Source: Candidatus Omnitrophota bacterium (GTDB lineage Bacteria > Omnitrophota > Gorgyraeia > Gygaellales > Profunditerraquicolaceae). Taken from it: a stretch of 64,000 bases of DNA. Position numbers and translations under genes: made by a program. How positions within the stretch are numbered: position 1 is the first letter of the stretch; every line of letters starts with the position of its first letter. Of this stretch, positions 1-64,000 are shown piece after piece. The notes under the pieces were generated by a model, which saw nothing but the letters and a program-made list of their open reading frames with translations, ran no database searches and was not told the origin of the DNA. The stretch lies in the NCBI GenBank assembly GCA_022710715.1, contig JAKLGJ010000001.1, forward strand, positions 362,041-426,040, given 5' to 3'.

Positions 1-1
1 A

Positions 2-196
2 ATCACGGAATTAGCGGATCGTATCGGCGTCACTCCCAAGACGATTGTGCGCTGGGAGAAGTCCGGGAAGATCGGGCCGTCCAAACGCGACTGGCGAGGA
101 TGGCGGGTATACGAGAAAGACGACTTGAGGAAGCTCAAGCAATTCAAAGAGTCGATCTTTGTCGTGGAAGAAGTGGGGGCCAGACATGAAGCTTAA
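2..196 (+). CDS. 3' fragment of a MerR/excisionase-type HTH DNA-binding protein, cut by the window edge
   Basis: Frame-2 translation ITELADRIGVTPKTIVRWEKSGKIGPSKRDWRGWRVYEKDDLRKLK fits the MerR-type HTH pattern (GV..T.R.WE..G...P.R...G.R.Y...DL..L). Stop TAA at 194-196. Confidence 0.45.
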   Translation: MTELADRIGVTPKTIVRWEKSGKIGPSKRDWRGWRVYEKDDLRKLKQFKESIFVVEEVGARHEA

Positions 197-1082
197 TATA
201 CTGGTTTTCACGATCATGGTTTCCTTAATATGTAGCGCGGCTTTTGCCCAGACGCAGCCGACGGATCAGCCCACAGGAACGCAGTCCGCAGAAACGCAGT
301 CCGCAGAAGCTCAACCGTCTGTTCAGCAGGCTAGCGAGCAACCGCCCGCTACTACGCCCGTTATTACCGGCGATCAGCCCACCACAGCCGCGCCAGAGGC
401 TCCAGTAGCCCCGGCGCAGCTCCCGGCTGTAGTCACCGCCACCACCTCCAGCCATGACGAAGTGCTCTATACCCTCGGCCCGGACGACGTCATCGAGATC
501 ACCGTGCAGCGCCACCCGGAATTCAGCGGCACTTTTCCCATCAACCAGGAAGGCAAGATCCAGTATGAATTCGTGGGAGACTTGCAGGTGACCGGGATGA
601 CCAAGAAACAGCTGGAAGAGAGGCTGCGCCAGTTGATCTCCCGCTATGTGGCTAATCCTGTGGTCAACGTGACCATTACCGATTACCGCTCTAAATTTTA
701 CTTCGTCATCGGCGACGTCGGCCATCCGGGTAAATATTACATGCGCTCCGAGACTACTACCGTGCGCGACGCCATCGTGGAAGCCGGGCTTCCCACGCTT
801 TCCGCGGCGATCCGCAAAGTGCAGTTGATCACTCCGGACAAGAACGGCAGGCCGCGTAAAAAGGCGGTCAATCTGTACGCCATCCTTTACGCCGGCAACC
901 TCAAGCATAACATCGATGTTCGCCCCGGCGATGTGCTTTATATTCCGTCGACAGTGATGGCCAAGGTCTTCCGGACCATCGCTCCGATCACCGAGCCGGT
1001 AACTGCGGCGGCAGAAGCCCAGACCGGCGTAACTTCTTTAAATACCCGTCCGGAGAATCCCCGGCCACGCACAGGTAATTAA
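186..1082 (+). CDS. polysaccharide export outer-membrane protein (Wza/EpsA-like, Poly_export + SLBB)
   Basis: Signal peptide MKLNILVFTIMVSLICSAAFA. Segment YTLGPDDVIEITV...INQEGKIQYEFVGDLQVTGMTKKQLEERL...PVVNVTIT.YRS..YFVIGDV is typical of Poly_export domains. ATG at 186 preferred over the ORF-track start at 159 because of the signal peptide. Confidence 0.85.
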   Translation: MKLNILVFTIMVSLICSAAFAQTQPTDQPTGTQSAETQSAEAQPSVQQASEQPPATTPVITGDQPTTAAPEAPVAPAQLPAVVTATTSSHDEVLYTLGPDDVIEITVQRHPEFSGTFPINQEGKIQYEFVGDLQVTGMTKKQLEERLRQLISRYVANPVVNVTITDYRSKFYFVIGDVGHPGKYYMRSETTTVRDAIVEAGLPTLSAAIRKVQLITPDKNGRPRKKAVNLYAILYAGNLKHNIDVRPGDVLYIPSTVMAKVFRTIAPITEPVTAAAEAQTGVTSLNTRPENPRPRTGN

Positions 1083-1085
1083 TCT

Positions 1086-2396
1086 ATGGAAAACACAACT
1101 CCGAACACCAAATTTCAGAATCCTTTAAGCTATCTCAAGCTGTTCTTCCGCCGCAAATGGTTCTTTATCGCGCCGTTGTTCTTCGGGACAGTGTTTGGCG
1201 TGGTGGCGATGCTGGTTTTGCCGCCCACCTATCAGTCATCGACGGTAATCCTGGTGGAAGAGCAGGGCACGATCAACCCTTTGATCCAGAACCTGGCGGT
1301 AACCACCAGCGTGGCCCAGCGCGTGCAGACCTTGCGCGAGCAGATCTTAAGCTGGAACAATCTCAACGATCTGATCAAGCAGTTGAACCTGGACAAAAGC
1401 GTGGAGAATCCTTTGCAGTTCGAAGGTTTGATCGCGGACCTGCGCAAGCAGATCGTGGTGCAGATGAACGCGCAAAACGTTTTCCAGATCTCATACCGCA
1501 ACCAGGATCCCCAGATCACTTATCAGGTAGTTAAGAATCTTACCGACATCTTCATTCAGGAGAACATGCGTCGGGTGACCAAAGAAACCGACGTAGCCAT
1601 CGACTTCCTGAAAGAACAACTGCAGGTTTACAAGCGCAAAATGAAAGAGTCAGAGATCGCCAATATGGAAGATCAGCTGCGCACGTTGCTGGTCGATTCC
1701 ACCCCGGAACATCCCATGGTGCAGGAATTGCAGCGCAAGATCGACGACGCCAAAAAAGAAATGAATTCCGGCAATTATAAGGTAGAAGAGAAACCGGCCA
1801 GCGCGCAGGTGCGCGAGTTGCTCAAAAATGAATTAAATAAAATTACCCAGGATCAAGCCGCCAGCACTACGAACAGTCCAATGATGGACACGTTGAGTTC
1901 TAACGGCAATGATCAGTCCAATACCGCGCTTTACAAACTGTTTCTGATGGACAGGCTCGACCAATCCATGGCGAGGGATATGCAGGTGAATGAGCGGGTC
2001 TACAACATGCTCCTGGAACGCCTGGAAACGGCCAAGATCACCCAGCGTCTGGAAGCTTCCAAACAGGGCACCCGTTATACTATCGTCGATCCGCCGCGTT
2101 TGCCGTTGCGTCCGGTCAAACCGCCGACTTTAATGCTCATGCTGGGCATTTTTATGGGCGGGGCTTCCGGCGTAGGCCTGGTTTTCGGCCGGGAATTCCT
2201 GGATCAGTCTTTTATCGACATCGACGACGCCAAAGCCAGCCTGAACGGCCCGGTATTGGGAGCGATCTCTCGGATCACCACGCCGGATGAGATCAGACAC
2301 GAACGTCAGGCGCATATCATCTGGATCATGATTTCGCTGGTCCTGGGCAGCGGCCTGGTGGTTACCGCGGTCCTTTATTCATTATTGAGGAAATAA
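1086..2396 (+). CDS. polysaccharide chain-length determinant protein (Wzz/GumC-type, PEP-CTERM-locus EpsF-like)
   Basis: N-terminal TM helix then PPTYQSSTVILVEEQ Wzz motif, a long coiled-coil middle region, and a C-terminal TM helix (LMLMLGIFMGGASGVGLVFG). Confidence 0.8.
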   Translation: MENTTPNTKFQNPLSYLKLFFRRKWFFIAPLFFGTVFGVVAMLVLPPTYQSSTVILVEEQGTINPLIQNLAVTTSVAQRVQTLREQILSWNNLNDLIKQLNLDKSVENPLQFEGLIADLRKQIVVQMNAQNVFQISYRNQDPQITYQVVKNLTDIFIQENMRRVTKETDVAIDFLKEQLQVYKRKMKESEIANMEDQLRTLLVDSTPEHPMVQELQRKIDDAKKEMNSGNYKVEEKPASAQVRELLKNELNKITQDQAASTTNSPMMDTLSSNGNDQSNTALYKLFLMDRLDQSMARDMQVNERVYNMLLERLETAKITQRLEASKQGTRYTIVDPPRLPLRPVKPPTLMLMLGIFMGGASGVGLVFGREFLDQSFIDIDDAKASLNGPVLGAISRITTPDEIRHERQAHIIWIMISLVLGSGLVVTAVLYSLLRK

Positions 2397-3394
2397 TGTA
2401 CGAAAAATTTTACAATTTCAGCGAGAAACCTTTTAATACCACGCCGGACTCCAAGTTCTTTTTCCCGAGTCCCAAGCATACCGAGGCGTTGAACAGCCTG
2501 CTTTACGCGATCAACGAGCGCAAAGGGTTTGTGGTGATAACCGGCGAAATCGGCGCGGGCAAGACCACGGTGATCCGCACCGTGCTCAACAACTTGAGCC
2601 TGAACACCAAAGTGGCGATCATCACCAACACTCATTTGACCAATAAAGAGCTCATCGCCGAAGTCCTGGAAGAATTCGACGTGGAGCATACCGGCGGCAC
2701 CAAGCAGAAACTGCTCTCGCATCTGAATAAATTCCTCATCCAGCAACTGTCCGCGGATATGAACCTGGTATTGATCATCGATGAGGCGCAGAATTTAAGC
2801 ACCAAGGTCATGGAAGAAGTGCGCATGCTCTCCAACCTGGAGACGGAAAAAGAAAAGCTGATCCAGATCATCATGGTCGGCCAGCCGCAGCTCAAAGCAA
2901 AATTAGATAATCCCAAACTGGAGCAATTCAAACAGCGTATTTCGGTATTTTATCACCTGGCGCCGTTGAGCAGGAAAGAAACCGAGGAATATATCGTACA
3001 CCGCTTAAGCAAAGTCAGCACTAACGGCTATTCCGAGATCTTCACGTCCGAAGCCATCAAGTACGTCTTCGCTTATTCTAAAGGCGTGCCGCGCCTGATC
3101 AATCTGCTCTGCGACAGTTGTTTGCTCTCCGGATATGTCTATGAACGCAAACAGATCACCGGCGACATCGTCAGAGAAGTGATCAAAGAACGCGATTTCA
3201 ACTCGATCCCGGCTGAATCGTCGGAGGAGAGAGAAGGCGGCGCGCATAAAACTTATTGCTGCACTGCCTGCCAGCAATACAACAATTGCCCCTTGAAATG
3301 GATCCGGGGCACCCGGAATCAGGAGCAGCTTTGCTGCGATTCCTGCCAGGATTATTTACACTGCATGGTGAACAAGCCAGCATCGAAAGGTTAA
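2396..3394 (+). CDS. ExeA-like AAA ATPase of exosortase/EPS loci (TIGR03015-like) with a Cys-rich C-terminal tail
   Basis: Walker A GEIGAGKTT and Walker B LIIDEAQNL. taATG start overlaps the upstream stop. The tail carries a duplicated CCxxCQxYxxC motif. Confidence 0.75.
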   Translation: MYEKFYNFSEKPFNTTPDSKFFFPSPKHTEALNSLLYAINERKGFVVITGEIGAGKTTVIRTVLNNLSLNTKVAIITNTHLTNKELIAEVLEEFDVEHTGGTKQKLLSHLNKFLIQQLSADMNLVLIIDEAQNLSTKVMEEVRMLSNLETEKEKLIQIIMVGQPQLKAKLDNPKLEQFKQRISVFYHLAPLSRKETEEYIVHRLSKVSTNGYSEIFTSEAIKYVFAYSKGVPRLINLLCDSCLLSGYVYERKQITGDIVREVIKERDFNSIPAESSEEREGGAHKTYCCTACQQYNNCPLKWIRGTRNQEQLCCDSCQDYLHCMVNKPASKG

Positions 3395-3400
3395 ACTCTC

Positions 3401-4192
3401 ATGGGAAAAATTACCGACGCTTTGAAGAAAGCCACTGAAGAACGCATGACCCGTCTGGAAAAGCTCGATTCCCGGGACGAGGTCAAATACCAGTTTATCG
3501 CCCAGAAGACCGTCGATTCCAAGATCGACCCGCGCATCGTGGCGTTTTATGAGCCGGCCTCGCCGGTTGCCGAGCAATACCGCATACTGCGCACCAATAT
3601 TCTGGCTCTGGGCACCAACAAAATACTCAAAACCGTGGCCGTGACCAGCTCGATCCACAGCGAAGGTAAGACCATTTCCTGTATTAACTTCGCTATCTCC
3701 ATGGCCCAGGATTTGAACAAAAAGAAGATTTTATTGATCGACGCGGATATGCGCCGCGGCCGGATAAAGAGTTATTTAGGGATCAATACCGAACTGGGAT
3801 TATCCGATCTTCTGGCGGATAAAACCACCACCGAAGAGGAATTCATCAGTATCGGCGGTATTGAAAACCTCACGGTGCTGCCCTGCGGCAAATACCCGAA
3901 TAACCCGGCGGAACTTCTGGGCTCGATGAAATTTCGCAATCTTTTAAGCTTATTGAAGGAACGCTACGATTTTATCATCATCGATTGCCCGCCGATCATC
4001 CCGGTCACCGACGCTAATATCATCGGTCCTTTGACCGACGGCGTGGTCATGGCGGTGCAGGCAGGCAGAACTCAACGCGGGGTAGTCAAAAACAGCGAAG
4101 CCATCTTGAAACAGGCAAATACCAAGCTCCTGGGATACATCATTACCAACGTGCAATACCATATCCCGGCTTATATCTATCGTTACTTGTAA
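3401..4192 (+). CDS. BY-family protein tyrosine autokinase (EpsG/CpsD-like)
   Basis: Walker A SSIHSEGKT, Walker A' LLIDADMRRGR and Walker B DFIIIDCPP. C-terminal tyrosine cluster YHIPAYIYRYL. Confidence 0.8.
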   Translation: MGKITDALKKATEERMTRLEKLDSRDEVKYQFIAQKTVDSKIDPRIVAFYEPASPVAEQYRILRTNILALGTNKILKTVAVTSSIHSEGKTISCINFAISMAQDLNKKKILLIDADMRRGRIKSYLGINTELGLSDLLADKTTTEEEFISIGGIENLTVLPCGKYPNNPAELLGSMKFRNLLSLLKERYDFIIIDCPPIIPVTDANIIGPLTDGVVMAVQAGRTQRGVVKNSEAILKQANTKLLGYIITNVQYHIPAYIYRYL

Positions 4193-4200
4193 GGAGAACT

Positions 4201-5583
4201 ATGAAGACATTGATCAGAAACAGGCAGAAATTATTCGGCACCGACGGCATCCGCGGCACGCCCGGCGTCTATCCGTTGACCGACGACATGCTCGCGGTGA
4301 TCGCCCAGGCAGTGGCCCAGAAGATCATCTCTGAAAACGGCGCTACCCGTAAGAAACACCGCGTGGTCATCGGTAAAGATACCCGTTTAAGCGGCGACAA
4401 CATCGAAGGCATACTGGCGGACAGCATCCGCGCTTTCGGGGTGGACGTGCTGATCATCGGCACGATCACTACTCCCGGGCTTTCTTTCTTCGCCACCGAC
4501 CTTAAAGCCGACGTGGGGATCATGATCTCCGCGTCCCACAATAAAGCTACTGACAACGGGATCAAATTTTTCAATGGCCGCGGCCATAAATTCAGCCAGA
4601 CAGAAGAAGAGGCGGTCGAGGATATAATCTTCGAGGATCTGGTGACCAAACCGCATCCCAGGGCAAAGATTAAGGGTAAACTGATCAAAGTCAAAGACGC
4701 CCAGTCCCGCTACGGGAAATTCCTGGCTTCAACGGTCAAAGGCCTTGATCTGACCGGCTATAAAGTGGCTTTGGATTGCGCCTGGGGCGCAGCAGCTCCT
4801 TTTGCCAAGAAGATTTTTACTGACCTGGGGGCCAAAGTCGAAGCTATACACGACAAGCCTTCGGGAGATAAAGTCAATGAAGGCGGCGCTATCCATCCGG
4901 AACTGCTCAAGAAACTGGTCCTGGAGACGAAAGCGGATATCGGCGTGGCGGTGGACGGCGACGGCGACCGGGGCATCCTGGTGGATGAAACCGGCACGAT
5001 CGTAGACGGAGACTGTACCATCGCCATCGTGGCCCGTTACTTAAAGAAGAAAAATTGCCTGCGGGCGAATACCGTGGTCGGCACAGTGATGAGCAATCTG
5101 GGATTGAAAGTTTCCCTGGCCGAAGAAGGGATCAAGATCCTTTGCACCAATGTCGGCGACAAATACGTCCTGGAATCACTGCTGAAGAATAACCTGACCC
5201 TGGGCGGCGAACAGTCCGGCCACATCATTTTCCTGGACCATCTTTCCACGCCCGACGGATTGCTGACGGCATTGCAGATGCTGCGGGTGATGAAAGAAAA
5301 AGATATGTCTTTGAGTAAGCTATGCAAATGCATGACCAAATTTCCCCAGATACTGGTTAATGTGAAGGTTAAAGAACGCAAGCCTTTCGAAGAAATGCCC
5401 AAAGTGCATACCAAACTGCAGGATTATAACAGCCGGCTCAAAGAAGACGGCCGGATACTCCTGCGTTATTCCGGCACGGAACTGCTGGCCCGGGTAATGG
5501 TGGAAGGCAGGGACAGATCCGAGATCGAGACTATCGCCAATACTCTGGCCTCGGAGATCCGTCAGGAAATAGGAGCCGAATAA
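4201..5583 (+). CDS. glmM: phosphoglucosamine mutase
   Basis: GTDGIRG motif, active-site SASHNKATDNGIKFF, VDGDGDR metal site and GEQSGH sugar-binding loop. RBS AAGGAGA lies 5 nt upstream. Confidence 0.85.
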   Translation: MKTLIRNRQKLFGTDGIRGTPGVYPLTDDMLAVIAQAVAQKIISENGATRKKHRVVIGKDTRLSGDNIEGILADSIRAFGVDVLIIGTITTPGLSFFATDLKADVGIMISASHNKATDNGIKFFNGRGHKFSQTEEEAVEDIIFEDLVTKPHPRAKIKGKLIKVKDAQSRYGKFLASTVKGLDLTGYKVALDCAWGAAAPFAKKIFTDLGAKVEAIHDKPSGDKVNEGGAIHPELLKKLVLETKADIGVAVDGDGDRGILVDETGTIVDGDCTIAIVARYLKKKNCLRANTVVGTVMSNLGLKVSLAEEGIKILCTNVGDKYVLESLLKNNLTLGGEQSGHIIFLDHLSTPDGLLTALQMLRVMKEKDMSLSKLCKCMTKFPQILVNVKVKERKPFEEMPKVHTKLQDYNSRLKEDGRILLRYSGTELLARVMVEGRDRSEIETIANTLASEIRQEIGAE

Positions 5584-6177
5584 ATGACGAATAAACTTAA
5601 AGCAATCGCGGAATTGAGCAAACGGGACGAAGATCGTTTCAAACGGCTGTATGAACTTATCGCCAAAGGCGTGGATATCGTCGATCCTTTTACCACTTTT
5701 ATCGCCGAGGGCGTAAAAATAGGCAAAGGGACTACAATTTATCCTCTGACGGTGATCGAAGAAGATGTAATCATCGGCAAGAACTGCAAGATCGGGCCGT
5801 TCGCGCGCATCCGGCCGCATGTCCGGCTCAAAGATGAAGTGGTAGTGGGCAATTTTGTGGAAGTCAACCGCTCGACCATGGAAAAAGGCGCCAAAGCCAA
5901 ACATCTGACGTATCTGGGCGACACTACCGTCGGAGAAAAAGCCAATATCGGCGCCGGGACCATCGTGGCCAATTACGACGGCAAAGAAAAGCATAAGACT
6001 CTGGTCAAAAAAGGCGCATTCATCGGCAGTGGATCGATCTTAGTCGCTCCGGTAACGGTAGGCAGGAATGCCATGACCGGAGCCGGCGCAGTGGTTACCC
6101 GTAATCATAATGTTCCGGACAACTGTGTGGTGGTAGGAATTCCAGCCCGCGTATTCAAAAAAGGAGAGAAGAAATAA
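5584..6177 (+). CDS. hexapeptide-repeat acetyltransferase matching the C-terminal domain of GlmU only
   Basis: Aligns along its whole length to the E. coli GlmU C-terminal domain (NFVE..K...GKG.KA.HLTYLGD..IG...NIGAGTI..NYDG..K.KT.....FIGS...LVAPVT.G......AG..VTRN). No nucleotidyltransferase domain is present. Confidence 0.75.
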
Positions 6178-7481
6178 TGAACACCTACGAGCAACTCAAA
6201 TCCAAGATCAAAGATAAATCCGCGCAAGTTTGTATCGTCGGATTAGGTTATGTCGGCCTGCCTCTGGCAGTGGAATTTGCCAAAAAAGGCTATTTTGTCT
6301 ACGGTTACGACACTGATCCGCACCGCATCGAGAAACTGCGCACCGGCGAGAAATTCATCGTGGACGTGGATCCTAAAGAAGTCCTGGAATTGATGAAGAA
6401 CAACCGCTTCGTTCCGACCACAGACGACACGGTGATCAAAGATTCCGACGCGATCATCATCGCCGTGCCTACGCCGCTGCGTAAGGTCAAATTCCCGGAT
6501 GTTTCCTATGTGGTCAGCGCTTCTACTACCGTGAAAAAGAACATGCGCAAGGGGCAGTTGATCATCCTGGAAAGCACTTCTTATACTACGACTACCCGTA
6601 ATGTCACCCTTCCCATCCTGAAGAAATCCGGACTCAAGGAAGAACGCGATTTCTTCCTTTGTTTTTCTCCGGAGCGGGTCAATCCCGGGGATAAGAAATT
6701 CCCGGTGATCAAGATACCCAAAGCAGTGGGAGGGATGTCCGAACAGTCCACGGAATTAGCTTTCATGCTTTATTCGGTGATCATGGAAAAAGTATTCAAA
6801 GTTTCCAGCCCGGAAGTAGCGGAAACCTCGAAACTTCTGGAAAATACCTTTCGCCTGGTGAACATCGCTTTGATCAGCGAATTCGCCATCCTGTGCAATA
6901 AGCTGGGGATCAGCATCTGGGAAGTCATCGAATGCGCCAAGACCAAGCCCTTCGGGTTCATGCCGTTCTATCCCGGCCCGGGCATCGGCGGCCATTGCAT
7001 TCCCTGCGATCCGGTATTCCTTTCCTGGAAGGCTAAGAAGCTGGGCTACAAGACCAAAATGATCGATCTGGCATTGGAGATGAACCGCTACATGCCTAAA
7101 TATACGGTAGAGAGAGTCGTGGAGCTTCTGGCGTCGAAAAAGAAGCCGATCGAAAAAGCCAATATTCTGATCCTGGGCGTAACCTATAAGAAAGACGTCA
7201 AAGATCTGCGTGAATCTCCGGCTCTGGAGATCATCGAGCATTTCAAGCATAAAGCAGCCAAGGTCAGCTTCCACGATTCAATGATCCCTTACATCAAGAT
7301 CGACGGGATCAATATGGAAGGTACAGCCATTACGCCGGCGAACTTGAAGAAGTTCGACTGCGTGGTGCTGATCACCGACCACTCGGATGTGGATTACAGC
7401 TTCATCCAGAAGCACGCCAGACTCATCTTTGACGCGCGCAACGTGTATAAGGAAAAACACAGCAACGTAGTTAAACTTTAG
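6177..7481 (+). CDS. nucleotide-sugar dehydrogenase (UDP-GlcNAc/UDP-ManNAc 6-dehydrogenase, WbpA/TviB/WecC-like)
   Basis: N-terminal Rossmann motif VCIVGLGYVGLPLA and catalytic GGHCIPCDP. Length of 434 aa is typical for the family. Confidence 0.85.
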   Translation: MNTYEQLKSKIKDKSAQVCIVGLGYVGLPLAVEFAKKGYFVYGYDTDPHRIEKLRTGEKFIVDVDPKEVLELMKNNRFVPTTDDTVIKDSDAIIIAVPTPLRKVKFPDVSYVVSASTTVKKNMRKGQLIILESTSYTTTTRNVTLPILKKSGLKEERDFFLCFSPERVNPGDKKFPVIKIPKAVGGMSEQSTELAFMLYSVIMEKVFKVSSPEVAETSKLLENTFRLVNIALISEFAILCNKLGISIWEVIECAKTKPFGFMPFYPGPGIGGHCIPCDPVFLSWKAKKLGYKTKMIDLALEMNRYMPKYTVERVVELLASKKKPIEKANILILGVTYKKDVKDLRESPALEIIEHFKHKAAKVSFHDSMIPYIKIDGINMEGTAITPANLKKFDCVVLITDHSDVDYSFIQKHARLIFDARNVYKEKHSNVVKL

Positions 7482-7516
7482 TCATTGCGAGCCCCGAAGG
7501 GGCGAAGCAATCTTAA
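7481..7516. repeat. 36-bp palindromic repeat element, copy 1 (intergenic)
   Basis: gtcattgcgagccccgaaggggcgaagcaatcttaa is identical to 8240-8275. It contains the hairpin gcccc-gaa-ggggc flanked by ttgc/gcaa. Confidence 0.8.
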
Positions 7517-7530
7517 TAAAAGGAGTTCAC

Positions 7531-8532
7531 ATGCGTTTTCTCGTCACCGGCGGCGCCGGTTTCATCGGTTCCCATATCACCGACAAATTACTTAAAGACG
7601 GCCATTTTGTGCGCGTCCTGGATAATTTTTCTTCGGGTAAAGAAGAGAATCTGGAGTATGCTAAAGGCTACCCGGCCAACTTCGAGTTGATGCGCGGCGA
7701 CATCTGCGACAAGAATACCTGTTTGCAGGCGACTAAAGGCGTGGATGCGGTCTGCCATCAGGCGGCTTTGCGCAGCGTGCCTAAATCCATGACCATCCCG
7801 CACGAATATAATCGCGTGAATATCGACGGCACTCTGAATTTGCTCGAAGCCTGCCGCGAGAATAAGATCAAGCGTTTAGCTATGGCCTCATCCAGCTCGG
7901 TGTACGGCGATGTAACAAAATTCCCGGAAAAAGAAACCTTTTATCCGGAGCTGATCTCGCCTTATGCTTTGAGCAAATTGACTGACGAATACTATTGCCG
8001 CATCTTCTCCGAACATTTCGGGGTAGAAACGGTTTGCCTGCGCTATTTTAACGTATTCGGCCCGCGTCAGGCCCTGGATGACGAATATGCCGTGGTCATC
8101 CCAAAGTTCATTCACTGCGTGTTGAATGATCAGCAGCCGCCGATATTTGGCACCGGCAAGCAGTCCCGCGATTTCACCTATATCGACAACGTGGTCCAGG
8201 CGAATTACTTGTCTTTGACCAAAGATCTGTCTCTTTCCCGTCATTGCGAGCCCCGAAGGGGCGAAGCAATCTTAAAGGGGAAGGTCTTTCATGGCGTTTT
8301 CAACGTCGCCAACGGAAAAGATACTACAGTACTGCAGATTGTAGTCCTGTTGAACAAGATACTGGGAAAGAACATTCAGCCGAACTTCCTGCCGGTTCGC
8401 GCAGGAGACGTATTCCGCACCAATGCGGATATATCCAAGATAAAGAAAGCCCTGGGTTTCAAGCCCCAGGTTGGTTTCGAAGAAGGATTACGCAAGACAG
8501 TGGAGTGGTTTAAAGCTAAGTGGAATAAGTAA
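7531..8532 (+). CDS. NAD-dependent nucleotide-sugar epimerase/dehydratase (WbpP/TviC-like) carrying an in-frame repeat insertion
   Basis: LVTGGAGFIGSH Rossmann motif and YALSK catalytic Y..K. RBS AAGGAG is present. Residues SRHCEPRRGEAIL are encoded by the 36-bp repeat. Confidence 0.8.
   Translation: MRFLVTGGAGFIGSHITDKLLKDGHFVRVLDNFSSGKEENLEYAKGYPANFELMRGDICDKNTCLQATKGVDAVCHQAALRSVPKSMTIPHEYNRVNIDGTLNLLEACRENKIKRLAMASSSSVYGDVTKFPEKETFYPELISPYALSKLTDEYYCRIFSEHFGVETVCLRYFNVFGPRQALDDEYAVVIPKFIHCVLNDQQPPIFGTGKQSRDFTYIDNVVQANYLSLTKDLSLSRHCEPRRGEAILKGKVFHGVFNVANGKDTTVLQIVVLLNKILGKNIQPNFLPVRAGDVFRTNADISKIKKALGFKPQVGFEEGLRKTVEWFKAKWNK
8240..8275. repeat. 36-bp palindromic repeat element, copy 2 (in-frame inside the epimerase CDS)
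   Basis: Identical to 7481-7516. Its 36 bp preserve the reading frame of the epimerase. Confidence 0.8.
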
Positions 8533-8585
8533 AAATAATAACAATGCAGGGGTCAGATTAGCAGGAGGAGAAGGGAACATGCCCG

Positions 8586-8909
8586 ATGAAATCATCTTTT
8601 ACTCTAAGCAGATTATTGCCCCTGTTTATTCTTTTATTGATACTTCCGGGCTGTAAGCTCGGCGGCGGAGGTGGTGGCGGCGGCAGTTCTGCAGCCGGCA
8701 GTCCCGGCGCCGGGATCATCAGCGATATGCAGATGGTCAGCACGCAAGAGCTGACGACACAAAACGACAACCTGACACTTACCGAGAACTTCACCAATCA
8801 GTCTGCGCCGATCAACACCGCAGTCATTCCTGAACCGGCAACCATGGGGTTGCTGTTAGGCGGCGCAGCTTTGATTTTCATCAAAAATAATCGAGCGAAG
8901 GAGCAATAA
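8586..8909 (+). CDS. small lipoprotein with a C-terminal PEP-CTERM sorting signal
   Basis: Lipobox LILPGC followed by a G8 run. C-terminus VIPEPATMGLLLGGAALIFIKNNRAKEQ is PEP plus TM helix plus basic tail. An alternative ATG at 8579 is better placed to the AGGAGG RBS but gives only a featureless 25-aa ORF. Confidence 0.7.
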   Translation: MKSSFTLSRLLPLFILLLILPGCKLGGGGGGGGSSAAGSPGAGIISDMQMVSTQELTTQNDNLTLTENFTNQSAPINTAVIPEPATMGLLLGGAALIFIKNNRAKEQ

Positions 8910-8910
8910 A

Positions 8911-9189
8911 ATGGATCAGGCAAATCAACTAAGTGAAGCAGAGATCAAAGCAAAGATCAGAGGTTTTATCAAAGACAATTTCCTCCTGGGCAATGACGCT
9001 AAACTCCAGGATACGGATTCTTTGATGGAAAAGGGTATTGTGGATTCCACCGGTATCCTGGAAGTAGTCACCTTTGTGGAAGAGAACTTCGGCTTCAAAG
9101 TCGCAGACGAAGAGCTCCTGCCGGAGAATCTGGATTCGTTGAATCAACTCACGGCATATATACAGAAAAAGACGGTTGGAGGGGCGTAA
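8911..9189 (+). CDS. acyl carrier protein
   Basis: 92 aa, acidic, with phosphopantetheine-site DS motif (GIVDSTGILEVV). RBS GAAGGAG is present. Confidence 0.8.
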   Translation: MDQANQLSEAEIKAKIRGFIKDNFLLGNDAKLQDTDSLMEKGIVDSTGILEVVTFVEENFGFKVADEELLPENLDSLNQLTAYIQKKTVGGA

Positions 9190-9192
9190 GCA

Positions 9193-10272
9193 ATGATTAT
9201 GAATAATCCTTTAATTAGCATTATAGTTCCGACCTACAACGAAGCTCAAAATATTAACGAGTTGTTGAATCGTGTCCACGCTGCTTTAAATGGGATTGAG
9301 CATGAAATCATCGTTGTCGATGATGATTCACCGGATAAAACCTGGGAGATAGCAGAGAACAGAAGTAAAGCTGATTCATGGGTGCGGGTTATCAGACGTA
9401 AAGATCGTGGTTTAAGCAAAGCGGTGGTAGCGGGCTTTAATGAAGCTAAAGGAGAATTGTTAGGGGTTATTGACGCGGATTTGCAGCATGATGAACGTAT
9501 TTTGCCGGAAATGATAAAGAAAATCGAAGTAGCGCCTATAGTAGTCGGCTCCCGGTATGTGGAAGGCGGCGGAGTAGGCGATTGGAAGCTCGATCGGAAG
9601 ATCAAAAGCTGGTTAGCCACTAAAGTGGCTGCATTGATCTTGAATGTTTCAGTTAACGACCCGATGGCCGGTTTCTTTATCGTTAAGAAAGATGTTTACC
9701 AGAGAGTAAAAGAAAAAGTTAATCCACAAGGGTTTAAAATCCTGCTGGAGATTCTTTATCACGCTAACGTTGCTGTTGCCGAAGTTCCTTATCAGTTCAG
9801 GACCCGTCTGGCAGGAGAGAGTAAACTGTCTTCCAAGGTAGTTATTGAGTATTTTAAGCAAGTAATCCGGTTAAGAAGCACTAATCCGGTACCGGAAGGG
9901 CTTATTAAATATTCTATAGTGGGCGGCTCTGGTGTACTGGTTGATATGTTAGCTTTCGGCATCAGTTCGCATTTCCTAAAGATTCCGGTCGCCTTCTCTG
10001 GGATCATATCAAGTCAAGTTGCTATCTTTACAAATTTTATTCTCAATGATGTTTGGACTTTTGAAAGCCAGCGAGAGCAACCTTTATACGTGCGGTTTGC
10101 TAAATATGAGGCTACTTGCTTTATTGGGATCATCATTAAGTTTTTTGTTATACTTCTCACCGTAAATATATTTAGATTTAATCCTTATTTAGCGAATGGG
10201 ATAGGAATCATTCTTGTGGTCTTTAGCAACTTTATTTTTAGCAAATTATGGGTATGGAAAACACAAAAATAA
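9193..10272 (+). CDS. GT2 polyprenyl-phosphate glycosyltransferase (DPM1/ArnC-like) fused to a GtrA-like membrane domain
   Basis: ISIIVPTYNEAQNI...VVDDDSPDKT GT2 signature and DAD motif. C-terminal four-TM GtrA-like segment (IKYSIVGGSGVLVDMLAFG...). Confidence 0.8.
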   Translation: MIMNNPLISIIVPTYNEAQNINELLNRVHAALNGIEHEIIVVDDDSPDKTWEIAENRSKADSWVRVIRRKDRGLSKAVVAGFNEAKGELLGVIDADLQHDERILPEMIKKIEVAPIVVGSRYVEGGGVGDWKLDRKIKSWLATKVAALILNVSVNDPMAGFFIVKKDVYQRVKEKVNPQGFKILLEILYHANVAVAEVPYQFRTRLAGESKLSSKVVIEYFKQVIRLRSTNPVPEGLIKYSIVGGSGVLVDMLAFGISSHFLKIPVAFSGIISSQVAIFTNFILNDVWTFESQREQPLYVRFAKYEATCFIGIIIKFFVILLTVNIFRFNPYLANGIGIILVVFSNFIFSKLWVWKTQK

Positions 10273-11795
10273 ATACTACACAACTAAAAAAACACCATTC
10301 CGCCTGGCTCCTGGCGGCGATTCTTTTGCTTGCTCTTGGCATTAGGCTTGGAACTATGAATAATCATGGTGTTTGGATTGATGAAACCTGGGTAGTCACT
10401 ACTCCCAACTTTCATCTTGATTCAAAAGATATATTCCCTAAGTTTTTTGAGTATCCGCAAGTAAAAGAGCTTGCCGAATCAAAACAAGCATTGTTGAAGA
10501 AAGTATATAATATTCATCCGGTGGTACAAATATGTTTTATGCTTATCTCCGATATGCATCCGCCGTTTTACTATATAGTTTCGTACTTTTGGACTCGTCA
10601 TTTTGGCGAATCGTTATTTGCAATACGTGCATTGCCTTTATTATTCGGTTTGCTTACCATTGTATGTACTTACCTTATAGCTAAATCGCTCTTTGGGAAG
10701 AAAGTTGCTTTAATCGCAGCTTTATTTCTGGCTGTCTCACCTATGCACGTGCATTTCTCCCAAATGGCCAGAAATTTTTCCCTGATGACGTTCTTAGTAA
10801 CATTCAGTTATCTTGTTTTGCTGACTAAGCTTTTCAAAAGATTCGAACTCAAGTATGCCATTCTTTATGGCATTAGTGGATTTCTCGCTTTGCTTACCCA
10901 CTATTACTCGGTATTTTTTATCTTTACGCAGATAATCATGATAATTTTATGGGAGATCAAGGGCAAGAAGCGCTTCTTAAGATGGTTCGTAATTTTTCTT
11001 CTGATTGCGCTATTTTATACTCCTTGGCTGCCGGCCGTATATATCCAGATGTTTTTACGTAATCCTACGACTCAAAGTCAGCTGACTTCCACCAACTTGA
11101 ACACTGTTTTATCACAAATGTATGCCGTAGGTTTTATACCCTCGGTTACAACTAAATTCTTTTCTGGCGCTGTGGTAAATTTTCTAAAGATAATAAATTT
11201 GGTTGTAATCGTTTTTTTAGTTTTCTGTGGGGGTAATAAACTTAAAGCTCATGATCGTATGGCTTTTCGCTGGATATTGGTATGGTGCGGTATGCCGATT
11301 TTTTTACTTTCATGTCTTTCGTTGTTGAAACCTCTCTATTCAATCAAAAGTTTATTGCCGATTTTACCTGCTTTTTTTATTCTCTATGCGTTCGTACTCG
11401 CAAGGCTAAAAAACAAAGTTTTACTTAGTTTTATCTTGGTTTGTTTGTCCAGTATTATGTTGATTTCCCAGCTTGTCTGGCCCACTTATCCCGGGATTGA
11501 ATCGACAGAAGATACGAGAGGGGCAGTTGCACAGTTAAAAAGTTCAATAAGCTCTGAAGATATCGTAGCGGTTCAGCCGGGATTTTACAGGGACGGTTTA
11601 TGGTATTATTTACCAAGAGATTGTATGCTTTTAGACGAAGATCAAACTATTTTAATCCCGAGAGATAAAAATATTTGGTTATTCCGTTTTTGGGATAGGA
11701 ATAAATCAATACCTGAGATTGAACATGCTAATCCTGATTCAACTTATAAGTTTTTCGGAGTTTCTGCCTATTTATGGAAAAAGAGTTCCTTATGA
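10248..11795 (+). CDS. GT-C fold glycosyltransferase (ArnT/PMT-like, GT39/GT83)
   Basis: Multi-TM protein with a PMT_2/ArnT-like N-terminal region (IDETW, HPPFYYIVSYFW). Overlaps the preceding GT2 gene. Confidence 0.7.
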   Translation: MGMENTKINTTQLKKHHSAWLLAAILLLALGIRLGTMNNHGVWIDETWVVTTPNFHLDSKDIFPKFFEYPQVKELAESKQALLKKVYNIHPVVQICFMLISDMHPPFYYIVSYFWTRHFGESLFAIRALPLLFGLLTIVCTYLIAKSLFGKKVALIAALFLAVSPMHVHFSQMARNFSLMTFLVTFSYLVLLTKLFKRFELKYAILYGISGFLALLTHYYSVFFIFTQIIMIILWEIKGKKRFLRWFVIFLLIALFYTPWLPAVYIQMFLRNPTTQSQLTSTNLNTVLSQMYAVGFIPSVTTKFFSGAVVNFLKIINLVVIVFLVFCGGNKLKAHDRMAFRWILVWCGMPIFLLSCLSLLKPLYSIKSLLPILPAFFILYAFVLARLKNKVLLSFILVCLSSIMLISQLVWPTYPGIESTEDTRGAVAQLKSSISSEDIVAVQPGFYRDGLWYYLPRDCMLLDEDQTILIPRDKNIWLFRFWDRNKSIPEIEHANPDSTYKFFGVSAYLWKKSSL

Positions 11796-13246
11796 CACTG
11801 AAAGATATACTCTCAAATAGCGCAAGGAAATATTCTGACAACCAGGCAGTGATTTATCAGAAAGAACGTCTTTCCTATGCCGAATTGGAATCGCTTTCCG
11901 ACTTTATGGCTTGCCAGTTACTGGATAGAGGAGTTAGAAAAGCGGATAGAGTAGGGTTACTCCTGGAGAATTCGCCTTTATACGTGATCGCATTTTTCTC
12001 TGTGCTTAAAGCCGGGGCAGTAGTAGTTCCGATCAACACTCAACTGGTAACCCGGGAATTGGAAAGTATCATTTCGGATTGCCAACCGTCGATGATCATT
12101 ACGGATGACAGCCATAAACAATCCCTGGATACTTTCAAGGATATATCGATTTTCTCGGTAAGTTCCATCCGCTATACGCCTGTCGCCAGCCTGCAGTCTA
12201 TTCCGGCTAAGGAATCCGATCCGGCAATGATCATTTATACTTCCGGGACTACCGGTAAGCCCAAAGGCGTGATGCTTTCCCATCGTAACTTGGTAGCCAA
12301 TGCCGAGTCTATTGTTGATTACTTAAAACTATCTTCATCCGATTCGATGATGGTTATTTTGCCTTTTTATTATTCCTACGGTAATTCATTGCTTACCACC
12401 CATATCATGGTCGGTGCGACGTTAGTCATAGATAACCGTTTTGTTTTCCCTAACGTTGTTCTGGAAACCATGGAAAAAGAGAAAGTAACCGGGTTTGCTG
12501 GCGTCCCGTCTCATTACGCCATACTTTTGCGCAAATCAGCTTTACGCAATTATAAACTAACCAGCTTGCGTTATGTGACTCAAGCCGGGGGTGGAATGCC
12601 GGCTTCGATGATCAAGGAATTTACCGAAGTTGTGCCGCATGCGCAGTTTTTTGTGATGTATGGACAGACTGAAGCCACTGCCCGGTTGACCTATCTTGCG
12701 CCGGAGCATCTACGATCAAAATTAGGATCTATCGGTAAAGCTATTCCGGGAGTTGAGCTGGATGTGTTGAATGAGCAGGGCCAGCCGGTTCAGAATGGTG
12801 AAGTAGGCGAGATTGTGGCTCGCGGTAATAATATCATGCTAGGGTATTGGAATGCTGCTGAAGAAACCGGGAAAGTTAAGAGAAAAGAAGGCCTCTGGAC
12901 CGGGGATATGGCCAAAGTCGATAGCGATGGTTTTATCTATCTTATCAGCCGCAAGAAAGAGATGATCAAAAGCGGCGCCAATCGCATCAGCCCGTTGGAG
13001 ATCGAGGATGTAGTAAGCCGTTTGCCTGGCGTAGTAGAATGCGCGGCTGTAGGCGTTCCGGATGAGATTTTGGGTGAATCGATCAAGCTTTGCGTGGTTA
13101 AAAATGGAGTTCCCTTAACCAATAACGATATTCTCCTGCATTGCAAACAGCATTTAGCTCCCTTTAAGATGCCTAAAGAAGTGGCATTTGTGGCGTCTTT
13201 ACCCAAGACCAGTACAGGTAAGATCAAACGAAGCGAGTTAAAATGA
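11792..13246 (+). CDS. AMP-dependent acyl-CoA/acyl-ACP ligase (exosortase-locus ligase-like)
   Basis: AMP-binding motif IIYTSGTTGKPKGVMLSHRN, YGQTE and a C-terminal lysine motif. ATGA overlap with the upstream stop favours start 11792 over 11774. Confidence 0.85.
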   Translation: MTLKDILSNSARKYSDNQAVIYQKERLSYAELESLSDFMACQLLDRGVRKADRVGLLLENSPLYVIAFFSVLKAGAVVVPINTQLVTRELESIISDCQPSMIITDDSHKQSLDTFKDISIFSVSSIRYTPVASLQSIPAKESDPAMIIYTSGTTGKPKGVMLSHRNLVANAESIVDYLKLSSSDSMMVILPFYYSYGNSLLTTHIMVGATLVIDNRFVFPNVVLETMEKEKVTGFAGVPSHYAILLRKSALRNYKLTSLRYVTQAGGGMPASMIKEFTEVVPHAQFFVMYGQTEATARLTYLAPEHLRSKLGSIGKAIPGVELDVLNEQGQPVQNGEVGEIVARGNNIMLGYWNAAEETGKVKRKEGLWTGDMAKVDSDGFIYLISRKKEMIKSGANRISPLEIEDVVSRLPGVVECAAVGVPDEILGESIKLCVVKNGVPLTNNDILLHCKQHLAPFKMPKEVAFVASLPKTSTGKIKRSELK

Positions 13247-14208
13247 GCTTCCACAAAGAGATATTGAGGATAGACTGCACGAAGGAAGCTGAAAGAATAT
13301 GTGAATTTATTCGTCAGCAGACTTTGCGCTTGAAGCGCGACGGCGCGGTGATCGGTTTAAGCGGCGGTATCGATTCTGCTTTGAGCGCGGCCTTGTGCGT
13401 TAAAGCCTTGGGCAAAGACAAAGTATTCGGCTTGATGCTTCCGGACAAAGAATCCAGCCCGCAAAGTGAAGAATTCGCGGTTAAACATGCCAAACAGCTG
13501 GGTATCAGAGCTGAAACGGTGAGTATTACGCCGGTTCTGGAAGCTTTCGGTACTTATGAGAAGCGCGATGCGGTCGCCAAGTCAATCTTTTCGGAATTTG
13601 ACAACACCTATAAACTCAAGATCACCTTACCGGCAGATCTGCTGAACAAAGACTCTTATAACTTTTTTACTTTAACTATTGTGGATGACAAAGGTAATAC
13701 CAAATCTTCCCGGTTAAACAACGCCCAAGCTAAAGGCATTATCGCTGCCACTTGCACCAAGCATCGCACCCGGATGATGACCCAGTATTACTACGCCGAG
13801 AAAATGAACTATTTTGTCTGCGGCACCACTAATAAAAGCGAAGCTTTGCAGGGTTTGTTTGTGAAATACGGCGATGGTGGGGTGGATATAGAGCCTATCG
13901 CGCATTTGTTCAAAGCACAGATATTCCAATTGAGCGAGTATATGGGCGTGATCAGCGAGATCCTGCAGCGCAAACCCTGCCCGGACACCTACAGCGCCCC
14001 GGTTACCGATGAAGAGTGGTATTTTCGCATGCCTTATGGCATACTTGACCTATTGCTTTATGCCTGGGGAAAAAAAGTTGATATCTCTGAAGTCTGCAAA
14101 GTTATGAATTTAACCCAAGATCAGGTGGACCGTGTATTTAAGGATTTTAGTAATAAATTCAATGCTACAAAACATCTAAACGAAATTCCCCCGACAGTAG
14201 GAGCTTAA
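13243..14208 (+). CDS. PP-loop ATP pyrophosphatase, NAD synthetase (NadE)-like
   Basis: SGGIDS PP-loop plus a NadE-like block CGTTNKSEALQGLFVKYGDGGVDIEPIAHLFKAQIFQLSEYMGV. Confidence 0.65.
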   Translation: MSFHKEILRIDCTKEAERICEFIRQQTLRLKRDGAVIGLSGGIDSALSAALCVKALGKDKVFGLMLPDKESSPQSEEFAVKHAKQLGIRAETVSITPVLEAFGTYEKRDAVAKSIFSEFDNTYKLKITLPADLLNKDSYNFFTLTIVDDKGNTKSSRLNNAQAKGIIAATCTKHRTRMMTQYYYAEKMNYFVCGTTNKSEALQGLFVKYGDGGVDIEPIAHLFKAQIFQLSEYMGVISEILQRKPCPDTYSAPVTDEEWYFRMPYGILDLLLYAWGKKVDISEVCKVMNLTQDQVDRVFKDFSNKFNATKHLNEIPPTVGA

Positions 14209-14210
14209 CT

Positions 14211-15206
14211 ATGAAAATCTGCACTAAATGTATTCTTCCCGAAACATTCCCGGGTATCCACTTTGATAAGGAAGGCGTTTGCAATTTCTGCAGAGATTTC
14301 AAAGGCGAAGAAGCTTTGGAGACCGAAAAAAAAGAATATCACGAGAAATTTCTTAAATTGATCGAAGAAATCAAGGGGAAGAGTGCTTACGACTGTACTT
14401 TAGCATATTCCGGCGGAAAAGATAGCACATATACACTCTATTTGTTGAAAGAAGTTTTTAATTTAAGACCGCTCACCATTACTTTTGATAACGGTTTTAT
14501 ATCCGATCAAGCATTTAAGAATATTCGAACCGTAACCGAGACTTTAGGTGTAGATAACATTGTTTTCAAGGCTGATTTCCAATTATTAAAGAAAATATTC
14601 ATTGCAGGGATAGAGAATACTATGTATTCGGCCAAAGCTCTTGAGAGAGCTAGCACTATTTGCACATCCTGTATTGGTTTTGTTAAGTTTACTGTATTAA
14701 AAATTGCTCTGGAAAAGCATATCCCGCTTATGGCCTGGGGGTGGTCGCCGGGGCAAGCACCTATCAGATCTTCAATAATGAAAGTTAATGCGGCTTTGTT
14801 TAAAACAACTCAAGAAATGTATCGTAAACCAATGTTTGAAGTTGCTGGTGAACAAGTTAATAGATATTTTTTGACTGATGAACAGTTTATGTCCATCAAT
14901 TTTCCTTATAATGTTAGCCCGTTAGCTTTCATGGATTATGATGAGGAAAAAATCAAAGAGAAAATTAAAGATTTTGGATGGGAGATCCCAGGTGGCTTAG
15001 ATGCAAATTCAACTAATTGTTTGCTAAATACCTTTGCTAATCATGTCCATATCAAGAAACACAATTTCCATCCCTATGCCTTTGAGATTGCTGGGATGGT
15101 GCGGTCCGGAATAATTGAAAGGCAAGAAGGATTGAATAAGTTTGGAGAAGAAGCAAGTAGTATTAAAAATCTGGAATACATCAAAAAGAAACTAAGGATT
15201 TTTTGA
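14211..15206 (+). CDS. N-acetyl sugar amidotransferase (WbuX/PseA-like PP-loop enzyme)
   Basis: N-terminal zinc ribbon CTKC...CNFC followed by the SGGKDS PP-loop. Confidence 0.75.
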   Translation: MKICTKCILPETFPGIHFDKEGVCNFCRDFKGEEALETEKKEYHEKFLKLIEEIKGKSAYDCTLAYSGGKDSTYTLYLLKEVFNLRPLTITFDNGFISDQAFKNIRTVTETLGVDNIVFKADFQLLKKIFIAGIENTMYSAKALERASTICTSCIGFVKFTVLKIALEKHIPLMAWGWSPGQAPIRSSIMKVNAALFKTTQEMYRKPMFEVAGEQVNRYFLTDEQFMSINFPYNVSPLAFMDYDEEKIKEKIKDFGWEIPGGLDANSTNCLLNTFANHVHIKKHNFHPYAFEIAGMVRSGIIERQEGLNKFGEEASSIKNLEYIKKKLRIF

Positions 15207-15252
15207 TTGGACTTTGTGAAGTGAAAAATAAAAACTTAAAAAGAGGTAAGGA

Positions 15253-16065
15253 GTGAGAAATTCTATTAAGATGGTGAGTTTATTATTGATTGTTTTTTCT
15301 TCTTATGGGGGAGCCATGAAAGAGGATGACGCAACATGTGCAGGGATGGAGCAGATATTGACTGAGGTGTCGAAGAAGAAAATTTTCTTTGGTCATCAGT
15401 CGGTTGGCAATAATATTATAGGTGGGATAAGTCGAATCCTAGAAAGTTGTTCTGATAATCGGTTGGTGATTAAAGAGACGTCTGATGCTAACGATCTTAA
15501 TCTTCCAATTTTCGCTCATGCAAGACTTGGCCGTAATCTTGACCCCAAGCTTAAATGTGATGAATTTAAAAGAGTTTTGGATAGCGGGATTGGCAATCAA
15601 GTCGATGTGGCGATGTTAAAATTTTGTTATGCGGATATTGATGAAAATACAAACATTAAAGAGGTGTTCAAATACTACCGTGCAACCTTTTTATATTTGG
15701 AAAAAAAGTATCCCAGAGTTAGATTTATCCATTTAACTGTGCCGGTAACAGTTAGTCAGAATCCATTAGGATTAAAAGCCAGGATTAAAAGATTATTCAG
15801 AAAAGAACTTTATGGGGAGAAAGGAAACGTAAATAGAAATAAATTCAATGCTTTATTAACCAGTTTTTATAATAAAAATAACTTAATTTTCGATCTTGCG
15901 AAAATTGAGGCTACTAAGCCAGACGGGAGTTTGAACATCTTTAAGGCTGGTGACGGCTATAAATATTATGTACTTGTTGAAAGCTATTCCGATGATGGTG
16001 AACATCTGAATTATGTGGGTGGAAAAATTGTTGCTAAAGAATTATTGAAATTCATTACGGAGTAG
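15253..16065 (+). CDS. hypothetical secreted protein
   Basis: GTG start with an AAGAGG RBS, or ATG at 15271. Signal peptide MVSLLLIVFSSYGGA. No motif I recognise. Confidence 0.5.
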   Translation: MRNSIKMVSLLLIVFSSYGGAMKEDDATCAGMEQILTEVSKKKIFFGHQSVGNNIIGGISRILESCSDNRLVIKETSDANDLNLPIFAHARLGRNLDPKLKCDEFKRVLDSGIGNQVDVAMLKFCYADIDENTNIKEVFKYYRATFLYLEKKYPRVRFIHLTVPVTVSQNPLGLKARIKRLFRKELYGEKGNVNRNKFNALLTSFYNKNNLIFDLAKIEATKPDGSLNIFKAGDGYKYYVLVESYSDDGEHLNYVGGKIVAKELLKFITE

Positions 16066-16068
16066 AGA

Positions 16069-16887
16069 ATGGAAGAATTTAAATTTATTAATAATAGAGT
16101 GGGGAAGAAGCTGTATGGAGTTCTACATTTTCCTGCTAACCGAGAATCAAAAGAAGTTTTTGTTTTTTCTTCCCCGACTTTTGGCGAAAAAACTAAGTCT
16201 TATCGTGTCTTGGGCAACTTTGCCAGGCTTTTGGCTTTAAATGGTTATTGGGTATTTAGATTTGACTTTATGGGTGAGGGGGATAGTGAAGGAGACTTTA
16301 AAGAGGCTTCTATTAGAACCAGGATAGAAGATCTTTATTCGGTCATTGATTACCTTCAGAGTGAAATTAAACAACAAGATATTGTATACAATATCTTTGG
16401 TGCAAGGCTAGGAGCAACAATTGCTTCAGCATTCGCGCGCGAAAAATTAGTGAAAATCGGAAAATTAGTTATGTGGGATCCGGTTATTGATCCTGCTCAA
16501 TATTTATTGGAATTCTTGCGGGGAAATTTATCCAATCAATTGTTGATACATAGAAAAATTCTGCTGAATCGGGAAGATCTTGTTAATCAAATTAAATCAG
16601 GATTAGAGGTTAATGTTGATGGTTGGATTGTTGGAAAGGAGCTTTGGGAGCAGGCAGCGACAATGAATTTGTTTGTGGATTTAGAGAGAATCACTATCCC
16701 TTGTTTCATAAGCTTATCCTTGGGATTAGATAAAAAACTATTCGGCGCAGAAAAAAACGTTCATAGATCAAATTTTACTTTGTTTAATGCACCGCAAGAA
16801 TTTACATGGAGTGATTGGAAAAACTATAATCCTTCTCCTGAGATTATATTTGATAAAACACTTAATTGGATAAACGAGAATAAATGA
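16069..16887 (+). CDS. alpha/beta-hydrolase-fold protein (exosortase-associated hydrolase-like) with an atypical nucleophile elbow GARLG
   Basis: Size, secondary-structure pattern and position suggest an alpha/beta hydrolase. The nucleophile position holds Arg instead of Ser or Cys. Confidence 0.55.
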   Translation: MEEFKFINNRVGKKLYGVLHFPANRESKEVFVFSSPTFGEKTKSYRVLGNFARLLALNGYWVFRFDFMGEGDSEGDFKEASIRTRIEDLYSVIDYLQSEIKQQDIVYNIFGARLGATIASAFAREKLVKIGKLVMWDPVIDPAQYLLEFLRGNLSNQLLIHRKILLNREDLVNQIKSGLEVNVDGWIVGKELWEQAATMNLFVDLERITIPCFISLSLGLDKKLFGAEKNVHRSNFTLFNAPQEFTWSDWKNYNPSPEIIFDKTLNWINENK

Positions 16888-17834
16888 TGGAAGAGATCGT
16901 AACCTTCAATAATAAAGATAATTTGCGACTTGTAGGCATTGAAACAATTCCTGTTGCTCCTAATCCTGTTAGGAAAGGAGTTATCCTTCTGAATACAGGA
17001 GTAAATTATAGGATTGCTTGGCATCGTCTCAATGTTAAATTAGCCAAATTTTTGTCAGAAGAAGGTTTTTTTGTATTAAGATTCGATACCCATGGCATTG
17101 GAGATAGCGAAGGTGAGTTAAAAAGGGGCAATATTGTAGATATTTTTGAAGCTATTCAAAAGGGTTTGTTTGTTGATGATACAATCAAGGCGATCAAGTA
17201 TTTCAAGGAAAAAGAGAAATTAAATAAAATATATTTATTAGGTTTGTGTGGAGGCGCTCTGACAGCAATGTATGCAGCTTCAAAGGTTAGAGAAGTCGAA
17301 GGCATTATTCATATTGCTGGCCCGATAACGCTTTCTTCTGAACACCATCTTGAGAATAAGCACCCTTGGGAAGCAAGGAATACTTTGCTCCAGTATGGCC
17401 ATAAAATCATTAGTTTTAATGCATGGTTACGGTTTTTCTCCGGGGCAAGTGAGTATAAAACGATACACACTTCGTTAAAGACTTTATTTGGTTCATTCCT
17501 TCGAACGAAGCGTCTTAAGAAGTTTAGTAAATTCAAGAAAGATGTAGAGAACGAGCAAGATAATAAATCTTGGGATAATTTGAATATCGATTTTATAGAA
17601 AGCTTTAAAAATTATTGTGCTTCTGGCAGGAAAATATTATTCATCTTTGCTGATAAAGATGCTGCGACTTGGGAATTTCGCACCATGTTTTTGAATACTT
17701 TATTGAAGAAAGAAAAGTATAAAAAGAACTATAAATATTCTGAAATCAATGATACCAATCACATTTTTTCCTCCACAACTTCACAGGAAACGCTGAAAGT
17801 ATTGATTAAAACTTGGTTTATTGATAATGCGTAA
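16884..17834 (+). CDS. alpha/beta-hydrolase-fold protein with a Cys nucleophile elbow (GLCGG), dienelactone-hydrolase-like
   Basis: LGLCGGALTAMYAAS nucleophile elbow. Paired with the preceding hydrolase-like gene. Confidence 0.6.
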   Translation: MMEEIVTFNNKDNLRLVGIETIPVAPNPVRKGVILLNTGVNYRIAWHRLNVKLAKFLSEEGFFVLRFDTHGIGDSEGELKRGNIVDIFEAIQKGLFVDDTIKAIKYFKEKEKLNKIYLLGLCGGALTAMYAASKVREVEGIIHIAGPITLSSEHHLENKHPWEARNTLLQYGHKIISFNAWLRFFSGASEYKTIHTSLKTLFGSFLRTKRLKKFSKFKKDVENEQDNKSWDNLNIDFIESFKNYCASGRKILFIFADKDAATWEFRTMFLNTLLKKEKYKKNYKYSEINDTNHIFSSTTSQETLKVLIKTWFIDNA

Positions 17835-17844
17835 GGAGACAACT

Positions 17845-18840
17845 ATGGAGACCATGCTCCATAAAAGTCCTTTAGTTAGTGTTATAATTCCCACTTATAA
17901 TCGAGCAATGTTTATTGTAGAAGCCGTTAAGAGTGTTTTGAATCAAACATTCAAGGATTACGAGTTAATTATTGTTGATGATGGATCGAAAGATAAAACG
18001 AAAGAGATTCTTGAACCATATAAAGCACAAATCCGCTATGTATATCAAAATAACAAGGGGCATGCATCGGCGCGAAATACTGGGATTAGAATGGCTGTCG
18101 GGAAATATATAGCGTTTAATGATTCTGATGATATTTTGCTGCCGAACACTTTAGAGATTTTGGTTGATTTTATGCAGCGGGTGAACGATGTGGGATTAAC
18201 TTTCGTTGATATGGAAGTTTTTGAAGGTGATAAGATAGTCAATCCATCTTTTTTATCAAACAAAACTCATCTTAGACGTATTCCATTCCTTCCTTATCCT
18301 AATAAAGCGAGATTACTAAATCAGAATAGTTTTAATGAGCAGATAAAAGAATACTTTATTCCTTCTCCTGGAACAATGATAAGAAAAGAGGTATTTGAAC
18401 AAGTAGGGCTTTTTGACGAGTCTCTGTTTAATCAGGCTGATCGAGATATGTGGTTCAGGATTAGTCGCAACTATAAAATTGCTTATATTAATGATATTTT
18501 AGTGAGATGCCGACAACACGGGGGTAATTTTAGAGTTAATACGGAATTTATTATCAAATCGCATATACAGCTTTTTTTGAAAGTTATTGGAACCTATGTC
18601 GGGATTTCAAATAAAACCAGGAATATTATTCTCAAGAAGCTTTCTTTAGAATATTACGAATTAGGTTACTACTACTATTCCCGACAACAAATGAAACTGG
18701 CTAGAAGTGCTTTTCTAACCAGTTTGCACTATGATGCAAACAATTTGAAATCGGGATTATACTATACACTCACTTATCTTCACCCCGGAATTCTAGAAAA
18801 AATTAAGAGATTCAGAAAATTGTACGTTACTCCACATTAA
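17845..18840 (+). CDS. GT2 family glycosyltransferase
   Basis: VSVIIPTYNRAMFI...IIVDDGSKDKT and DSDD motif. RBS AAGGAGA lies 5 nt before the ATG at 17845. Confidence 0.85.
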   Translation: METMLHKSPLVSVIIPTYNRAMFIVEAVKSVLNQTFKDYELIIVDDGSKDKTKEILEPYKAQIRYVYQNNKGHASARNTGIRMAVGKYIAFNDSDDILLPNTLEILVDFMQRVNDVGLTFVDMEVFEGDKIVNPSFLSNKTHLRRIPFLPYPNKARLLNQNSFNEQIKEYFIPSPGTMIRKEVFEQVGLFDESLFNQADRDMWFRISRNYKIAYINDILVRCRQHGGNFRVNTEFIIKSHIQLFLKVIGTYVGISNKTRNIILKKLSLEYYELGYYYYSRQQMKLARSAFLTSLHYDANNLKSGLYYTLTYLHPGILEKIKRFRKLYVTPH

Positions 18841-18856
18841 GCATTTCGAAAAACCA

Positions 18857-20371
18857 ATGATTAATAAAGGATTACAATTAGTTAAAGGCTCGGTTTTTAA
18901 GCTAATAGAATTCTTCTTAGGGGCTATTCTAGGCTTGTTTCTAATGCCATTTATAATAGAGACTTTAGGGGAAGCTTCTTATGGTTTATGGATATTGGTA
19001 GGGTCTTTCATAGGGTATTATTCGCTCATGGAGCTTGGTTTAACTTCGGCTATTCAAAGATTTGTCTCAAGGGCAATTGGACAACGTGATGAACTAACTA
19101 TAAACAAAGTAGTAAATACAACTTTAAGTATCTTTTTATTTCTAGGTTTTTGTGTTTTTATCCTAACCTTTCTCTTAGCAATTTTTGTACCTAGGGTTAT
19201 TAAGAATATAGACGATATTCGAAGTTTTAGGTTCGTAATCCTTATCTTAGGATGGACTTTTGCAATTAGTCTACCAGGAAAAGTCTTCTCAGGAATATTG
19301 GCTGCCAATATAAGATTTGATTTAACAGCCATAATAGAAATTATTAGACTATCGATTAGAACAATACTTATAATAATATTCCTTAAAAAAGGTGAAGGGA
19401 TAATTGCCTTGACGATAATATCTGCCGTTACGGAATTGGGTTGCAGTCTGGCTAAATTTATCTGTGTGAAGAAGCTGTATGGCTATATTATTTTATCTCA
19501 TAAGTTCATTGAGATTAAAAGGATAAAGGAACTCTTTAGCTACAGTATAAATACATTTCTATCAACGATTGCAGATCAATTAAGATTTAATGTTGACAAT
19601 CTAGTGTTAGTTAATTTTATAGGTTTATCATCAATTACTATGTTTTCAATTGGGGCAAGATTGATTCAGTACTTTAAAGAATTTATGCTGAGTTTATTGG
19701 GTTCGACAATACCAATATTTAGTCAATATGAAGGGCAGGGAGATTATGATTCGATAAGAGAAAAGTTCATTTTTTTAACAAAAATCAGTATCTACTTTTC
19801 AATAACAATCGGTGGTTTATTGATTGTATTGGGAAAAGCTTTCATTCTAAAATGGGTTGGTATGGGTTATGTTCAATCTTATACTATTCTGCTGATCCTA
19901 CTTATTCCTACCCTGTTTGACACAATTTTGATCCCGGGTGGAGGGCTTCTGTATGGATTGTCTAAACATAGATATTATATGTTTTCTAATATTGGAGAAG
20001 GTGTCCTAAATCTCTTTCTGAGTATACTGTTAGTAAAGAACTTTGGTATATATGGTGTTGCTTTGGGAACGGCTATCCCAATGATGATAACCAAGATTTT
20101 CATTCAACCGATATACACTTGTCGAATAATACAACTTAGTATTAAAGATTTCTATTGCCGCCATTTTTTGCCAGTTTTAGGGTTATCAAGTGCAGTTTTG
20201 CTAATATTTTGGATGATTATCAAGAATCTTATTCTAAGAGACTATCTTAATCTTCTATTATTGTCTATCGCTGGATTGTGCTTGATGCTTGCAACCTTTT
20301 TCCTGTTTGGGTTTTCCAAAGATGAAAAGGGATATTTAATTGAGTTAGCATCAAAAGTATATAAAAAGTAA
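18857..20371 (+). CDS. oligosaccharide flippase (Wzx/MOP superfamily polysaccharide biosynthesis protein)
   Basis: About 14 predicted TM helices across 504 aa. Typical polysaccharide-biosynthesis (PST) family architecture. Confidence 0.75.
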   Translation: MINKGLQLVKGSVFKLIEFFLGAILGLFLMPFIIETLGEASYGLWILVGSFIGYYSLMELGLTSAIQRFVSRAIGQRDELTINKVVNTTLSIFLFLGFCVFILTFLLAIFVPRVIKNIDDIRSFRFVILILGWTFAISLPGKVFSGILAANIRFDLTAIIEIIRLSIRTILIIIFLKKGEGIIALTIISAVTELGCSLAKFICVKKLYGYIILSHKFIEIKRIKELFSYSINTFLSTIADQLRFNVDNLVLVNFIGLSSITMFSIGARLIQYFKEFMLSLLGSTIPIFSQYEGQGDYDSIREKFIFLTKISIYFSITIGGLLIVLGKAFILKWVGMGYVQSYTILLILLIPTLFDTILIPGGGLLYGLSKHRYYMFSNIGEGVLNLFLSILLVKNFGIYGVALGTAIPMMITKIFIQPIYTCRIIQLSIKDFYCRHFLPVLGLSSAVLLIFWMIIKNLILRDYLNLLLLSIAGLCLMLATFFLFGFSKDEKGYLIELASKVYKK

Positions 20372-20486
20372 AGTAATTGAGCTTAGTGCAATACCAACAA
20401 GGAAAGTACAAGAAGTTGGCGTTTTTTTGATCGTCATAATAACCAATCTAAACTTGTGCAAATTCTTATTTGGTTGGAGGTGATTG

Positions 20487-22394
20487 ATGCAAGGAATATT
20501 CGGTTGTTTTAAGAAAAAAGATATTTCTTGTTTGTCTGCTAGGTCACTCATCGAGAAGATGAGTGCGATTTTGGGGGAGGGGCAATCTTTACAGCCGAAA
20601 AGAATCTATATTAACAAAAAGACAGAACTTTCTTTTTATGGAAATTCTAGCAATTTCAAGGCGCGCACTTTTAAAACTCATGAACAAGTTTTGCATATTA
20701 TCTTACACGGAAAAATTTTTAATTTCACCTCGGATGCTTTAATCTCGTATAGAAGCGATGGGATGGATGATTTAGAAAAAATTAGAGATCTCTATGAGAA
20801 ACACAAAGAGAACACTGGTTTATTCTTGGATGGAGAGTTCAATGTAGTCATATATGATGAGTTTTTGGGCCGTCTTACAATCCTCAACGATCGGTTTGGA
20901 TTTAAAAACCTGTATTTCTATGAAGACGAGAATTTATTCATTTTTGGTCCTACAATCGCTTCTCTTTTAGTGTATGCTCATACTAATAAGAGAATTGATA
21001 TCTCATCTGTGTCCGACTTCTTTCACTATGGATATCTTCTAAGCAATAAAACGCTCTTTAAAGAAATAAAAATGTTAAGAGGTGGATCAGTTTTAATCAT
21101 AGACTCGGATAACCCCGGTGTTACTAAACAATATTGGGATTTTCATTCTGTAGACAAAAATTCTTCAGGTACCCTTCAATCTTGCGCCGAGAAAACCTTT
21201 TCTCTGCTTTCGGCTGCTGTTAAAAAGAGAGTAGAGGGGAACTCTAGGATTATTGTTCAAATTAGCGGCGGTCTTGATTCCAGAATGATCGCAGCTTTGG
21301 TTAGAGCAGCTGGGCGTGAATTTGCAGCGGTAACTTTTGGAGCAAGAAAATGTCGTGAAGTGTTACTTGCCCGAGAAGTTGTTGTTAAATTGCGCTGTGA
21401 TAGCCATTTAATAAAAGAAATAAGGCCTCAAGGATTCGTTGGTTCGATTATGGAAACTTTGAAAAATACTGAATGTCAATGTGAAAGCTTAGGATTGTCA
21501 GGTCCATATAGCACAATGAAAGAGACATTGGCTAACAATCAATTTGATTTGCTTCTAGGAGGGTTTTGTGGGGATTTAATACTAGGAGGAAGTTTCCTTA
21601 GGAGAGATGGAGTAATAAATAGTAATGAGAATTTAGATCAAGTAGCACAGTATTTGTTTAATCTCATGGAAGGTCCAGAACTCGCTCCTTTTCAAGCCTC
21701 AATCTTTACGGAAGTTATGCAAGAAAACTTTACACGCTACCGACTTTCAAATATTAAAAACGAGTTAAAGATAATCAGTGATAAAGTCGATTCCTATGGG
21801 GATCTGTTGGACTGGTTTATAATAACAAACAAAATTTTTCACTTTATTAACTATGCACAGAGAAATAATACTATTCATGTTAAAGAGTTTTACCCGTTTT
21901 TTGATTACGAATTTTTCGATTTTGTTTACTCTCTTCCGTTGTCGATGAGAAAGAAGCACCGGATCTATAAGGAAATCTACAAAATGCAGTTTCCGGAATT
22001 GGCGGAAATTCCTTGGTTGAAGAGCGGAGTTAATCTATATTCGAATCCAGGAAAATTAAGGACTTTTATTCGTAAGCAGGTAATCAGTTTTTCTCAGGCT
22101 GTAAGCCGTTTGAGTTTTGGTAAGATGAATATCGATAATCCGTATGCATATGCTAATTACGACAATTGGTTTCGAACGGATAAGACTTTTAGACAAATTA
22201 TTGAAAAGGTTCTGATGGATCCCAGAACGATTGAGCGTGGGTATTACTCAAAAACCGGTCTGAGGAATCTATTAAACATGCAGAAGAATGGGAAAAACTA
22301 TTTTACTTTAATAGATAGGTTATTTACTTTCGAAATGTGGAATCGCTTGTTTATTGATAATCAAGGTGTTGGCAATTCTATGAATGCTTTCTAG
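20487..22394 (+). CDS. asparagine synthase family amidotransferase paralog lacking the N-terminal Cys nucleophile
   Basis: SGGLDS PP-loop and an AsnB-like C-terminal domain. N-terminus is MQGIFGC instead of MCGI. RBS GGAGGTG is present. Confidence 0.75.
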   Translation: MQGIFGCFKKKDISCLSARSLIEKMSAILGEGQSLQPKRIYINKKTELSFYGNSSNFKARTFKTHEQVLHIILHGKIFNFTSDALISYRSDGMDDLEKIRDLYEKHKENTGLFLDGEFNVVIYDEFLGRLTILNDRFGFKNLYFYEDENLFIFGPTIASLLVYAHTNKRIDISSVSDFFHYGYLLSNKTLFKEIKMLRGGSVLIIDSDNPGVTKQYWDFHSVDKNSSGTLQSCAEKTFSLLSAAVKKRVEGNSRIIVQISGGLDSRMIAALVRAAGREFAAVTFGARKCREVLLAREVVVKLRCDSHLIKEIRPQGFVGSIMETLKNTECQCESLGLSGPYSTMKETLANNQFDLLLGGFCGDLILGGSFLRRDGVINSNENLDQVAQYLFNLMEGPELAPFQASIFTEVMQENFTRYRLSNIKNELKIISDKVDSYGDLLDWFIITNKIFHFINYAQRNNTIHVKEFYPFFDYEFFDFVYSLPLSMRKKHRIYKEIYKMQFPELAEIPWLKSGVNLYSNPGKLRTFIRKQVISFSQAVSRLSFGKMNIDNPYAYANYDNWFRTDKTFRQIIEKVLMDPRTIERGYYSKTGLRNLLNMQKNGKNYFTLIDRLFTFEMWNRLFIDNQGVGNSMNAF

Positions 22395-22435
22395 AACATG
22401 CCTGTTCTTCTGCTTAAGGGAGTGCTATTTACAAT

Positions 22436-23599
22436 ATGACATTTTTCAGAGAGTACAGCAGCTTATTACTATTGATTCTATTACTATTCGTTGCAATCAA
22501 ACTTAATAGATATAGATGGTTACCCTTGTATTGTGCGAAGCGTTCTTTTTCTTTAAAGAAAAAACAAGGAAACGGCTTAATACACATTATTGTGTGTATA
22601 GTTGATCATTTTGAACCAGCGAATGGCAATGCTACATTAAACACTCAAAGGTTGAGAATTGATACGTGGTGTGAATGCTATCCCCGGATGGCAAAGCAAT
22701 TTAGGGATTCAGATGGTAAAGTTCCCCAACACACCTGGTTTTATCCACCGCATCATCAAGAAGCTTTTCTCGAAGATTTAGTGACGCTATGCAAAAAGGG
22801 TTTTGGGGAGATCGAGATGCACATGCATCATAACCGAATGAATCCCTTTCCGGAAATAAATGATAGTTTCAGAGTTAAGTTATTGAAATGCGTAGAAGAT
22901 TATTCAAAATATGGAATTTTTTGCTTACCCGATGGTTCAAAAAAATTTGGATTTATTCATGGCGATTGGTCATTGGATAATGCGCGGGGTGAAAAGTTCT
23001 GCGGAGTCAATAACGAGATCCAACTGTTGAAAGAGTGTGGATGTTATGCTGATTTTACTTTTCCTACAATTGAAATAGCTCAACCCAGGATGATTAACAA
23101 AATGTACTATGCCAATGATAACCCTTTAAAATCAAAATCTTATGATGTTGGAAATGAGATAGTAGTTCATGGCGAGGTTTCAGGAGATTTGATGATAGTT
23201 CAAGGAATATTGGGGTTAAGATGGGGATCAAAAAGATTCTTCCTGAAGCCTACAATTGAGACATCGAATCTTGACTTTAACGAAGAACCGACAATAGCTA
23301 GGACAGACTTTTGGGTGAAGAATGCGATTGTTGTTAAAGGACGTCCGCAGTGGAGATTTATAAAGCTTCATACACATGGAGCGAGGGAGGAAACCTGGGA
23401 TTCATTATTTGGTAGTTCGGCAGAGAGTATGTTTAATCATTTGAGTCAGGTATATAATGACAAAGAACGGTATTCGCTCCATTATGTGACAGCTAGAGAA
23501 ATGTATAATATTGTCAAAGCGGCAGAAGCTGGGAAAGAAGGTAATCCTAATCAGTTCAGGGATTTTATTATCCCACGGTACATCTATTTAGAGAAATAA
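22436..23599 (+). CDS. hypothetical protein (His-rich, possibly a metal-dependent deacetylase or hydrolase fold)
   Basis: 387-aa ORF with coding periodicity. Motifs VDHFEP and HMHHNRMNP. Confidence 0.45.
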   Translation: MTFFREYSSLLLLILLLFVAIKLNRYRWLPLYCAKRSFSLKKKQGNGLIHIIVCIVDHFEPANGNATLNTQRLRIDTWCECYPRMAKQFRDSDGKVPQHTWFYPPHHQEAFLEDLVTLCKKGFGEIEMHMHHNRMNPFPEINDSFRVKLLKCVEDYSKYGIFCLPDGSKKFGFIHGDWSLDNARGEKFCGVNNEIQLLKECGCYADFTFPTIEIAQPRMINKMYYANDNPLKSKSYDVGNEIVVHGEVSGDLMIVQGILGLRWGSKRFFLKPTIETSNLDFNEEPTIARTDFWVKNAIVVKGRPQWRFIKLHTHGAREETWDSLFGSSAESMFNHLSQVYNDKERYSLHYVTAREMYNIVKAAEAGKEGNPNQFRDFIIPRYIYLEK

Positions 23600-23601
23600 T
23601 T

Positions 23602-24849
23602 ATGCTTTTTTTCTGTCTTCTTCTTTTTATAGTCATTACATATATTCAACCGCAGGATTTTATTCCAATCGTCAAGGGCTTGCCCATTGTATATTTTCTT
23701 TTAATGTTCCTCGGTATACTTTGGTCTTTTCGATTATTAACAAAAGGAGATTTAAAGTTAGGAAAAGCACCACAAAATATCCTTATGTTTTTATTCTGGA
23801 TAGCTATTACTCTTTCAACCCTTAAGGTCGCTTGGTTTCCGTATACTCTTGAGATATTTTTAGAATGGTCTAAAGTAATAATAATTTATTGTTTTGTTGT
23901 TACTATAGTTAATTCGGAAGAAAAATTAATAGCGACTAATTGGGCAATCGTTCTTTCAATATTAATAACGGCTTGGTTGGGGATTTTGCAAAACTTTGGA
24001 TTGGATTTTACTGGTTTGGGAACTCATCTAGCAGGCCGGATTAGAGGTGTGGGGATTTTTGGAACCAACCAGTTGGCTTACGCCATGTGTTTTACTCTTC
24101 CTTTGGTCTTTTATTTATTTAGAATAACTCCCAAAATACTTCCCAGAATTTTGCTTATCCTAACAGCTATCTCTTTGGGCTACTGCACTTTTCTTACACA
24201 ATCCAGGGGTGGATTGCTATGTTTTTCGATAGTGATTTTACTCACTTTTATCTCATTTACGAAGAAAAAAAGAATTAAATTATTAGGAATTGTTTTAAGT
24301 ATCGCTATATTCATTCTCCTAATAAAATTCGCTCCGCGGTTCTCAAGCACTTTTGAATATCAGGAAGATGCGTCTGCAGTCAATAGGTTGAATGCTTGGG
24401 CTGATGGGTTAAGTATGGCCAAGGAAAATCCATTATTTGGAATTGGGAAGAATCAATTTGTTGAGACTTTTAAAATAGCCGCACATAATTCATTTATTGA
24501 GACATTAACTGAAGTGGGATTTGTCGGTTTATTTATCTGGTTAGGACTTTTCTCCCTTACGCTAAGGAATTTACGTGCAATATTTAAAAATGATACTAAT
24601 AATTCAACCGCAATGAGGATTTACAGCAAGTATCTTTCAATAAGCTTTTATGCTTATCTGATTGGTTCTTATTTTTCTGCGAGTTCTTATTATATTCCTC
24701 TTTATATCTTGTTTGCATTGAGTGTTATTCTTCAGAATTTATTATACCGTGAAGAATTAAGTTATATTCGTTGGAAGGATTTAGGCAACATTGCTTTTAT
24801 TGAAATTGGAGTGTTAATCTTCATTCATTTAGTAGCGAGGTTTTCTTAG
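23602..24849 (+). CDS. O-antigen ligase / Wzy-like polymerase family membrane protein
   Basis: About 10-12 TM helices and a periplasmic loop containing AAHNSFIETLTEVGFVGL (Wzy_C-like). Confidence 0.75.
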   Translation: MLFFCLLLFIVITYIQPQDFIPIVKGLPIVYFLLMFLGILWSFRLLTKGDLKLGKAPQNILMFLFWIAITLSTLKVAWFPYTLEIFLEWSKVIIIYCFVVTIVNSEEKLIATNWAIVLSILITAWLGILQNFGLDFTGLGTHLAGRIRGVGIFGTNQLAYAMCFTLPLVFYLFRITPKILPRILLILTAISLGYCTFLTQSRGGLLCFSIVILLTFISFTKKKRIKLLGIVLSIAIFILLIKFAPRFSSTFEYQEDASAVNRLNAWADGLSMAKENPLFGIGKNQFVETFKIAAHNSFIETLTEVGFVGLFIWLGLFSLTLRNLRAIFKNDTNNSTAMRIYSKYLSISFYAYLIGSYFSASSYYIPLYILFALSVILQNLLYREELSYIRWKDLGNIAFIEIGVLIFIHLVARFS

Positions 24850-24850
24850 A

Positions 24851-26212
24851 ATGGCTCTGACAAGTTCTGATGCTAATAAAGTGTTAATCGTTTCTTACAA
24901 CTTCCCACCAGTTAATAGTCCTGGGGTCTACAGAATAATTGGTTTCCTGAAGCACTTAAAAACATTTGGCTATGAGCCGATTGTGCTCACAGTTAAAAAC
25001 CCTTTTGGCGATGTTGTTGATGAATCAATGACGAGTTGTATACCTGTCGGTACGGAAGTCCATAGAGTTTTTTCTTTCGAAATTGATCGGCTAAAAACAA
25101 ACATTATTGATTTCTTAAAGAATGCAGGATCCCGTTCATGCCGAGGCGGTTCTGATTCTAATTCCGCGCGAGGTCGCGGGAGTAATATTTTTTCTTCTTA
25201 TTTGAAGGATATTGAAAAATTCCTTTTCCTGCCAGATCGAAAGATTGGATGTATCCCTCAATTGTGCTTGTGCGCTCTTTGGATTTGTTGGCTGAAGAAG
25301 GTAAAATTTATTTTTATTTCTTCTCCGCCGCATTCTCTGCATCTCGTCGGTGTGTTCTTAAAAAAAGTTCTCGGGGTTAACGTAATTTCTGATTTTCGGG
25401 ATCCATGGGGCAATGAATTGATTTCTCGATCTGTGTTTGCCCGTTGTATCAATCTTGCAATTGAGAAAACTGTTTTGAAGAACAGCGATTGTGTGATTGC
25501 TAATACAGATGGCTTGAAGCTGAAAATTAAGAATAAACACACGTGGCTTGAAGAAGATAAAATTGAAGTTATCACAAATGGTTTCGATAGAAACGAAATG
25601 CAGAGCTATGAGATGAAAGAAATTCCTGCGCCGATTAAAAGAGGAGATAAGCTCTCTTTGGTTTTTATTGGCACTATTTATCCCGGGATGATTGACGGAT
25701 TTATTAAGGCGCTTGAGGAATTATACAATTCTAATAAAGAGATTTCTACATTGATTCGAATTACCTTTGCTGGAACTCTTTCGGAAAGCGATATAGGGCA
25801 GTTTGATAAAGTCGGATTACGTGATATGGTTAGCTATCTCGGTTTCATTTCTAGAAAAGCCTCAATAAAGTGTATTCAAGAGTCTGATATTCTGCTGCTT
25901 TTTCTTCCAGATAATGAACAGTTTAATTCTTGTATACCCAGTAAAGTTTTTGATTATATTTTAACTGCGAAGCCCATCTTTGCATTAATACCGGAAGGGG
26001 ATACAACGAGGTTTTTGCAAAAAACTAAGACCGGAATATGCATTGCACCAAATAATGTCAACGAGATTAAAACCATAATTTTGCGTCTTTTAGATGATTT
26101 TCATGCAGATAAAATCAAGATTGATCCGGATTGGTGTGAAATTGAAAAATTTAATAGGTATGATCTAACTAAAAAGTTAGTGAGGATCTTTGATCTTTTA
26201 AAGAGCAAGTGA
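24851..26212 (+). CDS. glycosyltransferase (GT4-like)
   Basis: N-terminus VLIVSYNFPPVNSPGVYRI is typical of GT4 N-terminal domains. C-terminal Rossmann-like domain. Confidence 0.6.
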   Translation: MALTSSDANKVLIVSYNFPPVNSPGVYRIIGFLKHLKTFGYEPIVLTVKNPFGDVVDESMTSCIPVGTEVHRVFSFEIDRLKTNIIDFLKNAGSRSCRGGSDSNSARGRGSNIFSSYLKDIEKFLFLPDRKIGCIPQLCLCALWICWLKKVKFIFISSPPHSLHLVGVFLKKVLGVNVISDFRDPWGNELISRSVFARCINLAIEKTVLKNSDCVIANTDGLKLKIKNKHTWLEEDKIEVITNGFDRNEMQSYEMKEIPAPIKRGDKLSLVFIGTIYPGMIDGFIKALEELYNSNKEISTLIRITFAGTLSESDIGQFDKVGLRDMVSYLGFISRKASIKCIQESDILLLFLPDNEQFNSCIPSKVFDYILTAKPIFALIPEGDTTRFLQKTKTGICIAPNNVNEIKTIILRLLDDFHADKIKIDPDWCEIEKFNRYDLTKKLVRIFDLLKSK

Positions 26213-26243
26213 TTATCAGAAGTGCTAAGATTATGCAAATAAT

Positions 26244-27419
26244 ATGAAAAAGAGAATTTTGGTTGTCGAAGATTTGGATATGAAGAAAGTTGATTCTTGG
26301 ATTGAGTTCCATCGGAGTTTTTTAATTGCCGCAAAAGCTAGAAATATCGAGGTCCATTTTGTTCTACCTAAAGAGCCTTGTGAAAACGTAATAAGCAGAT
26401 TGAGGGATGTTGACTTTCGTTATATAGTGTTTGACAATTGGTGGAATAAGCATAATGCAGAGAGAAGAAACAACATCGCATTGGCACTGGTTGTTACAAG
26501 AATACTTTTAAAAGGTGATTATGATTTAGTTGAGTTCGATTTTTGTTATGAACTCTCTGTTTTCTTAATTACTATTTTCGCAAAATTAATGTTCAAAAAA
26601 ACAAGATTCATTTGGAGACAACATTCTCAAAGTGGTATGATGAGGAACCAGCGTAAATTGTCAGAGGTAATAAAACGCTATTGTTCTAAAATGAGGGTTA
26701 TTTCTTGGCTAATTGACCAGGTCATAGTTTTATCTGAATGCCAAAAACAGGTTTTTGTAAAGAGAGGAATTCTTGCTAAGAAAATACAAGTTGTGCCAAC
26801 TGGTATTAATCTGGATAAATATGTGAGTGTTCGAAACGGGCAGCTCTTGATGAAGCAATTTGATTTGAGCAATTTTCAATTTGCAATTATGACCGTTGCT
26901 TCTTTAATACCTGATAAAGGGATAAACTTTCTTTTAGATGCCGCTCAGATTGTTCTAAAAAAGTATAGCAAAGTTTGTTTTCTTATAGTGGGGGATGGTC
27001 CGGAAGCGCATAATTTGAAAGCGCAAGCGAAGCGTTTAAAAATTGAAAACAATGTAATTTTTATGGGATTGCGCAATGATATCCCTGAATTGCTTTCGAC
27101 TGCTGATATTTTTGTGCTTCCTACTCTGGCTGAAGCTATGTCGTTCTCTATATTAGAAGCGATGTCTTCGGGCAAACCTATCATTGCTTCTGACGTTGGA
27201 GGGATTCCTGAAGTGGTCCAACACCAATATAATGGTTTTTTAATCCCTCCCAAACATCCTGAAGTTTTAGCCGATCATCTTTTGCTATTAATCGATAATT
27301 CTAACCTAAGGGAAATAATGGGCAAAAGGAGTATTCAAATAGTTGAACAAAAATTTAATTTGAATTCTTCTATTGAGCGAACTTGGAAAATATTCGATTT
27401 TTGTTTAGCAAAACTTTAA
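26244..27419 (+). CDS. GT4 family glycosyltransferase
   Basis: EX7E motif EAMSFSILEAMSSGKPIIASDVGGIPE. Confidence 0.85.
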   Translation: MKKRILVVEDLDMKKVDSWIEFHRSFLIAAKARNIEVHFVLPKEPCENVISRLRDVDFRYIVFDNWWNKHNAERRNNIALALVVTRILLKGDYDLVEFDFCYELSVFLITIFAKLMFKKTRFIWRQHSQSGMMRNQRKLSEVIKRYCSKMRVISWLIDQVIVLSECQKQVFVKRGILAKKIQVVPTGINLDKYVSVRNGQLLMKQFDLSNFQFAIMTVASLIPDKGINFLLDAAQIVLKKYSKVCFLIVGDGPEAHNLKAQAKRLKIENNVIFMGLRNDIPELLSTADIFVLPTLAEAMSFSILEAMSSGKPIIASDVGGIPEVVQHQYNGFLIPPKHPEVLADHLLLLIDNSNLREIMGKRSIQIVEQKFNLNSSIERTWKIFDFCLAKL

Positions 27420-27442
27420 TGAAATCTGGAGCGTGTGTGATG

Positions 27443-28117
27443 AGTGTTATGAGAAAAATTATAGATATAATTTTGAACCCGCATCTTGCGAATACATTTA
27501 TTCAGGAGCGAGAAATCAAGAAAATGATCAAAAAGTTAGGCGGTAATGCTTTGATTCTGAATATTGGTTCAAAGAATGTTAGATTCCCCAGCAATGTCCT
27601 AAATCTTGATTTAGCCCATAGTCCTCAGGTTGATGTGGTTGGCGATGCGCATTGTTTACCCTTTAAGGACGAATGTGTTGATGGCGTAATTGTCACTGCT
27701 TTATTGGAGATTGTTGAAAATCCAGAAAAGGTTGTTAATGAGATACATCGAGTTCTCAACCCCCAAGGAGTAATACTAGCTACTTTGCCTTTTTTGCAAA
27801 CATATCACCCTGATCCAACTGATTTTAGAAGATTTACTAAAGAAGGAGTTGAGAAACTATTTAAAAATTTTAAGAAGGAAAAGATTATTAATACGAGAGG
27901 GTTATTCTCCTCTTTTTTATGGATATTAAGAGATTTTCTAGCAATACTATTCTCTTTTAATAATTTTAAACTATGGTGTATATGGAATATAATTTTTGGT
28001 TGGTTACTCTATCCATTTAAATTTCTTGATTATATGTTTTATGATTTTAAATTTCAGTATTATATATCATCAAGTTTTCTTTATCTGGGGGAAAAAAGAG
28101 AAAGCGGGATATCTTAA
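27443..28117 (+). CDS. class I SAM-dependent methyltransferase
   Basis: LNIGSKN...LDL...DVVGDAHCLPF...DGVI, Methyltransf_11-like. Start at 27443 avoids overlap with the upstream gene. Confidence 0.65.
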   Translation, partial: SVMRKIIDIILNPHLANTFIQEREIKKMIKKLGGNALILNIGSKNVRFPSNVLNLDLAHSPQVDVVGDAHCLPFKDECVDGVIVTALLEIVENPEKVVNEIHRVLNPQGVILATLPFLQTYHPDPTDFRRFTKEGVEKLFKNFKKEKIINTRGLFSSFLWILRDFLAILFSFNNFKLWCIWNIIFGWLLYPFKFLDYMFYDFKFQYYISSSFLYLGEKRESGIS

Positions 28118-28213
28118 TCCAGTAAGTTTGTTAACATCCAAGTTTATATAGAGTTTTAGCAGGTCTTGTTTTCTAATATAATAGGACCTGTTAATGCAAT
28201 AAGGCTAGATTAA

Positions 28214-29341
28214 ATGAGTAATAAAAAGATCAATGTGATGCATATTCAAGAATCGTTAGATGTTGGTGGAATGGAAAATGGGATTGTCAATCTAGCCAAT
28301 CATCTAAATGGAGAATATTTTAAGGTTACGTTGTGCTGTCTTAACAAAATGGGTTCTTTATGCAATAGAGTAAATGACAAAAGGGTGAGAATTATTAATA
28401 TGGAACAGAAAGAGGGATTGGCACTGTTTTTGGTTTTTAAATTAATCAAAGTTCTTAGAAAAGAGAAGATAGGGATTGTGCACACGCATAACTTTTACAG
28501 TGGTTTATATGGAATTATTGCGGCTCGATTAGCTGGTATTCACGTCGTAATTCATGGCGAACATGGGACAACGATCTTAAACAAGCCAATTAGAATTCTG
28601 GCAATGCGTTTTCTCTCCCGATGTGTTGATAAGTTATTTGCTGTTTCTCATGACTTGAAGGAAGAATTGATGAAAAAGTTAAATATATCCGGCACTAAGA
28701 TAGATGTTCTTGTTAATGGAGTAGATATTGAGCACTTTAGAGCTGCTAAAGAGGCGTGGAATTTAAAAAATGATCTGGGAATCCCGGTCTCCAACTTTAT
28801 AGTTGGGAGCGTCGGGCGGCTTGTCCCTATAAAGAACTTTAAGTTGTTGATTGGTGTTAAGAAAAAACTTGATCTCGCTGGGTTTAATACTAGTTGTATA
28901 ATAATAGGAGCTGGACCCTGCAGAGCAGAACTGGAAAATTATGCCAAAGAGATCGGCACAGAGATTTTGTTTTTGGGGGAACGTGATGATATCTCCGACC
29001 TTTTGGCGATTTTTGATCTTTTTGTACTGACTTCTTTGAATGAAGGAATGTCAAATACCATTCTCGAAGCTATGGCTTGTGGAAAACCAGTGATTGCAAC
29101 TCAAGTGGGGGGGAATTTGGAGCTGGTAGAAGAAAACAAAACCGGATTTCTGGTCCCGTCAGATAATCTTGAAGAATTATTTAATGCCATTGTAAAGCTC
29201 ATAAATAACAAAAAGTTGCTTGCTCATTTTGGTCGCTGTGCTAGAGATACGGTAGAACAAAAATTTTCTCTGCAAGCGATGGTTAAGAATTACGAGCATG
29301 CATATTTAACACTTGCCCAAAAGAAAGGGTTATTGGATTAA
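28214..29341 (+). CDS. GT4 family glycosyltransferase
   Basis: EX7E motif EGMSNTILEAMACGKPVIATQVGGNLE. Confidence 0.85.
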   Translation: MSNKKINVMHIQESLDVGGMENGIVNLANHLNGEYFKVTLCCLNKMGSLCNRVNDKRVRIINMEQKEGLALFLVFKLIKVLRKEKIGIVHTHNFYSGLYGIIAARLAGIHVVIHGEHGTTILNKPIRILAMRFLSRCVDKLFAVSHDLKEELMKKLNISGTKIDVLVNGVDIEHFRAAKEAWNLKNDLGIPVSNFIVGSVGRLVPIKNFKLLIGVKKKLDLAGFNTSCIIIGAGPCRAELENYAKEIGTEILFLGERDDISDLLAIFDLFVLTSLNEGMSNTILEAMACGKPVIATQVGGNLELVEENKTGFLVPSDNLEELFNAIVKLINNKKLLAHFGRCARDTVEQKFSLQAMVKNYEHAYLTLAQKKGLLD

Positions 29342-29343
29342 AC

Positions 29344-31227
29344 ATGTGCGGTATTTGTGGGTTGATAAATCTTGATAAAAGGTGTCTTTTTGATGAGCGC
29401 GTTGTTAGTGCAATGACGGATACATTTAAACATCGTGGCCCGGATGATGCAGGTTCTTTTATCCATAATGCAGTTAATCTTGGACATAGGCGCTTAAGTA
29501 TCATTGATTTAGCTACCGGCCATCAGCCGCTTTCTAATGAGGATGGCAGTTGCACCATTATTCTGAACGGAGAGATCTACAATTATCGGGAATTGCAAAA
29601 GGATTTGCAGCATAAAGGACATGCTTTTAAGACGCATTCGGATACGGAAGTAATCGTTCATGCCTACGAAGAATATGGATTTAAATGCATTGAAATGTTT
29701 CGGGGTATGTTTGCTTTTGCTCTCTGGGATGAAAAGAAGCAGATTCTTTTCCTGGCCCGAGACCGTTTAGGGAAAAAACCGCTTTATTACTATGCAGATT
29801 CACTGCGTTTGATTTTTGCTTCAGAGATCAAAGCGCTTCTTAAAACGGGTCTTATGAAGGCGGAGGTTAACCACGCGGCGATTGATGAGTTCCTTTCTCT
29901 GGGATATGTTATTGCTCCGAATACTTTGTTTAAAAATATCAAGAAGGTTTTGCCTGGGAATATTGTTGTTGTCAAAGAGGGGAAGTTTACGCAGCAGCCA
30001 TATTGGAATTTAGAGGAGGTTCAGAACGAGAATCGTTCTTTTAATGCTTTTCAGGTAGAGTTGAGAGCAGTCTTGGATGAATCTGTACGGTTGCGGATGA
30101 TCAGCGATGTTCCTCTTGGAGCTTTTTTAAGCGGCGGGATTGATTCCAGTATTATTGTCGGTATTATGAGCAAGTTTTCTAAGCAGCCAGTGAAGACATT
30201 CTCCGTAGGGTATAAAAATCAGGAAGAGTTCAGCGAACTTAGTTATGCCAAGATTGTCGCTGATTTCTTCAAGACAGAGCATCATGAGATATTTCTTGAG
30301 CCTGTAGATTTTTATGAAGCTATCCCACGAATGGTTTGGCATCTGGATGAGCCGATAGCTGATCAGGCATGCATTCCTTTATGGCTTATGTCTAAGGAAG
30401 CAAAGAAATACGTTACGGTTTTGCTTTCCGGAGAAGGTTCCGATGAGTTATTTGCCGGTTATCCTATTTATTCTCTAATGCTGGGATTGGAACAGTATCA
30501 GCATATTCCTCAGTGGATGCGTATTCATTGTATCGATCCGCTGATCCCCCGTATCTTGGGAGAAAGGCGCGGGCAAAAATACGTGGAGTGGTCTCGTTTG
30601 CCGCTGGAAGAAAGATTTCTGGGAGATATGGCGGATTTTTCTACCCATCTCAGACAGCAGCTGTATTCCGCAGATTTTCTAAATTTTTCTTCAAAAAATG
30701 ATTTTCGGAGCGTGATTCGCTCTTTTTACGATAAGGTTCACGGAAGGGATGTTCTGGACAGGATGCAGTACCTGGATATGAAAACATGGCTTGTTGATGA
30801 TCTGCTACTTAAAGCAGATAAAATGACCATGGCTGCTTCGGTGGAGTTGAGATGTCCTTTTCTGGATCATAAGCTGGTTGAATTAAGCCGGAAAATTCCT
30901 TCAAGGTTGAAGCTTAAAGGTGTGACAACCAAGTACATCCTTAAAGAAACCTATAAGGATTTTCTTCCGAAGGATATTGCTTACAGAAAAAAAAGGGGTT
31001 TCCCTGTGCCTTTGACCAGTTGGTTCCAAGGGGATTTGAACAAACAGATTGAGACTGTTTTGCTGGATAAACGCTCCCAAGAGAGGAATTTTTTTAATAG
31101 TAATTTTATCAAAGAGATAATTGAGAAACAATCCGGTGGAAAAGAAGATTATAGCAAATTGTTATGGAGTTTGCTGGTTTTAGAGTATTGGCATCGTGTC
31201 TTTATAGATGGAGATCCTATTGAGTAA
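29344..31227 (+). CDS. asparagine synthase (glutamine-hydrolysing), AsnB-like; candidate exosortase-associated amidotransferase
   Basis: MCGICG N-terminal Cys nucleophile, HRGPDD, SGGIDSS PP-loop and the full AsnB C-terminal domain. Confidence 0.85.
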   Translation: MCGICGLINLDKRCLFDERVVSAMTDTFKHRGPDDAGSFIHNAVNLGHRRLSIIDLATGHQPLSNEDGSCTIILNGEIYNYRELQKDLQHKGHAFKTHSDTEVIVHAYEEYGFKCIEMFRGMFAFALWDEKKQILFLARDRLGKKPLYYYADSLRLIFASEIKALLKTGLMKAEVNHAAIDEFLSLGYVIAPNTLFKNIKKVLPGNIVVVKEGKFTQQPYWNLEEVQNENRSFNAFQVELRAVLDESVRLRMISDVPLGAFLSGGIDSSIIVGIMSKFSKQPVKTFSVGYKNQEEFSELSYAKIVADFFKTEHHEIFLEPVDFYEAIPRMVWHLDEPIADQACIPLWLMSKEAKKYVTVLLSGEGSDELFAGYPIYSLMLGLEQYQHIPQWMRIHCIDPLIPRILGERRGQKYVEWSRLPLEERFLGDMADFSTHLRQQLYSADFLNFSSKNDFRSVIRSFYDKVHGRDVLDRMQYLDMKTWLVDDLLLKADKMTMAASVELRCPFLDHKLVELSRKIPSRLKLKGVTTKYILKETYKDFLPKDIAYRKKRGFPVPLTSWFQGDLNKQIETVLLDKRSQERNFFNSNFIKEIIEKQSGGKEDYSKLLWSLLVLEYWHRVFIDGDPIE

Positions 31228-31234
31228 GAATCCG

Positions 31235-32392
31235 ATGAATATACTTATAGTTACGATGTTATTTCCAAACTCGAAGGAGCCTACGAAAGCTCCTTTTAAC
31301 TTGGAGATAGCTAAAGCATTATCTAAAGTAGCGCAACTTTATGTTGTTGCTCCGGTTCGGATACTGCCTGGGAGAGGGGTAAAAGATGTCCCGGTAAAGG
31401 AGTTTATCGAAGGGATCCCGGTTTTTCATCCTCGAATTTTTCTGCCTCCGAAGATCTGTATTTTTCTTCATGGGTGGATTTATTATCTGGTGATCAAGAC
31501 ATGGTTACGGAAAGTTATCCGCGAGTTCGATTTTGATATTATCTTGTCGCCTTATTTATTCCCGGATGGGTTCGCCGGGGCATTACTGGGAAAGTCCTTT
31601 GCCAGACCTGTGGTACTCGAGGCATTGGGTTGTGACGTCAATCTGTTGACGAAGCTGGTTGTAAGAAGCAAGTTGATCAAGAAGGCTTGTTTGTTATCTG
31701 AGAGAGTGATCAGCGTGAATCAGGATATGAAGAGAACCCTGGTATCTCTCGGCGTTCCGGAAGGCAGAATTCAAGTGATCTATAATGGAGTTGATAAGTC
31801 GAAATTCCAAGTTTTGGACAAAGATTCTTGCCGATATCAGTTAAAGCTTCCTGCTGAAAAACGAATTTTCTTATTCGTGGGAAGCTTGGAAATAGTTAAG
31901 GGCGTATATACTCTCCTGAAAGCCTGGAAACTTTTTGTCGTCACTGCCGGTAAAGAAAACTTGCTGGTTATCGTTGGAAATGGGAGAGAGCAGGTGGGGA
32001 TGGAAGAATTTATTCGGCAGAAAGGGTTATCCGATTCGATTTTTATGGCTGGAGCCAGATCTCATGCTGAAATTCCTGTTTGGATGAACGCCAGTGATAT
32101 TTTCTGTCTTCCAAGTATTCGTGAGGGATATCCGAATGTATTGGTTGAAGCTTTAAGCTGCGGGAAATTCGTGGTTGCAAGCGCAGTGGGTGGCATCCCA
32201 GAGATTATCGTTTCGCCGGCCCAGGGAGCATTGGTTGCTCCGAATCAGCCTGAAGCATTGAAAGAGGCTTTTGAGAAATCCCTGCGAATGGTAACAGATG
32301 GAACAACAGCAGTCTCGTCAGTTATGTCCTGGGAAGAATCGGCTCTGCAACGATATAGGCTGTTTCAGGATATACTCCAAAAAAGAAAGTAA
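31235..32392 (+). CDS. GT4 family glycosyltransferase
   Basis: EX7E motif EGYPNVLVEALSCGKFVVASAVGGIPE. MNILIVT start preferred over the overlapping 31208. Confidence 0.8.
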   Translation: MNILIVTMLFPNSKEPTKAPFNLEIAKALSKVAQLYVVAPVRILPGRGVKDVPVKEFIEGIPVFHPRIFLPPKICIFLHGWIYYLVIKTWLRKVIREFDFDIILSPYLFPDGFAGALLGKSFARPVVLEALGCDVNLLTKLVVRSKLIKKACLLSERVISVNQDMKRTLVSLGVPEGRIQVIYNGVDKSKFQVLDKDSCRYQLKLPAEKRIFLFVGSLEIVKGVYTLLKAWKLFVVTAGKENLLVIVGNGREQVGMEEFIRQKGLSDSIFMAGARSHAEIPVWMNASDIFCLPSIREGYPNVLVEALSCGKFVVASAVGGIPEIIVSPAQGALVAPNQPEALKEAFEKSLRMVTDGTTAVSSVMSWEESALQRYRLFQDILQKRK

Positions 32393-32396
32393 AACA

Positions 32397-33179
32397 ATGA
32401 GCAATTTGTTCTTTTCCCTTTATCTGCTGAATCTTCAGGCTGGGGTTAGGCCTTTTCTGAAAGGATTTGACTATTTTCGCCTTAGAGAATATTTAATGAC
32501 TTCCCGGCAGATTTTGGATTGTTTCTCAGTAATAAGGAAGTCTAAAACCTTACTTGATATTGGTTGTGGCGAGGAGATATGGGGGATATTTGCCTCTACT
32601 TTCTTGGGTTTTGAAGTTACAGGAATCGATATTGATCAGGGGAGGATTGATTTGCAAAGAAAATACTCCCGGAGATTAAAACCGCCTGTATTCAAGTCCC
32701 TATATGTCGATGCAGCAAGAATGCCTTTTCCTAGCGAGTCATTTGATGTAGTTAACTGTTTTGCGGTTCTGCCTTTGATCCCCGGGGATGGAGACAGTAG
32801 CGTGATGCGTGAGGTCGGGCGTGTATTGAAAAGAGGAGGCAGAGCGTACATTACTGTTGGTTATGATGTGGCGTATCTGGAACAGAATGATACCCCCAGT
32901 ACAAAAGGTTTCTCTAGGGTTTACGATGAGAAAGCTTTGGAGGACCGATTGATAAAGCCTTCAGGCTTACGATTGGAGAAACGGTTGTATTTTGTCGAGC
33001 CTTTTATTAACTTCAGCAACTTTTGGTACCGTTTGCCCTTTATTTTGAGACTATTTTTTCGTGCTTGGGCGTTGCCATTGCTGTCGTTGTTTTTCTTAAA
33101 AGAATTCGATCCATCAAAGGGACGAACTATTGATATAAAGAAGATTGGCGGAGTGTTGCTTGTTTTGGAGAAACAATAA
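32397..33179 (+). CDS. class I SAM-dependent methyltransferase
   Basis: LLDIGCGEE motif I and DVVNCF motif. Internal ATG at 32397 avoids overlap with the upstream gene. Confidence 0.65.
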   Translation: MSNLFFSLYLLNLQAGVRPFLKGFDYFRLREYLMTSRQILDCFSVIRKSKTLLDIGCGEEIWGIFASTFLGFEVTGIDIDQGRIDLQRKYSRRLKPPVFKSLYVDAARMPFPSESFDVVNCFAVLPLIPGDGDSSVMREVGRVLKRGGRAYITVGYDVAYLEQNDTPSTKGFSRVYDEKALEDRLIKPSGLRLEKRLYFVEPFINFSNFWYRLPFILRLFFRAWALPLLSLFFLKEFDPSKGRTIDIKKIGGVLLVLEKQ

Positions 33180-34325
33180 ATGAAAGATCAGCATATTATC
33201 TATTTTTCTTCCGATGAATGGAACAGCGGGTTGAAGACCAGTCAGTATCATATTGCAGTTCGTTTAGCCCGTGAGAACAAGGTTTTATACGTCAATTCCA
33301 TAGGGTTGCGTAAACCAACTGTCTCTAAAGCTGATTTCTTGAGAATCGTTGATAAATTAAAACGTTGCTTTAGAGGGGTACAGCGGATAGACCGCAATCT
33401 TTATGTTTTTACTCCGATTGTTCTGCCTTTTCACGGGATACCCTGGGTTAATGCATTCAACCGGTTTTTGTTAATGATGTTTATCCGATATTTTCAAATA
33501 AGACTAGGATTAGACAAGCCATATATCGTCACTTTTCTGCCCAATACAGTAGATATTTTAGGGCGGTTTGGGGAAAGAAAAGTGATCTATTATTGTGCTG
33601 ATCAGGTTAGTTCTTTTAAGGGCGTAGACACGGCAAAGATTGAAGAGATGGAAAAAAGATTGCTGCTTCAGGCAGATTATATCTTTGTAACTTCCCGGCA
33701 GCTTTATGAGCAGAAAAAAAACTTCAGTTCTAGAGTTGTTTATTTGCCTCATGGGGTTGATACAGAATTATTCAATAAGGCGCTGAAGCCGGAAACAGAA
33801 GTTCCGTCTGATGTTAGTCAGCTTAGAGAGCCAATTATTGGTTTCTTTGGCCATGTTTCCCGGGACTGGGTGGATTTTGAGATTGTGACTTTTTTGGCGC
33901 AAAAACATCCGGAATGGTCAATTCTGCTTATCGGAAAGGTGGCTGCGGATATTCCGGAGCTGAGTGTTTATAAGAATATTACACTTCTGGGTTCAAGAGA
34001 ATACACCTCATTGCCGAATTATTCCAAGGCGTTTTCAGTAGCGGTTATTCCCTTTGTAGACTCTATGTTGACGCGCAATTCCAATCCGTTGAAGCTGAAG
34101 GAGTATCTTGCTGCTGGTCGGCCGGTTGTTTCTACTCCAATTCCAGAATTGTTAAATTTTTCTGATATTATCAAGATAGCATCCGGGAAAGAAGCTTTTC
34201 TTGCTGCTGTTGAAGAATATGTGGAATCGGACAGTGAAGAAAATCGACTCAAACGGAGTAAATTAATGGAGCGGGAAACTTGGGATCAGAGGTTTGCTTT
34301 TTTTGTCGAGATAATTAAGAGATAG
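33180..34325 (+). CDS. GT4-like glycosyltransferase (TuaH-like)
   Basis: N-terminus IIYFSSDEWNSGLKTSQYHIAVRLA resembles TuaH-type GT4 enzymes. Confidence 0.65.
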   Translation: MKDQHIIYFSSDEWNSGLKTSQYHIAVRLARENKVLYVNSIGLRKPTVSKADFLRIVDKLKRCFRGVQRIDRNLYVFTPIVLPFHGIPWVNAFNRFLLMMFIRYFQIRLGLDKPYIVTFLPNTVDILGRFGERKVIYYCADQVSSFKGVDTAKIEEMEKRLLLQADYIFVTSRQLYEQKKNFSSRVVYLPHGVDTELFNKALKPETEVPSDVSQLREPIIGFFGHVSRDWVDFEIVTFLAQKHPEWSILLIGKVAADIPELSVYKNITLLGSREYTSLPNYSKAFSVAVIPFVDSMLTRNSNPLKLKEYLAAGRPVVSTPIPELLNFSDIIKIASGKEAFLAAVEEYVESDSEENRLKRSKLMERETWDQRFAFFVEIIKR

Positions 34326-34326
34326 T

Positions 34327-35241
34327 ATGCCATTGCTTACTGATTTTATCGTTAAACAGAACGTAAATCCGCTGATAATTGCGGCAGGGACTTTTTTATT
34401 CCCGAAATGGCTGCATAGGCAATTTCTTTTACCGAATCTTAATAAACAGATTGGATGGAAGCAAAAATCTGCTTGTTTAACGATTTCTTTTGATTGCGAT
34501 TATCCGAGGGATGCTGAAGCTTTGCCGCAAGTCCTTAATATTTTCTCTGCGTACGCTTTTAAAGCTTCTTTTGCTTGTGTCGGCCACTGGATTGAGAAGT
34601 ATCCGATTGAGCATAAATTGATTGTCGAACATGGCCATGAAATTATCAATCATACCTATTCCCATCCGGATAACGAGATCTTGAATCCCGGCAGGAAATT
34701 CCGGCTGATCAGCAGGCAGGAAAAAATCGAAGAGATCAGCCGGTGTCATGATATTTGCCGGACTATTCTTGGTGTTTCTCCAACAGGCTGCAGAATACCG
34801 CATTTTAAGACGCTTTTTACGCCGGATATTTATTCTATCTTGAAAGAACTGGGGTATGCTTATTCTTCTTCGACTTGGTTAACTAGCACGTATTCCCATG
34901 GGATGCCATTTATTGCGTCAGATGGTATCATTGAGTTTCCGGTTTCAACTTGTCCTAAACATCCCTTTACTGTTTTTGACACGTGGCACTCTTTGAATTC
35001 TCCTAAATTGTTATATCGACTTGGCCATCGTTCAGCAGTAGAATACATCTCGTTGGCGAAGTATCTGGTGCAGTTGGCCATTGAGACGCACTCATATATA
35101 AACATCTATATCGATCCGTTCGATGTGATCAATATGCCTGGATTTAACGATCTGCTTGCTTATATTGCTTCCTTGAAAGACTCTCTGGAAGTATTGACAT
35201 ATACTGAGATCGTAAGCAGGTCTAAGAAAGAGGCGATTTGA
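34327..35241 (+). CDS. polysaccharide deacetylase (CE4 / NodB fold)
   Basis: ISFDCDYPRD (Asp-Asp motif) and HTYSHP (His-His motif). Confidence 0.75.
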   Translation: MPLLTDFIVKQNVNPLIIAAGTFLFPKWLHRQFLLPNLNKQIGWKQKSACLTISFDCDYPRDAEALPQVLNIFSAYAFKASFACVGHWIEKYPIEHKLIVEHGHEIINHTYSHPDNEILNPGRKFRLISRQEKIEEISRCHDICRTILGVSPTGCRIPHFKTLFTPDIYSILKELGYAYSSSTWLTSTYSHGMPFIASDGIIEFPVSTCPKHPFTVFDTWHSLNSPKLLYRLGHRSAVEYISLAKYLVQLAIETHSYINIYIDPFDVINMPGFNDLLAYIASLKDSLEVLTYTEIVSRSKKEAI

Positions 35242-36353
35242 TGAAGAGGAAGAAGATCCTTGTTGTTTTTGGTACGCGGCCTGAAGCCATTAAAATGGCC
35301 CCGGTAGTTAAAGAGTTGAGGAAAGAAAAGAGCAGTTTTCAGACAGTGGTTTGCGTGACCGGACAGCATCGGCATATGCTCGATCAGGTCTTGAAGCTTT
35401 TTAAGATCAGGCCGGATATGGATTTGAATCTAATGCAGGAAAATCAAAGCTTGCCCTCACTGACTGCCAGGGCTTTGGTTATCTTAACTGAAACGTTACA
35501 GCGAGTAAAGCCCGACCTTGTCCTGGTTCAGGGAGATACGACTACAGCTATGGTTGCTGCTCTCGCTGCTTTTTACCAGAAAATCCCTGTAGGGCATGTT
35601 GAGGCTGGTTTGAGAACACACGATATTTACAATCCTTTTCCTGAAGAGGTTAACCGATGTATTATTTCTGCTATGGCCAGCTTTAATTTTGCGCCCACTC
35701 GGATATCTTATCAGGCTTTAATCGATCAGGGAATTAGCAAGCAAAGGGTATTATTAACAGGAAATACTGTTGTCGATGCGCTCAGAATGATCGTGAAATC
35801 CGGGAAATTCGCTAAAGTCAATATTGCTCTCAAGAAGAACTCTCGGCTTATCTTGGTTACTGCCCATCGCAGGGAAAATTTTGGCCGGCCTCTCGAACAA
35901 ATATGCGATGCTTTGAATGCTATCGTGAAAAGAAATCCAGATGTTGAGGTGGTTTATCCTGTGCATCTTAATCCCAATGTAAAGAACACTGTTTATGAAA
36001 GATTGGCTGGCAAAGAACGCATTCATCTGATCGCTCCTACTGAATATGACCAGCTGGTATATTTGATCAAAAACGCTTATCTGATATTAACAGATTCCGG
36101 TGGGATTCAGGAAGAGGCACCGGCATTTGGCAAACCTGTTCTGGTTATGCGAGAAGAGACAGAGCGTCCCGAAGGGATTGAAGCAGGAGTGGCTAGATTG
36201 GTAGGAACAAATACGGCGATTATTGTTAAAGAAGTCGAGAAGTTATTGACTCGAGAAGCAGTATACAACAAAATGTCAAGAGCTGTTTCTCCTTATGGCG
36301 ATGGCAAGGCAGCTGAGCGGATTATTAAGCATTTAAAATTTCATCTGGGGTAG
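35238..36353 (+). CDS. wecB: UDP-N-acetylglucosamine 2-epimerase (non-hydrolysing)
   Basis: KILVVFGTRPEAIKMAPV, HVEAGLRT and DSGGIQEEAP signatures. ATGA overlap with the upstream stop. Confidence 0.9.
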   Translation: MMKRKKILVVFGTRPEAIKMAPVVKELRKEKSSFQTVVCVTGQHRHMLDQVLKLFKIRPDMDLNLMQENQSLPSLTARALVILTETLQRVKPDLVLVQGDTTTAMVAALAAFYQKIPVGHVEAGLRTHDIYNPFPEEVNRCIISAMASFNFAPTRISYQALIDQGISKQRVLLTGNTVVDALRMIVKSGKFAKVNIALKKNSRLILVTAHRRENFGRPLEQICDALNAIVKRNPDVEVVYPVHLNPNVKNTVYERLAGKERIHLIAPTEYDQLVYLIKNAYLILTDSGGIQEEAPAFGKPVLVMREETERPEGIEAGVARLVGTNTAIIVKEVEKLLTREAVYNKMSRAVSPYGDGKAAERIIKHLKFHLG

Positions 36354-36355
36354 GC

Positions 36356-37501
36356 ATGAATTTTCTTTTTCCATATATGGCTCGCTGGAAGAGCGTTAAC
36401 TGGACGAGGTATCACCAGATTTTCACAGAACTGGCCAGGGAAGGCCATAATGTTCATGTTATTCAGACTCCGCCTCAGGTTTCCAGAGAGACAAATTTCC
36501 AGGAAATCGAGGTGGAGATTCCCGAGAAACTTTTTCTGCACGAAATCGGAGTGGATCCCTTCATCTGGCAGGCGCAGCTACCTTTGAATAAGCTTATAAA
36601 AAAGGGATATTACAGTTATAAGTGTATCAAGGAAGTCAAGCGTATGGTTAAGGAATACGCTATTGATGTGCTCTTTTTATATAATATTCCTCAATTACCG
36701 CTTATGGATGTAAAAGGTTGTGTTAAGATCTTTGATTTTGCAGATGATTATACCGCGATGTTGAAGCAGGAGTTAGGGCCATTGTCTAATCCATTGGTAA
36801 TGAAGATAGGTCAATCAATGCTGAACAGCATGGTAGAAAAAAGCGATCTGACTTTAGCCGTATCCAAAGTTTTGGCTGATTCTATACAGAGTAAAGATCC
36901 GAGAAAAATCCATGTGCTGCCCAATGGGGTTGACTTAGATCCTCTTCGGATAGGAACCGGTAAAGACATCAGGGCGAAGTATAAAAAACCGATTATCGGT
37001 TTTATCGGATCATTCGAGTATTTTATAGATTTTGAATTAATTTTGGAGGGAGCGCGTAGATTTTTGGAATACACTTTTTTGTTGGTCGGTGGAGGGAGAG
37101 ATTTCGCTCGGGTTAAGCAGCAGGTGGAGAAAGACGGTTTGAACAATGTAGTTCTGACTGGTGGAGTTCCGCATGCAGACATCTATAAATATATTGATGC
37201 GATGGACGTTTGTTTGAATATTTTTAAGCCTATCAGGATTTCGCATGCCGCTTGTCCAATCAAGCTGTTTGAGTATCTTTCGATGAAGAAGCCTGTTATC
37301 AGTACACGGTTGGAAGAACTGAAGTATATCGATCAGAATTTCTTGTTTTATGCGGATAATGCAGACGAATTAGTCAAAGCAGTAAATACGATTTTGCAAG
37401 ACAAAGCAGACACTCTAAGAAAGATTGAAGTTGGTTTTCGTCTTGTTGAAAATAACTATCAATGGTCGGAGATTGCCTCGCGATTGCTTGATATGTTGTA
37501 A
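36356..37501 (+). CDS. glycosyltransferase (GT4-like)
   Basis: Two Rossmann-like halves and a C-terminal GT1/4-type domain. Confidence 0.65.
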   Translation: MNFLFPYMARWKSVNWTRYHQIFTELAREGHNVHVIQTPPQVSRETNFQEIEVEIPEKLFLHEIGVDPFIWQAQLPLNKLIKKGYYSYKCIKEVKRMVKEYAIDVLFLYNIPQLPLMDVKGCVKIFDFADDYTAMLKQELGPLSNPLVMKIGQSMLNSMVEKSDLTLAVSKVLADSIQSKDPRKIHVLPNGVDLDPLRIGTGKDIRAKYKKPIIGFIGSFEYFIDFELILEGARRFLEYTFLLVGGGRDFARVKQQVEKDGLNNVVLTGGVPHADIYKYIDAMDVCLNIFKPIRISHAACPIKLFEYLSMKKPVISTRLEELKYIDQNFLFYADNADELVKAVNTILQDKADTLRKIEVGFRLVENNYQWSEIASRLLDML

Positions 37502-37542
37502 CCTCGTGCAATGACTCGAGTATTTTTATTAAGAAGGGATAT

Positions 37543-38586
37543 ATGTCAGATATCAAGAAGGGAAGAATTACAAGCATTGATTCTTTTAAAGTGATAGCAA
37601 TTTTTGCAGTCATTTGTATTCACACGCGGCCATTTAAGTACAGTGGCATTTCTTATTTGAATGATAATCTTTTATTTATTTCAAAACTTATTAATGTTTC
37701 TTGCCGTTTTGCGGTTCCTTTTTTCTTTATTGTTACTGGTTATTTCTGGGGTGAAGCTTTAAAACAGGGAGAAAAAATTGAAGGTCTTCTAAAGAAGACG
37801 GTTTTAAAATTAGTCAAATCATATTTATTCTGGATGACGGTATATGCTTTTTTCCCCGAAGGTTTCATGGACGCTATTTTAAAAGACGGATTACTAATCG
37901 GTTTGAAAAAATCTTTTGAAGCCAATACTTTAGTATTAATTAAAGAGCATCTCCTTGGTTTTGTCCTTCGCGGTACTTCTTTTCATCTATGGTTTATTCC
38001 TGCTCTTTTATTTGCTGTGATTTTTTTGGCGTTATGTATTAAGTTACGTAAGGCAATCTATATTCTTCCAATTTCGATTGCCTTATATGTTTTGGGTTTA
38101 GTTGGAGGTACTTATTCAAAATTCTTTAGTGGATTGCCATTTACCTACGATACTCGTAACGGACCTTTTATGGGGACTCTTTTTGTAGCTTTAGGATGGG
38201 TGTTTTCTTATTATGGAGTTAAGAAGTATGTAAATTGGTATTGTGCTTTTCTCGTTCTTTGCGTAGGATTAGTTATGCAGTTAATTGAATTCAAAATGAG
38301 CGGATTCCTCTTTGATTATGCAATTGGCACAGTTCCCTATGCTTCTGGTTTTTTTCTTTTAGCTTTGTCAAAACCCGAAATGAAGTTCTTTATTTATAAT
38401 CTGGGTAGATTTACTGCAGGGATTTACTTCGCGCATATCTTTTTTCTTAATCTTTTCCTTCCTTTTCAGGTGTTTGTCTTGCCTTGGGTGTGGGATTTGA
38501 CCTTTTGTTTTGTTATTATGTTTGCCACTTCTGGTGCTGTATTATTAATGCAGAAGAATAAGCTACTCAAACAATTTGTCCTCTAA
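37543..38586 (+). CDS. acyltransferase family 3 membrane O-acyltransferase (OatA/WecH-like)
   Basis: IDSFKVIAIFAVICIHT motif and about 10 TM helices. Confidence 0.8.
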   Translation: MSDIKKGRITSIDSFKVIAIFAVICIHTRPFKYSGISYLNDNLLFISKLINVSCRFAVPFFFIVTGYFWGEALKQGEKIEGLLKKTVLKLVKSYLFWMTVYAFFPEGFMDAILKDGLLIGLKKSFEANTLVLIKEHLLGFVLRGTSFHLWFIPALLFAVIFLALCIKLRKAIYILPISIALYVLGLVGGTYSKFFSGLPFTYDTRNGPFMGTLFVALGWVFSYYGVKKYVNWYCAFLVLCVGLVMQLIEFKMSGFLFDYAIGTVPYASGFFLLALSKPEMKFFIYNLGRFTAGIYFAHIFFLNLFLPFQVFVLPWVWDLTFCFVIMFATSGAVLLMQKNKLLKQFVL

Positions 38587-38674
38587 CTCTTTTAAAAATA
38601 TTATAGGTCATTGAGTTTTTTTATATAATAGTGTTCAGCGTTGAAATGATTAATGCTGAAAGGAAGGAGACAGT

Positions 38675-40210
38675 ATGGTCAATATTTTTAAAGAAAAACA
38701 GAATAAAATAACTTTCTTTGTTTTTATCTCGTTGCTTTTCATTTCCTTGATCCCACTTTTTGCTACGAAAGTATTACCTCTTTACGACTATCCGAATCAT
38801 ATGGTTCGGTTGCATATAATACATAATATCAATACTAATCCTGTTTTAGGCCAATTTTATACTGTGAATTGGCAATTATTGCCTAATCTTGCTTTTGATA
38901 TAATAGGTTTGTTTTTTACTATGATATTCGGCGCAGACACTGCTGGTCGAATTTTTGTCGGTCTTATATTTATCATTATATCTACGGGAACGGTTGCTTT
39001 ACACTATGCGTTGTATAAGAAAGTGTCGCCATGGATATTAATTGTATTCCTTTTTCTCTACAATGAAGTCTTGCTTGTGGCAAATTTGTCTTATTTATTT
39101 AGCGTTGGCTTTTTCTTGTGGGTGACCGCTTTATGGATTATATTCCGTAAACAAAAAACTTGGGTGAATATCGCAGTTTTTTCAACAATAACATTTCTGC
39201 TCTTTATCAGTCATTTGTATGGTTTTTGTCTTTATGGTCTAGTTGTGGTTGGATATGAACTCAAACAGCATCAAAATGCTAAAAAATCGTTCTTCAGGCC
39301 TTCGAAATATCTTATTTTATCAATTGCGCAGTTTGTTCCTTCATTATTGCTTTATTTCTTTGTAAGCCCTACATCTACTTCAGCAGGGTCGCATAGAATT
39401 GGTTTTGCAAGCTTGATTGAAAAAGTAATAAGCTGGTCATATATCATTGATTTCTATCATCCACCTCTTCAATTAGTCGTGGCGTGTTTACTACTCTTGG
39501 GTGGAGCATATTTAATCTGGCGACGAGATATTGTATTCGCTAAAGACATGTTGTTTTCTGCTATTATTCTTTTCGTGGCATTTTTGTTTGCCCCAACAGG
39601 AATTATCGGTACTTATTTTGTATCGCAGCGATTGCCTGTAGCTATAACCTTTTTTCTTATCGCATGTATTTCTATTCCACATTTTAATACCCGCTTTCGT
39701 AGGATAATCCCTTTTGCGATAAGTTTGCTTGTTATAATCCATACGGGATTTATATATTCCAAATGGCAATCTTTTCAGCCTATTTATGAAGATTTTTTTA
39801 ATGCGATGAATAAGGTTGAACGGGCCTCGACAATTATAACGGTAATTGCGAATAATGGTTCGTGGCATAAAACTTTAGAACCGTCATTGTTATATGCGAG
39901 CTGTTTTTCAGTTATTGAAAAACCAATTTTTGTTTCATCGCTATTTGTTTATAAAACGCAGCAGCCTCTTAACGTTAAACCTGCTTACGAATCTCTTGTG
40001 GTTGATGGAATTATTTTCACAGAAGGGACGCTTAAACAAGTGCAACAAGAAGGTGCTCGAAGTTCAAGAAATCCTTTGCAAAACGATTTACTTATGAAAT
40101 ATGATTATGTTCTTATTGTCAATGAAGAGTTTTTTCCTTTTCCTATATCGGATAATTTTGAAAGAAAATATGCATCTGAAAAAATAAAGTTGTATCAAAA
40201 AAAGAAATAA
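38675..40210 (+). CDS. hypothetical polytopic membrane protein (possibly GT-C-like); not exosortase-like
   Basis: RBS GGAAGGAGA. About 12 TM helices in the N-terminal 380 aa, then a soluble C-terminal domain. Confidence 0.55.
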   Translation: MVNIFKEKQNKITFFVFISLLFISLIPLFATKVLPLYDYPNHMVRLHIIHNINTNPVLGQFYTVNWQLLPNLAFDIIGLFFTMIFGADTAGRIFVGLIFIIISTGTVALHYALYKKVSPWILIVFLFLYNEVLLVANLSYLFSVGFFLWVTALWIIFRKQKTWVNIAVFSTITFLLFISHLYGFCLYGLVVVGYELKQHQNAKKSFFRPSKYLILSIAQFVPSLLLYFFVSPTSTSAGSHRIGFASLIEKVISWSYIIDFYHPPLQLVVACLLLLGGAYLIWRRDIVFAKDMLFSAIILFVAFLFAPTGIIGTYFVSQRLPVAITFFLIACISIPHFNTRFRRIIPFAISLLVIIHTGFIYSKWQSFQPIYEDFFNAMNKVERASTIITVIANNGSWHKTLEPSLLYASCFSVIEKPIFVSSLFVYKTQQPLNVKPAYESLVVDGIIFTEGTLKQVQQEGARSSRNPLQNDLLMKYDYVLIVNEEFFPFPISDNFERKYASEKIKLYQKKK

Positions 40211-40294
40211 TTTGCAATGTTAAGCTTTTTTATTGCATTACGCTAAATGTTTTCTGGCGTTCCTTAACAATATTGCGTTCGATTTTTTACGTTA

Positions 40295-40323
40295 TTGGCA
40301 AGATTGACTTTTTATGTTATAGT
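40295..40323 (+). promoter_or_regulatory. sigma70-like promoter of the short beta-helix gene
   Basis: TTGGCA, 17-nt spacer, TATAGT. Its downstream part is duplicated exactly at 42300-42328. Confidence 0.5.
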
Positions 40324-40374
40324 CTAGTAGAAGAAAAAAATTAGCCAGATCATTATCATAATTCTTGCAGAACT

Positions 40375-42180
40375 ATGAAAACAATCAAAATCTTGCTTAT
40401 AGTGCTGGTAACCCAGTTGTTGTTCTTGTCTTCATTTGTTTATGCAGCCACATACTATGTAGATGGGGCTGTGGCTACGGATAGCGGCAATGGAAGTCAA
40501 TCTTCCCCCAAGAAATATATTAAATCCGGTATCGCTCTTATGTCTGGGGGAGATACGCTTATTATAGCTGACGGTACATACACAGGTACGCAGAATAATA
40601 TGTGTACCGATGGCGGGTGGGATTGGACGGGTATTCCTGATGGATCGTCAGGGGCATACACTACCATTAAAGCAGCTAATGACTTTGGTGTCATTATTGA
40701 TGGTGGCGGGACACTTACTGGATTATATCCTAACGGATTGAGCTACGCGGTCATACAGGGGATAATTTTCCAGAATGGCGGTTCCAATGTATATCTTACT
40801 CATTGCGATCATGTGAAAATTATTAAGTGCGGTGGTGTTGATGCTGCCGCTGGGAATGTATGTAATTTTAATTCAGCTGACGGTGATTATATTTTGTTTG
40901 AAGATTGCTTTTCGTGGGGGAGGGGTAGATATAAATTTCTTATAGGAGGCGGATCAACGTATACTGTGTTGCGGCGGTGTGTAGGGCGATATGACTATCA
41001 CGATGCCGAAAATCCTCATGGCGTTTTTTCCTTTTATGGCGGCTCTACTGCGGATTGCTATGTTCAAAATTGCATTGCTATTGATGGTCTTGCTGTGTCC
41101 GGGTCAAATACACAAGCTCTTTATGCTCCGAACGGATCGACTCGGTTGACTTTTGATTCTTGTATTGTTCTGAATAATGGCGGACCTGGAAACTTTTTTG
41201 AGTCATCTGCAACCTCACCAACCTTAAAAAATAGCGTTATTTGGTATGGGACTGCAACTGATACTGCTGCCTCGCAATCATACACGCCGCCCTCAAGCGA
41301 GACTGTTATTGGTTGTACTCTAGGTAGATTCCCTTATGGGATTATTGCACAAGGGACAACAGTTACCAATTCTATATTTTATGGAATGACACACGATGGT
41401 ATTTCCTGGGCAACTAACGATTATTGTAATTTATACGGTAACGGAAATGCTTATTCAAGCACTACTGGTGGATCGCATAATACATTAGTTAATCCACTTG
41501 TCAACGGTTTGACATATTTACCGCGTATAGAATCTGGATCGACACTTAAAACAGCAGGTTCTTCTGGTGGTCAGATCGGTGCGCAAATAGAATATAAATT
41601 GGGAACCTCAGGATCTCTCTACGGAGAAACCGGATGGAATACGTTAACCAGTGATTCCTTATGGCCATTTCCGAATGAAGATGTGATTCGGGAAAGAATG
41701 CGGGTATATAATCTACATGATGTTAATGGTGCTCGTGGTTTTTGCGCTGACGGCCAGACCCTCACCAAATACATCTGGGAATATTTAGGGAATACCATAC
41801 CTGTGGAAATCTATGAGAGCGGGCGAGATTCCGCGGAAAGTACTTCTGGTAATAATGCCAATAGTGTGAGTTCAGTTGAATCTCCCATTTCCAATCCAGT
41901 TGTAGGTGGTAGTAACAGTGGAGGAGGAGGTGGTGGTGGAAGTTGTTTTATAGCTTCAGCTGTTTATGGCGCAAACGCCAATGAAACGAAAACTTTAAGA
42001 GAGTTTAGAGATGGTTATTTATTAAAATCAAAACTTGGGAATGTTTTAGTAAAGTTATACTACATATCTACTCCTCCAATAGCGCATTATTTAGAAAAAA
42101 GAATTTGGGCGAAGAATGTAATGCGTAAAGTATTAAATCCTCTCGTTGCGTTGGTTAATCAAGAATTAAATAAACGATAG
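40375..42180 (+). CDS. secreted right-handed parallel beta-helix (pectin-lyase-fold) protein with a Gly-run + Cys-initiated conserved C-terminal module
   Basis: Signal peptide, then [45 protein letters not shown] typical of beta-helix proteins. G7-S-CFIASAVYG... C-terminal domain. Confidence 0.8.
   Translation: MKTIKILLIVLVTQLLFLSSFVYAATYYVDGAVATDSGNGSQSSPKKYIKSGIALMSGGDTLIIADGTYTGTQNNMCTDGGWDWTGIPDGSSGAYTTIKAANDFGVIIDGGGTLTGLYPNGLSYAVIQGIIFQNGGSNVYLTHCDHVKIIKCGGVDAAAGNVCNFNSADGDYILFEDCFSWGRGRYKFLIGGGSTYTVLRRCVGRYDYHDAENPHGVFSFYGGSTADCYVQNCIAIDGLAVSGSNTQALYAPNGSTRLTFDSCIVLNNGGPGNFFESSATSPTLKNSVIWYGTATDTAASQSYTPPSSETVIGCTLGRFPYGIIAQGTTVTNSIFYGMTHDGISWATNDYCNLYGNGNAYSSTTGGSHNTLVNPLVNGLTYLPRIESGSTLKTAGSSGGQIGAQIEYKLGTSGSLYGETGWNTLTSDSLWPFPNEDVIRERMRVYNLHDVNGARGFCADGQTLTKYIWEYLGNTIPVEIYESGRDSAESTSGNNANSVSSVESPISNPVVGGSNSGGGGGGGSCFIASAVYGANANETKTLREFRDGYLLKSKLGNVLVKLYYISTPPIAHYLEKRIWAKNVMRKVLNPLVALVNQELNKR
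41944..42177 (+). other. conserved C-terminal module (short paralog)
   Basis: CFIASAVYGA...LREFRDGYLL...VKLYYISTPPIAHYLEKR...LNPLVALV aligns with 51812-52042. Confidence 0.6.
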
Positions 42181-42299
42181 CAATATCTTTCAAGATCAAT
42201 CCTAAAGTAAATTTCCCGCCAAAACAAATTTTAATTAAAACATTGTTATAGAATAACTTACAAACATAAATAATTTGTTTAAAAATATTCAACGTGATA

Positions 42300-42328
42300 T
42301 TGACAAGATTAACTTTTTATGTTATAGT
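42300..42328 (+). promoter_or_regulatory. sigma70-like promoter of the giant beta-helix gene (duplicate)
   Basis: TTGACA, 17-nt spacer, TATAGT. Sequence is identical to 40310 onward. Confidence 0.5.
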
Positions 42329-42379
42329 CTAGTAGAAGAAAAAAATTAGCCAGATCATTATCATAATTCTTGCAGAACT

Positions 42380-45300
42380 ATGAAAACAATCAAAATCTTG
42401 CTTATAGTGCTGGTAACCCAGTTGTTGTTCTTGTCTTCATTTGTTTATGCAGCCACATACTATGTAGATGGGGCTGTGGCTACGGATAGCGGCAATGGAA
42501 GTCAATCTTCCCCCAAGAAATATATTAAATCCGGTATCGCTCTTATGTCTGGGGGAGATACGCTTATTATAGCTGACGGTACATACACAGGTACGCAGAA
42601 TAATATGTGTACCGATGGCGGGTGGGATTGGACGGGTATTCCTGATGGATCGTCAGGGGCATACACTACCATTAAAGCAGCTAATGACTTTGGTGTCATT
42701 ATTGATGGTGGCGGGACACTTACTGGATTATATCCTAACGGATTGAGCTACGCGGTCATACAGGGGATAATTTTTCAAAATGGCGGTTCCAATGTATATC
42801 TTACTAATTGCGACCATGTAAAAATTTTAAAATGCGCTGGAGTTGATGCTGCCGCTGGGAATGTGTGTAATTTTAATTCAGCTGACGGTGATTATATTTT
42901 GTTTGAAGATTGCTTTTCTTGGGGGAGAGGCCGGTATAAGTTTCTGATTGGAGGAGGTTCAACATATACTATCTTGCGAAGATGTGTAGGGCGATATGAT
43001 TATCATGATGCCGAGAATCCTCACGGAGTTTTTTCTTTTTATGGGGGTTCTTCGACTGATTGTTACGTGCAAAATTGTATTGCTGTTGATGGTCTTGCTG
43101 CTTCTGGTTATGGAACTACCGCATTGTATGCTCCTAATGGGTCCACAAGATTAACTTTTGATTCTTGTATTGTTCTGAATAATGGAGGTGCGGGCAATTT
43201 CTTTGAATCCGGAGCGACATCCCCAACATTGAAGAATAGCGTTATTTGGTATGGCACTTCAGCAGGTACGGCGGCTTCTCAATCATATAGTGAACCATCT
43301 AATGAAACCGTTATAAATTGCACTCTTGGTAGATTCCCATATGGAATTATATCAGCCCATACGAGCGTATCTAACAGTATATTCTATGGCATGACGAGTG
43401 ATGCGATCTCTTGGTCTACAAATAATTATTGTAATTTGTATGGCAATGGTAATAACTATTCAAGCACAACCGGAGGAGTAAATAATGTTGTGTATTCGCC
43501 ACTAACCAATGGTTTAAGATACCTCCCTAGAATAGAATCCAGTTCAACTCTTAAGACCGCTGGTTCATCTGGTGGTCAAATTGGAGCACAGATTATTTAT
43601 CGTCTGGGTGTTTCGGGTACTCTTTACGGAGAGACTGGGTGGAATACGCTAACTGATGAGAATCTATGGCCATTTCCGAATGAAGATGTGATTCGAGAAA
43701 AAATGCGTGTATATAATTTGCATGATGTTAATGGTACTCGCGGTTTTTGCGCGGATGGCCAGACCCTCACCAAGTACATCTGGGAATATTTAGGGAATAC
43801 CATCCCTCCGGAAATTTATGGTGCGCCGGCGACGCCGACGATCAGCACGAGTTCTTTAGCCGGGGGGACAACCGGGACAGCGTACAGCCAGACTTTAGCG
43901 GTTTCCGGCGGGACTTCGCCTTATTCCTGGACCGTTGCTTCCGGTTCGTTGCCTGCGGGCTTGAGCCTGAATATTTCTACCGGAGTTATCTCCGGCACGC
44001 CTTCGGCTGTCGGGACTTCGAGCTTTACCGTGCAGGTGATGGATGCCGAGACGGTGACTGATACCCAGGCGCTTTCTATCGTGGTCAGCGCTCCGGATTT
44101 GACCGCGCCCACGATTTCCTCAATCGCTGCGGGAAGTATTACCGGTTCAGGCGCTGCGATCACCTGGACGACCAATGAAGCGGCTACTTCGCGGGTGGAA
44201 TACGGCACGAGCGTTGCTTATGGTTCACAGACTACTTTGGATAGTACCTTGGTTACCAGCCATTCGGTGAATCTTACCGGCTTGAGCGCTAATACTACCT
44301 ATCATTACCGGGTGAAGAGCCAGGATGCGGCGGCTAATGAAACAGTATCCGCGGACAATTCTTTTACTACCGGTGGTTCTACGGATTACGTCAGCCCCAG
44401 CCCGGACGTAAACTTAACTGATTTTGAATCGGTTCCCGAAGAAGGGACAATGACCGTGAATATTCCGGTTGATCCTTCCACGGCTACTTCTGCAGCGATC
44501 ATTTTAACTATTTATGACGCGGAGAATCCCAATGAAGGCAACTTCTATATCAACGGCAACGGAGAGACTGCGATTCCGTACGGCGATTCTTATGATTCCG
44601 TAGATCATACTTTTGCCCCGATCACGATTAACAAGTCTTATCTGGTGCAGGGCGATAATACCATCAGGTTTACCCATTTAGCTACCAGCGGATTTATTGT
44701 CAGGGATGTGACTATTCGTTTGACCTTTACCGGGTCAAGCGATACTACCGCGCCTTCAGCCGTCAGCACCCTGGCTGCTGCTACCGGCACGAACCGGGGG
44801 ACGGTGAATCTGACCTGGACCTCGCCCGGGGATGATGCTGCTACCGGCACAGCCACCAGCTATACCATCAAGTATTCCACTTCCCAGATCACCAATGACG
44901 CGCAGTTTACCGCGGCTACGGATGTGACCGGTGAACCCGCGCCGGCAGTAGCCGGGACTTCGCAATCGATGACGGTTACCGGTTTGACTCCGGGGACGAC
45001 TTATTATTTCGCGATCAAGACCACAGATGAAGCCGGCAATACCGCCACGATCTCCAATTCTCCCGGCGCGCAGGCTAAGCCCAATGTTCTTCCGGTTTTA
45101 GCTGCGATCGGCGCCAAGAGCGTGAATGAGAATGCCGCGCTTTCCTTTACTATCAGCGCTACTGACGCGGATGGCGACGCGATCACTTATTCTGCCAGCG
45201 GTTTGCCTTCCGGAGCCACGTTCACTGCCGGTACCCGGACATTTGCCTGGACGCCTGCGTACACCCAGGCGGGTTCCTATTCCGTAACCTTTACCGCCAC

Positions 45301-48300
45301 TGATACCCAGTCAGCCAGCGATTCCGAAACCGTCACTATTACCGTAGCTAATGTCAACCGCGCGCCGGTATTGGCGGCGATCGGGGCAAAGAGCGGGTCG
45401 GAAAATACTTTATTGACCTTTACTTTGAGCGCTACGGATGCTGACAGCGATGCTTTGACCTATTCCTGCACTAATCTGCCTTCCGGATCGACTTTGAATG
45501 AATCGACCGGCGTGTTCAGCTGGACCCCGTCATATACCCAGGCAGCCACGTACGGGGCGGTGCATTTCGTGGTTTCCGACGGTAGTCTGACGGATACCGA
45601 GAATATCACCATTACCATCGCTAATACCAACCGCGCGCCGGTGCTTGATGCTATCGGTAATAAGTCGGTCAATGAAAACAGCGCTTTGAGTTTTGACCTT
45701 AATGCCACGGATGCGGATGATGATATCGTAGCTTACAGCGCTTCAGGTTTACCTGCCGGCGCGGTTTTCGACGCGGGGAACTTCAGCTGGACTCCGACGT
45801 ACTCCCAAGCAGGCACATACACCGTGACTTTTACCGCGGATGATCTTAGCGGCGGGACTGATTCCGAGACGATCACTATCACTGTGGGCAATCTGAACCG
45901 CGTGCCGGTGTTAGCGGCTATCGGGAATAAGGCCGTGGATGAGAATGCGCTGTTGAGTTTTGTGATCAGCGCTACTGATGCGGATAGCGATACCTTGACT
46001 TATTCCGCCACGAATTTGCCTTCGGGCGCTACTTTTACCGCCGGGACCAGGACTTTCGCCTGGACGCCGGGCGGCACGCAGGCCGGTAATTACAGTGTAT
46101 CTTTCAGCGTGACCGATCCTAACGGCGGCATCGATTCCGAGACGATCACTATTACCGTAGGCGATGTGAATGCTCCTCCGGTTCTGGCAGCTATCGGCGC
46201 TAAATCGGTGAATGAGAATGCGGCATTGAGCTTTGTGATCAGCGCTACTGATGGTGATGGCGACGCGTTGACCTATGCTGCCGCTAATCTGCCTTCCGGC
46301 GCTACTTTTACCGCCGGGACCAGGACTTTCGCCTGGACGCCGTCGTATACCCAGTCCGGTTCGTATACCGTGACTTTCAGCGTGGATGACGGTCTGGGCG
46401 GGACGGATTCCGAAGCGGTGGTGATTACTGTGGCTAATATGAATCGCGCGCCGGTGCTGGGAGCGGTGGGGAACAAAGCCGTGAATGAGAATGCGGCGTT
46501 GAGCTTTACGTTGAGCGCTACCGATGCGGACAGCGATACTTTAGTTTATTCTGCCACAGGTTTACCTGTCGGCGCTACTTTAGACAGCGCGACCGGGTCT
46601 TTTGCCTGGACGCCGACCTACGCGCAGTCGGGCAACTACAGCGTGACCTTCAGTGTCAGCGACGGCAACGGCGGGACGGATTCGGAAACCATCGGTATCG
46701 CGGTGAATAATGTCAACCGGGTGCCGGTGCTGGACGCGGTAGGCGCGAAATCGGTAGATGAAGGGGTAGCTTTGACTTTTACTTTGAACGCTGCTGACGC
46801 GGATAGCGATACTCTGACTTACGCGGCTGCTAATTTGCCTTCCGGCGCCACGTTTACCGCCGGCACGCGCACTTTCGCCTGGACGCCGGGCGGCACGCAA
46901 TCCGGAACTTACAATGTGACTTTCAGCGTGGATGACGGCAACGGCGGCACAGATTCGGAAACAATCGCGATTACCGTAAATAATGTCAATGTCGCGCCGG
47001 TGTTGAGCGCGATCGGCGCCAAGAGTGTGAATGAGAACGCGGCATTGAGTTTTGTGATCAGCGCTACGGATAGCGATGGAGACGCGATAACCTGCGCGGC
47101 TTCCAATCTACCCGCAGGCGCTACTTTTACCGCCGGGACCAGGACATTCGCCTGGACGCCGTCGTATACACAGTCCGGATCTTACACCGTGACTTTCAGC
47201 GTGGATGACGGTTTGGGCGGGACGGATTCCGAAGCGGTGGCGATTACGGTGGCTAATGTGAATCGCGTTCCGGTATTGGCGGCTGTGGGCAACAAAAACG
47301 TGGATGAAAACGTGGCGTTGAGTTTCAGCTTGAGCGCCACTGACGCAGATAGCGATACTTTGACATATTCCGGTGCCGGGATGCCTGTGGGCGCGACTTT
47401 TAATAGTGCCAACGGAGCGTTCAGCTGGACGCCGACCTATACCCAGGCCGGAAGCTATAGCGTAACTTTCAGCGCCAGCGACGGTAACGGCGGCGAGGAT
47501 TCCGAGGCTATCACTATTACTGTCGCGAATGTAAATCGCGTTCCGGTGTTGGCGGCAATCGGGGCAAAGAGCGTGGACGAGGGAACGGGTTTGAGCTTTA
47601 CGGTCAGCGCGACGGATGCGGATAACGATACCTTGACTTATACGGCTGCGGATGTGCCGGCTGGAGCGAGTTTCACTGCCGGAACCAGGACGTTCAGCTG
47701 GACTCCCAGTTGTCTGCAGTCGGGTGTGTATACGGTGACTTTCAGCGTGGATGACGGCAATGGCGGCACAGATTCCGAAGCGGTGGTTATCAGCGTGAAC
47801 AACGTGAATTGTCCGCCGGTGTTAGCGGCGATCGGCGCAAAGAGCGTTAACGAGAACGCGCAGTTGCAGTTTACGGTCAGCGCCACGGATCCGGAAGGCG
47901 ACAGCTTAACTTATTCCGCGGCGGGATTACCGGCGGGAGCGACTTTTGCGGGTTCGACATTTACCTGGACGCCGTCATATAGTCAGGCGGGTTCTGCTAC
48001 AGTGACGATTACTGCCGACGACGGTAACGGCGGCACGGATTCCGAAGCTGTGGTTATCAGCGTGGCGGATGTGAACCGCTCGCCGATCCTGGATCTGACC
48101 GGCAATAAGACGGTGAATGAGAACAGCGTTTTGAGTTTTGATATCAACGCGACTGATCCGGATGGCGACGTGGTGGCTTATAGCGCGACCGGTGTTCCTG
48201 CGGGCGCGGTATTCAGCGCGGGCAGCTTTAGCTGGACACCGTCATATACCCAGGCCGGTTCCTATACTGTGGTCTTTACCGCGGATGATCTCAATGGCGG

Positions 48301-51300
48301 GGAAGATTCGGAAACGATCACCATTACCGTGAATAATGTGAATCGCGCGCCGGTGCTGGCGGCGATCGGGAATAAGAGCGTGAATGAAGCCGCCGCTCTG
48401 GTTTTCAGCGTCAGCTCAACCGACGCAGACGGCCAGGCTTTGACTTTGTCCGCTGCGAACCTGCCTGCGGGCGCTACTTTTAACGCCGGGACCGGGGTGT
48501 TCAGCTGGACTCCTTCGTATTCCCAGGCCGGCGCATTTGCCGGGGTGCATTTCGAAGTTACCGACGGCGCGGCCACGGATAGCGAAGATATTACCATTAC
48601 GGTGAGCAATGTGAACCGGGAACCGGTTCTGGCCGCCATCGGCGCTAAAACGGTGAATGAAAACGTGCAATTGCAGTTTACCGGTTCCGCGACCGATGCG
48701 GACGGCGATGTTTTGACTTACAGCGCTACCGGATTGCCGGCAGGAGCGACCTTCGCGGGTTCGACTTTTACCTGGACGCCGACGTACGCGCAGTCCGGGA
48801 ATTTCACCGTGACCATCAGCGTGGCGGATACTAACGGCGGGACGGATTCCGAAGCGGTGACGATTTCCGTAGGTAACGTGAACCGGCCGCCGGTATTGGC
48901 TGCGGTGGGGAATAAGACTGTAGCCGAGAATGCGGCGTTAGGATTTACGGTCAACGCTACGGATCCGGACGGTGATGCAGTGACGCTATCTGCAGCGAAT
49001 CTGCCTTCCGGCGCGACGTTTAACGCTGCGACGGGCGCGTTCAGCTGGACTCCGGGTTACGCGCAAGCCGGGGCATACGCGACCGTGCAATTCGCAGCCA
49101 GTGATGGCTCTTTGAGTGATGCGGAAACCATTACGATCACTGTTACAAACACTGATACCACACCGGTTTTAGCGGCTATCGGAAACAAGACGGTGACGGA
49201 AAATGCGGCGCTGTCGTTTACGGTCAGCGCTGTTGACGTAGATGGCGACGCTTTGACGTATGCTGCGGCCGGATTGCCGGCCGGGGCTTCGTTCGCCAGC
49301 CAGGCATTTAACTGGACCCCGGGTTATGATCAGGCGGGTACCTATACGGTGACATTCTCGGTGGAGGATGGGGCGGGCAATAGCGATTCCGAAGCGGTTA
49401 CGATTACGGTGAGCAATGTTAACCGCGCGCCGGCGATGGCTGCGATCGGGAATAAGTCGGTGGTGGCTAAGTCCGAACTGACCTTTACCGTCAGCGCTAC
49501 TGATGCCGACGGCGACGCGGTGACTTATGCGGCTTCAGGTTTGTCGGCCGGTGCGACGTTTAATGCCGATTCCGGTGTGTTCAGCTGGATCCCGACCAAT
49601 GCCGACGCCGGGAATCATACCATTACTTTCAGCGCGACGGATGGTTTAGCTTCCGCTACCGAGGCGATCACCGTGGCAGTGGATGTCCTGGATGAAGAGC
49701 CGCCGTATCTGGATTCATTGAATCCGGAAGAGGGCGAAGTGCAGGTTTCGCGCGATTCCGACGTGTTCTTCTACCTGAAGGACGCGCTTAAGGGGGTCAA
49801 TAAGGATACGATCAATTTGAGCATCAAGCGCGAAGGCGACGCCGCGGCGACCAATGTTATCGTCAACGGGGTAAATCAGCTCTCATCGTATCCGAATAAC
49901 GTGATCCTCCAGAGCAGCAGCGGCAATTACGCGGTAAAGTACGATCCTCCGACCAGCCGCGACTATCGCTTTAAATACGAGCAGAAGATCACGGTGACAG
50001 TCAGCGGCCGCGACCTGGCCGGCAATCAGCTGGCGCCGTACACCTATGATTTCACTACCGCCATGCTGCTTAAGGGGCCGAACAAGAGGGTGAGTACCAC
50101 CACTACGACTACGGCTGAACCTGCTCCGGCGCCGGCAGGCGGCGTGGATGGCGCGGTGCAGCCGCCGGCTGCGACCCAGGTGGTGAATAAAGATAATTCC
50201 TGTCTGGTGATGAATAAATCCAGCAACAAAGTGTATATGGTCTGGCAGGACGACGCCGGACAGATCTGGTTCAATAAATCCGAGGACCGGGGGGTGACTT
50301 TTATCCAGGATACCCAGTTGACCGGCGCTTTGACCGGAACGAACCGCAATCCGCAGATGGCCGTGGATGATCCTGGGAACTTGTATGTGATCTGGGAGAA
50401 CGTGCAGACGGATAATTCGTCGGATCTGTATTTTGCCCGGCTGGATAATAACAGCGCTGCCTGGCAGATCGCGGTGATCCCGGCGGATATCGCGCTGGGC
50501 GTTGCGGCGAATCAGGCGCAGCCGTCTTTAGACGTAACTTCGAGCGGCACGGTGGTGATCGCCTGGGTCAACGGCGCTTCCGGTGTATATTATGCCCGGT
50601 CGACGGATCAGGGCGATAGTTTATGGAATCTGACTGCCGCGCAGACCAAACGGGTGGACGACGGGACTGCGGCGGCGTTTGCTTATCCGGAAATCAAGTT
50701 GAGCGTGAATAGTCAGAATAAGTATGTGGTCTGGAGCGCGGAGAAAAATAGCGAGCGCAATATTTATTTCAACGCTTTGAATAATCAGAATAATCGGGTT
50801 TACGCCCAGGATATTCAGATCAACGACGCGAATAGCGGCACTGCGGCGGACCGGCCGAGTCTGGCCATGCGGCCGGAAGTCGGCGGCGGCGGGCAGAAGG
50901 TGGGTATTTGCGCGGCCTGGGAAAATACCGGCGCTGACGGCGATACGGATATTTATTTCGACAAATCGGTTACCGGCGAGGTGTGGGGCGCGGATATTCA
51001 GGTCAACGAAGACGCGCAGACGCCGCAGGCGCAGAAAGAGCCGGCGCTGGCCATGGATGCCGACGGAAGTATTTTTGCGGTGTGGAGCGATTACCGCAAC
51101 GGCGAATGGGATATTTATTACGCCAATTGCCTGGATAACGGGTTGACTTTCAAGACGAATATTCTGGTGAATGCCGATTCCGGCACCGCGGTGCAGGATA
51201 AACCTTCCTTGTACTTGAGCGCGGACGGCAACCACGTGTGCATCTCCTGGACGGATTATCGTGACGGTAACGGAGCGATCTATTTTAACCGCAACTCCTA

Positions 51301-52045
51301 TGTGGATGAGGACACGACTGAAGAGTCTTTTGTGGATGATTCCGCCGGCGGGACGTTGACGGCCACCGGCAATGCGGATATTCAGCGGGCTTCGGTGGTG
51401 CTGCCGGGCAATGTGCTGGAAGTGCCTACGACCGTGACCATCACCAAAGTGGAATGCCCGCCGCCGGATGCCAACGAGTCGATCGCCGAGAAGGCGGTGG
51501 ATTTCGGGCCCAGCGGTACGGTATTCAAACAGCCGGTAACGATCAAAGTGCCGTATACCGCGGCGGATATGAGCGCGGTGGGGATCACCGATGCGCGGCG
51601 GCTGCGGCTGTTCTACTATAACCTGAAGACGTTGATGTGGGAAAAGCTGGCGGATTCGTATGTGGATACTACGAATCAGCTGATCTGCGCCGAGGTGCTG
51701 CATTTCTCGATCTACGGCGCGGGAGACGGCGGGCCGATCGCGCAGGCTGCGACTACGGGCAGCTCGGCTGCGCCTGCGGGCGGCGGTGGTGGCGGCGGCG
51801 GTGGCGGCGGGTGTTTCATCGCTACGGCTGCGTACGGTTCGTATGATGAGCCTAATGTGAAGATACTGCGGGTATTCAGAGATAAATGTTTGATGACCAA
51901 AGAGTGGGGCCGGAAGTTCGTGAAGTTCTATTATCGCCACAGCCCGGCGATCGCGGATTACATTGAGAGCCGCGAAGGGCTGAAGCTGATGGTGCGCTGG
52001 GCGCTCAAGCCGCTGGTGCTGGCTGCGCGCTCCGCCCTCCGCTAA
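42380..52045 (+). CDS. giant (3221 aa) secreted surface protein: beta-helix domain, He_PIG Ig, two FN3, 17 cadherin-like ~90-aa repeats, Ig-like, BNR/Asp-box propeller, and a Gly-run + Cys C-terminal module
   Basis: Single uninterrupted ORF with coding periodicity. N-terminal 143 aa identical to the 601-aa paralog. Asp-box motifs [17 protein letters not shown] and LDNGLTF. C-terminus G11[10 protein letters not shown]... Confidence 0.8.
45086..49700 (+). repeat. intragenic array of 17 tandem ~270-bp (~90-aa) cadherin-like / He_PIG-like Ig repeats
   Basis: Consensus [41 protein letters not shown]...[40 protein letters not shown]. Several units are about 90% identical at the nucleotide level. 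Confidence 0.85.
51812..52042 (+). other. conserved C-terminal module (giant paralog)
   Basis: [76 protein letters not shown], preceded by G11. Confidence 0.6.
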
Positions 52046-52125
52046 AGGGGACAGGTCCACCCAAAACGGCTCGTCGAGAAAATCGGACAGATGTGTCCCC
52101 TTTGAGATTTGCTGTGTCCCCTTTT
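52044..52125 (+). repeat. ~80-nt structured gene-end element, copy A, directly after the stop codon of the giant gene
   Basis: aggggacaggtccaccc...ggacagatgtgtcccct...tgtgtcccctttt. Its reverse complement recurs at 62636-62714. Confidence 0.8.
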
Positions 52126-52213
52126 AGGGACGGTGTGATGTGCGAGTTGTGAATGGAACCCCTGGGCAGTCTTCGTCCACGTTTTACTTTCCTTCGACTG
52201 ACTGCCATTCTGA

Positions 52214-52257
52214 TGCGGGGATGCTTCCGGGCAGAAGCATCCCCGGCTTTTTTTTTG
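52214..52257 (+). terminator. rho-independent terminator
   Basis: Stem cggggatgcttc / gaagcatccccg with loop cgggca, followed by T9. Confidence 0.75.
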
Positions 52258-52717
52258 AAGGACGCTCCCACAAAAAATGATTTACAGTACGGAATATAAG
52301 GTATAAAATACCAATATAAAGAGCGGAGTCCATGGATGCGGACAATATACGGTAGTGCTTAGGCAACTCTGAAAAAGGGTTGTCATTTTTTTTGATAGTC
52401 AGTATTTGACACGGTTGGCGCGAAATGTTGCAGCATTTGCATTACTGAAGTATCATTTGTTTTAATCTCGCAACAATAACTTATTGGTATGCTGGAGGTT
52501 ATTGTTAAAGTAGAAAAAAGATAGTTTTCAGAACACTTAGTCAGTTCAATGGTTAGCGTAATAGATTAATAATCTTAAGCTTGTGTCAGAAAGACGGTAT
52601 GAATTATGCTTATTTTAATGGGATGGGTTTTTTTGTGCCCAGAATAACCAGGGTGAAATTTTAGTCTATTCTACCTGGTCTGGTGGCGAATATGCTCCAG
52701 AATCTAAAAAATAAATA

Positions 52718-55700
52718 ATGACAAAAGAAGATCGGTTCTTTCCCCGTATTCTATTTTGTACGGCAATTCTTGCTGTTGTTTCATTTATTCCTGCCTATAT
52801 TTTTTCTGTTTCAGCCAATGAATCTGCCACGTCTTCCTGCCAGCATAATCAAGGAACTTGTTCCAAAGAGCCTCATTGTCCTGGAAAACCCAGTTATCCC
52901 AACCCTCCACCCGGTTGTCCCCAAAAGAAGTATTGCAGTCTTTATCCTATTGCGTTAAATGTAACAGTCATTAGTAATGCCAAGGTTGGAGACCGCATAC
53001 CTGATATCCTTAATGAGGGTGGCCCGGGCAATCTGGGTTGGCTTAGCTGGAATGGTAATAATAGCACTGCGATGTTAGTCAGGAGCTTAATCCCGCCTGG
53101 CGCAAGCTTATTGTACAGAAATCCTTATGATGAGCGCGATCATGTAGTTTCTCAAGGAGACTGGATCAGGGGAATGCCGGGTGATCATAATGGCAGCGCA
53201 ATACGGATTGCTCTAAATATGTTAAAAACCCAGCACGTAACTATACCCGTTTGGGATACTGTTAAAAAGCAGAAGGGAGAACTTCTGTATCATGTATCTG
53301 GATTCGCGAAGGTGCAGATAATTGATTTCAATTTAAGCAAAGACAAACGTATATCGGCGATTTATCTTGGCAAGGTGACGTGTGGTGACGAACAAAACCA
53401 ATCTCCAGTTGCTCATGCCGGAGTTGACCAGCAGGTAGCAATTGGCAGTACTGTTACTTTAGACGCCTCGGCTTCTTCTGATCCCGATGGTGATAATCTT
53501 ACCTATAAATGGGCTATTCTGACCAAACCAGATGAGAGTAGCGCTGTGCTTGTGAATGCTGATCAAGCTAATCCTACTTTCATCGCCGATAAATCCGGAC
53601 AATATACTGTCCAGCTCATTGTTAATGACGGTAAAGTCGATAGCCAACCGGCTGCAGTTACAATAAGCACTATCAATCGTCAGCCGGTTGCTAACGCAGG
53701 AGAGAATGTTTCTGCGCAAGTTGGCTCTGAAGTGAATTTGGATGGCAGCGGGTCTAGTGACCCAGATGGCGATCTCTTAAGCTACCTATGGAGTATTACA
53801 ACCAAGCCCCAGAACAGTAACGCGGTATTAGATCATACCGATATTGTAAAACCTTCCTTTGTTGCTGATGTAGGAGGGCAGTATACCGTTCAACTTATCG
53901 TTAACGACGGTAAACTCGACAGTGCTCCTGCTGTGGCAGTTATCAATACCTTAAATCAAGCGCCAATAGCAAATGCAGGCGCTGATGTCAATGTATTTGT
54001 CGGCGCGCTCATTAAACTGGATGGGAGCAATTCCAATGATCCCGATGGGGATCAATTAACCTATTCATGGAGTATTGTAAGCCAACCCGATGGAAGCAAT
54101 GCTGTGTTGCTGGATCCGGCTACAGCTACGCCGTCATTAACTCCCGATAAAGCCGGAACGTATGTAGTGCAATTGATCGTAAGCGACGGACAATTGGACA
54201 GTGTAGCGACAATAATCCGCGTAATCACGGAAAACCGCTCTCCGGCAGCTAATGCCGGGCAGGATATGAGCGTTAATCTCGGGCAGGTGGTGATTCTGGA
54301 TGGAAGCGCCTCCAGTGATCCTGACGGCGATCCGTTGACTTATATATGGAGTATTACGAATAAACCAGAGGGAAGTGGTACTGCTCTTGCCAATGCAGCT
54401 ACTTCAGCACCATCAATGACTCCCGATTTTATTGGGACATACGATGTGCAATTAATAGTTAATGATGGTAAAGTTGATAGCTCGACTTCAGTTGTGCATG
54501 TTACAGCTATTTCCGTCAATAAACCGCCCGAAGTTCATGCCGGTGACGATGTGACAATTACTTTCTCAGTCGATAGAGCAAATCTCAACGGTTCCGCAAG
54601 CGATGATGGGTTACCGTCAGGCGGTACATTAACAGTCTTGTGGAGTGAGGTAAGCGGGCCAGGCGCGGTTACTTTTGAAGACGCGACGTCTTTAATGACC
54701 ACAGCTAGTTTTTCTCAGGCTGGGACCTATGTTTTAAGGCTAACAGCCAGCGATTCTGTCCTTTCAACCAGCAGCGATATGACTGTAACGGTTACTATGG
54801 CTCCTCGGTGCCTTGCTGATCGCGATATACCGCCTCCGAGCGTCGATGGAAGCGGATCATGGGGATGGATCAACCAGGCTTCTTTGATAAATGCTCGTTC
54901 TGAACATACCGCGACACTTTTGCCGTCCGGAAAGGTCCTTGTTGTCGGGAGTAGTTCGAATGGAGGGGCGACTGCAGAGTTGTATGATCCGGCGACCCAA
55001 CGCTGGACTGAAGTAGCGTCTATGCATTATCCCCGTTTTGCGCATACTGCGACATTGCTGCCTGATGGGAAGGTATTGATTACAGGTGGATGGTCAGGTT
55101 CGAATTCGTATGCTTCTGCGGAAGTTTATGACCCTGCAACGAACACGTGGGCGGACGCCGCGCCGATGAACTCTGCTCGAAGCTGGCATACGGCGAATCT
55201 GTTGAGCACGGGTAAGGTTCTGGTTGTTGGGGGGAACGCAGGGACGGCAGCAGAACTTTACGATCCCGCGACGGATTCATGGGCTTCCGCCGGTTCTCTC
55301 AGCTTGAGCCATGTAGGTCATTCAGCAACAACATTAGCGAACGGCGATGTGCTTGTCATGGGAGGCCGTCCCGTGAATAATGCGACCGAGATCTATCATG
55401 TCGCGAGTAATTCGTGGGAACGTTTGAGCGATGCTCCCGTGGCCTGTGCTTTCTACAGGGCGGTGCTCCTGCCTGGCGGAAGGGTCCTGGTTACCGGCGG
55501 GTATAACGATTCCCAGAGATTGAAGGCCGTGCAGCTTTTCGATCCCTCGGTGAACCAGTGGACACGGGTCAAGGACATGAGTGTCGAGCGTGCCGATCAT
55601 GCTATCGCTATTCTTCCAGACGGGAAGGTGATGGTCGGTGGGGGGTACACCAATACGGATATTACCGATACTGTTGAGTTGTATGACGTTGTTGCCGATC

Positions 55701-58700
55701 AATGGACTAATGAGACCAGTTTGCCTTTAGCAAAAGCTTATTCCACCTGGACGCAATTCTCTGACGGGTCGATTTTGTCCGCGGGTGGATATCATGGCGG
55801 AGCTTTGTCCTCAACGGAAATTCTCGCAAAGGGGATCGCCGGATGGCGTAAGATTGCGTCTATGGGTTCGCCTCGATGGAATCATACTACCACGGCTCTT
55901 GCCGATGGCCGCGTTCTTGTCGCGGGCGGCGCCACGGTATGGAGTAATGCGCCGACCCAGGATGCTTTGGATACAGCCGAAATATATGACCCGGCAACAT
56001 CTCAGTGGTCAGCAACGGGATTAATGAATTTCAAGCGTTTCCGTTTCCAATCGGTTTTGCTTTGTGACGGCAGAGTATTGGCAGCAGGAGGGTATGAAAT
56101 GAATGGGAATAGCCTTGCTCAACCCACTGCCGAGATTTTTGATCCCGTAGCAAACGTTTGGACTAGAGTTGCTGATATGCATTATCCTAGAGGGCATGAA
56201 GCAATCGCGCTTTTGCGTGACGGAAGAGCTTTGATCGTCGGAGCTGTATTGGAAAACGGCGATGAGTTTATCACAAAGACCGCGGAAATTTATGAGCCCG
56301 GCCTTAATACGTGGATATTGACCAGTCCTATGCATGACGTGCGCGAGCATCCGCAGGTAACAACATTGAAAGATGGTCGGGTTTTGGTAACAGGGGGTGC
56401 TTATGTATGGTCAATTCCATCCGGGGTTGATATCTCGGCACAGTCTACCGCAGAGATTTATGATCCTTTGTCTGACCAATGGACATTAACAGCTCCGATG
56501 CATCGCCATCTTTCCGGCCACGAGTCAGTTTTACTCTCAGATGGCCGGGTAATGGTTATGGGTGGGATGAGTTATCCTGAGGGAGTGATTACCAGTGGTG
56601 CGGAGATTTACGATCCGGTCAGTGACACATGGACCGAAGTTGCGCCAATGTCCCAGGGACGTCTTGGTTTTTCTGCCGAGCTTTTGGGCGATGGCCGGAT
56701 TCTGGTCACCGGCGGTGGATCAGCTAACTGGTCTTTGGCTGAGATTTATGATCCTGTGACTAATGTTTGGCATGCGATTCCTTCTATGTTCCAGGGGCAT
56801 GGTTTTCTCTCTAATGGGGGAGCTGTTTTAAATGACGGTAGAGTCATGATCGCAGGAGGATGCAGCGGGTCGACCAGTGGTATAACCGAGCACGTCACTG
56901 GAGTCTTGTCGGAGGTTGAAATCTACGATCCCAATACCAGAAATTTGCCGCCGGCAGTAACCGCTGGCGCGGATCAAAGGATTGTTCTATCTAATAACGC
57001 CGTTTTGACCGGTACTGTCAGTGACGATGGCTTGCCCAGAGGGAATAGTGTTGCCGTCTCTTGGAGCCAATTAAGTGGACCGGCAGGTGTAAGTATTCTA
57101 GATCAACATTCGCAGGTCGCTCAGGCGAGTTTTTCGCAAGAAGGCACGTATGTTTTCCGGCTTACTGCTACGGATGGTGAATTGACCTCTTTTGATGAAG
57201 TGGTGATTACTGTTTTGCCTGTAGCTTCGGATGTTACCCCGCCTGATGTGTCGGTATCCGTCAGTCCTGGAAGCACGATCAACACTGGTGATGTCGTTCA
57301 GATCCGGGTCAGGGCTACGGATAATGTCGGTATTACCGCCTTGCAACTGACAGTTAACGGCAGCGTTTTGGCCCTGCAGCCTGATCCCCAGGATTCGGCT
57401 ATTCAGCAGGCGAGTTTTTCTTCCGAAGTCGCTGGGGTTTTCACTGCTTTAGCAGTTGCCCAAGACGCTGCTGGAAATCAGGGCCAGGCTTCATTGCAGA
57501 TCACCGTTAATGAGCAGACTACGCCTCCGCAGCCGCCGATAGTGGAAATTTCTTCGCCGGCAGACGGTGCACATCTTAGTATGACGCAGACATTCGTTGG
57601 AACAGTATTTTCGTCGAACTTGGTGAGTTACACTCTCGAATACTCGTTTGTCGGTGAGGATAACTTTATTACGTTCGCTACGGGGACTAATGCTGTCAAT
57701 CATGACGTTCTGGGGATTTTGAATACCAATGTTCTAATGAATGGATTCTACGATATCAGATTGACTGCGACAGATGCCAGCGGTCTTACAGTATCAATTA
57801 CAATGCGATACAGTGTCCAGAGTGATCTAAAGATAGGGCAATTCGGGTTTAGCCAGCAGGATCTGGTTATTCCGGTCAATGGTATGCCGCTATCCGTGAT
57901 CCGGACGTATAGTTCATTGAATCCGAATGCCGGTGATTTTGGGTATTCCTGGACGTATGCCATCCAGGATATGAATGTGCAATTCAATGAGTATCGGTCT
58001 GATAATAACGTTGAGTCATTTAGTCAGCGCACGGGTGGAAGCCGGGATATTTCCTTGACTCTGCCGGATGGCCGCCGGACGACATTCACGTATAATCTTC
58101 AAATGGAATCTGTTTTCGGCACGCCGAACTTACAAACAATACGGCAGCTAGCGGTCTGGACACCTCCTCCGGGCGTATATGATACCTTGACCCCGATCGT
58201 ATCCAATCGGCTGATTACTTTGTACAGCACTATAGAAAATACGAGAATTTCTTATTGGGAAGCTGATCCGCAGATGGGGAATATGGATGTTTATGATTTC
58301 CCGGCTTTTATATTGACAACGAAAGAAGGCGTTAAATATTTGATCACCAGGGAAGACCTCGGGAGCCATATGACGGACAGCGCTATTACGGTCCACGCGT
58401 ATGGTAAAGCCCATTTGAGCAGGATTACGGATAGGAATGGGAACTGGACCGAGATAGCTGCTTCGCGGATCGACAGTTACAATGCTCAAGGTGTCAATAC
58501 CCGTTCGGTCATTTTTCAAAGGGACAGTCAAAACCGTATTATATCAGTCACCGATCCTAATAGTCAGTCTAACGGTGGCCCGGCAGCAGTCACCTACGAT
58601 TATGACAGCTCAGGGAATTTGTTCCACGTCAACCGTTTAGTCAGTAATGAGTCCGGTCATGCCCCGGTATATGAGACCACTACATTTCTATACCTTAATC

Positions 58701-61700
58701 CTAACTATCCGCATTACATAACCGATATCCAGGATCCGCGCGGGTTAACTCCGTTAAGGACTGTTTATGACAGCGAAGGCAGGCTTATTGGAACTATCGA
58801 TGCTCAAGGTAATCAGATCAGGCTTACCCATGATATTGCCGGTCATAGTGAAACTGTATATGACCGGCTGGGAAATCCAACTATCCACACATACGACGAC
58901 CGGGGTAATGTTATAGCTACCGTTGATGCGTTGGGCAATACGGTTGAATGCCAATACGACGATAACAACAATTTGATCGCAGAAATCGATGCTTTGGGCC
59001 ACTCGACTATTTATACCTATGATGACCGGGGAAACCAACTGACACGTCGCGACCCCTTAGGCAATGTCACCACTTTGACGTATGATTCTTTAGGGAATAT
59101 TTTAACAGAAACTGATCCGCTTGGTTATGTGACTGAAAATACGTATGATGCGCACGGGAATCTGTTGACGGTCAAAGATGCAATGGGCAACATTACGACT
59201 AATACGTACGATGACAACGGGAATCTGGCAACATCTACCAATGCGCTGGGCAGGACGACTTCTTATCAATATGATAATGCCGGGCATATGATTCAGCAAA
59301 CTGACGCGTTGGGGAATGCGGCGACGTTTACCTACGATTCTAACGGGAATAAACTCACTCAAACCGTAAATCGCGTGAACGGCAGTGAGGCTGAAGCTAT
59401 AACCACCCAATATGTGTACGATTCAGAGAATAGAGTTGTAAGAACCGTTTATCCTGATAGCACCAGCACACAAACTGTGTATAACAACATCGGTAAACAG
59501 GCGGCGGTTATTGATCAATCAGGCAGGCAGACGGCATTCGAGTATGATTCTACCGGTAATCTGGTGAAGACTACGTATCCGGACGATACAACTCAGACTT
59601 CAACGTATGATGTCAATGGCCGGCAATTAAGTACGACTGACGCTGCCGGCCATGTAGTTAGTTTCCACTATGACGCTGTGGGGCAGTTGATACGGACTAC
59701 GTATCCGGATAATACATTCTCGACAACAACATATGACCCTGCCGGACGCACAATCGCGGTTACTGATGCCAAAGGCAACACCACGACGTATTTCTATGAT
59801 AATGCCAATCGTCAGATTTCGATACAATTCGCCGATAACACTGCGCAGGCTACTGAGTATGATGCTTCGGGCAGGATGATCTCTAAGACTGATCAAACTG
59901 GCCTTCAGACCCGGTATGAGTATGACTCTTTGGGCCGGCTGATTAGAGTAACCGACGCGTTGGAGAATGTTACCAGTTATACCTATGATCAAATAGGCAA
60001 TCAACTTACCCAGACAGATGCCAATGGGCATACGACGACCTTTACGTATGACGCCGTGGGGCATCGAATCAGGAGGACTTTGCCTCTGGGGATGTTCGAG
60101 ACGTATCAGTATGACTCAACCGGACAGATGGTTCAGAAAACCGATTTTAACGGAAGAACCACGACGTACAGTTATGATATCATGAATCGTTTAGTCCAGA
60201 AGATACCTGATCCCAGTTTCGGTGCGCCGGCCATTTCATTTATTTATAATAGCTTGGGCCAGCGTATATCCATGAATGACGCGAGTGGCACGACGACCTA
60301 TACGTATGATAACCGCAATCGGTTACTGACAAAATCTACTCCTGAAGGAACGCTAACCTATACGTATGACGTGGTGGGTAATGTCCGGAGTATACGATCG
60401 TCGCATAGTAACGGCGTTTCAGTTGACTACAGCTATGATGTTATGAATCGGCTTGCCACCGTTGCAGATAACCTGTTGCCAGATAATAAAGTGACGAGCT
60501 ATTCGTATGATCAGGTGGGGAATGTGCAGAGTTATATTTATCCCAACGGGGTGCAGTCTGCGTATACGTATAATAATTTGAACCGACTGACAAATTTAAC
60601 GGTGGCTCGATCTTCAACCCTCGCTTCATATACCTATACGCTGGGACCTGCCGGGAATCGACTTTCTGTAGCGGAGTCGGCTGGTCGACGGGTAAATTAT
60701 TCCTATGATGCAACCTATAAATTAACCGGAGAATCCATTTCAGGTGATAATAACGGCGGCAATGGTTCGATATCATATACTTATGACCCTGTAGGCAATC
60801 GCTTGGCCCGGTCTTCGAGTGTTTCGGCTATTTCCAGCCAGGGTTTTACTTATGACGCCAACGATCGGTTGTCTATCGATGGCTATGATGCCAACGGCAG
60901 CACCGTTTCGTCAGGGTCAGATACTTATACGTATGATTTTGAGAATCGTCTCATCAGTTCTACGGCTGGCGGGGGCGTGAGATTTGTTTACGATGGCGAC
61001 GGCAATCGTGTAGCGAAGACTTCGGGAGGGGCTACGATCCAATATCTGGTCGATGACCGAAATCTTACCGGATATGCACAGGTAATGGAAGAGATTGCGG
61101 GGGGAACCGTACAGAAGAGTTATACTTATGGCCTGGCGCGGATCTGCCAGAATCAGGGCGGCACGGTGAGTTTCTATGGTTATGACGGGCATGGGAATGT
61201 GCGGGTACTGACCGATTCCAATGGGGCCGTGACGGATACGTATGATTATGATGCGTTTGGGAATATGATTCAACATGTTGGAGATACTGCCAATATGTTT
61301 TTATATTCCGGTGAACAACTAGATTCGAATGTTGGCTTTTATTTCTTACGCGCTCGGTACATGAATCCTTTTAATGGACGATTCTTAACATTAGATAGTT
61401 ACATGGGTGATATGTGGTTGCCATTATCGTTGCATAAATATTTTTATGCATATAATAATGCGATTAATGCTGTTGATCCCTCTGGTCAAATAACTTATTT
61501 GGATGTAATGTCGATAGATGACCTGATTGACGCTCCCATTTTTATTAAATCTAATAGAGTGAGTGATAAATCAATTATTATGAAGTCTAAGGCGAAAAGC
61601 CTTTTATCTGTGGTAGAATCGAGGGCTCAAGAATGGTTTGGAAGACCTTACGAATTTGGAGCAAAAGGTGATAAAGAACCTGATTACGCCATAGATTGTA

Positions 61701-62026
61701 GTCATTTTATTCAAAAGGTTTATAAAACACATGAATGCGGTACAGCCAATTATCATCTGCACAAAGACGAATGGGAGCGTTTAACAGCTTTAGAATCTTC
61801 TAAGCCCGAAGATTGTTTATTGCCTGCCGACATAATCGTATGGCAGGGGAAAAATAGTAAGGGTGATTATGTTGGGCATGTTGCTATTTGGACAGGATGG
61901 GGTGGGGGTGTGGCATTGCTTCATGCGAATTTGTCCTATGGCATGGTCTTACATACACCCAATTATGTTGACCAAATGTCCCAATTTACTGTTAGAAAGT
62001 ACTATCGGTATATAAAAGCAAGGTAG
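52718..62026 (+). CDS. RHS/YD-repeat polymorphic toxin (3102 aa): N-terminal unknown domain, ~6 PKD-like domains, ~20 Kelch blades, Ig/PKD domains, YD repeats, RHS core, and an NlpC/P60-like C-terminal toxin domain
   Basis: Kelch motifs (ARSEHTATLLPSGKVLVVGG...YDPAT..W). YD repeats (YTYDDRGNQLT, YQYDNAGHMIQ...). RHS core RARYMNPFNGRFLTLDSY...YAYNNAINAVDPSGQ. C-terminal DCSHF / GHVAIW / LLHAN. Confidence 0.85.
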   Translation: MTKEDRFFPRILFCTAILAVVSFIPAYIFSVSANESATSSCQHNQGTCSKEPHCPGKPSYPNPPPGCPQKKYCSLYPIALNVTVISNAKVGDRIPDILNEGGPGNLGWLSWNGNNSTAMLVRSLIPPGASLLYRNPYDERDHVVSQGDWIRGMPGDHNGSAIRIALNMLKTQHVTIPVWDTVKKQKGELLYHVSGFAKVQIIDFNLSKDKRISAIYLGKVTCGDEQNQSPVAHAGVDQQVAIGSTVTLDASASSDPDGDNLTYKWAILTKPDESSAVLVNADQANPTFIADKSGQYTVQLIVNDGKVDSQPAAVTISTINRQPVANAGENVSAQVGSEVNLDGSGSSDPDGDLLSYLWSITTKPQNSNAVLDHTDIVKPSFVADVGGQYTVQLIVNDGKLDSAPAVAVINTLNQAPIANAGADVNVFVGALIKLDGSNSNDPDGDQLTYSWSIVSQPDGSNAVLLDPATATPSLTPDKAGTYVVQLIVSDGQLDSVATIIRVITENRSPAANAGQDMSVNLGQVVILDGSASSDPDGDPLTYIWSITNKPEGSGTALANAATSAPSMTPDFIGTYDVQLIVNDGKVDSSTSVVHVTAISVNKPPEVHAGDDVTITFSVDRANLNGSASDDGLPSGGTLTVLWSEVSGPGAVTFEDATSLMTTASFSQAGTYVLRLTASDSVLSTSSDMTVTVTMAPRCLADRDIPPPSVDGSGSWGWINQASLINARSEHTATLLPSGKVLVVGSSSNGGATAELYDPATQRWTEVASMHYPRFAHTATLLPDGKVLITGGWSGSNSYASAEVYDPATNTWADAAPMNSARSWHTANLLSTGKVLVVGGNAGTAAELYDPATDSWASAGSLSLSHVGHSATTLANGDVLVMGGRPVNNATEIYHVASNSWERLSDAPVACAFYRAVLLPGGRVLVTGGYNDSQRLKAVQLFDPSVNQWTRVKDMSVERADHAIAILPDGKVMVGGGYTNTDITDTVELYDVVADQWTNETSLPLAKAYSTWTQFSDGSILSAGGYHGGALSSTEILAKGIAGWRKIASMGSPRWNHTTTALADGRVLVAGGATVWSNAPTQDALDTAEIYDPATSQWSATGLMNFKRFRFQSVLLCDGRVLAAGGYEMNGNSLAQPTAEIFDPVANVWTRVADMHYPRGHEAIALLRDGRALIVGAVLENGDEFITKTAEIYEPGLNTWILTSPMHDVREHPQVTTLKDGRVLVTGGAYVWSIPSGVDISAQSTAEIYDPLSDQWTLTAPMHRHLSGHESVLLSDGRVMVMGGMSYPEGVITSGAEIYDPVSDTWTEVAPMSQGRLGFSAELLGDGRILVTGGGSANWSLAEIYDPVTNVWHAIPSMFQGHGFLSNGGAVLNDGRVMIAGGCSGSTSGITEHVTGVLSEVEIYDPNTRNLPPAVTAGADQRIVLSNNAVLTGTVSDDGLPRGNSVAVSWSQLSGPAGVSILDQHSQVAQASFSQEGTYVFRLTATDGELTSFDEVVITVLPVASDVTPPDVSVSVSPGSTINTGDVVQIRVRATDNVGITALQLTVNGSVLALQPDPQDSAIQQASFSSEVAGVFTALAVAQDAAGNQGQASLQITVNEQTTPPQPPIVEISSPADGAHLSMTQTFVGTVFSSNLVSYTLEYSFVGEDNFITFATGTNAVNHDVLGILNTNVLMNGFYDIRLTATDASGLTVSITMRYSVQSDLKIGQFGFSQQDLVIPVNGMPLSVIRTYSSLNPNAGDFGYSWTYAIQDMNVQFNEYRSDNNVESFSQRTGGSRDISLTLPDGRRTTFTYNLQMESVFGTPNLQTIRQLAVWTPPPGVYDTLTPIVSNRLITLYSTIENTRISYWEADPQMGNMDVYDFPAFILTTKEGVKYLITREDLGSHMTDSAITVHAYGKAHLSRITDRNGNWTEIAASRIDSYNAQGVNTRSVIFQRDSQNRIISVTDPNSQSNGGPAAVTYDYDSSGNLFHVNRLVSNESGHAPVYETTTFLYLNPNYPHYITDIQDPRGLTPLRTVYDSEGRLIGTIDAQGNQIRLTHDIAGHSETVYDRLGNPTIHTYDDRGNVIATVDALGNTVECQYDDNNNLIAEIDALGHSTIYTYDDRGNQLTRRDPLGNVTTLTYDSLGNILTETDPLGYVTENTYDAHGNLLTVKDAMGNITTNTYDDNGNLATSTNALGRTTSYQYDNAGHMIQQTDALGNAATFTYDSNGNKLTQTVNRVNGSEAEAITTQYVYDSENRVVRTVYPDSTSTQTVYNNIGKQAAVIDQSGRQTAFEYDSTGNLVKTTYPDDTTQTSTYDVNGRQLSTTDAAGHVVSFHYDAVGQLIRTTYPDNTFSTTTYDPAGRTIAVTDAKGNTTTYFYDNANRQISIQFADNTAQATEYDASGRMISKTDQTGLQTRYEYDSLGRLIRVTDALENVTSYTYDQIGNQLTQTDANGHTTTFTYDAVGHRIRRTLPLGMFETYQYDSTGQMVQKTDFNGRTTTYSYDIMNRLVQKIPDPSFGAPAISFIYNSLGQRISMNDASGTTTYTYDNRNRLLTKSTPEGTLTYTYDVVGNVRSIRSSHSNGVSVDYSYDVMNRLATVADNLLPDNKVTSYSYDQVGNVQSYIYPNGVQSAYTYNNLNRLTNLTVARSSTLASYTYTLGPAGNRLSVAESAGRRVNYSYDATYKLTGESISGDNNGGNGSISYTYDPVGNRLARSSSVSAISSQGFTYDANDRLSIDGYDANGSTVSSGSDTYTYDFENRLISSTAGGGVRFVYDGDGNRVAKTSGGATIQYLVDDRNLTGYAQVMEEIAGGTVQKSYTYGLARICQNQGGTVSFYGYDGHGNVRVLTDSNGAVTDTYDYDAFGNMIQHVGDTANMFLYSGEQLDSNVGFYFLRARYMNPFNGRFLTLDSYMGDMWLPLSLHKYFYAYNNAINAVDPSGQITYLDVMSIDDLIDAPIFIKSNRVSDKSIIMKSKAKSLLSVVESRAQEWFGRPYEFGAKGDKEPDYAIDCSHFIQKVYKTHECGTANYHLHKDEWERLTALESSKPEDCLLPADIIVWQGKNSKGDYVGHVAIWTGWGGGVALLHANLSYGMVLHTPNYVDQMSQFTVRKYYRYIKAR
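61491..62023 (+). other. C-terminal toxin domain after the RHS core, NlpC/P60-like papain-fold (predicted peptidoglycan hydrolase)
   Basis: Cys-His-His arrangement in the order typical of NlpC/P60: AIDCSHFIQKVY ... GDYVGHVAIWTG ... LLHAN. Confidence 0.45.
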
Positions 62027-62220
62027 CAAATGGTGAACAAGGGAACTGGTCCGACGATTTTGTCTCGTTGACAATAGTGGCAAAAGTGCTGGATCAAGGT
62101 ACAATAGTGGACGCTCCTGAAGGTGTCACCCTTGCTGGTTCTGCCGCGTGAGGACGATCAGCTGGGGCACTCCCTCACAAAAAATGATTTACAGGTAGAG
62201 GGAAAAAGCAAAAATAGTTG

Positions 62221-62248
62221 TTGACAAATCCGGGAATGCTGGTACAAT
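62221..62248 (+). promoter_or_regulatory. sigma70-like promoter of the cold-shock gene
   Basis: TTGACA, 16-nt spacer, TACAAT. Confidence 0.5.
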
Positions 62249-62367
62249 TATCAATGTAGTAAACAAAGATTAGAAGTCGAAAGCCGAAAAGCAAAGAAGT
62301 CTAGCCTTTCGGTTTTTTTATTTTCTACTTCGTTTACTATAATCTTAGAAGAAAAGGAGGTTACACA

Positions 62368-62568
62368 ATGGTAAAAGGAAAAGTAAAGTGGTTCTCTAAC
62401 GAGAAGGGTTATGGATTTATAACTCCTGAGTCCGGTAAAGATGTATTCGTACATCATAGCGTCATTCAGGGTGAGGGATATAAAACACTCACCGAGGGAC
62501 AGGATGTTGAGATGGAAATCACCCAGGGCCCTAAAGGTGAGCAAGCTTCGAAAGTAATCAAGCTGTAA
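62368..62568 (+). CDS. cspA: cold-shock protein (CspA family)
   Basis: 66 aa with [16 protein letters not shown] (RNP1) and VFVHHS (RNP2). Strong RBS AAGGAGG. Confidence 0.9.
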
Positions 62569-62591
62569 TCTGAAGTTTTCACCACGAAAAA

Positions 62592-62627
62592 TGGCTCGGC
62601 AGGAAACTGCCGGGCCATTTTTTTTTA
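62592..62627 (+). terminator. rho-independent terminator after the csp gene
   Basis: Stem ggctcggcag / ctgccgggcc with loop gaaa, followed by T9. Confidence 0.7.
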
Positions 62628-62635
62628 AGATGGGC

Positions 62636-62714
62636 AAAGGGGACACAGCAAATTGCGAAGGGGACACATCTGTCCGATTTTCTCGACGAGCCCAAAAGGG
62701 TGGACCTGTCCCCT
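62636..62714 (-). repeat. ~80-nt structured gene-end element, copy B (inverted), directly after the stop codon of the minus-strand response-regulator gene
   Basis: The reverse complement matches 52046-52125 apart from a flipped loop (aaaac/ttttg) and a few substitutions. Confidence 0.8.
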
Positions 62715-63069
62715 ATTTCAGGGCGAGTTCGACGGATTGGACCAGGGTGTCAGTGGGCACGGGTTTGGTCAGGTAATCTACGATGTTGTATTTGACCGCT
62801 TCTTTCTTGATCTCGGGGCTGGCAAAGGCGCTGACAAAGATGATCTTGACCAGCTTGTCGAAACCGCGCACTTCCCGGGCGACTTCCAGGCCGTCGATCT
62901 TGGGCATGCGGATGTCCAGCAGGATCAGGTCCGGTTTGAACGATTTGGCCTGGTCGATGGCGCTTTTGCCGTCGGAAACAGAGGAAACTTCGTAATTGCG
63001 CTTGGAAAAAATGTTCTGTAAGGAATTCTGTGCGTCTTGTTCGTCTTCGCAGATCAGTATACGCTTCAT
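62713..63069 (-). CDS. single-domain CheY-like response-regulator receiver
   Basis: MKRILICEDEQ (acidic pocket), LLDIRMP (phospho-Asp), FVSAF and YLTKP. RBS GGGAGG is present. Confidence 0.8.
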   Translation of the reverse strand: MKRILICEDEQDAQNSLQNIFSKRNYEVSSVSDGKSAIDQAKSFKPDLILLDIRMPKIDGLEVAREVRGFDKLVKIIFVSAFASPEIKKEAVKYNIVDYLTKPVPTDTLVQSVELALK

Positions 63070-63125
63070 TGGGCCTCCCGTAAAAGTTATCCACAGGCAG
63101 TCCGGGACTCCCTGTGGATAAGTGG

Positions 63126-63680
63126 TTAGAGGACCGGCGGGGAGCTGATGCACAGCGCCCGGGCTACGGTTGAGCCGGTGTTCTTCAATGTATGTCTCTG
63201 CAGGCTGGTGGAGTAGAGGCTGTCGCCTTTTTCTGCATGGCCGTCTTTTTTGAGCCGATATGTTTTGCCTTCCATGGAAACTTCCATTTCCCCGTCTAAT
63301 ACATAAATAAACCGTTCCACCTTTTTGATGGTTTCTTCCAAGTACTGGGATTCCCCGGGTTTGAGAGAGATAAAGGTGGGGAGCATTTTCTTGGCCAGCG
63401 GGATAGTAGTCAGGATTTCCAGGAATTCCAGATAGATATCCTGTTTAACATTTCCGGCGCGGAATTCCGCCGGTTCCGGCAACTCATTTTCCATGTAAGC
63501 GTAGAACTCGGATAGTTTCAGCCCGAATACTTCAGCCAGCTTGCGATGGCATTCTACGGTGCCGGTCATTTTTCCGGATTCGATCTTGCTCACAATGGCT
63601 TTGTCCACATCAGAGCGTTTAGCGAGCTCGGTAAGAGTCATGTTTCCGCGTAACAATTTCAGTTTTGAGCCGATGTCCAT
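63126..63680 (-). CDS. XRE-family HTH transcriptional regulator with a C-terminal cupin domain
   Basis: LKLLRGNMTLTELAKRSDVDKAIVSKIE HTH, then a cupin-like C-terminal half. GGAG RBS lies before the ATG at 63680; an alternative start is at 63692. Confidence 0.7.
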   Translation of the reverse strand: MDIGSKLKLLRGNMTLTELAKRSDVDKAIVSKIESGKMTGTVECHRKLAEVFGLKLSEFYAYMENELPEPAEFRAGNVKQDIYLEFLEILTTIPLAKKMLPTFISLKPGESQYLEETIKKVERFIYVLDGEMEVSMEGKTYRLKKDGHAEKGDSLYSTSLQRHTLKNTGSTVARALCISSPPVL

Positions 63681-63950
63681 AACTTTCTCCATTCTCTGTT
63701 GGTGCCTGCGCCCGGTTTTATGTGAGTTGGCGCGGGTCTTTCGCTAACAGCAAGAAAAGCAGATAGTTATAACAGACATAAGAAATATAGCATAAACTGT
63801 GCAATTTGTCAATAAAAAATTGAAGAAAAATCACTTTATTTGAATGGGCAAGTAAAATATTTTTTGATTAAAAAGGCGTATTATTCATAACATATTGATA
63901 TTAAATAACTTGATATGTTGAAAATAGCGGGAATAAAATTCAACAAAGTG

Positions 63951-63979
63951 TTGACAAGCGGGGATTTATATGTTATATT
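63951..63979 (+). promoter_or_regulatory. sigma70-like promoter facing out of the window
   Basis: TTGACA, 17-nt spacer ending ttatatgt, then TATATT. Same architecture as the beta-helix gene promoters. Confidence 0.4.
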
Positions 63980-64000
63980 TTATGTGTAGCAACAAGAATG

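What the first reader, a model, noticed from the sequence alone, without database searches (positions are those of the whole stretch)
40295..43800. Tandem paralogs with identical promoter + 5' ~470 bp: short (601 aa) and giant (3221 aa) versions of one surface protein
The stretch from about 40310 to 40772 is 100% identical to 42310-42775, covering promoter, leader and the first 143 codons. The next ~950 bp are about 90% identical and diverge further 3'-ward. Both genes end in the same C-terminal module. The short gene is in effect beta-helix + linker + module. The giant gene has the same ends with about 2600 aa of Ig, FN3, cadherin-like and BNR domains inserted. Perfect identity restricted to the 5' end suggests ongoing gene conversion. 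The 2-kb direct repeat is also a substrate for deletion that would fuse the short gene's promoter and head onto the giant body. This could be a cassette-like diversification or regulated-length system for a surface adhesin or enzyme.
Basis: seen in the sequence. Interest (0 to 1): 0.65.

Follow-up and report, generated by a model that had tools for sequence, protein, structure and literature searches.

The report
Two surface-protein genes sharing one head
Two neighbouring genes at the end of a sugar-coat gene cluster in an uncultured Omnitrophota bacterium carry the same enzyme-like head, one on a short and one on a very long stalk, and DNA copying between them has made their first 463 bases identical; this is a clean example of a known process, not a new kind of system.

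Summary
Window 40293-41802 and 42298-43807 form a gap-free 1510-nt direct repeat at offset 2005. It covers a sigma-70-like promoter, the leader, the signal peptide and a 476-aa head, in a 601-aa gene and a 3221-aa gene.

- **Identity pattern:** 463 nt are identical (40307-40769). The rest is 86%, then 68%, then 92% identical. Four-fold sites differ at 0/67, 18/47, 52/75 and 4/18. dN/dS is about 0.07. These are old, selected paralogs with recent gene-conversion tracts.
- **Head:** a right-handed beta-helix of the polysaccharide lyase/hydrolase/tailspike type, from an uncharacterised family.
- **Tails:** both are CFI-box-CTERM (NF041770) but only about 40% identical.
the giant gene is a compositional mosaic. 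Its head has the GC3 (0.33) of the adjacent low-GC Wzx/Wzy polysaccharide cassette. Its body and tail (0.58-0.72) match the native backbone. The switch is near codon 456.
- **Relatives:** a short-plus-long pair at the end of a glycan cluster recurs in a relative (L030), where the two heads are only 39% identical.
- **Reality check:** five public assemblies show the same structure, so it is not an artefact.
- **Not found:** no recombinase, inverted repeats or repeat tracts that would indicate programmed variation.

Interest is moderate to low.

The parts
9193..40210 (+). Low-GC3 variable part of a Wzx/Wzy-type polysaccharide biosynthesis cluster. It holds GT2/GT4 glycosyltransferases, a Wzx-like flippase (18857-20371), a Wzy_C protein (23602-24849), AsnB-like amidotransferases, methyltransferases, a deacetylase, a UDP-GlcNAc 2-epimerase, an acyltransferase and an 11-TM protein of unknown family (38675-40210).
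   Evidence: Pfam scans. GC3 is 0.27-0.53, mostly 0.29-0.45, against 0.56-0.70 for backbone genes at 1086-8532. TM count.
40293..41802 (+). Repeat copy 1: promoter, leader, signal peptide and beta-helix head of the short gene.
   Evidence: Offset 2005, no indels, 1272/1510 identical to copy 2.
40295..40323 (+). Sigma-70-like promoter of the short gene (TTGGCA, 17-nt spacer, TG-TATAGT).
   Evidence: Consensus scan, 10 of 12 matches with an extended -10. Similarity between the copies starts here. Function is not shown.
40307..40769 (+). 463-nt tract identical to 42312-42774. This is the most recent gene-conversion tract.
   Evidence: 0 of 67 four-fold sites differ.
40375..42180 (+). Short gene, 601 aa: signal peptide (aa 1-24), beta-helix head (to aa 476), Ser/Gly-rich linker, CFI-box-CTERM (aa 524-591, nt 41944-42147).
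   Evidence: NCBI HOW42793.1, Candidatus Omnitrophota bacterium.
42298..43807 (+). Repeat copy 2: promoter, leader, signal peptide and head of the giant gene.
42300..42328 (+). Sigma-70-like promoter of the giant gene (TTGACA, 17-nt spacer, TG-TATAGT).
   Evidence: 11 of 12 matches.
42380..52045 (+). Giant gene, 3221 aa: head; then He_PIG, FN3, an unknown domain and FN3; then about 17 He_PIG/Big_9/cadherin-like repeats of 91 aa; then a BNR-like and a ZU5-like region; then a Gly run and CFI-box-CTERM (aa 3145-3213, nt 51812-52018).
   Evidence: Called at full length in two ENA assemblies.
43700..43835 (+). Compositional breakpoint inside the giant ORF. The maximum-likelihood GC3 change point is codon 456 (nt 43748), with GC3 0.31 to the left and 0.59 to the right. 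It lies on the most conserved block of the head family ([19 protein letters not shown]).
   Evidence: Conservation.
45140..49600 (+). Array of 267/273-nt repeats encoding the Ig/cadherin-like stalk.

Best explanation
The window comes from an uncultured Candidatus Omnitrophota bacterium. Its first ~52 kb is one large extracellular-polysaccharide locus.

**Layout of the locus.** Export and chain-length genes and nucleotide-sugar genes have native composition. They are followed by a low-GC variable cassette with glycosyltransferases, a flippase and a polymerase. Two co-oriented genes for secreted, C-terminally tagged (CFI-box-CTERM) surface proteins close the cluster.

**The shared head.** Both proteins start with the same ~450-residue right-handed beta-helix head of polysaccharide lyase/hydrolase/tailspike type. 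One head sits on a ~50-residue linker. The other sits on a ~2600-residue Ig-like stalk.

**Shown**
- The heads are old paralogs under strong purifying selection.
- Their similarity is a patchwork of age classes, which is the signature of repeated intrachromosomal gene conversion. The newest tract (463 nt) covers the promoter, leader, signal peptide and first coils.
- The giant gene is a mosaic. Its head shares the composition of the cassette. Its stalk and anchor share that of the backbone. The switch lies on the conserved last ~20 codons of the head.
- The short-plus-long pair at the end of a glycan cluster occurs in at least one other lineage.

**Inferred**
- The head belongs to the horizontally exchanged, glycan-specific part of the locus. 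The right-hand recombination boundary of cassette exchange falls inside the giant gene, at the head/stalk joint.
- The head binds or cleaves the locus's own (or a related) polysaccharide.
- Conversion keeps expression signals and head specificity matched, so the same activity is displayed close to the cell and far from it.
For: **Repeat geometry and identity:**

**Divergence between the heads**
- dS is 0, then 0.29, 0.86, 1.15 and saturated, then about 0.45. Overall dN/dS is 0.07.
- Four-fold sites differ at 0/67, 18/47, 52/75 and 4/18.
- All 21 family-invariant residues are kept in both heads.

**Head fold and family**
- AF2 mean pLDDT 95, pTM 0.92, a beta-helix.
- Foldseek PDB hits: GH136 LnbX, PL9 Pel9A and rhamnogalacturonan lyase, PL6 chondroitinase B and alginate lyases, AlgE4 and phage tailspikes. 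Probability 1.0, TM 0.4-0.58.
- A profile of the family weakly matches PL6, PL9 and GH120 chains.

**Composition**
- GC3 is 0.33-0.34 for the heads, 0.24 for the short tail and 0.58-0.72 for the giant body.
- GC3 is 0.56-0.70 for the backbone and mostly 0.29-0.45 for the cassette.
- The change point is codon 456.

**Locus content:**

**Relatives**
- L004 (Omnitrophota MAG): body 81% identical, head end 66%, GC3 rising 1.2-2.4 kb into the gene.
- L031: body 67% identical, head 50%, GC3 rising ~2 kb into the gene.
- L030: GT/AsnB/deacetylase cluster, then head+FN3+CFI-box (691 aa), then head+He_PIG+FN3 (983 aa), then a BNR/ZU5/CFI-box gene. Its two heads are 39% identical.

**Head family:** 1835 representative clusters at E <= 1e-3. 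Tails are diverse, and 11 of 119 close non-self homologues end in a CFI-box motif.

**Reality of the structure:** five assemblies agree.

**Literature**
- Low-GC O-antigen clusters, with GC and divergence gradients inside edge genes, are attributed to transfer and recombination (PMC3715488).
- Polysaccharide cassettes are reported as hypervariable regions in Omnitrophota (10.64898/2026.06.07.730766).
Against: - No close relative with a complete locus was found, so cassette exchange at this site is inferred from composition and three distant loci. It is not observed directly.
- L030 has a low-GC genome throughout and is uninformative on the boundary.
- No population variants were seen. All five assemblies have the same head sequences, so 'ongoing' conversion is not demonstrated.
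- The window's heads do not reach any Pfam threshold.
- No residue-level match to a known catalytic site was made. The head could be a binding module rather than an enzyme.
- The window's CFI-box tails lack the TM helix and basic tail that most homologues have, so surface anchoring is itself an inference.
- The promoter is a consensus match only.
- In-situ duplication cannot be told apart from import of an already similar pair of heads.
Confidence: 0.65

Rival explanations
1. The two heads were not duplicated in this genome. They are related xenologs brought in by separate cassette replacements, or together as an already similar pair from a low-GC donor. Only the short identical and near-identical tracts arose here by conversion.
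For: - Both heads are uniformly low in GC3 (0.33-0.34) although their mid-regions are saturated at synonymous sites. Their divergence therefore probably predates residence in this high-GC3 genome.
- The pair arrangement is old: L030's heads are 39% identical.
- Breakpoints differ between L004, L031 and the window.
Against: - The two heads are far closer to each other (90% aa) than to anything else among 5.8 billion proteins, where the next hit is 58-62%.
- Their similarity begins and ends at exactly the same positions with no indel. That is most simply explained by one copying event.
- This rival differs from the best explanation only in where the first copy was made.
Confidence: 0.2
2. A programmed variation system, either cassette-type antigenic variation or a length switch. 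Regulated recombination between the two copies would swap heads or delete the short gene to change what is displayed.
For: - A 463-nt perfect direct repeat is ample substrate for RecA-dependent deletion or conversion.
- Surface proteins are frequent targets of such systems, for example bab chimeras in H. pylori (PMC4552749).
Against: - No recombinase, invertase or reverse transcriptase was found in the window's ORFs.
- Inverted repeats do not exceed 14-nt chance matches.
- No simple-sequence tract lies in the promoter or 5' coding region.
- Both copies are complete, promoter-bearing genes under purifying selection.
- Five assemblies from at least four sample accessions show one and the same arrangement.
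- A crossover in the identical tract changes nothing but loss of the short gene.
Confidence: 0.05
3. Assembly artefact or chimeric contig. The duplicated head, or the join between low-GC head and high-GC body, would have been created by the assembler.
For: - All sources are metagenome assemblies.
- The composition jump coincides with the end of a repeat.
- Contigs L004, L032 and L033 break inside or next to a head.
Against: - Three assemblies with contigs of 190 kb, 953 kb and 1.62 Mb are identical here.
- Two more, from other samples and with their own SNPs, span the intergenic region, head, junction and body.
- The ORF stays in frame across the junction.
- Orthologues L004, L030 and L031 have the same head-to-body continuity.
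- Low-GC DNA is flanked by native DNA on both sides.
- A tandem direct repeat with a unique spacer has only one consistent linear path.
Confidence: 0.03
4. A recent simple duplication followed by ordinary divergence. The 5' identity would reflect strong selection on regulatory and signal sequences, not conversion.
For: The identical tract contains the promoter, leader and signal peptide, which are functionally constrained.
Against: - Selection on protein or regulation cannot hold 67 of 67 four-fold degenerate sites identical while 52 of 75 differ 700 nt downstream.
- At least three or four age classes of divergence are present.
Confidence: 0.02

Closest known systems
Helicobacter pylori babA/babB/babC adhesin paralogs (intragenomic gene conversion; PMC4552749)
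   Same: - Paralogous surface-protein genes have near-identical terminal homology regions and a diverged middle.
- Conversion in the 5' region moves expression signals and the N-terminus between copies.
- Both copies remain functional.
   Different: - The bab loci are dispersed, not tandem.
- bab conversion couples genes to a CT-repeat phase switch, and chimeras are seen in populations. Here there is no repeat switch and no observed chimera.
- The proteins are unrelated: bab are outer-membrane beta-barrel adhesins, while these are a beta-helix head with a CFI-box tail.
Low-GC variable O-antigen/capsule cassettes with recombination breakpoints in edge genes (Salmonella rfb/rml, PMC3715488; Enterobacteriales loci, PMC7305143)
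   Same: - A Wzx/Wzy cluster holds low-GC glycosyltransferase, wzx and wzy genes between genes of native composition.
- The GC and divergence boundary falls inside a gene at the cluster edge.
- Blocks nearest the specific genes are low in GC.
   Different: - The edge gene here is not a sugar-pathway gene. It is a 3221-aa surface protein.
- The breakpoint coincides with a domain joint, so a whole functional head belongs to the cassette side.
- Exchange is inferred from composition, not from typed strains.
Phage tailspike/depolymerase modularity (beta-helix receptor-destroying domains swapped onto conserved anchor modules)
   Same: - A right-handed beta-helix glycan-active fold. Tailspikes of HK620, CBA120 and Klebsiella phage K64-1 are among the Foldseek hits.
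- A specificity module is joined to a structurally unrelated attachment module at a conserved joint.
   Different: - This is cellular, not viral. There is no PHROG match.
- The head is N-terminal and the anchor C-terminal, the reverse of most tailspikes.
- Trimerisation was not assessed.
NCBIfam NF041770 CFI-box-CTERM domain proteins
   Same: - Both proteins match the full 69-position model above its cut-off.
- Both have a Gly run followed by the invariant CFIA(T/S)A..YG motif at the extreme C-terminus.
   Different: - Most homologues continue into a hydrophobic helix and a basic tail. The window's two proteins, and a few Omnitrophota relatives, stop before it.
- No literature on this domain was found.
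Giant surface proteins of Omnitrophota (10.1101/2023.11.21.568195; 10.64898/2026.06.07.730766)
   Same: - Same phylum.
- Very long, secreted, repeat-rich proteins with carbohydrate-active modules, found near polysaccharide-related genes.
   Different: - At 3221 aa this protein is far below the 'giant' class of those papers, which runs to tens of thousands of residues.
- Term searches of those two papers found no mention of gene conversion, a CTERM domain or a paralog pair of this kind.

Membership tests
NCBIfam NF041770 CFI-box-CTERM | HMM score above the curated cut-off (40 bits) over the full model | tested here: met
   Short gene: 72.7 bits, aa 524-591, model positions 1-69 of 69. Giant gene: 99.8 bits, aa 3145-3213.
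NCBIfam NF041770 CFI-box-CTERM | Extreme C-terminal position after a Gly-rich spacer, with the invariant C-F-I-A...Y motif | tested here: met
   C25, F26, I27, A28 and Y32 are invariant in 40 sequences.
NCBIfam NF041770 CFI-box-CTERM | Hydrophobic helix plus basic tail after the domain. Most homologues have it, but it is not part of the HMM. | tested here: not met
   The window's two tails end right after the last amphipathic helix. The AF2 model shows four helices and no TM segment, with pLDDT 73.
NCBIfam NF041770 CFI-box-CTERM | A dedicated sorting or processing partner | not testable with these tools
   None is described. The upstream 11-TM protein has no family hit and is not conserved in L030.
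Right-handed parallel beta-helix polysaccharide lyases/hydrolases (PL6, PL9, GH136; Pfam PF13229, PF22842) | Right-handed parallel beta-helix fold | tested here: met
   AF2 mean pLDDT 95. Foldseek probability 1.0 to Pel9A, chondroitinase B, LnbX and alginate lyases, with TM 0.41-0.58 and 10-14% identity.
Right-handed parallel beta-helix polysaccharide lyases/hydrolases (PL6, PL9, GH136; Pfam PF13229, PF22842) | Pfam model at or above the gathering threshold | tested here: not met
   The head has no beta-helix Pfam hit at E <= 0.01. There is only a precomputed 'faint' PF22842 hit. Many homologues do carry PF22842 or PF13229.
Right-handed parallel beta-helix polysaccharide lyases/hydrolases (PL6, PL9, GH136; Pfam PF13229, PF22842) | Catalytic constellation: a Ca2+-binding acidic cluster plus a Lys/Arg base and acid for PL6/PL9, or paired carboxylates for GH | tested here: inconclusive
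   Invariant or near-invariant K148, E176, R200, R201, R205, D207, N232, D237 and N267 recur about one coil apart. No residue-level superposition was available.
Right-handed parallel beta-helix polysaccharide lyases/hydrolases (PL6, PL9, GH136; Pfam PF13229, PF22842) | Demonstrated activity on a polysaccharide | not testable with these tools
   Needs biochemistry.
Intragenomic gene conversion between paralogs (bab-type concerted evolution) | A sharply bounded identity tract within otherwise diverged paralogs, beyond chance | tested here: met
   463/463 identical against 77% over the following 1033 nt. The longest run in any shuffle was 99 nt.
Intragenomic gene conversion between paralogs (bab-type concerted evolution) | Heterogeneous synonymous divergence along the alignment | tested here: met
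   Four-fold sites differ at 0/67, 18/47, 52/75 and 4/18, with Fisher p = 4e-17. dS profile.
Intragenomic gene conversion between paralogs (bab-type concerted evolution) | Recombinant or chimeric variants observable in populations | tested here: inconclusive
   The five consensus assemblies are identical in the heads. Reads were not available.
Programmed variation systems (invertible promoters, shufflons, silent-cassette antigenic variation, DGRs, SSR phase switches) | A site-specific recombinase or reverse transcriptase in the neighbourhood | tested here: not met
   Pfam scans of the window's ORFs of 150 aa or more found none.
Programmed variation systems (invertible promoters, shufflons, silent-cassette antigenic variation, DGRs, SSR phase switches) | Inverted repeats flanking the promoter or segment, or simple-sequence tracts in the promoter or 5' coding region | tested here: not met
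   Only 14-nt chance inverted repeats were found. No tandem or simple repeats lie in 40000-43800.
Programmed variation systems (invertible promoters, shufflons, silent-cassette antigenic variation, DGRs, SSR phase switches) | Promoterless silent donor copies | tested here: not met
   Both copies have a promoter-like site, an ATG and a signal peptide.
Horizontally exchanged variable cassette of a Wzx/Wzy polysaccharide locus | wzx, wzy and multiple glycosyltransferases between conserved export and sugar-precursor genes | tested here: met
   Polysacc_synt/MatE flippase, Wzy_C, GT2/GT4 and others. Poly_export, Wzz/GNVR, PGM and UDP-Glc dehydrogenase lie upstream.
Horizontally exchanged variable cassette of a Wzx/Wzy polysaccharide locus | Atypical composition with sharp boundaries against the backbone | tested here: met
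   GC3 drops from 0.62-0.70 to 0.40 at about 9.2 kb. It returns to 0.58-0.72 at nt ~43748, inside the giant ORF.
Horizontally exchanged variable cassette of a Wzx/Wzy polysaccharide locus | Different cassettes at the same site in close relatives | not tested
   No close relative with a complete locus was retrieved. L004's contig starts inside the head.

The most novel reading that the evidence does not exclude
The beta-helix head is a glycan-type-specific enzymatic or binding module that travels with the exchangeable polysaccharide cassette. It would plug into resident stalk-and-anchor genes through a conserved recombination joint, the [19 protein letters not shown] block at the head's C-terminal cap. 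Each cassette swap would then re-arm both a cell-proximal and a ~100-nm-distal display protein with the matching specificity, and gene conversion would keep the two heads in step. This would be a cellular counterpart of phage tailspike module swapping, in a phylum suspected of predatory or epibiotic life.
Probability: 0.2. Interest if true: 0.6.

Novelty: new variant of a known kind. Interest (0 to 1): 0.35.

Why it matters
- **A textbook-quality example.** It shows concerted evolution between two surface-protein genes in an uncultured phylum. At least three age classes of conversion tract are readable in one alignment.
- **A domain-level cassette edge.** The edge of a horizontally exchanged sugar-coat cassette can lie at a domain joint inside a very long surface-protein gene. 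If this is general, the head family is a good candidate for enzymes or lectins that co-evolve with cell-surface glycans in Omnitrophota, Elusimicrobiota and CPR-like organisms. The family has about 1800 representative clusters and is uncharacterised.
- **An annotation lesson.** Composition-trained gene callers cut the low-GC head off the giant gene. The NCBI record has 2780 aa and JGI has fragments. Mosaic genes of this kind are therefore under-reported in public data.

Tried and rejected
- **Metagenome scan with the giant's head.** Only relatives at 51% identity or less turned up, and no second genome with the tandem pair.
- **Genome scan with the post-head region.** One useful orthologue was found (L004), but its contig starts inside the head. 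The window's own genome was not returned.
- **Contig of P0002.** It shows several adjacent head-family genes, but no DNA was available.
- **Literature.** Nothing was found on 'CFI-box' or on the sample and assembly accessions.
- **PHROGs scan of the short protein and the upstream 11-TM protein.** No hits.
- **Fold search of the CFI-box tail model.** No match below E = 5.
- **tRNA scan.** None found, so there is no tRNA-linked island boundary.
- **Upstream 11-TM protein as a CFI-box sorting enzyme.** Considered and dropped. It has no family hit and is not conserved next to the L030 pair.
- **The 81-nt, 79%-identical block at the end of L030's two heads.** Considered as proof of a recombination joint. 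It is treated only as a hint, because a conserved peptide plus AT-biased codons could produce it.
- **The GC3-rich patch in codons 457-480 of the short gene.** It suggests giant-to-short conversion at the 3' end, but it rests on about 20 codons and is not significant after allowing for multiple windows.

Full report
**1. Observation**

The window has three long + strand ORFs in a row: 40375..42180 (601 aa), 42380..52045 (3221 aa) and 52718..62026 (3102 aa). A direct repeat at a constant offset of 2005 nt, without any indel, links 40293-41802 to 42298-43807.
- The tract 40307-40769 is identical to 42312-42774 (463 nt). Single mismatches lie at 40298, 40306, 40770 and 40773.
- Identity is then 86% (40770-41100), 68% (41101-41659) and 92% (41660-41802). 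It drops to background (32%) on both sides.
- In 20,000 shuffles of the 238 mismatches, the longest clean run was 99 nt.

The figure of 'about 90% over the next 950 bp' is true of the protein only (48 differences in 476 residues). Divergence is also not monotonic.

**2. What the repeat contains**

Similarity starts exactly at a sigma-70-like -35 hexamer. The short gene reads TTGGCA-17-TG-TATAGT at 40295-40323. The giant reads TTGACA-17-TG-TATAGT at 42300-42328. A ~45-nt leader follows, then an identical Sec-type signal peptide ([24 protein letters not shown]|AT) and a 450-residue domain. The promoter is a consensus match only.

**3. Age and selection**

Nei-Gojobori estimates in 40-codon windows give dS of 0, 0, 0, 0.29, 0.86 and 1.15. 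The next five windows are saturated. The last window gives 0.46. dN/dS outside the identical tract is 0.07.

Four-fold degenerate sites differ at 0/67 (codons 1-132), 18/47 (133-246), 52/75 (247-428) and 4/18 (429-476). Fisher p is 4e-17 for the first block against the rest. All 21 residues invariant across 46 family members are kept in both copies.

The two heads are therefore old, both functional and both constrained. Their similarity is a patchwork of at least three age classes. Selection on regulation or on the protein cannot freeze 67 of 67 silent sites. The identical tract is a recent gene-conversion or recombination tract. The graded 5' profile suggests repeated events of different lengths.

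**4. What the head is**

Pfam gives no significant hit for the short protein. With a 46-sequence alignment, AlphaFold2 gives a confident right-handed parallel beta-helix, with mean pLDDT 95 and pTM 0.92.
- Foldseek against the PDB finds GH136 lacto-N-biosidases, PL9 Pel9A and rhamnogalacturonan lyase, PL6 chondroitinase B and alginate lyases. It also finds AlgE4 epimerase, GH87 and phage tailspikes or depolymerases. Probability is 1.0, TM 0.4-0.58 and identity 10-14%.
- A profile of the family weakly matches PL6, PL9 and GH120 chains by sequence.
- Conserved charged residues (K148, E176, R200/201/205, D207, N232, D237, N267) recur about one coil apart. That fits an active-site groove but was not tested by superposition.

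The family is sizeable and uncharacterised, with 1835 representative clusters at E <= 1e-3 and 492 at E <= 1e-30. The head is nearly always N-terminal. It is followed by diverse tails, including T9SS, FN3, He_PIG, dockerin, PKD and CFI-box. Of the 119 closest non-self homologues, 11 end in a CFI-box motif. The nearest non-self homologue is only 58-62% identical.

**5. The C-terminal module**

Both proteins match NCBIfam NF041770 (CFI-box-CTERM) over the whole model, at 72.7 and 99.8 bits against a cut-off of 40. The two tails are only about 40% identical and share no DNA similarity.

In an alignment of 40 tails, most homologues continue into a hydrophobic helix and a basic tail. The window's two proteins and a few Omnitrophota relatives stop before it. 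An AF2 model of the tail has four helices at pLDDT 73 and no PDB neighbour. No paper mentions the domain. 'Surface anchor' is therefore an inference.

**6. The giant gene is a compositional mosaic**

GC3 values are as follows.

| Region | GC3 |
|---|---|
| Backbone genes, 1.1-8.5 kb | 0.56-0.70 |
| Genes from 9.2 to 40.2 kb | 0.27-0.53, mostly 0.29-0.45 |
| Short gene head | 0.34 |
| Short gene tail | 0.24 |
| Giant gene head | 0.33 |
| Rest of the giant gene | 0.58-0.72 |

The maximum-likelihood change point within the giant ORF is codon 456 (nt 43748), with good support across roughly codons 440-485. It lies on the last ~20 codons of the head. Those codons are the most conserved block of the whole family ([19 protein letters not shown]).

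The short gene shares a GC3-rich patch limited to those same codons. This is a weak hint that the 3' similarity block was copied from the giant into the short gene.

**7. Context**

Window 1-40 kb is a Wzx/Wzy-type polysaccharide locus.
- With native composition: Wza-like export, Wzz/GNVR, two P-loop proteins, PGM, a hexapeptide transferase, UDP-glucose dehydrogenase and an epimerase.
- In the low-GC part: GT2/GT4 enzymes, a flippase, Wzy_C, AsnB-like enzymes, methyltransferases, a deacetylase, UDP-GlcNAc 2-epimerase, an acyltransferase and an 11-TM protein of no known family.

This is the classic layout of O-antigen and capsule loci. Their low-GC centres, and the GC or divergence gradients inside their edge genes, are attributed to horizontal transfer and to recombination in flanking genes (PMC3715488). 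Polysaccharide cassettes are reported as hypervariable regions in Omnitrophota (10.64898/2026.06.07.730766). No tRNA or integrase marks the boundaries.

**8. Organism and reality of the structure**

The short protein and backbone proteins are in NCBI as Candidatus Omnitrophota bacterium, HOW42793.1 and others.
- Three assemblies are identical to the window over about 21 kb: ENA ERZ761563 (190-kb contig), NCBI GCA_035390565.1 (953 kb) and JGI 3300010429 (1.62 Mb).
- Two further ENA assemblies from other accessions span the end of the short gene, the intergenic region and the whole 3221-aa gene. They carry 4 and 2 SNPs, none in the head.

An assembler artefact is very unlikely. Ongoing variation is equally not shown.

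**9. Relatives**

- L004, an Omnitrophota MAG: its orthologous body is 81% identical and its head end only 66%. The contig starts inside the head. GC3 stays low for the first ~1.2 kb and reaches backbone level by ~2.4 kb.
- L031: the upstream gene ends in He_PIG plus CFI-box. A head-plus-body gene follows, with body 67% and head 50% identical. GC3 rises ~2 kb into the gene.
- L030, on a 399-kb scaffold of a uniformly low-GC genome: a GT/AsnB/deacetylase/epimerase cluster comes first. A head+FN3+CFI-box gene (691 aa) follows, then head+He_PIG+FN3 (983 aa). An 837-aa gene matching the giant's BNR/ZU5/CFI-box end closes the set. Its two heads are only 39% identical to each other.

The short-plus-long pair at the distal end of a glycan cluster is therefore old. 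Heads diverge faster than bodies, or are replaced. The composition boundary sits at different depths in the long gene in different lineages. The 90% identity of the window's two heads is lineage-specific.

**10. Best explanation (confidence about 0.65 for the evolutionary part)**

The locus holds an old pair of surface-protein genes with a shared glycan-active head. In this lineage one head, with its promoter, overwrote the other, or both arrived as a similar pair. Repeated gene conversion has since re-homogenised the ends, most recently 463 nt at the 5' end. The heads belong compositionally to the exchangeable low-GC cassette, and the giant's stalk and tail to the backbone. The right-hand recombination boundary of the cassette therefore lies at the head/stalk joint.

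The functional reading is inferred. One glycan-cleaving or glycan-binding head would be displayed close to the cell and, on ~17 Ig-like repeats, far from it.

**11. Rivals**

- Separate import of two related heads, about 0.2. This is not cleanly separable from the best explanation.
- Programmed variation or a length switch, about 0.05. No recombinase, inverted repeats, repeat tracts or silent copies were found.
- Assembly artefact, about 0.03.
- Simple recent duplication with selection, about 0.02. The silent-site pattern refutes it.

A crossover inside the identical tract would only remove the short gene and leave the giant unchanged.

**12. Comparison and novelty**

The process resembles bab-type gene conversion among H. 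pylori adhesin paralogs (PMC4552749) and recombination at the edges of O-antigen cassettes (PMC3715488). The architecture recalls modular phage tailspikes.

None of these is a membership claim. The proteins belong to an uncharacterised beta-helix family and to NF041770. I rate this a new variant of known kinds of event. It is well documented, instructive and useful for annotation, but not surprising to a specialist. Interest is 0.35.

The most novel reading not excluded is cassette-linked head swapping at a conserved joint that re-arms two display proteins. I give it about 0.2 probability. It would merit about 0.6.

Noticed in passing
window 42380-43702: Public annotation misses the giant gene's head. 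NCBI (HOW42794.1, HRZ15719.1) and the JGI call start at window 43703 (Met442), giving 2780 aa and leaving ~1.3 kb unannotated. JGI also calls the short gene only as a 264-aa fragment. The cause is probably the low-GC head inside a high-GC gene. Two ENA assemblies call the full 3221 aa.
   Followed up: yes
window 52718-62026 (+): A third very long gene (3102 aa) with PKD/K319L-like domains, Kelch beta-propellers, Big_9, DUF6531, about 15 RHS repeats and a C-terminal NlpC/P60 domain. This is an RHS-type polymorphic toxin or effector architecture. It has no CFI-box and intermediate GC3 (0.45).
   Followed up: partly
window 41944-42147 and 51812-52018; alignment A3: The CFI-box-CTERM tails of both window proteins, and of a few Omnitrophota relatives, lack the hydrophobic helix and basic tail that most homologues carry after the domain. 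How these proteins would be anchored is open.
   Followed up: partly
window 41743-41814 and 43748-43819 (codons 457-480 of both genes): Both heads have GC3 of about 0.6 in their last ~20 codons. In the short gene this is an isolated GC-rich patch between low-GC head and low-GC tail. It hints at a giant-to-short conversion tract but rests on too few codons.
   Followed up: partly
window 38675-40210 (+): A 511-aa protein with about 11 predicted TM segments, immediately upstream of the short gene. It has no Pfam or PHROG hit and is not conserved at the equivalent position in L030. It may be a GT-C-like or polymerase-like enzyme.
   Followed up: partly
L032 (starts at window 41267) and L033 (starts at window 41375); L004 pos 1: Three independent low-coverage contigs break inside or just before a head-family gene. 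This probably reflects the repeat or a coverage problem in low-GC DNA. It means related loci are systematically fragmented at the most informative place.
   Followed up: no
contig of P0002 (JGI 3300075153, no DNA held): The 527-aa P0002 is followed directly by a 554-aa gene with a Pel9A-like hit. Genes of 581 and 511 aa with no family hit flank this pair, and a cohesin-domain gene lies nearby. Tandem arrays of this head may therefore occur in other lineages.
   Followed up: no
L031 4164-4753: Short GC-rich direct repeats (GGGACGAAGGACGAG-like, several copies) lie downstream of the long gene's stop, with one related copy upstream at 551-595. Their nature is unknown.
   Followed up: no
L030 8700-8780 vs 11332-11412: In L030 the two heads are 39% identical in protein. 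The only DNA-level repeat between them is an 81-nt, 79%-identical block encoding the conserved [12 protein letters not shown] end of the head. It could be a recombination joint, or simply a conserved peptide plus biased codons.
   Followed up: partly

Follow-up and report, generated by a model that had tools for sequence, protein, structure and literature searches.

The described systems closest to the module considered here are C-terminal domains and signals of several kinds. In the dockerin a pair of EF-hand-like units binds Ca, the fold of the T9SS CTD is a beta-sandwich and Hint, found in hedgehog and intein systems, is an all-beta domain of ~150 aa. Surface proteins with alternative anchors such as LPXTG, PEP-CTERM and T9SS are termed 'choice-of-anchor' (bioRxiv 10.1101/2023.03.06.531300). 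NCBIfam further holds a curated family, NF041770 or "CFI-box-CTERM domain", to which two C-terminal modules encoded by an Omnitrophota genome are assigned in the present analysis; no paper on the CFI-box domain was found in a literature search. The modules had been taken as uncharacterised in a preliminary description of this DNA, but both match the full NF041770 profile, and the finding is no discovery of a new module since curators had named the CFI box already.

Both modules end adjacent genes in the window, as the whole 64-kb stretch of DNA that was analysed is called here, and the features concerned are as follows.

40295-40323, forward strand: promoter-like site of the 601-aa gene, TTGGCA-17-TATAGT with TG upstream (consensus match only)
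40375-42180, forward strand: gene of the 601-aa paralogue, with signal peptide, Pel9A-like right-handed beta-helix, Ser/Gly-rich linker and CFI box
40375-40446, forward strand: predicted Sec signal peptide of the 601-aa protein, 24 aa and then A, with a putative cleavage site
41920-41943, forward strand: G7-Ser linker directly 5' of the Cys of copy 2
41944-42177, forward strand: CFI-box-CTERM module copy 2, 78 aa, net charge +8, GC 31.6%
41944-42147, forward strand: NF041770 match inside copy 2, 77.4 bits for the isolated module and 72.7 bits for the full protein
42300-42328, forward strand: promoter-like site of the giant gene, near-identical to that of the 601-aa gene (consensus match only)
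42380-52045, forward strand: gene of the 3221-aa surface protein, from the ORF list with Pfam and NCBIfam domains
42380-42451, forward strand: predicted Sec signal peptide of the giant protein, the same as in the 601-aa protein (24 aa, then A; putative cleavage site)
51779-51811, forward strand: Gly11 linker before copy 1, in GGC/GGT/GGG codons
51812-52042, forward strand: CFI-box-CTERM module copy 1, 77 aa, net charge +8, GC 56.7%
51812-52018, forward strand: NF041770 match inside copy 1, 106.8 bits for the isolated module and 99.8 bits for the full protein

Positions 1-69 of the 69-position NF041770 profile are matched by both modules (E=3.4e-31 for copy 1 and 5.2e-22 for copy 2; curated cutoff 40 bits), and because both match one curated HMM at such values their resemblance is far beyond chance. 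Judged by these sequence matches, it is near certain that both tails are members of the catalogued family; beside the score, they have the Cys-Phe-Ile start and the C-terminal position in an exported protein after a low-complexity linker that define it, and 70/70 independently retrieved relatives also match NF041770. The claim that both beta-helix proteins carry the same tail is confirmed, 32/76 aligned residues (42%) being identical between the copies. No other NCBIfam family matched the modules at E<=1, in agreement with the earlier statement that they are not PEP-CTERM, LPXTG, GlyGly-CTERM, T9SS or SLH signals. Specifically, the PEP-CTERM models (TIGR02595 / PF07589) gave no match at E<=1 on either module, with the ORF at 8586-8909 of the same window, whose C-terminus is a PEP-CTERM signal (TIGR02595 20.6 bits, cutoff 16), as positive control. 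This ORF had been described as a lipoprotein with a G8 run straight after the lipobox Cys; the residues K-L intervene. A Pfam search of the modules gave no relevant match, Pfam having no model of the CFI box, and a PDB sequence-profile search with the module gave zero matches. A hit to a characterised sorting or anchor domain had been held to speak against the original proposal; a named family was indeed hit, but one without a characterised function.

The order of parts in the 3221-aa protein, from Pfam and NCBIfam, is signal peptide, beta-helix and Ig-type repeats (He_PIG, Big_9, cadherin-like, PKD), followed by a BNR-like region, a weak ZU5-like region, the Gly11 linker and the CFI box. Its orthologues in two Omnitrophota metagenome-assembled genomes (MAGs; L001, L002), at 52% identity, also end in CFI boxes devoid of a transmembrane (TM) helix. 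The beta-helix of the 601-aa protein matches PF22842 faintly, and its homologues bear PF22842/PF13229. Both carriers are encoded at the end of an exopolysaccharide (EPS) locus.

Translation of 51779-52045 gives G11 followed by the 77-aa module starting CFIATAAYG, while 41944-42177 gives CFIASAVYGANANETKTLREFRDGYLLKSKLGNVLVKLYYISTPPIAHYLEKRIWAKNVMRKVLNPLVALVNQELNKR, starting CFIASAVYG; both modules run to the stop codons. The module is a discrete C-terminal unit after a flexible Gly linker, as had been proposed. That a Gly run stands immediately before the Cys is correct for copy 1 (G11) and not for copy 2, in which the upstream sequence is GGSNSG7S and a Ser intervenes (GGGGGGGSC). A lipoprotein (lipobox) reading of this Cys was rejected, the residue being internal (3145/3221 in the giant protein, 524/601 in the paralogue) and preceded by poly-Gly, not by a hydrophobic segment. 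Apart from these two, no further copies were detected in the 64-kb window by a six-frame regex scan, nor in its 10-kb flanks by a regex scan.

The two carriers had been considered otherwise very different; on the contrary, their first 142 residues are identical, their first 492 residues are 88% identical and the ~80 nt 5' of both start codons are identical. The two CFI boxes, at 42% aa identity and with the unlike GC contents listed above, are on sequence comparison of independent origin, in spite of the identical 5' ends of the genes. That the carriers are adjacent paralogues would suit a chance similarity or a lineage-private duplicated tail. Such an explanation, already refuted, retains practically no credence: the E-values given above and at least 24,586 protein clusters elsewhere speak against it, the latter directly against a lineage-private duplication, and divergence is far greater between the modules than between the duplicated 5' portions of their genes.

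A profile search among 1.84 billion representatives retrieved 31,195 clusters at E<=1e-3 and 24,586 at E<=1e-10, counted as protein clusters at 50% identity. The module does recur at C-termini elsewhere: in nearly all of the best 150 relatives, of 123 to 4045 aa, the CFI box stands at the extreme C-terminus. GTDB species genomes contain at least 585 CFI loci, in taxa including Omnitrophota, Nitrospirota, Geobacteraceae, Gammaproteobacteria, Bdellovibrionaceae, TA06, Dehalococcoidia and Firmicutes, and one bearer, Geomonas oryzae S43 (Geobacteraceae), whose CFI protein is encoded on NZ_RAHW01000006.1 (L006), is an isolate. With ~25,000 clusters in many phyla, giant Omnitrophota proteins included, the CFI box ranks with the commoner C-terminal tags of bacterial surface proteins that still lack an explanation.

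The usual architecture consists of a signal peptide, a diverse adhesin or enzyme passenger, a Gly/Ser linker, the CFI box, "YP", a TM helix and an Arg/Lys tail. A signal-peptide-like h-region is present in 67/79 relatives with complete N-termini and a lipobox-like motif in 11; Gly makes up 31% and Ser 16% of the 20-residue stretch ahead of the Cys. Passengers of 70 CFI proteins span 72 Pfam families, all typical of extracytoplasmic proteins, and 70 relatives give 26 domain matches to the NCBI 'choice-of-anchor' U, D or Q families. Among 120 homologues of the beta-helix passenger of the window, 12 end in a CFI box (11 of them TM-less); the others have a T9SS sorting domain, a dockerin or FN3 domains in its place, or no terminal domain at all. 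Seemingly 'stand-alone' proteins of 100-135 aa with a CFI box (65 matches) were rejected as an autonomous form and regarded as truncated gene calls, because upstream ORFs enter in frame or after a frameshift at the three loci inspected. There are also rare fusions in which a second signal peptide and an outer-membrane barrel of the Phenol_MetA_deg type come after the CFI box and TM helix (P0074, P0076, P0078, P0127, P0213, L003, L057); no such barrel is encoded within the window.

In three sets of relatives, a TM-like stretch and a basic tail follow the CFI box in 179/210, 74/87 and 267/299; these fractions carry a bias, TM columns being part of the search profile and the genome scan having been run with CFIATAAY as an exact peptide. 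The 'YP' ahead of the TM helix is nearly invariant. TM-less modules account for 32/299 unique modules, and the window copies belong here. They are an exception because about 85-90% of the relatives run on into 'YP', a TM helix and an Arg/Lys tail; in neither window copy is the fourth helix succeeded by the hydrophobic TM segment and basic tail that mark the majority, the tails being AARSALR and VNQELNKR. The maximal 19-residue Kyte-Doolittle mean is 0.86 and 0.68 in the two window modules against 2.41 in a TM-bearing relative (P0052), which upholds the earlier claim that the module has no TM helix. The window copies are thus predicted members of a minority subtype (about 10-15% of relatives) without a TM helix and more basic. 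The mean charge of the CFI module is +3.3 per 70 aa (positive in 91%) and that of the adjacent passenger -3.8, while TM-less modules average +4.9 as against +3.1 for the TM-bearing ones (Mann-Whitney p=2.5e-5, ignoring sequence kinship).

A structure prediction had been suggested for the module. The AF2 model of copy 1 is a compact, all-alpha four-helix domain (pLDDT 89.3, pTM 0.70) with predicted helices at module residues 2-8, 14-27, 31-52 and 55-76. A TM-bearing relative is modelled with the same four helices, a break at YP and a long fifth helix, and its poly-Gly as disordered (pLDDT <50). The CFIATAAYG start is 99-100% conserved in 306 relatives, the first Cys being invariant (100% of 306 unique modules; 70/70 in a second set). 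Across phyla the CFI box shares 55-68% identity, with ~25 invariant or nearly invariant positions including the charged residues R20, R23, D24 and R62. Conservation of this degree exceeds the needs of a passive stalk, and a conserved partner or a chemical function may lie behind it. Within the domain, the single invariant Cys is without a partner; from the order of the modelled helices, it would lie at the membrane-distal end of the bundle; an unpaired extracytoplasmic Cys probably has a chemical role, for example in an intermolecular disulfide or other covalent link.

One such role would be in a Cys-dependent reaction, either self-processing or covalent transfer, on an all-helical scaffold of a new kind. 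An N-to-S acyl shift at X-Cys would give a thioester with the preceding residue, and hydrolysis, with release, or attack by an envelope nucleophile would resolve it in analogy to hedgehog and intein chemistry, so that the passenger might be handed to the EPS of the locus, lipid or another envelope acceptor. We consider this very unlikely, both for self-processing and for a covalent-attachment module of this kind. The Cys is invariant, unpaired, extracytoplasmic and placed exactly at the domain boundary; Gly precedes it in 54/87 relatives and GGG in 102/214, and the conserved polar residues T5, Y8, S10, R20, R23, D24, Y40, Y41 and S44 could form a catalytic environment. The self-processing put forward in the preliminary description finds no support other than the Gly-Cys dipeptide; copy 2 has Ser-Cys, and ~38% of the relatives have a residue other than Gly at this position.

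The reading favoured here, with a probability of about 0.5, is that exported proteins use the CFI box as a portable module for anchoring to, or docking on, the envelope; the sorting or anchoring part of the original proposal is the one best supported, by the architecture of thousands of relatives. The CFI box would be an independently folding, basic four-helix module of ~70 residues, carried on a disordered Gly/Ser linker, that holds Sec-exported surface proteins at the cell envelope. The analysis shows the family membership, the C-terminal position, the linker, the predicted fold, the charge, the two subtypes and the exchange with other anchor modules; topology, the mode of docking and whatever part the Cys plays are inferred from these. 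In the majority form the fourth helix ends in 'YP' and enters the TM helix, followed by an Arg/Lys stop-transfer tail, and the CFI box would therefore be the extracytoplasmic, membrane-proximal part of a type-I anchor. In the TM-less form of the window the CFI box is the very C-terminus and would have to act alone, most likely by non-covalent docking. The docking site may be the anionic surface of the membrane or exopolysaccharide, or it may be provided by CFI-box proteins with a TM helix or by some other conserved receptor, and such docking would keep the polysaccharide-active or adhesin-like beta-helix passengers near the cell.

A further proposal is that the CFI boxes bundle with one another as an oligomerisation module with interchain Cys disulfides, the TM-less proteins riding on TM-bearing ones in dockerin-on-cohesin fashion. 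Omnitrophota have both forms, TM-bearing (P0008) and TM-less (the window proteins, L001, L002); the lone Cys lacks an intradomain partner, a dockerin takes the same position on homologous passengers, and tandem CFI genes and fused two-CFI ORFs occur (P0066-P0069). This proposal appears unlikely, as the monomer is confidently predicted as a closed bundle and its strongly positive net charge would disfavour self-association. Many CFI carriers are, moreover, strict anaerobes, in which extracellular disulfides are less favoured.

Whether the module co-occurs with a particular processing enzyme had been put forward as a check. For the neighbour search, ORFs of 80 CFI loci with 10-kb flanks were clustered all against all; no enzyme and no other neighbour was conserved, the best non-CFI cluster being present in just 9/80 loci and resembling a generic regulator. 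In a tblastn search of all window proteins against the 80 loci, only the CFI proteins were common. No receptor or processing enzyme for the CFI box was found in the window, in its 10-kb flanks or beside the 80 loci. A 511-aa polytopic membrane protein encoded directly upstream (38675-40210) was considered as the processing enzyme, but a role specific to CFI proteins was rejected. Pfam and NCBIfam gave no match to this protein, only 15 homologues of it were retrieved, and no CFI gene is found at three of the homologue loci, which show a polysaccharide biosynthesis context (L089), a GtrA/GT2/GT87 glycan context (L090) and an unrelated metabolic context (L088).

These searches bear on a possible, if doubtful, alternative, in which the CFI box is a cleaved sorting signal: a dedicated sortase-, exosortase- or rhombosortase-like enzyme would cut it off and attach the passenger to an acceptor in the envelope. 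Curators use the '-CTERM' name for a class of putative sorting signals, and most members, with the conserved Pro-containing YP at the outer TM edge and Arg/Lys after the helix, have the tripartite layout of such signals. A locus may hold several substrates (three CFI genes in L041, two in L026), the box co-occurs with choice-of-anchor passengers, its high cross-phylum conservation suggests a conserved recognising partner, and the organism of the window has at least one such system, represented by the PEP-CTERM protein at 8586-8909. Against this, ~68 residues, forming an entire folded domain, separate the signature CFI motif from the TM helix, an arrangement for which no known sortase-type signal gives a parallel; the about 10-15% of members without TM helix and basic tail, both window copies included, could for that reason not be engaged in the usual way by a membrane-embedded sortase; no candidate enzyme is conserved beside the 80 loci or evident in the window and flanks; and the box occurs in both monoderm and diderm lineages.

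If the CFI box is an anchoring or docking device, as favoured above, its presence predicts which proteins of many uncultured lineages stay with the cell, and it could serve for display as a tag. Should the invariant Cys do chemistry, a new protein-attachment mechanism would follow; were the covalent-attachment reading true, hedgehog-like chemistry would have been independently invented on tens of thousands of bacterial surface proteins, with the TM-less and TM-bearing forms as two ways to position the reaction. The TM-bearing/TM-less split, the charge excess of the TM-less modules and the exchange of CFI, T9SS and dockerin ends on one passenger family provide new handles, and Geomonas oryzae S43 is a culturable carrier for experiments.

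In comparison with known systems, the window copies are the same as NF041770 across the 69-position model and end a few residues past it, whereas most relatives add YP, a TM helix and a basic tail. The PEP-CTERM/exosortase system is similar in that its tag, too, ends adhesin-like proteins, many of them giant, that are exported by Sec and encoded near EPS loci; in the TM-bearing CFI relatives, as in PEP-CTERM, a motif with Pro precedes a TM helix and an Arg/Lys tail. The CFI box differs in having no PEP motif and a ~70-aa folded domain before the TM helix, and its window copies in the absence of any TM helix; to our knowledge no exosortase dependence of the CFI box has been reported. Copy 1 resembles Hint in having G-C-F at the N-terminal border of its C-terminal domain, but the CFI box is ~70 aa, is predicted to be all-alpha and has a non-conserved residue before the Cys; the earlier view that the module is no Hint domain is consistent with its 77 aa, the predicted helices and the lack of a Pfam Hint match. 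Lipobox and MYXO-CTERM-type Cys signals likewise have an invariant Cys with a small residue before it (G, A or S in ~80% of CFI relatives), yet the CFI Cys follows hydrophilic poly-Gly instead of an h-region and is ~68 residues from any TM helix. The dockerin and the T9SS CTD have no similarity in sequence or structure to the CFI box, a predicted four-helix bundle, but on homologues of the window beta-helix passenger they stand at the C-terminus where others have the CFI box, and they are small autonomous domains that serve attachment and not catalysis, as the CFI box would.

The C-terminal modules of the two beta-helix surface proteins are, with near certainty, members of the NCBIfam family NF041770, the "CFI-box-CTERM domain" (hereafter CFI box). 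The two genes are arranged head to tail:

40375-42180, plus strand: 601-aa surface protein ORF with a CFI box at its C-terminus (41944-42177)
42380-52045, plus strand: 3221-aa surface protein ORF with a CFI box at its C-terminus (51812-52042)
Within the identical stretch of ~80 nt upstream of both genes, plus strand: promoter-like TTG(G/A)CA-17-TATAGT, a consensus match

As isolated modules, the copies of the 3221-aa and 601-aa proteins match NF041770 with 106.8 bits (E=3.4e-31) and 77.4 bits (E=5.2e-22), respectively, against a cutoff of 40 and over profile positions 1-69 of 69, and the full-length proteins with 99.8 and 72.7 bits. They share 32 of 76 aligned residues (42%), so the common tail reported in the preliminary description is real; no third copy was found by a six-frame regex scan of the window and 10 kb on each side. 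That description had placed a Gly run directly before the module Cys in both proteins. In translation, the final 89 codons of the larger ORF do encode G11 followed by the 77-aa module, whereas the smaller protein ends in ...GGSNSGGGGGGGS-CFIASAVYGANANETKTLREFRDGYLLKSKLGNVLVKLYYISTPPIAHYLEKRIWAKNVMRKVLNPLVALVNQELNKR at the stop codon, with a Ser between G7 and the Cys. The absence of a TM helix was borne out by maximal 19-residue hydropathy values of 0.86 and 0.68, against 2.41 in a relative that carries one, and the exclusion of classical sorting signals by the lack of a match at E<=1 to any other NCBIfam sorting-signal model. The module had also been called uncharacterised; it is already named by curators and is not a new kind of element, but the family matched is, as far as the searches show, a functionally uncharacterised one rather than a known sorting or anchor domain, and a search of the accessible literature found no paper on the CFI-box domain or NF041770. 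No Pfam model matches the module and no sequence relative occurs in the PDB. The interest of the CFI box lies in a named family of no known function, together with the observations on subtype, charge and anchor exchange described below.

The two window proteins are identical over residues 1-142 and 88% identical over residues 1-492, and their DNA is 100% identical over the initial 300 coding nt and ~80 nt upstream. Between 40215-41850 and 42220-43855, DNA identity falls from 100% at the 5' end to about 70% by 1.4 kb, a pattern that points to the 5' ends having recently undergone gene conversion or recombination. Since the modules are only 42% identical and differ in GC content (31.6% in the 601-aa protein, 56.7% in the 3221-aa protein; window 44%), yet the 5' ends are 100% identical, the tails are not copies of each other: the modules have separate histories, as fits a portable module, and the 5' parts of the genes were probably homogenised or recombined. 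The giant gene changes from 40-42% GC over the initial 1.2 kb to 53-60% over the remaining 8.4 kb (43580-52045) and looks chimeric, its body possibly horizontally acquired; the amino-acid composition of its repeats could contribute to the high GC. Its product has orthologues of 52% identity in two Omnitrophota MAGs (loci L001, L002), both ending in CFI boxes without a TM helix. Directly upstream of the linker and CFI box, residues 2984-3062 (51329-51565) weakly match the ZU5 domain (E=1.7e-4, 22.2 bits, Pfam cutoff 21); in a Nitrospirae protein (L016), too, the CFI box is preceded by a stretch homologous to this one. Autoproteolysis by ZU5 domains is known from some eukaryotic proteins.

The family is very abundant. 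A profile of the two window copies and 64 relatives (A1), searched against 1.84 billion cluster representatives, gave 31,195 protein matches at E<=1e-3, of which 24,586 reach E<=1e-10; nearly all of the best 150 matches (123 to 4045 aa) end within a few residues of the C-terminus. With each GTDB species represented by one genome, a scan for the exact peptide CFIATAAY confirmed at least 585 loci. Chance similarity or a lineage-private duplication is refuted. Carriers among the loci listed belong to Omnitrophota (including the best match, 68% identity), Nitrospirota, Geobacteraceae (with the isolate Geomonas oryzae S43), Syntrophia, Gammaproteobacteria, Bdellovibrionaceae, TA06, Dehalococcoidia and Firmicutes. 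Among 87 CFI ORFs in 80 loci, 79 have complete N-termini, of which 67 show a signal-peptide-like hydrophobic region and 11 a lipobox-like motif. Gly makes up 31%, and Ser 16%, of the 20 residues that lead up to the Cys in relatives. Many database entries of 100-135 aa with nothing but a CFI box are artefacts. Such short matches (65 in the first search) were considered as a separate class of "stand-alone" CFI proteins and rejected; the three inspected (L083-L085, around position 6001) are truncated or frameshifted calls of longer upstream ORFs, in which the gene call starts at an internal Met or a frameshift lies in or just upstream of the repeat coding for the Gly run.

Most relatives extend past the fourth helix of the module, first with "YP", which hardly varies, then with ~20 hydrophobic residues and a cluster of Arg/Lys. 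The extension was present in 179 of 210, 74 of 87 and 267 of 299 relatives in three sets, fractions skewed upward by the TM columns included in A1 and by the use of the exact peptide in the genome scan. By the positive-inside rule, the tail of these TM-bearing relatives would lie in the cytoplasm and the CFI box at the outer surface of the cytoplasmic membrane. In a subgroup (proteins P0074, P0076, P0078, P0127 and P0213; loci L003, 548-2149, and L057, 4458-6866), a single ORF continues after CFI box, TM helix and RRR into another signal-peptide-like segment, which has an AxA site, and a Phenol_MetA_deg-type outer-membrane beta-barrel (~260 aa, PF13557, E=4e-10). The fusion is rare and may represent a Rosetta-stone link to an outer-membrane barrel; no barrel of this type is present in the window.

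AlphaFold2 predicts from the A1 alignment a compact four-helix domain (module residues 2-8, 14-27, 31-52 and 55-76; mean pLDDT 89.3, pTM 0.70). For the TM-bearing relative P0052, the same four helices are predicted, followed by a break at YP and a long fifth helix comprising the TM segment and tail, with the poly-Gly stretch disordered. Across 306 unique modules, positions C1, F2, I3, A4, T5, A6, A7, G9, S10, V16, L19, R20, F22, R23, D24, L27, G33, Y40, Y41, S44, P45, A48, I51, R62, L65 and P67 are at least 94% conserved. The mean net charge of these modules is +3.3 per 70 aa (positive in 91%) and the 180 passenger residues upstream are acidic (-3.8 per 70 aa). Modules without a TM helix carry more positive charge than TM-bearing ones (+4.9 vs +3.1; Mann-Whitney p=2.5e-5, uncorrected for kinship among sequences), and both window copies carry +8, short tails counted.

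The CFI box is best read, with a probability of roughly one half, as a portable anchoring or docking module. A flexible linker would present the passenger, and in most proteins the CFI box would sit at the membrane surface, where its own TM helix would fix it; the TM-less subtype, to which the window copies belong, would have to rely on the more basic domain alone, with anionic lipid, the polysaccharide of the locus, TM-bearing CFI proteins or another receptor as candidate targets. This leaves unexplained why conservation across phyla is so high and why an unpaired Cys, extracytoplasmic and exactly at the domain boundary, is invariant; both hint at a conserved partner or some chemical step, and other readings are retained for this reason. 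Disulfide formation or oligomer docking through the module would employ the Cys and is considered improbable. Hedgehog-like self-processing on a new scaffold is more doubtful still; Gly directly precedes the Cys in 54 of the 87 ORFs, and A, S, F, E, R, K and H are among the residues there in the rest.

A third alternative retained is a cleaved sorting signal, cut by a putative enzyme. The surroundings of the two genes include:

8586-8909, plus strand: PEP-CTERM protein (TIGR02595, 20.6 bits, cutoff 16), C-terminus ...IPEPATMGLLLGGAALIFIKNNRAKEQ at the stop codon
38675-40210, plus strand: 511-aa polytopic membrane protein, no Pfam or NCBIfam match
52718-62026, plus strand: third giant ORF (3102 aa) with Kelch, PKD, RHS repeats and NlpC/P60, without CFI module

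The 40 kb upstream constitute a Wzx/Wzy-type exopolysaccharide locus resembling XrtA/PEP-CTERM-associated loci, with a Wza-like exporter, chain-length determinant, ATPase and tyrosine kinase (all by sub-threshold TIGR030xx matches), glycosyltransferases, flippase, Wzy-like polymerase, deacetylase, acyltransferase and an AsnB-type amidotransferase (TIGR03108, 627 bits, under its cutoff of 817). The tail of ORF 8586-8909 is a bona fide PEP-CTERM sorting signal, so that PEP-CTERM and CFI-box proteins are encoded in one locus; its lipobox Cys, earlier described as immediately preceding a G8 run, is separated from it by K-L. Neither the window nor its 10-kb flanks contain a recognisable exosortase gene or one of another sortase-like type. 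The suggested co-occurrence with a particular processing enzyme failed to appear: when the ORFs of the 80 loci were clustered all-against-all, no neighbour was conserved beyond 9 loci, and that best cluster resembles a generic regulator. A cleaved signal is considered unlikely, though less so than the two preceding readings. The 511-aa protein was rejected as a CFI-specific enzyme because none of three homologue loci carries a CFI gene (L089, polysaccharide biosynthesis; L090, a GtrA/GT2/GT87 glycan context; L088, an unrelated metabolic context). Its family is rare, counting 15 homologues, and the protein could represent a GT-C-like glycosyltransferase or polymerase not described before. The third giant ORF, whose RHS/YD repeats number 18 and are joined by an RHS-associated core domain (residues 2844-2924) and a C-terminal NlpC/P60 domain (residues 2975-3081), is organised like an RHS-type polymorphic toxin tipped by a peptidoglycan hydrolase. 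Within 10 kb past the window end (L086, 1-9548), type II secretion/type IV pilus-like genes (T2SSC-like with a PDZ domain, PilN, T2SSG pseudopilin), which could provide an export route for the giant proteins, accompany a 1842-aa protein without domains.

The anchoring or docking reading may be compared with known attachment systems. In 70 relatives from the HMM search, all matching NF041770, the passengers contain 72 Pfam families, all typical of extracytoplasmic proteins, including Ig-like domains, beta-helices, beta-propellers and M6 proteases. Their 26 "choice-of-anchor" matches (10 U, 9 D and 7 Q) bear a name introduced for domains in surface proteins whose anchors are alternatives such as LPXTG, PEP-CTERM or T9SS (bioRxiv 10.1101/2023.03.06.531300). 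When the C-termini of the best 120 homologues of the 601-aa protein's beta-helix domain were compared, 12 ended in a CFI box (11 of them TM-less, of the CFIATAA[YF]GTP flavour), P0219 and P0230 in a T9SS sorting domain, P0233 and P0240 in a dockerin, and others in FN3 domains or nothing. Since homologous passengers end in any of these modules, the CFI box is interchangeable with known attachment and sorting modules such as the T9SS domain and the dockerin.

Follow-up and report, generated by a model that had tools for sequence, protein, structure and literature searches.

Two inverted copies of a palindromic element, here called A and B, lie in the last part of the window (the whole stretch of 64,000 nt of DNA that was analysed) and probably belong to a REP/BIME-like family of non-coding, imperfectly palindromic repeats dispersed in Omnitrophota genomes. 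The best reading of this family is a new mosaic one lacking a GTAG or CGTC tag. As originally pointed out in a first-pass annotation, an element of ~80 nt stands behind two stop codons, and a repeat search of the window recovered it as inverted arms of 79 nt each at 52046-52124 (+) and 62636-62714 (-), 90% complementary, the two copies thus being 90% identical. A 35-nt block common to both, GGCTCGTCGAGAAAATCGGACAGATGTGTCCCCTT, occurs exactly twice in the window, where shuffles expect 0.00 occurrences. Copy A begins one base after the TAA (52043..52045, +) of a giant gene for a 3221-aa surface protein (ORF 42380..52045, with He_PIG, Big_9 and cadherin-like repeats). A single A at 52046 precedes its 53-nt core (GGGGACAGGTCC...CTCGTCGAG...CAGATGTGTCCCC; 52047..52099, +), which was placed by model R1 (73 bits) and by alignments and is followed by a 3' module with a second TGTGTCCCCTT arm (52100..52124, +) and by a tail (52125..52155, +). 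Copy B is found on the minus strand behind the gene of a 118-aa response regulator, with its core at 62661..62713 (-; 77 bits against model R1) and its 3' module, also carrying a second TGTGTCCCCTT arm, at 62636..62660 (-). Here the element overlaps the stop codon (TAG, 62713..62715, -), and the G at 62713 is both the third base of this TAG and the first G of the GGGGACA of copy B. The parts initially described, namely a long GGGGACA...TGTCCCC stem, an inner hairpin centre (CTCGTCGAG), a second TGTGTCCCCTT and then T residues, are all present in both copies, and CCCC followed by a short T-run is seen in A, B and a further copy, C. The 3' module of copy A also occurs in B, C and the copy at locus L062, whose tail is similar to that of A, and is missing from copy B of the sister strain L009.

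A pattern scan combined with a covariance model, covering metagenome contigs and one Omnitrophota MAG, revealed ~70 non-redundant copies of a constant core, 53 nt long in nearly all of them. Of the 75 loci from the metagenome scan, ~50 hold true cores, and model R1 returned ~78 strong matches, ~20 of which lie outside the seed pattern. Among species-representative genomes the sole match was one Omnitrophota MAG, and the NCBI names for homologues of the neighbouring regulator are also Omnitrophota. Several short contigs carry 3-4 copies each, with up to 4 per 7 kb, densities that are biased because the element itself served to collect the loci. In the genome of the window only five copies were seen in ~74 kb, and the first 52 kb of the window hold none. 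In addition to A and B we find a decayed core, copy D (62039..62090, +; 23 bits, E 0.0016), 12 nt past the TAG of the RHS gene (62024-62026), and two more palindromes with the same termini within 10 kb of the window end (L004, 19712-19795 and 13884-13960).

A closer view of the family shows a mosaic anatomy of core and optional modules. A stem, (A)AGGGGACA / TGTCCCCTT, closes the core, whose conserved centre is CTCGTCGA(G/C) and which also contains an A^nT^m tract. Nearly all copies end in inverted repeats (AAGGGGACA / TGTCCCCTT) of 9 bp, which in the CC subfamily extend to as many as 13 bp. The stem opens with GGGGAC, and the bases before it are AA in about half of the copies, TA in about a quarter, or TT. 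The GTAG or CGTC tag is absent from the family, CGTC being found in the centre only. This genome has the second TGTGTCCCCTT arm as an optional module, other genomes have G-runs and terminator hairpins, and a common stem, GGGGACRCTTCT, can enclose unrelated interiors. Copies A, B and C share derived features (ACCC, AATCRG and a third arm) that are missing in the Ga0265297 copies. Moreover, inverted doublets spaced 36-71 nt apart occur at L032, L058, L066, L068, L073 and L085.

Copies accumulate at the 3' edges of genes, mostly in sense orientation, with the stop codon often abutting or overlapping the first G. For the 70 non-redundant copies, and counting only ORFs of at least 80 codons, a stop codon was found between positions -2 and +1 relative to the 5' G in 16 cases (23%, compared with 1.45% of random intergenic positions) and within 15 nt of this G in 32 (46%, compared with 6%). 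The same counts at the 3' end of the copies were 4/70 and 12/70, respectively. The adjacent stops were TAG in 16 cases, TAA in 15 and TGA in 2, in comparison with a background of 135 TAA, 77 TGA and 60 TAG. Copies in sense to the upstream gene are 3-4 times commoner than those in antisense, and in the inverted doublets between convergent genes each copy is sense to its own gene. The search for further copies beside stop codons, already suggested in the first-pass annotation, yielded many copies with a strong gene-end association, the opposite of the scatter without such association that would favour a generic MITE.

Comparison with related strains and loci revealed how variable these copies are. 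The sister strain L009 (96% identity) lacks both copy A and the RHS gene and keeps a shorter copy B, from which a 21-nt part between two direct TGTGTCCCCTT repeats is deleted. The stretch missing from this strain takes in the tail of copy A: 124 nt of the window (52032..52155, +) are replaced by a 28-nt sequence in L009. Since the giant gene has its last codons and its stop within this replaced stretch, the protein differs at its C-terminus (LAARSALR* vs LAAREAISRAR*). Relative to the sister strain, the unit at A spans ~110-124 nt (52032/52046-52155) and is longer than the 79-nt repeat. At L051, where the neighbouring regulator is 79% identical, the orthologous response-regulator gene ends in a TAA at the same codon with no element behind it, and the junction reads GCCCTGAAATA followed by GGGGACA in the window vs GCCCTGAAATA followed by AAAACTG at L051. 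At or close to the response-regulator site, other Omnitrophota have palindromes that differ from this one but keep the GGGGAC...GTCCCC stem. These comparisons show that copies come, go and change their make-up within the time in which strains diverge. With a multi-copy dispersed family, presence/absence differences and module indels between strains, the earlier suggestion of a REP/MITE-type repeat was borne out.

A canonical intrinsic terminator with a 12-bp stem and a T-run, kept in the sister strain, lies ~90 nt downstream of copy A (52216..52255, +), so that copy A would fall within a 3' UTR. Between csp and copy B, a hairpin at 62590..62625 with T-runs on both strands is terminator-like in either direction. 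A terminator consensus scan called 52216-52245 and 62597-62612 as separate features and called neither A nor B. Since canonical terminators are placed downstream of each, both copies would belong to 3' UTRs, and members of the family are probably transcribed as part of the 3' UTR of the upstream gene. In such transcripts the outer hairpin might serve as a 3' end hairpin, acting as an exonuclease barrier or a termination aid, as proposed for REPs. The CC subfamily, with its A and T runs, may work as an intrinsic terminator, and a near-perfect-palindrome subfamily with flanking A/T runs could itself terminate transcription both ways. The family could have spread by a REP-type (HUH/RAYT-like) mechanism or by recombination.

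Among known systems, the REP/BIME elements of Enterobacteria and Pseudomonas, as described in the passages of Di Nocera et al. 2013 (PMC3733652) drawn on here, are likewise short imperfect palindromes with many extragenic copies. According to the same passages, REPs lie <20 bp from the 3' ends of ORFs, have termini that can give a TAG stop and form inverted dimers; the Omnitrophota copies are similarly placed ~20 nt or less from the upstream ORF, sometimes supply the stop, and occur singly or, between convergent genes, as inverted dimers. Both are mixed with other short modules and show lineage-specific subfamilies (PMC3733652, same passages). In the superfamilies treated there, however, the GTAG or CGTC tag is unpaired, whereas the conserved end of the Omnitrophota family, (A)AGGGGAC, is the stem itself, and Omnitrophota is not among the phyla that these passages name for REPs (PMC3733652). 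Classical REPs have 20-40 nt, in comparison with a core of 53 nt and a unit of 53-110 nt in the new family. The family resembles the REPIN-RAYT system (Bertels and Rainey 2011, PMC3116915) in persisting vertically with subfamilies within lineages, in lacking target-site duplication and in having inverted doublets capable of forming a long hairpin. A REPIN, however, consists of two hairpin REPs, whereas the Omnitrophota core is one long imperfect palindrome with a doublet spacing of 36-71 nt (PMC3116915). Moreover, REPIN-RAYT is defined by a single-copy RAYT gene flanked by REPs (PMC3116915), and neither this gene nor another dedicated transposase was found in the loci covered here, by two weak tests: the top-25 Pfam list for 150 neighbouring ORFs does not contain Y1_Tnp, and a RAYT query sequence gave no match. 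A REP-like family is apparently documented here for the first time in the Omnitrophota, an uncultured phylum whose cells are very small and carry giant genes; it is of practical use for marking the 3' ends of genes and as a source of breaks in the assembly of these MAGs.

A bolder view, which we consider rather unlikely, is that of a new mobile palindrome that targets the stop codon itself, its insertion being coupled to gene orientation. The family would then represent a 'GGGGAC-tagged' superfamily specific to Omnitrophota, moved neither by the RAYT of GTAG-REPs nor by a DDE transposase, and continually remodelling gene 3' ends and C-termini. Because its 5' end meets TAG or TAA far above chance, the family offers a clean case for the question of why palindromes settle on stops. 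The stop-proximal behaviour is nonetheless not new, since both this placement and the donation of stop codons are already described in the passages of PMC3733652 mentioned above. In the bolder view, the response-regulator junction falls after the TA of an ancestral TAA, with the G of the element completing TAG, and the last codons of the giant gene are rewritten.

It is unlikely that A and B are dedicated cis-acting RNAs, that is, structured 3' UTRs or long terminators selected for their structure or for an RNA-binding protein rather than a proliferating repeat. This reading gains from the sense bias, from the location between stop codon and canonical terminator, from the CCCC and short T-run of A, B and C, and from an outer 9-bp stem that formed in every copy folded. 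Predicted folding was only modestly better than that of shuffles (z of -1.7 and -1.1 with flanks, -2.2 and -2.1 for the cores). The interior folds, however, vary among copies, and RNAalifold retained an invariant outer stem only, with no covarying pairs. Over the full hairpin, pairing reaches 73% of cells vs 72% in shuffles, interior pairs are mostly broken, and G-U (44) has no advantage over A-C (67). Rfam gave no gathering-score match in the window and, in 51950-52350 around copy A, none even at E up to 10. An intrinsic terminator is hardly recognizable in most members, where the stem encloses 39 nt and sense copies mostly continue with only TT, without a U-tract. Furthermore, copy A is missing in a 96%-identical strain and copy B at an orthologous locus. 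The initial proposal of a conserved terminator or 3' UTR structure is thus weakly supported: copies do stand between stops and canonical terminators, but they have only the outer stem in common, with no covariation and with differing interiors. The difference between AAAAC and TTTTG in the two copies, previously taken as a sign of selection on RNA structure, is real in the alignment; it represents instead one state of the polymorphic A^nT^m tract, whose AAAA forms disrupt the pairing with the downstream A-run rather than preserve it.

The REP/BIME-like reading also has to be weighed against a classical MITE, i.e., a deletion derivative of an insertion sequence with AAGGGGACA/TGTCCCCTT termini moved in trans by a DDE transposase, which seems quite improbable. 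Such an origin would fit the multi-copy nature, the presence/absence polymorphism and the inverted repeats at the termini (9 bp, and as many as 13 bp in the CC subfamily), and an IS110-family transposase lies ~0.5 kb from one copy. The latter, however, is not flanked by core halves, and IS110-family elements are not known to have inverted repeats of this kind. No excess of direct repeats of 2-6 nt was found at any offset in comparison with permuted flanks; the copies thus lack target-site duplications, which speaks against cut-and-paste movement by a DDE transposase. Moreover, no longer element with the same ends was found in 300 kb of family loci, and viral contigs, phage records and plasmids gave no matches to the family. 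Correia elements (CREE) of Neisseria and other bacterial MITEs resemble the family in being small, non-coding, gene-adjacent and strain-polymorphic, with terminal inverted repeats and transcription into UTRs, which in the Omnitrophota would be the probable situation. Correia elements are 100-155 bp long and duplicate a TA target, whereas the Omnitrophota copies show no target-site duplication.

Sites read as double-stranded DNA by a host protein with a chromosomal function (a nucleoid-associated protein, gyrase or IHF as at BIMEs, or an uptake or partition signal) appear very improbable. In this regard, the sequence is conserved far beyond pairing, the core has a fixed length, and the stem GGGGACRCTTCT is common to unrelated interiors. 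The tract is almost always A^nT^m without a TpA step (TTTT, ATTT, AATT, AAAT or AAAA in 46 of the 54 unique copies), which hints at a feature read in double-stranded DNA and which a role as RNA hairpin leaves unexplained. Nevertheless, GGGGACA is not enriched outside the elements of the window (8 found vs 5.1 expected), the position of the copies is tied to stop codons and gene orientation, copies come and go among strains, and there is no candidate protein. The uptake-sequence terminator pairs of Neisseria and Haemophilus likewise place a short motif, here GGGGAC, as a stem downstream of genes with differing interiors; unlike them, the Omnitrophota motif is not over-represented outside hairpins and the whole 53-nt unit is conserved, not a 10-12-mer alone.

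Finally, the idea that A and B are recombination sites inverting the 10.5-kb RHS-csp segment as a phase-variable toxin switch, attractive given two inverted 79-nt copies that flank it, is practically untenable and now removed: assembled contigs show one orientation in all 8 csp-carrying places listed (from 15 contigs) and in both places listed for the upstream gene, neither a recombinase gene in or beside the segment (RHS, csp, response regulator and HTH-cupin regulator being its genes) nor a tRNA was found there, the sister strain has B with neither A nor the RHS gene, and the family forms inverted pairs 36-71 nt apart elsewhere. The bracket around RHS and csp initially described does exist, and it also encloses the decayed copy D. 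The A/B pair has no special status and no role in rearranging the segment; its inverted arrangement simply reflects two convergent transcription units, each with its own sense copy.

The two 79-nt palindromic repeats that lie inverted ~10.6 kb apart in the window (copies A and B) belong to a dispersed, fast-turning-over palindromic repeat family, whose copies are found at gene 3′ ends, preferentially in the sense orientation. Between 51.5 and 63.5 kb the repeat finder detected a single long inverted pair, with arms at 52046-52124 and 62636-62714 (79 nt, 90% complementary), and a 35-nt block common to A and B is found exactly two times in the 64-kb window (0.00 occurrences expected from shuffles). 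Copy A starts one base past the TAA stop codon (52043-52045) of the giant gene (ORF 42380..52045, + strand, 3221 aa), and the first base of copy B, on the minus strand, is the G of the TAG of the response-regulator gene (62715-62713). The features originally described for these elements are all present, namely the GGGGACA...TGTCCCC stem, the CTCGTCGAG centre, the second TGTGTCCCCTT and the trailing T residues, and reading of the sequence also confirmed the AAAAC of copy A versus the TTTTG of copy B.

A scan of metagenome contigs with the seed pattern GGGGACAGGTCC-N9-13-CTCGTCGA gave 75 loci, ~50 of them with true elements; the remainder were chance matches, mostly in uvrB coding sequence, which also accounted for the gap-12 matches that were discarded. 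A covariance model built from the copies added ~20 more in the same loci, outside the seed pattern. Among species-representative genomes, the strict pattern gave 0 matches and the relaxed one a single Omnitrophota MAG, in which three copies fall within 8 kb, indicating that the window's own species is absent from that collection; the pattern scan of viral contigs gave 0 matches, and BLAST against plasmids and against phages found no match for the element. The organism is uncultured and comes from anaerobic-digester metagenomes (JGI Ga0116241_10000002, GCA_035390565.1), and homologues of its HTH-cupin regulator carry the NCBI name Candidatus Omnitrophota.

In nearly every copy the constant core of the family measures 53 nt, with the consensus GGGGACAGGTCC-RCYG-WWWW-NNN-CTCGTCGA-S-AAAA(A)-NNNN-CAGA-NN-TGTCCCC, usually framed by AA...TT. 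Up to four copies are found on short contigs (locus L074), and inverted doublets with 36-71 nt spacing occur at L032, L058, L066, L068, L073 and L085. Additional conserved modules stand behind many cores, such as TT plus a G-run plus the hairpin GGCGCCGAAGAGAATCGGCGC and its T-run, in whose place the window's subfamily has the second TGTGTCCCCTT arm; these differing modules make the architecture mosaic. The terminator module GGCGCCGAAGAGAATCGGCGC with its T-run, followed by ~40 conserved nt (L036 3404-3445 and 3541-3575; L045, L019/L048, L083), recurs 3′ of cores and once alone, and is a second family of repeats, found in combination with the core family. Hairpins of only 39-46 nt, built on the stem GGGGACGCTTCT/AGAAGCGTCCCC and trailed by T-runs (L088 6037-6076, L090 1937-1975, L051 631-676) look like intrinsic terminators, and their stem sequence is common to the 3′ arm of the 53-nt core.

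The DNA fetched around the csp and regulator genes of the window reaches ~8.5 kb beyond its end and holds two more elements. Copy C (L004 19712-19795), with the same 79-nt architecture as A and B, is flanked by the stop of an 1842-aa gene and by the start of a T2SS pseudopilin gene, and is oriented oppositely to the gene whose stop it adjoins. The other palindrome (L004 13884-13960), 5 nt past the stop of a 311-aa gene, shares the GGGGAC/GTCCCC ends and has a comparable TTTTGTCCCCTTT tail but differs in its interior. Related Omnitrophota (L090, L092, L093, compared with L004 11778-19813) have the T2SSC-like and T2SSG genes side by side; in the window's genome the 311-aa and 1842-aa genes stand between the two as extras, each with a GGGGAC palindrome behind it.

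Position relative to genes was evaluated for 70 non-redundant copies, considering stops that terminate an ORF of ≥80 codons and taking random intergenic positions of the same loci as the null. A stop lies within -2..+1 nt of the core 5′ end in 16/70 copies (23%) and within 15 nt in 32/70 (46%), compared with 1.45% and 6% in the null, and at the core 3′ end, for genes on the other strand, in 4/70 and 12/70, respectively. The stops adjacent to cores are TAG (16), TAA (15) and TGA (2), the background usage being TAA 135, TGA 77 and TAG 60. Where doublets lie between convergent genes, each copy is sense to its own gene (e.g., L032 10329+ and 10457-), which is exactly the layout of A and B in the window. 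Such stop-adjacent placement and own-gene sense orientation across copies turn the stop-codon fusion that the first-pass annotation had seen in A and B into a property of the whole family. The distance to the next downstream gene start is broad, from 30 to 600 nt.

With its many extragenic copies close to stop codons, its dimers and its mosaicism, the element behaves like a REP/BIME and forms a REP-like, 'GGGGAC-stemmed' family in Omnitrophota, although it is longer than classical REPs and, unlike them, lacks a GTAG or CGTC tag. Di Nocera et al. (PMC3733652) place REPs between convergent or co-directional genes at <20 bp from ORF 3′ ends, with the TAG stop often supplied by the GTAG termini, and describe inverted dimers; fusion to stop codons is thus already on record for REP elements. 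The copies would be transcribed into 3′ UTRs, where the outer hairpin may protect or help define mRNA 3′ ends, as proposed for REPs, and the perfect-palindrome subfamily, with its flanking A and T runs, might terminate transcription both ways.

The elements had also been read as unusually long terminators or 3′ UTR structures, which is only weakly upheld. Canonical terminators do lie 3′ of both copies, at 52216-52245 with a T-run for copy A and at 62590-62625 for copy B; within the family covariation is absent, and loop and U-tract depart from those of intrinsic terminators. RNAalifold on 54 unique cores kept only the outer stem (7+2 pairs), all of it invariant and with no compensatory change. 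When a full-length hairpin was modelled on the near-perfect-palindrome ('CC') subfamily, paired cells amounted to 73%, versus 72% in shuffles, and most copies break the majority of the interior pairs. G-U cells (44) are no more numerous than A-C cells (67), so neither strand is marked as the RNA strand. When ten cores were folded singly, the 9-bp outer stem was predicted to close in all of them, with differing interiors; z-scores ranged between -1.5 and -9.6, the most negative coming from the CC subfamily. For A and B, predicted folding is only moderately better than in shuffles (z of -1.7 and -1.1 when flanks are included, -2.2 and -2.1 for the cores alone). Rfam gave no match at gathering score in the whole window, and its E-value mode (E up to 10) returned for 51950-52350, around copy A, two noise matches only, on the neighbouring terminator.

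The AAAAC/TTTTG difference had been taken as a sign of selection on RNA structure. It is instead one state of a polymorphic tract, which reads TTTT, ATTT, AATT, AAAT or AAAA in 46/54 unique copies, and pairing with the downstream A-run is lost in the AAAA forms, which argues against compensatory RNA evolution. In those 46/54 copies the tract (alignment columns 19-22; window 52063-52066 and 62694-62697) is an A^nT^m run that lacks a TpA step. This hints at a constraint on DNA shape, which may be one on the minor groove; an RNA hairpin role leaves the tract unexplained.

Regarding mobility, the MITE half of the earlier REP/MITE proposal is disfavoured, no target-site duplication being detectable at the copies, and the REP-like family would spread by a mechanism leaving no duplication. 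Insertion targeted to the stop codon by a novel mechanism seems improbable to us. In the fetched loci, a weak test limited to that DNA, no RAYT-like ORF was found. An IS110-family transposase gene (DEDD_Tnp_IS110 + Transposase_20; L036 3905-4963, minus strand) lies ~0.5 kb from a core and adjoins the terminator module; no core split by this gene was seen at L036. IS110/IS1111 elements target REP-like sequences in other bacteria.

Turnover between strains is best seen in L009 (GCA_025490955.1), a sister strain 96% identical to the window across three aligned stretches: 1-3311 with 48719-52029 (3′ part of the giant gene), 3340-3438 with 52156-52254 (terminator region past copy A) and 4202-5577 with 62202-63597 (csp through response regulator). 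The 124 nt at 52032-52155, which include copy A, correspond to 28 nt in L009, and the giant protein ends in LAARSALR* in the window versus LAAREAISRAR* in L009. A 31-nt tail behind the 79-nt repeat resembles that of an independent copy (L062), so that the full unit at A is ~110 nt. Copy A versus L009 is the only empty/filled pair found among all loci, and the C-terminal endings of homologues are too variable to set the polarity of the indel. Several homologues of the C-terminal ~70 residues (window 51800-52042) are named 'CFI-box-CTERM domain-containing protein' by NCBI, which suggests a putative sorting signal; strains diverge in the last 4-7 residues, at the position of copy A. Copy B is 21 nt shorter in L009, the loss lying between two direct TGTGTCCCCTT repeats. 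L051 is a more distant relative (79% identity in the regulator); its response-regulator orthologue ends ...GCCCTGAAATAA and the element is absent, compared with ...GCCCTGAAATA|GGGGACA in the window; other Omnitrophota carry different GGGGAC...GTCCCC palindromes at or near this site, often with T-runs behind.

The third proposal, that A and B are recombination sites for inversion of the toxin segment, finds no support on either testable count. The assemblies show one orientation: csp adjoins the response regulator in 8/8 csp-carrying places shown (15 contigs read), and the upstream gene keeps the window's orientation in both places shown. No recombinase gene or tRNA exists in the segment or its flanks, which encode RHS, csp, the response regulator and the HTH-cupin regulator. 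Copy B is full-length without the RHS gene in L011 and is present without copy A in L009, where the RHS gene (52255-62201) is also missing, and a decayed copy D (62039-62090, + strand), located with the covariance model 12 nt past the RHS gene TAG, falls inside the supposed bracket. The A-B pair is not a functional unit. The RHS region is strain-variable, being replaced in L009 (3439-4201) and likewise in L011 by ~760 nt that carry a pair of small overlapping genes, of 113 and 98 aa and without a Pfam match. Its G+C is 42-55%, versus 57-58% in the neighbouring giant gene, and it is flanked by 26-nt direct repeats (52262-52287 and 62169-62194), each with a TTTACA promoter-like hexamer.

Coding potential or a read-through signal was likewise rejected, as the frame of the stops varies with respect to the core (d = -2 to +1 and beyond) and at copy A a TGA is reached after 19 codons, and an uptake-sequence-like signal was dismissed, GGGGACA not being enriched. 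The response-regulator frame (62251-62715, minus strand) continues open for ~154 codons beyond its TAG, sharing its frame with ORF 62251..62667 and running antisense to csp, probably as a chance antisense open frame. A response-regulator receiver domain is present in 9/150 ORFs neighbouring family copies (loci L013-L077).
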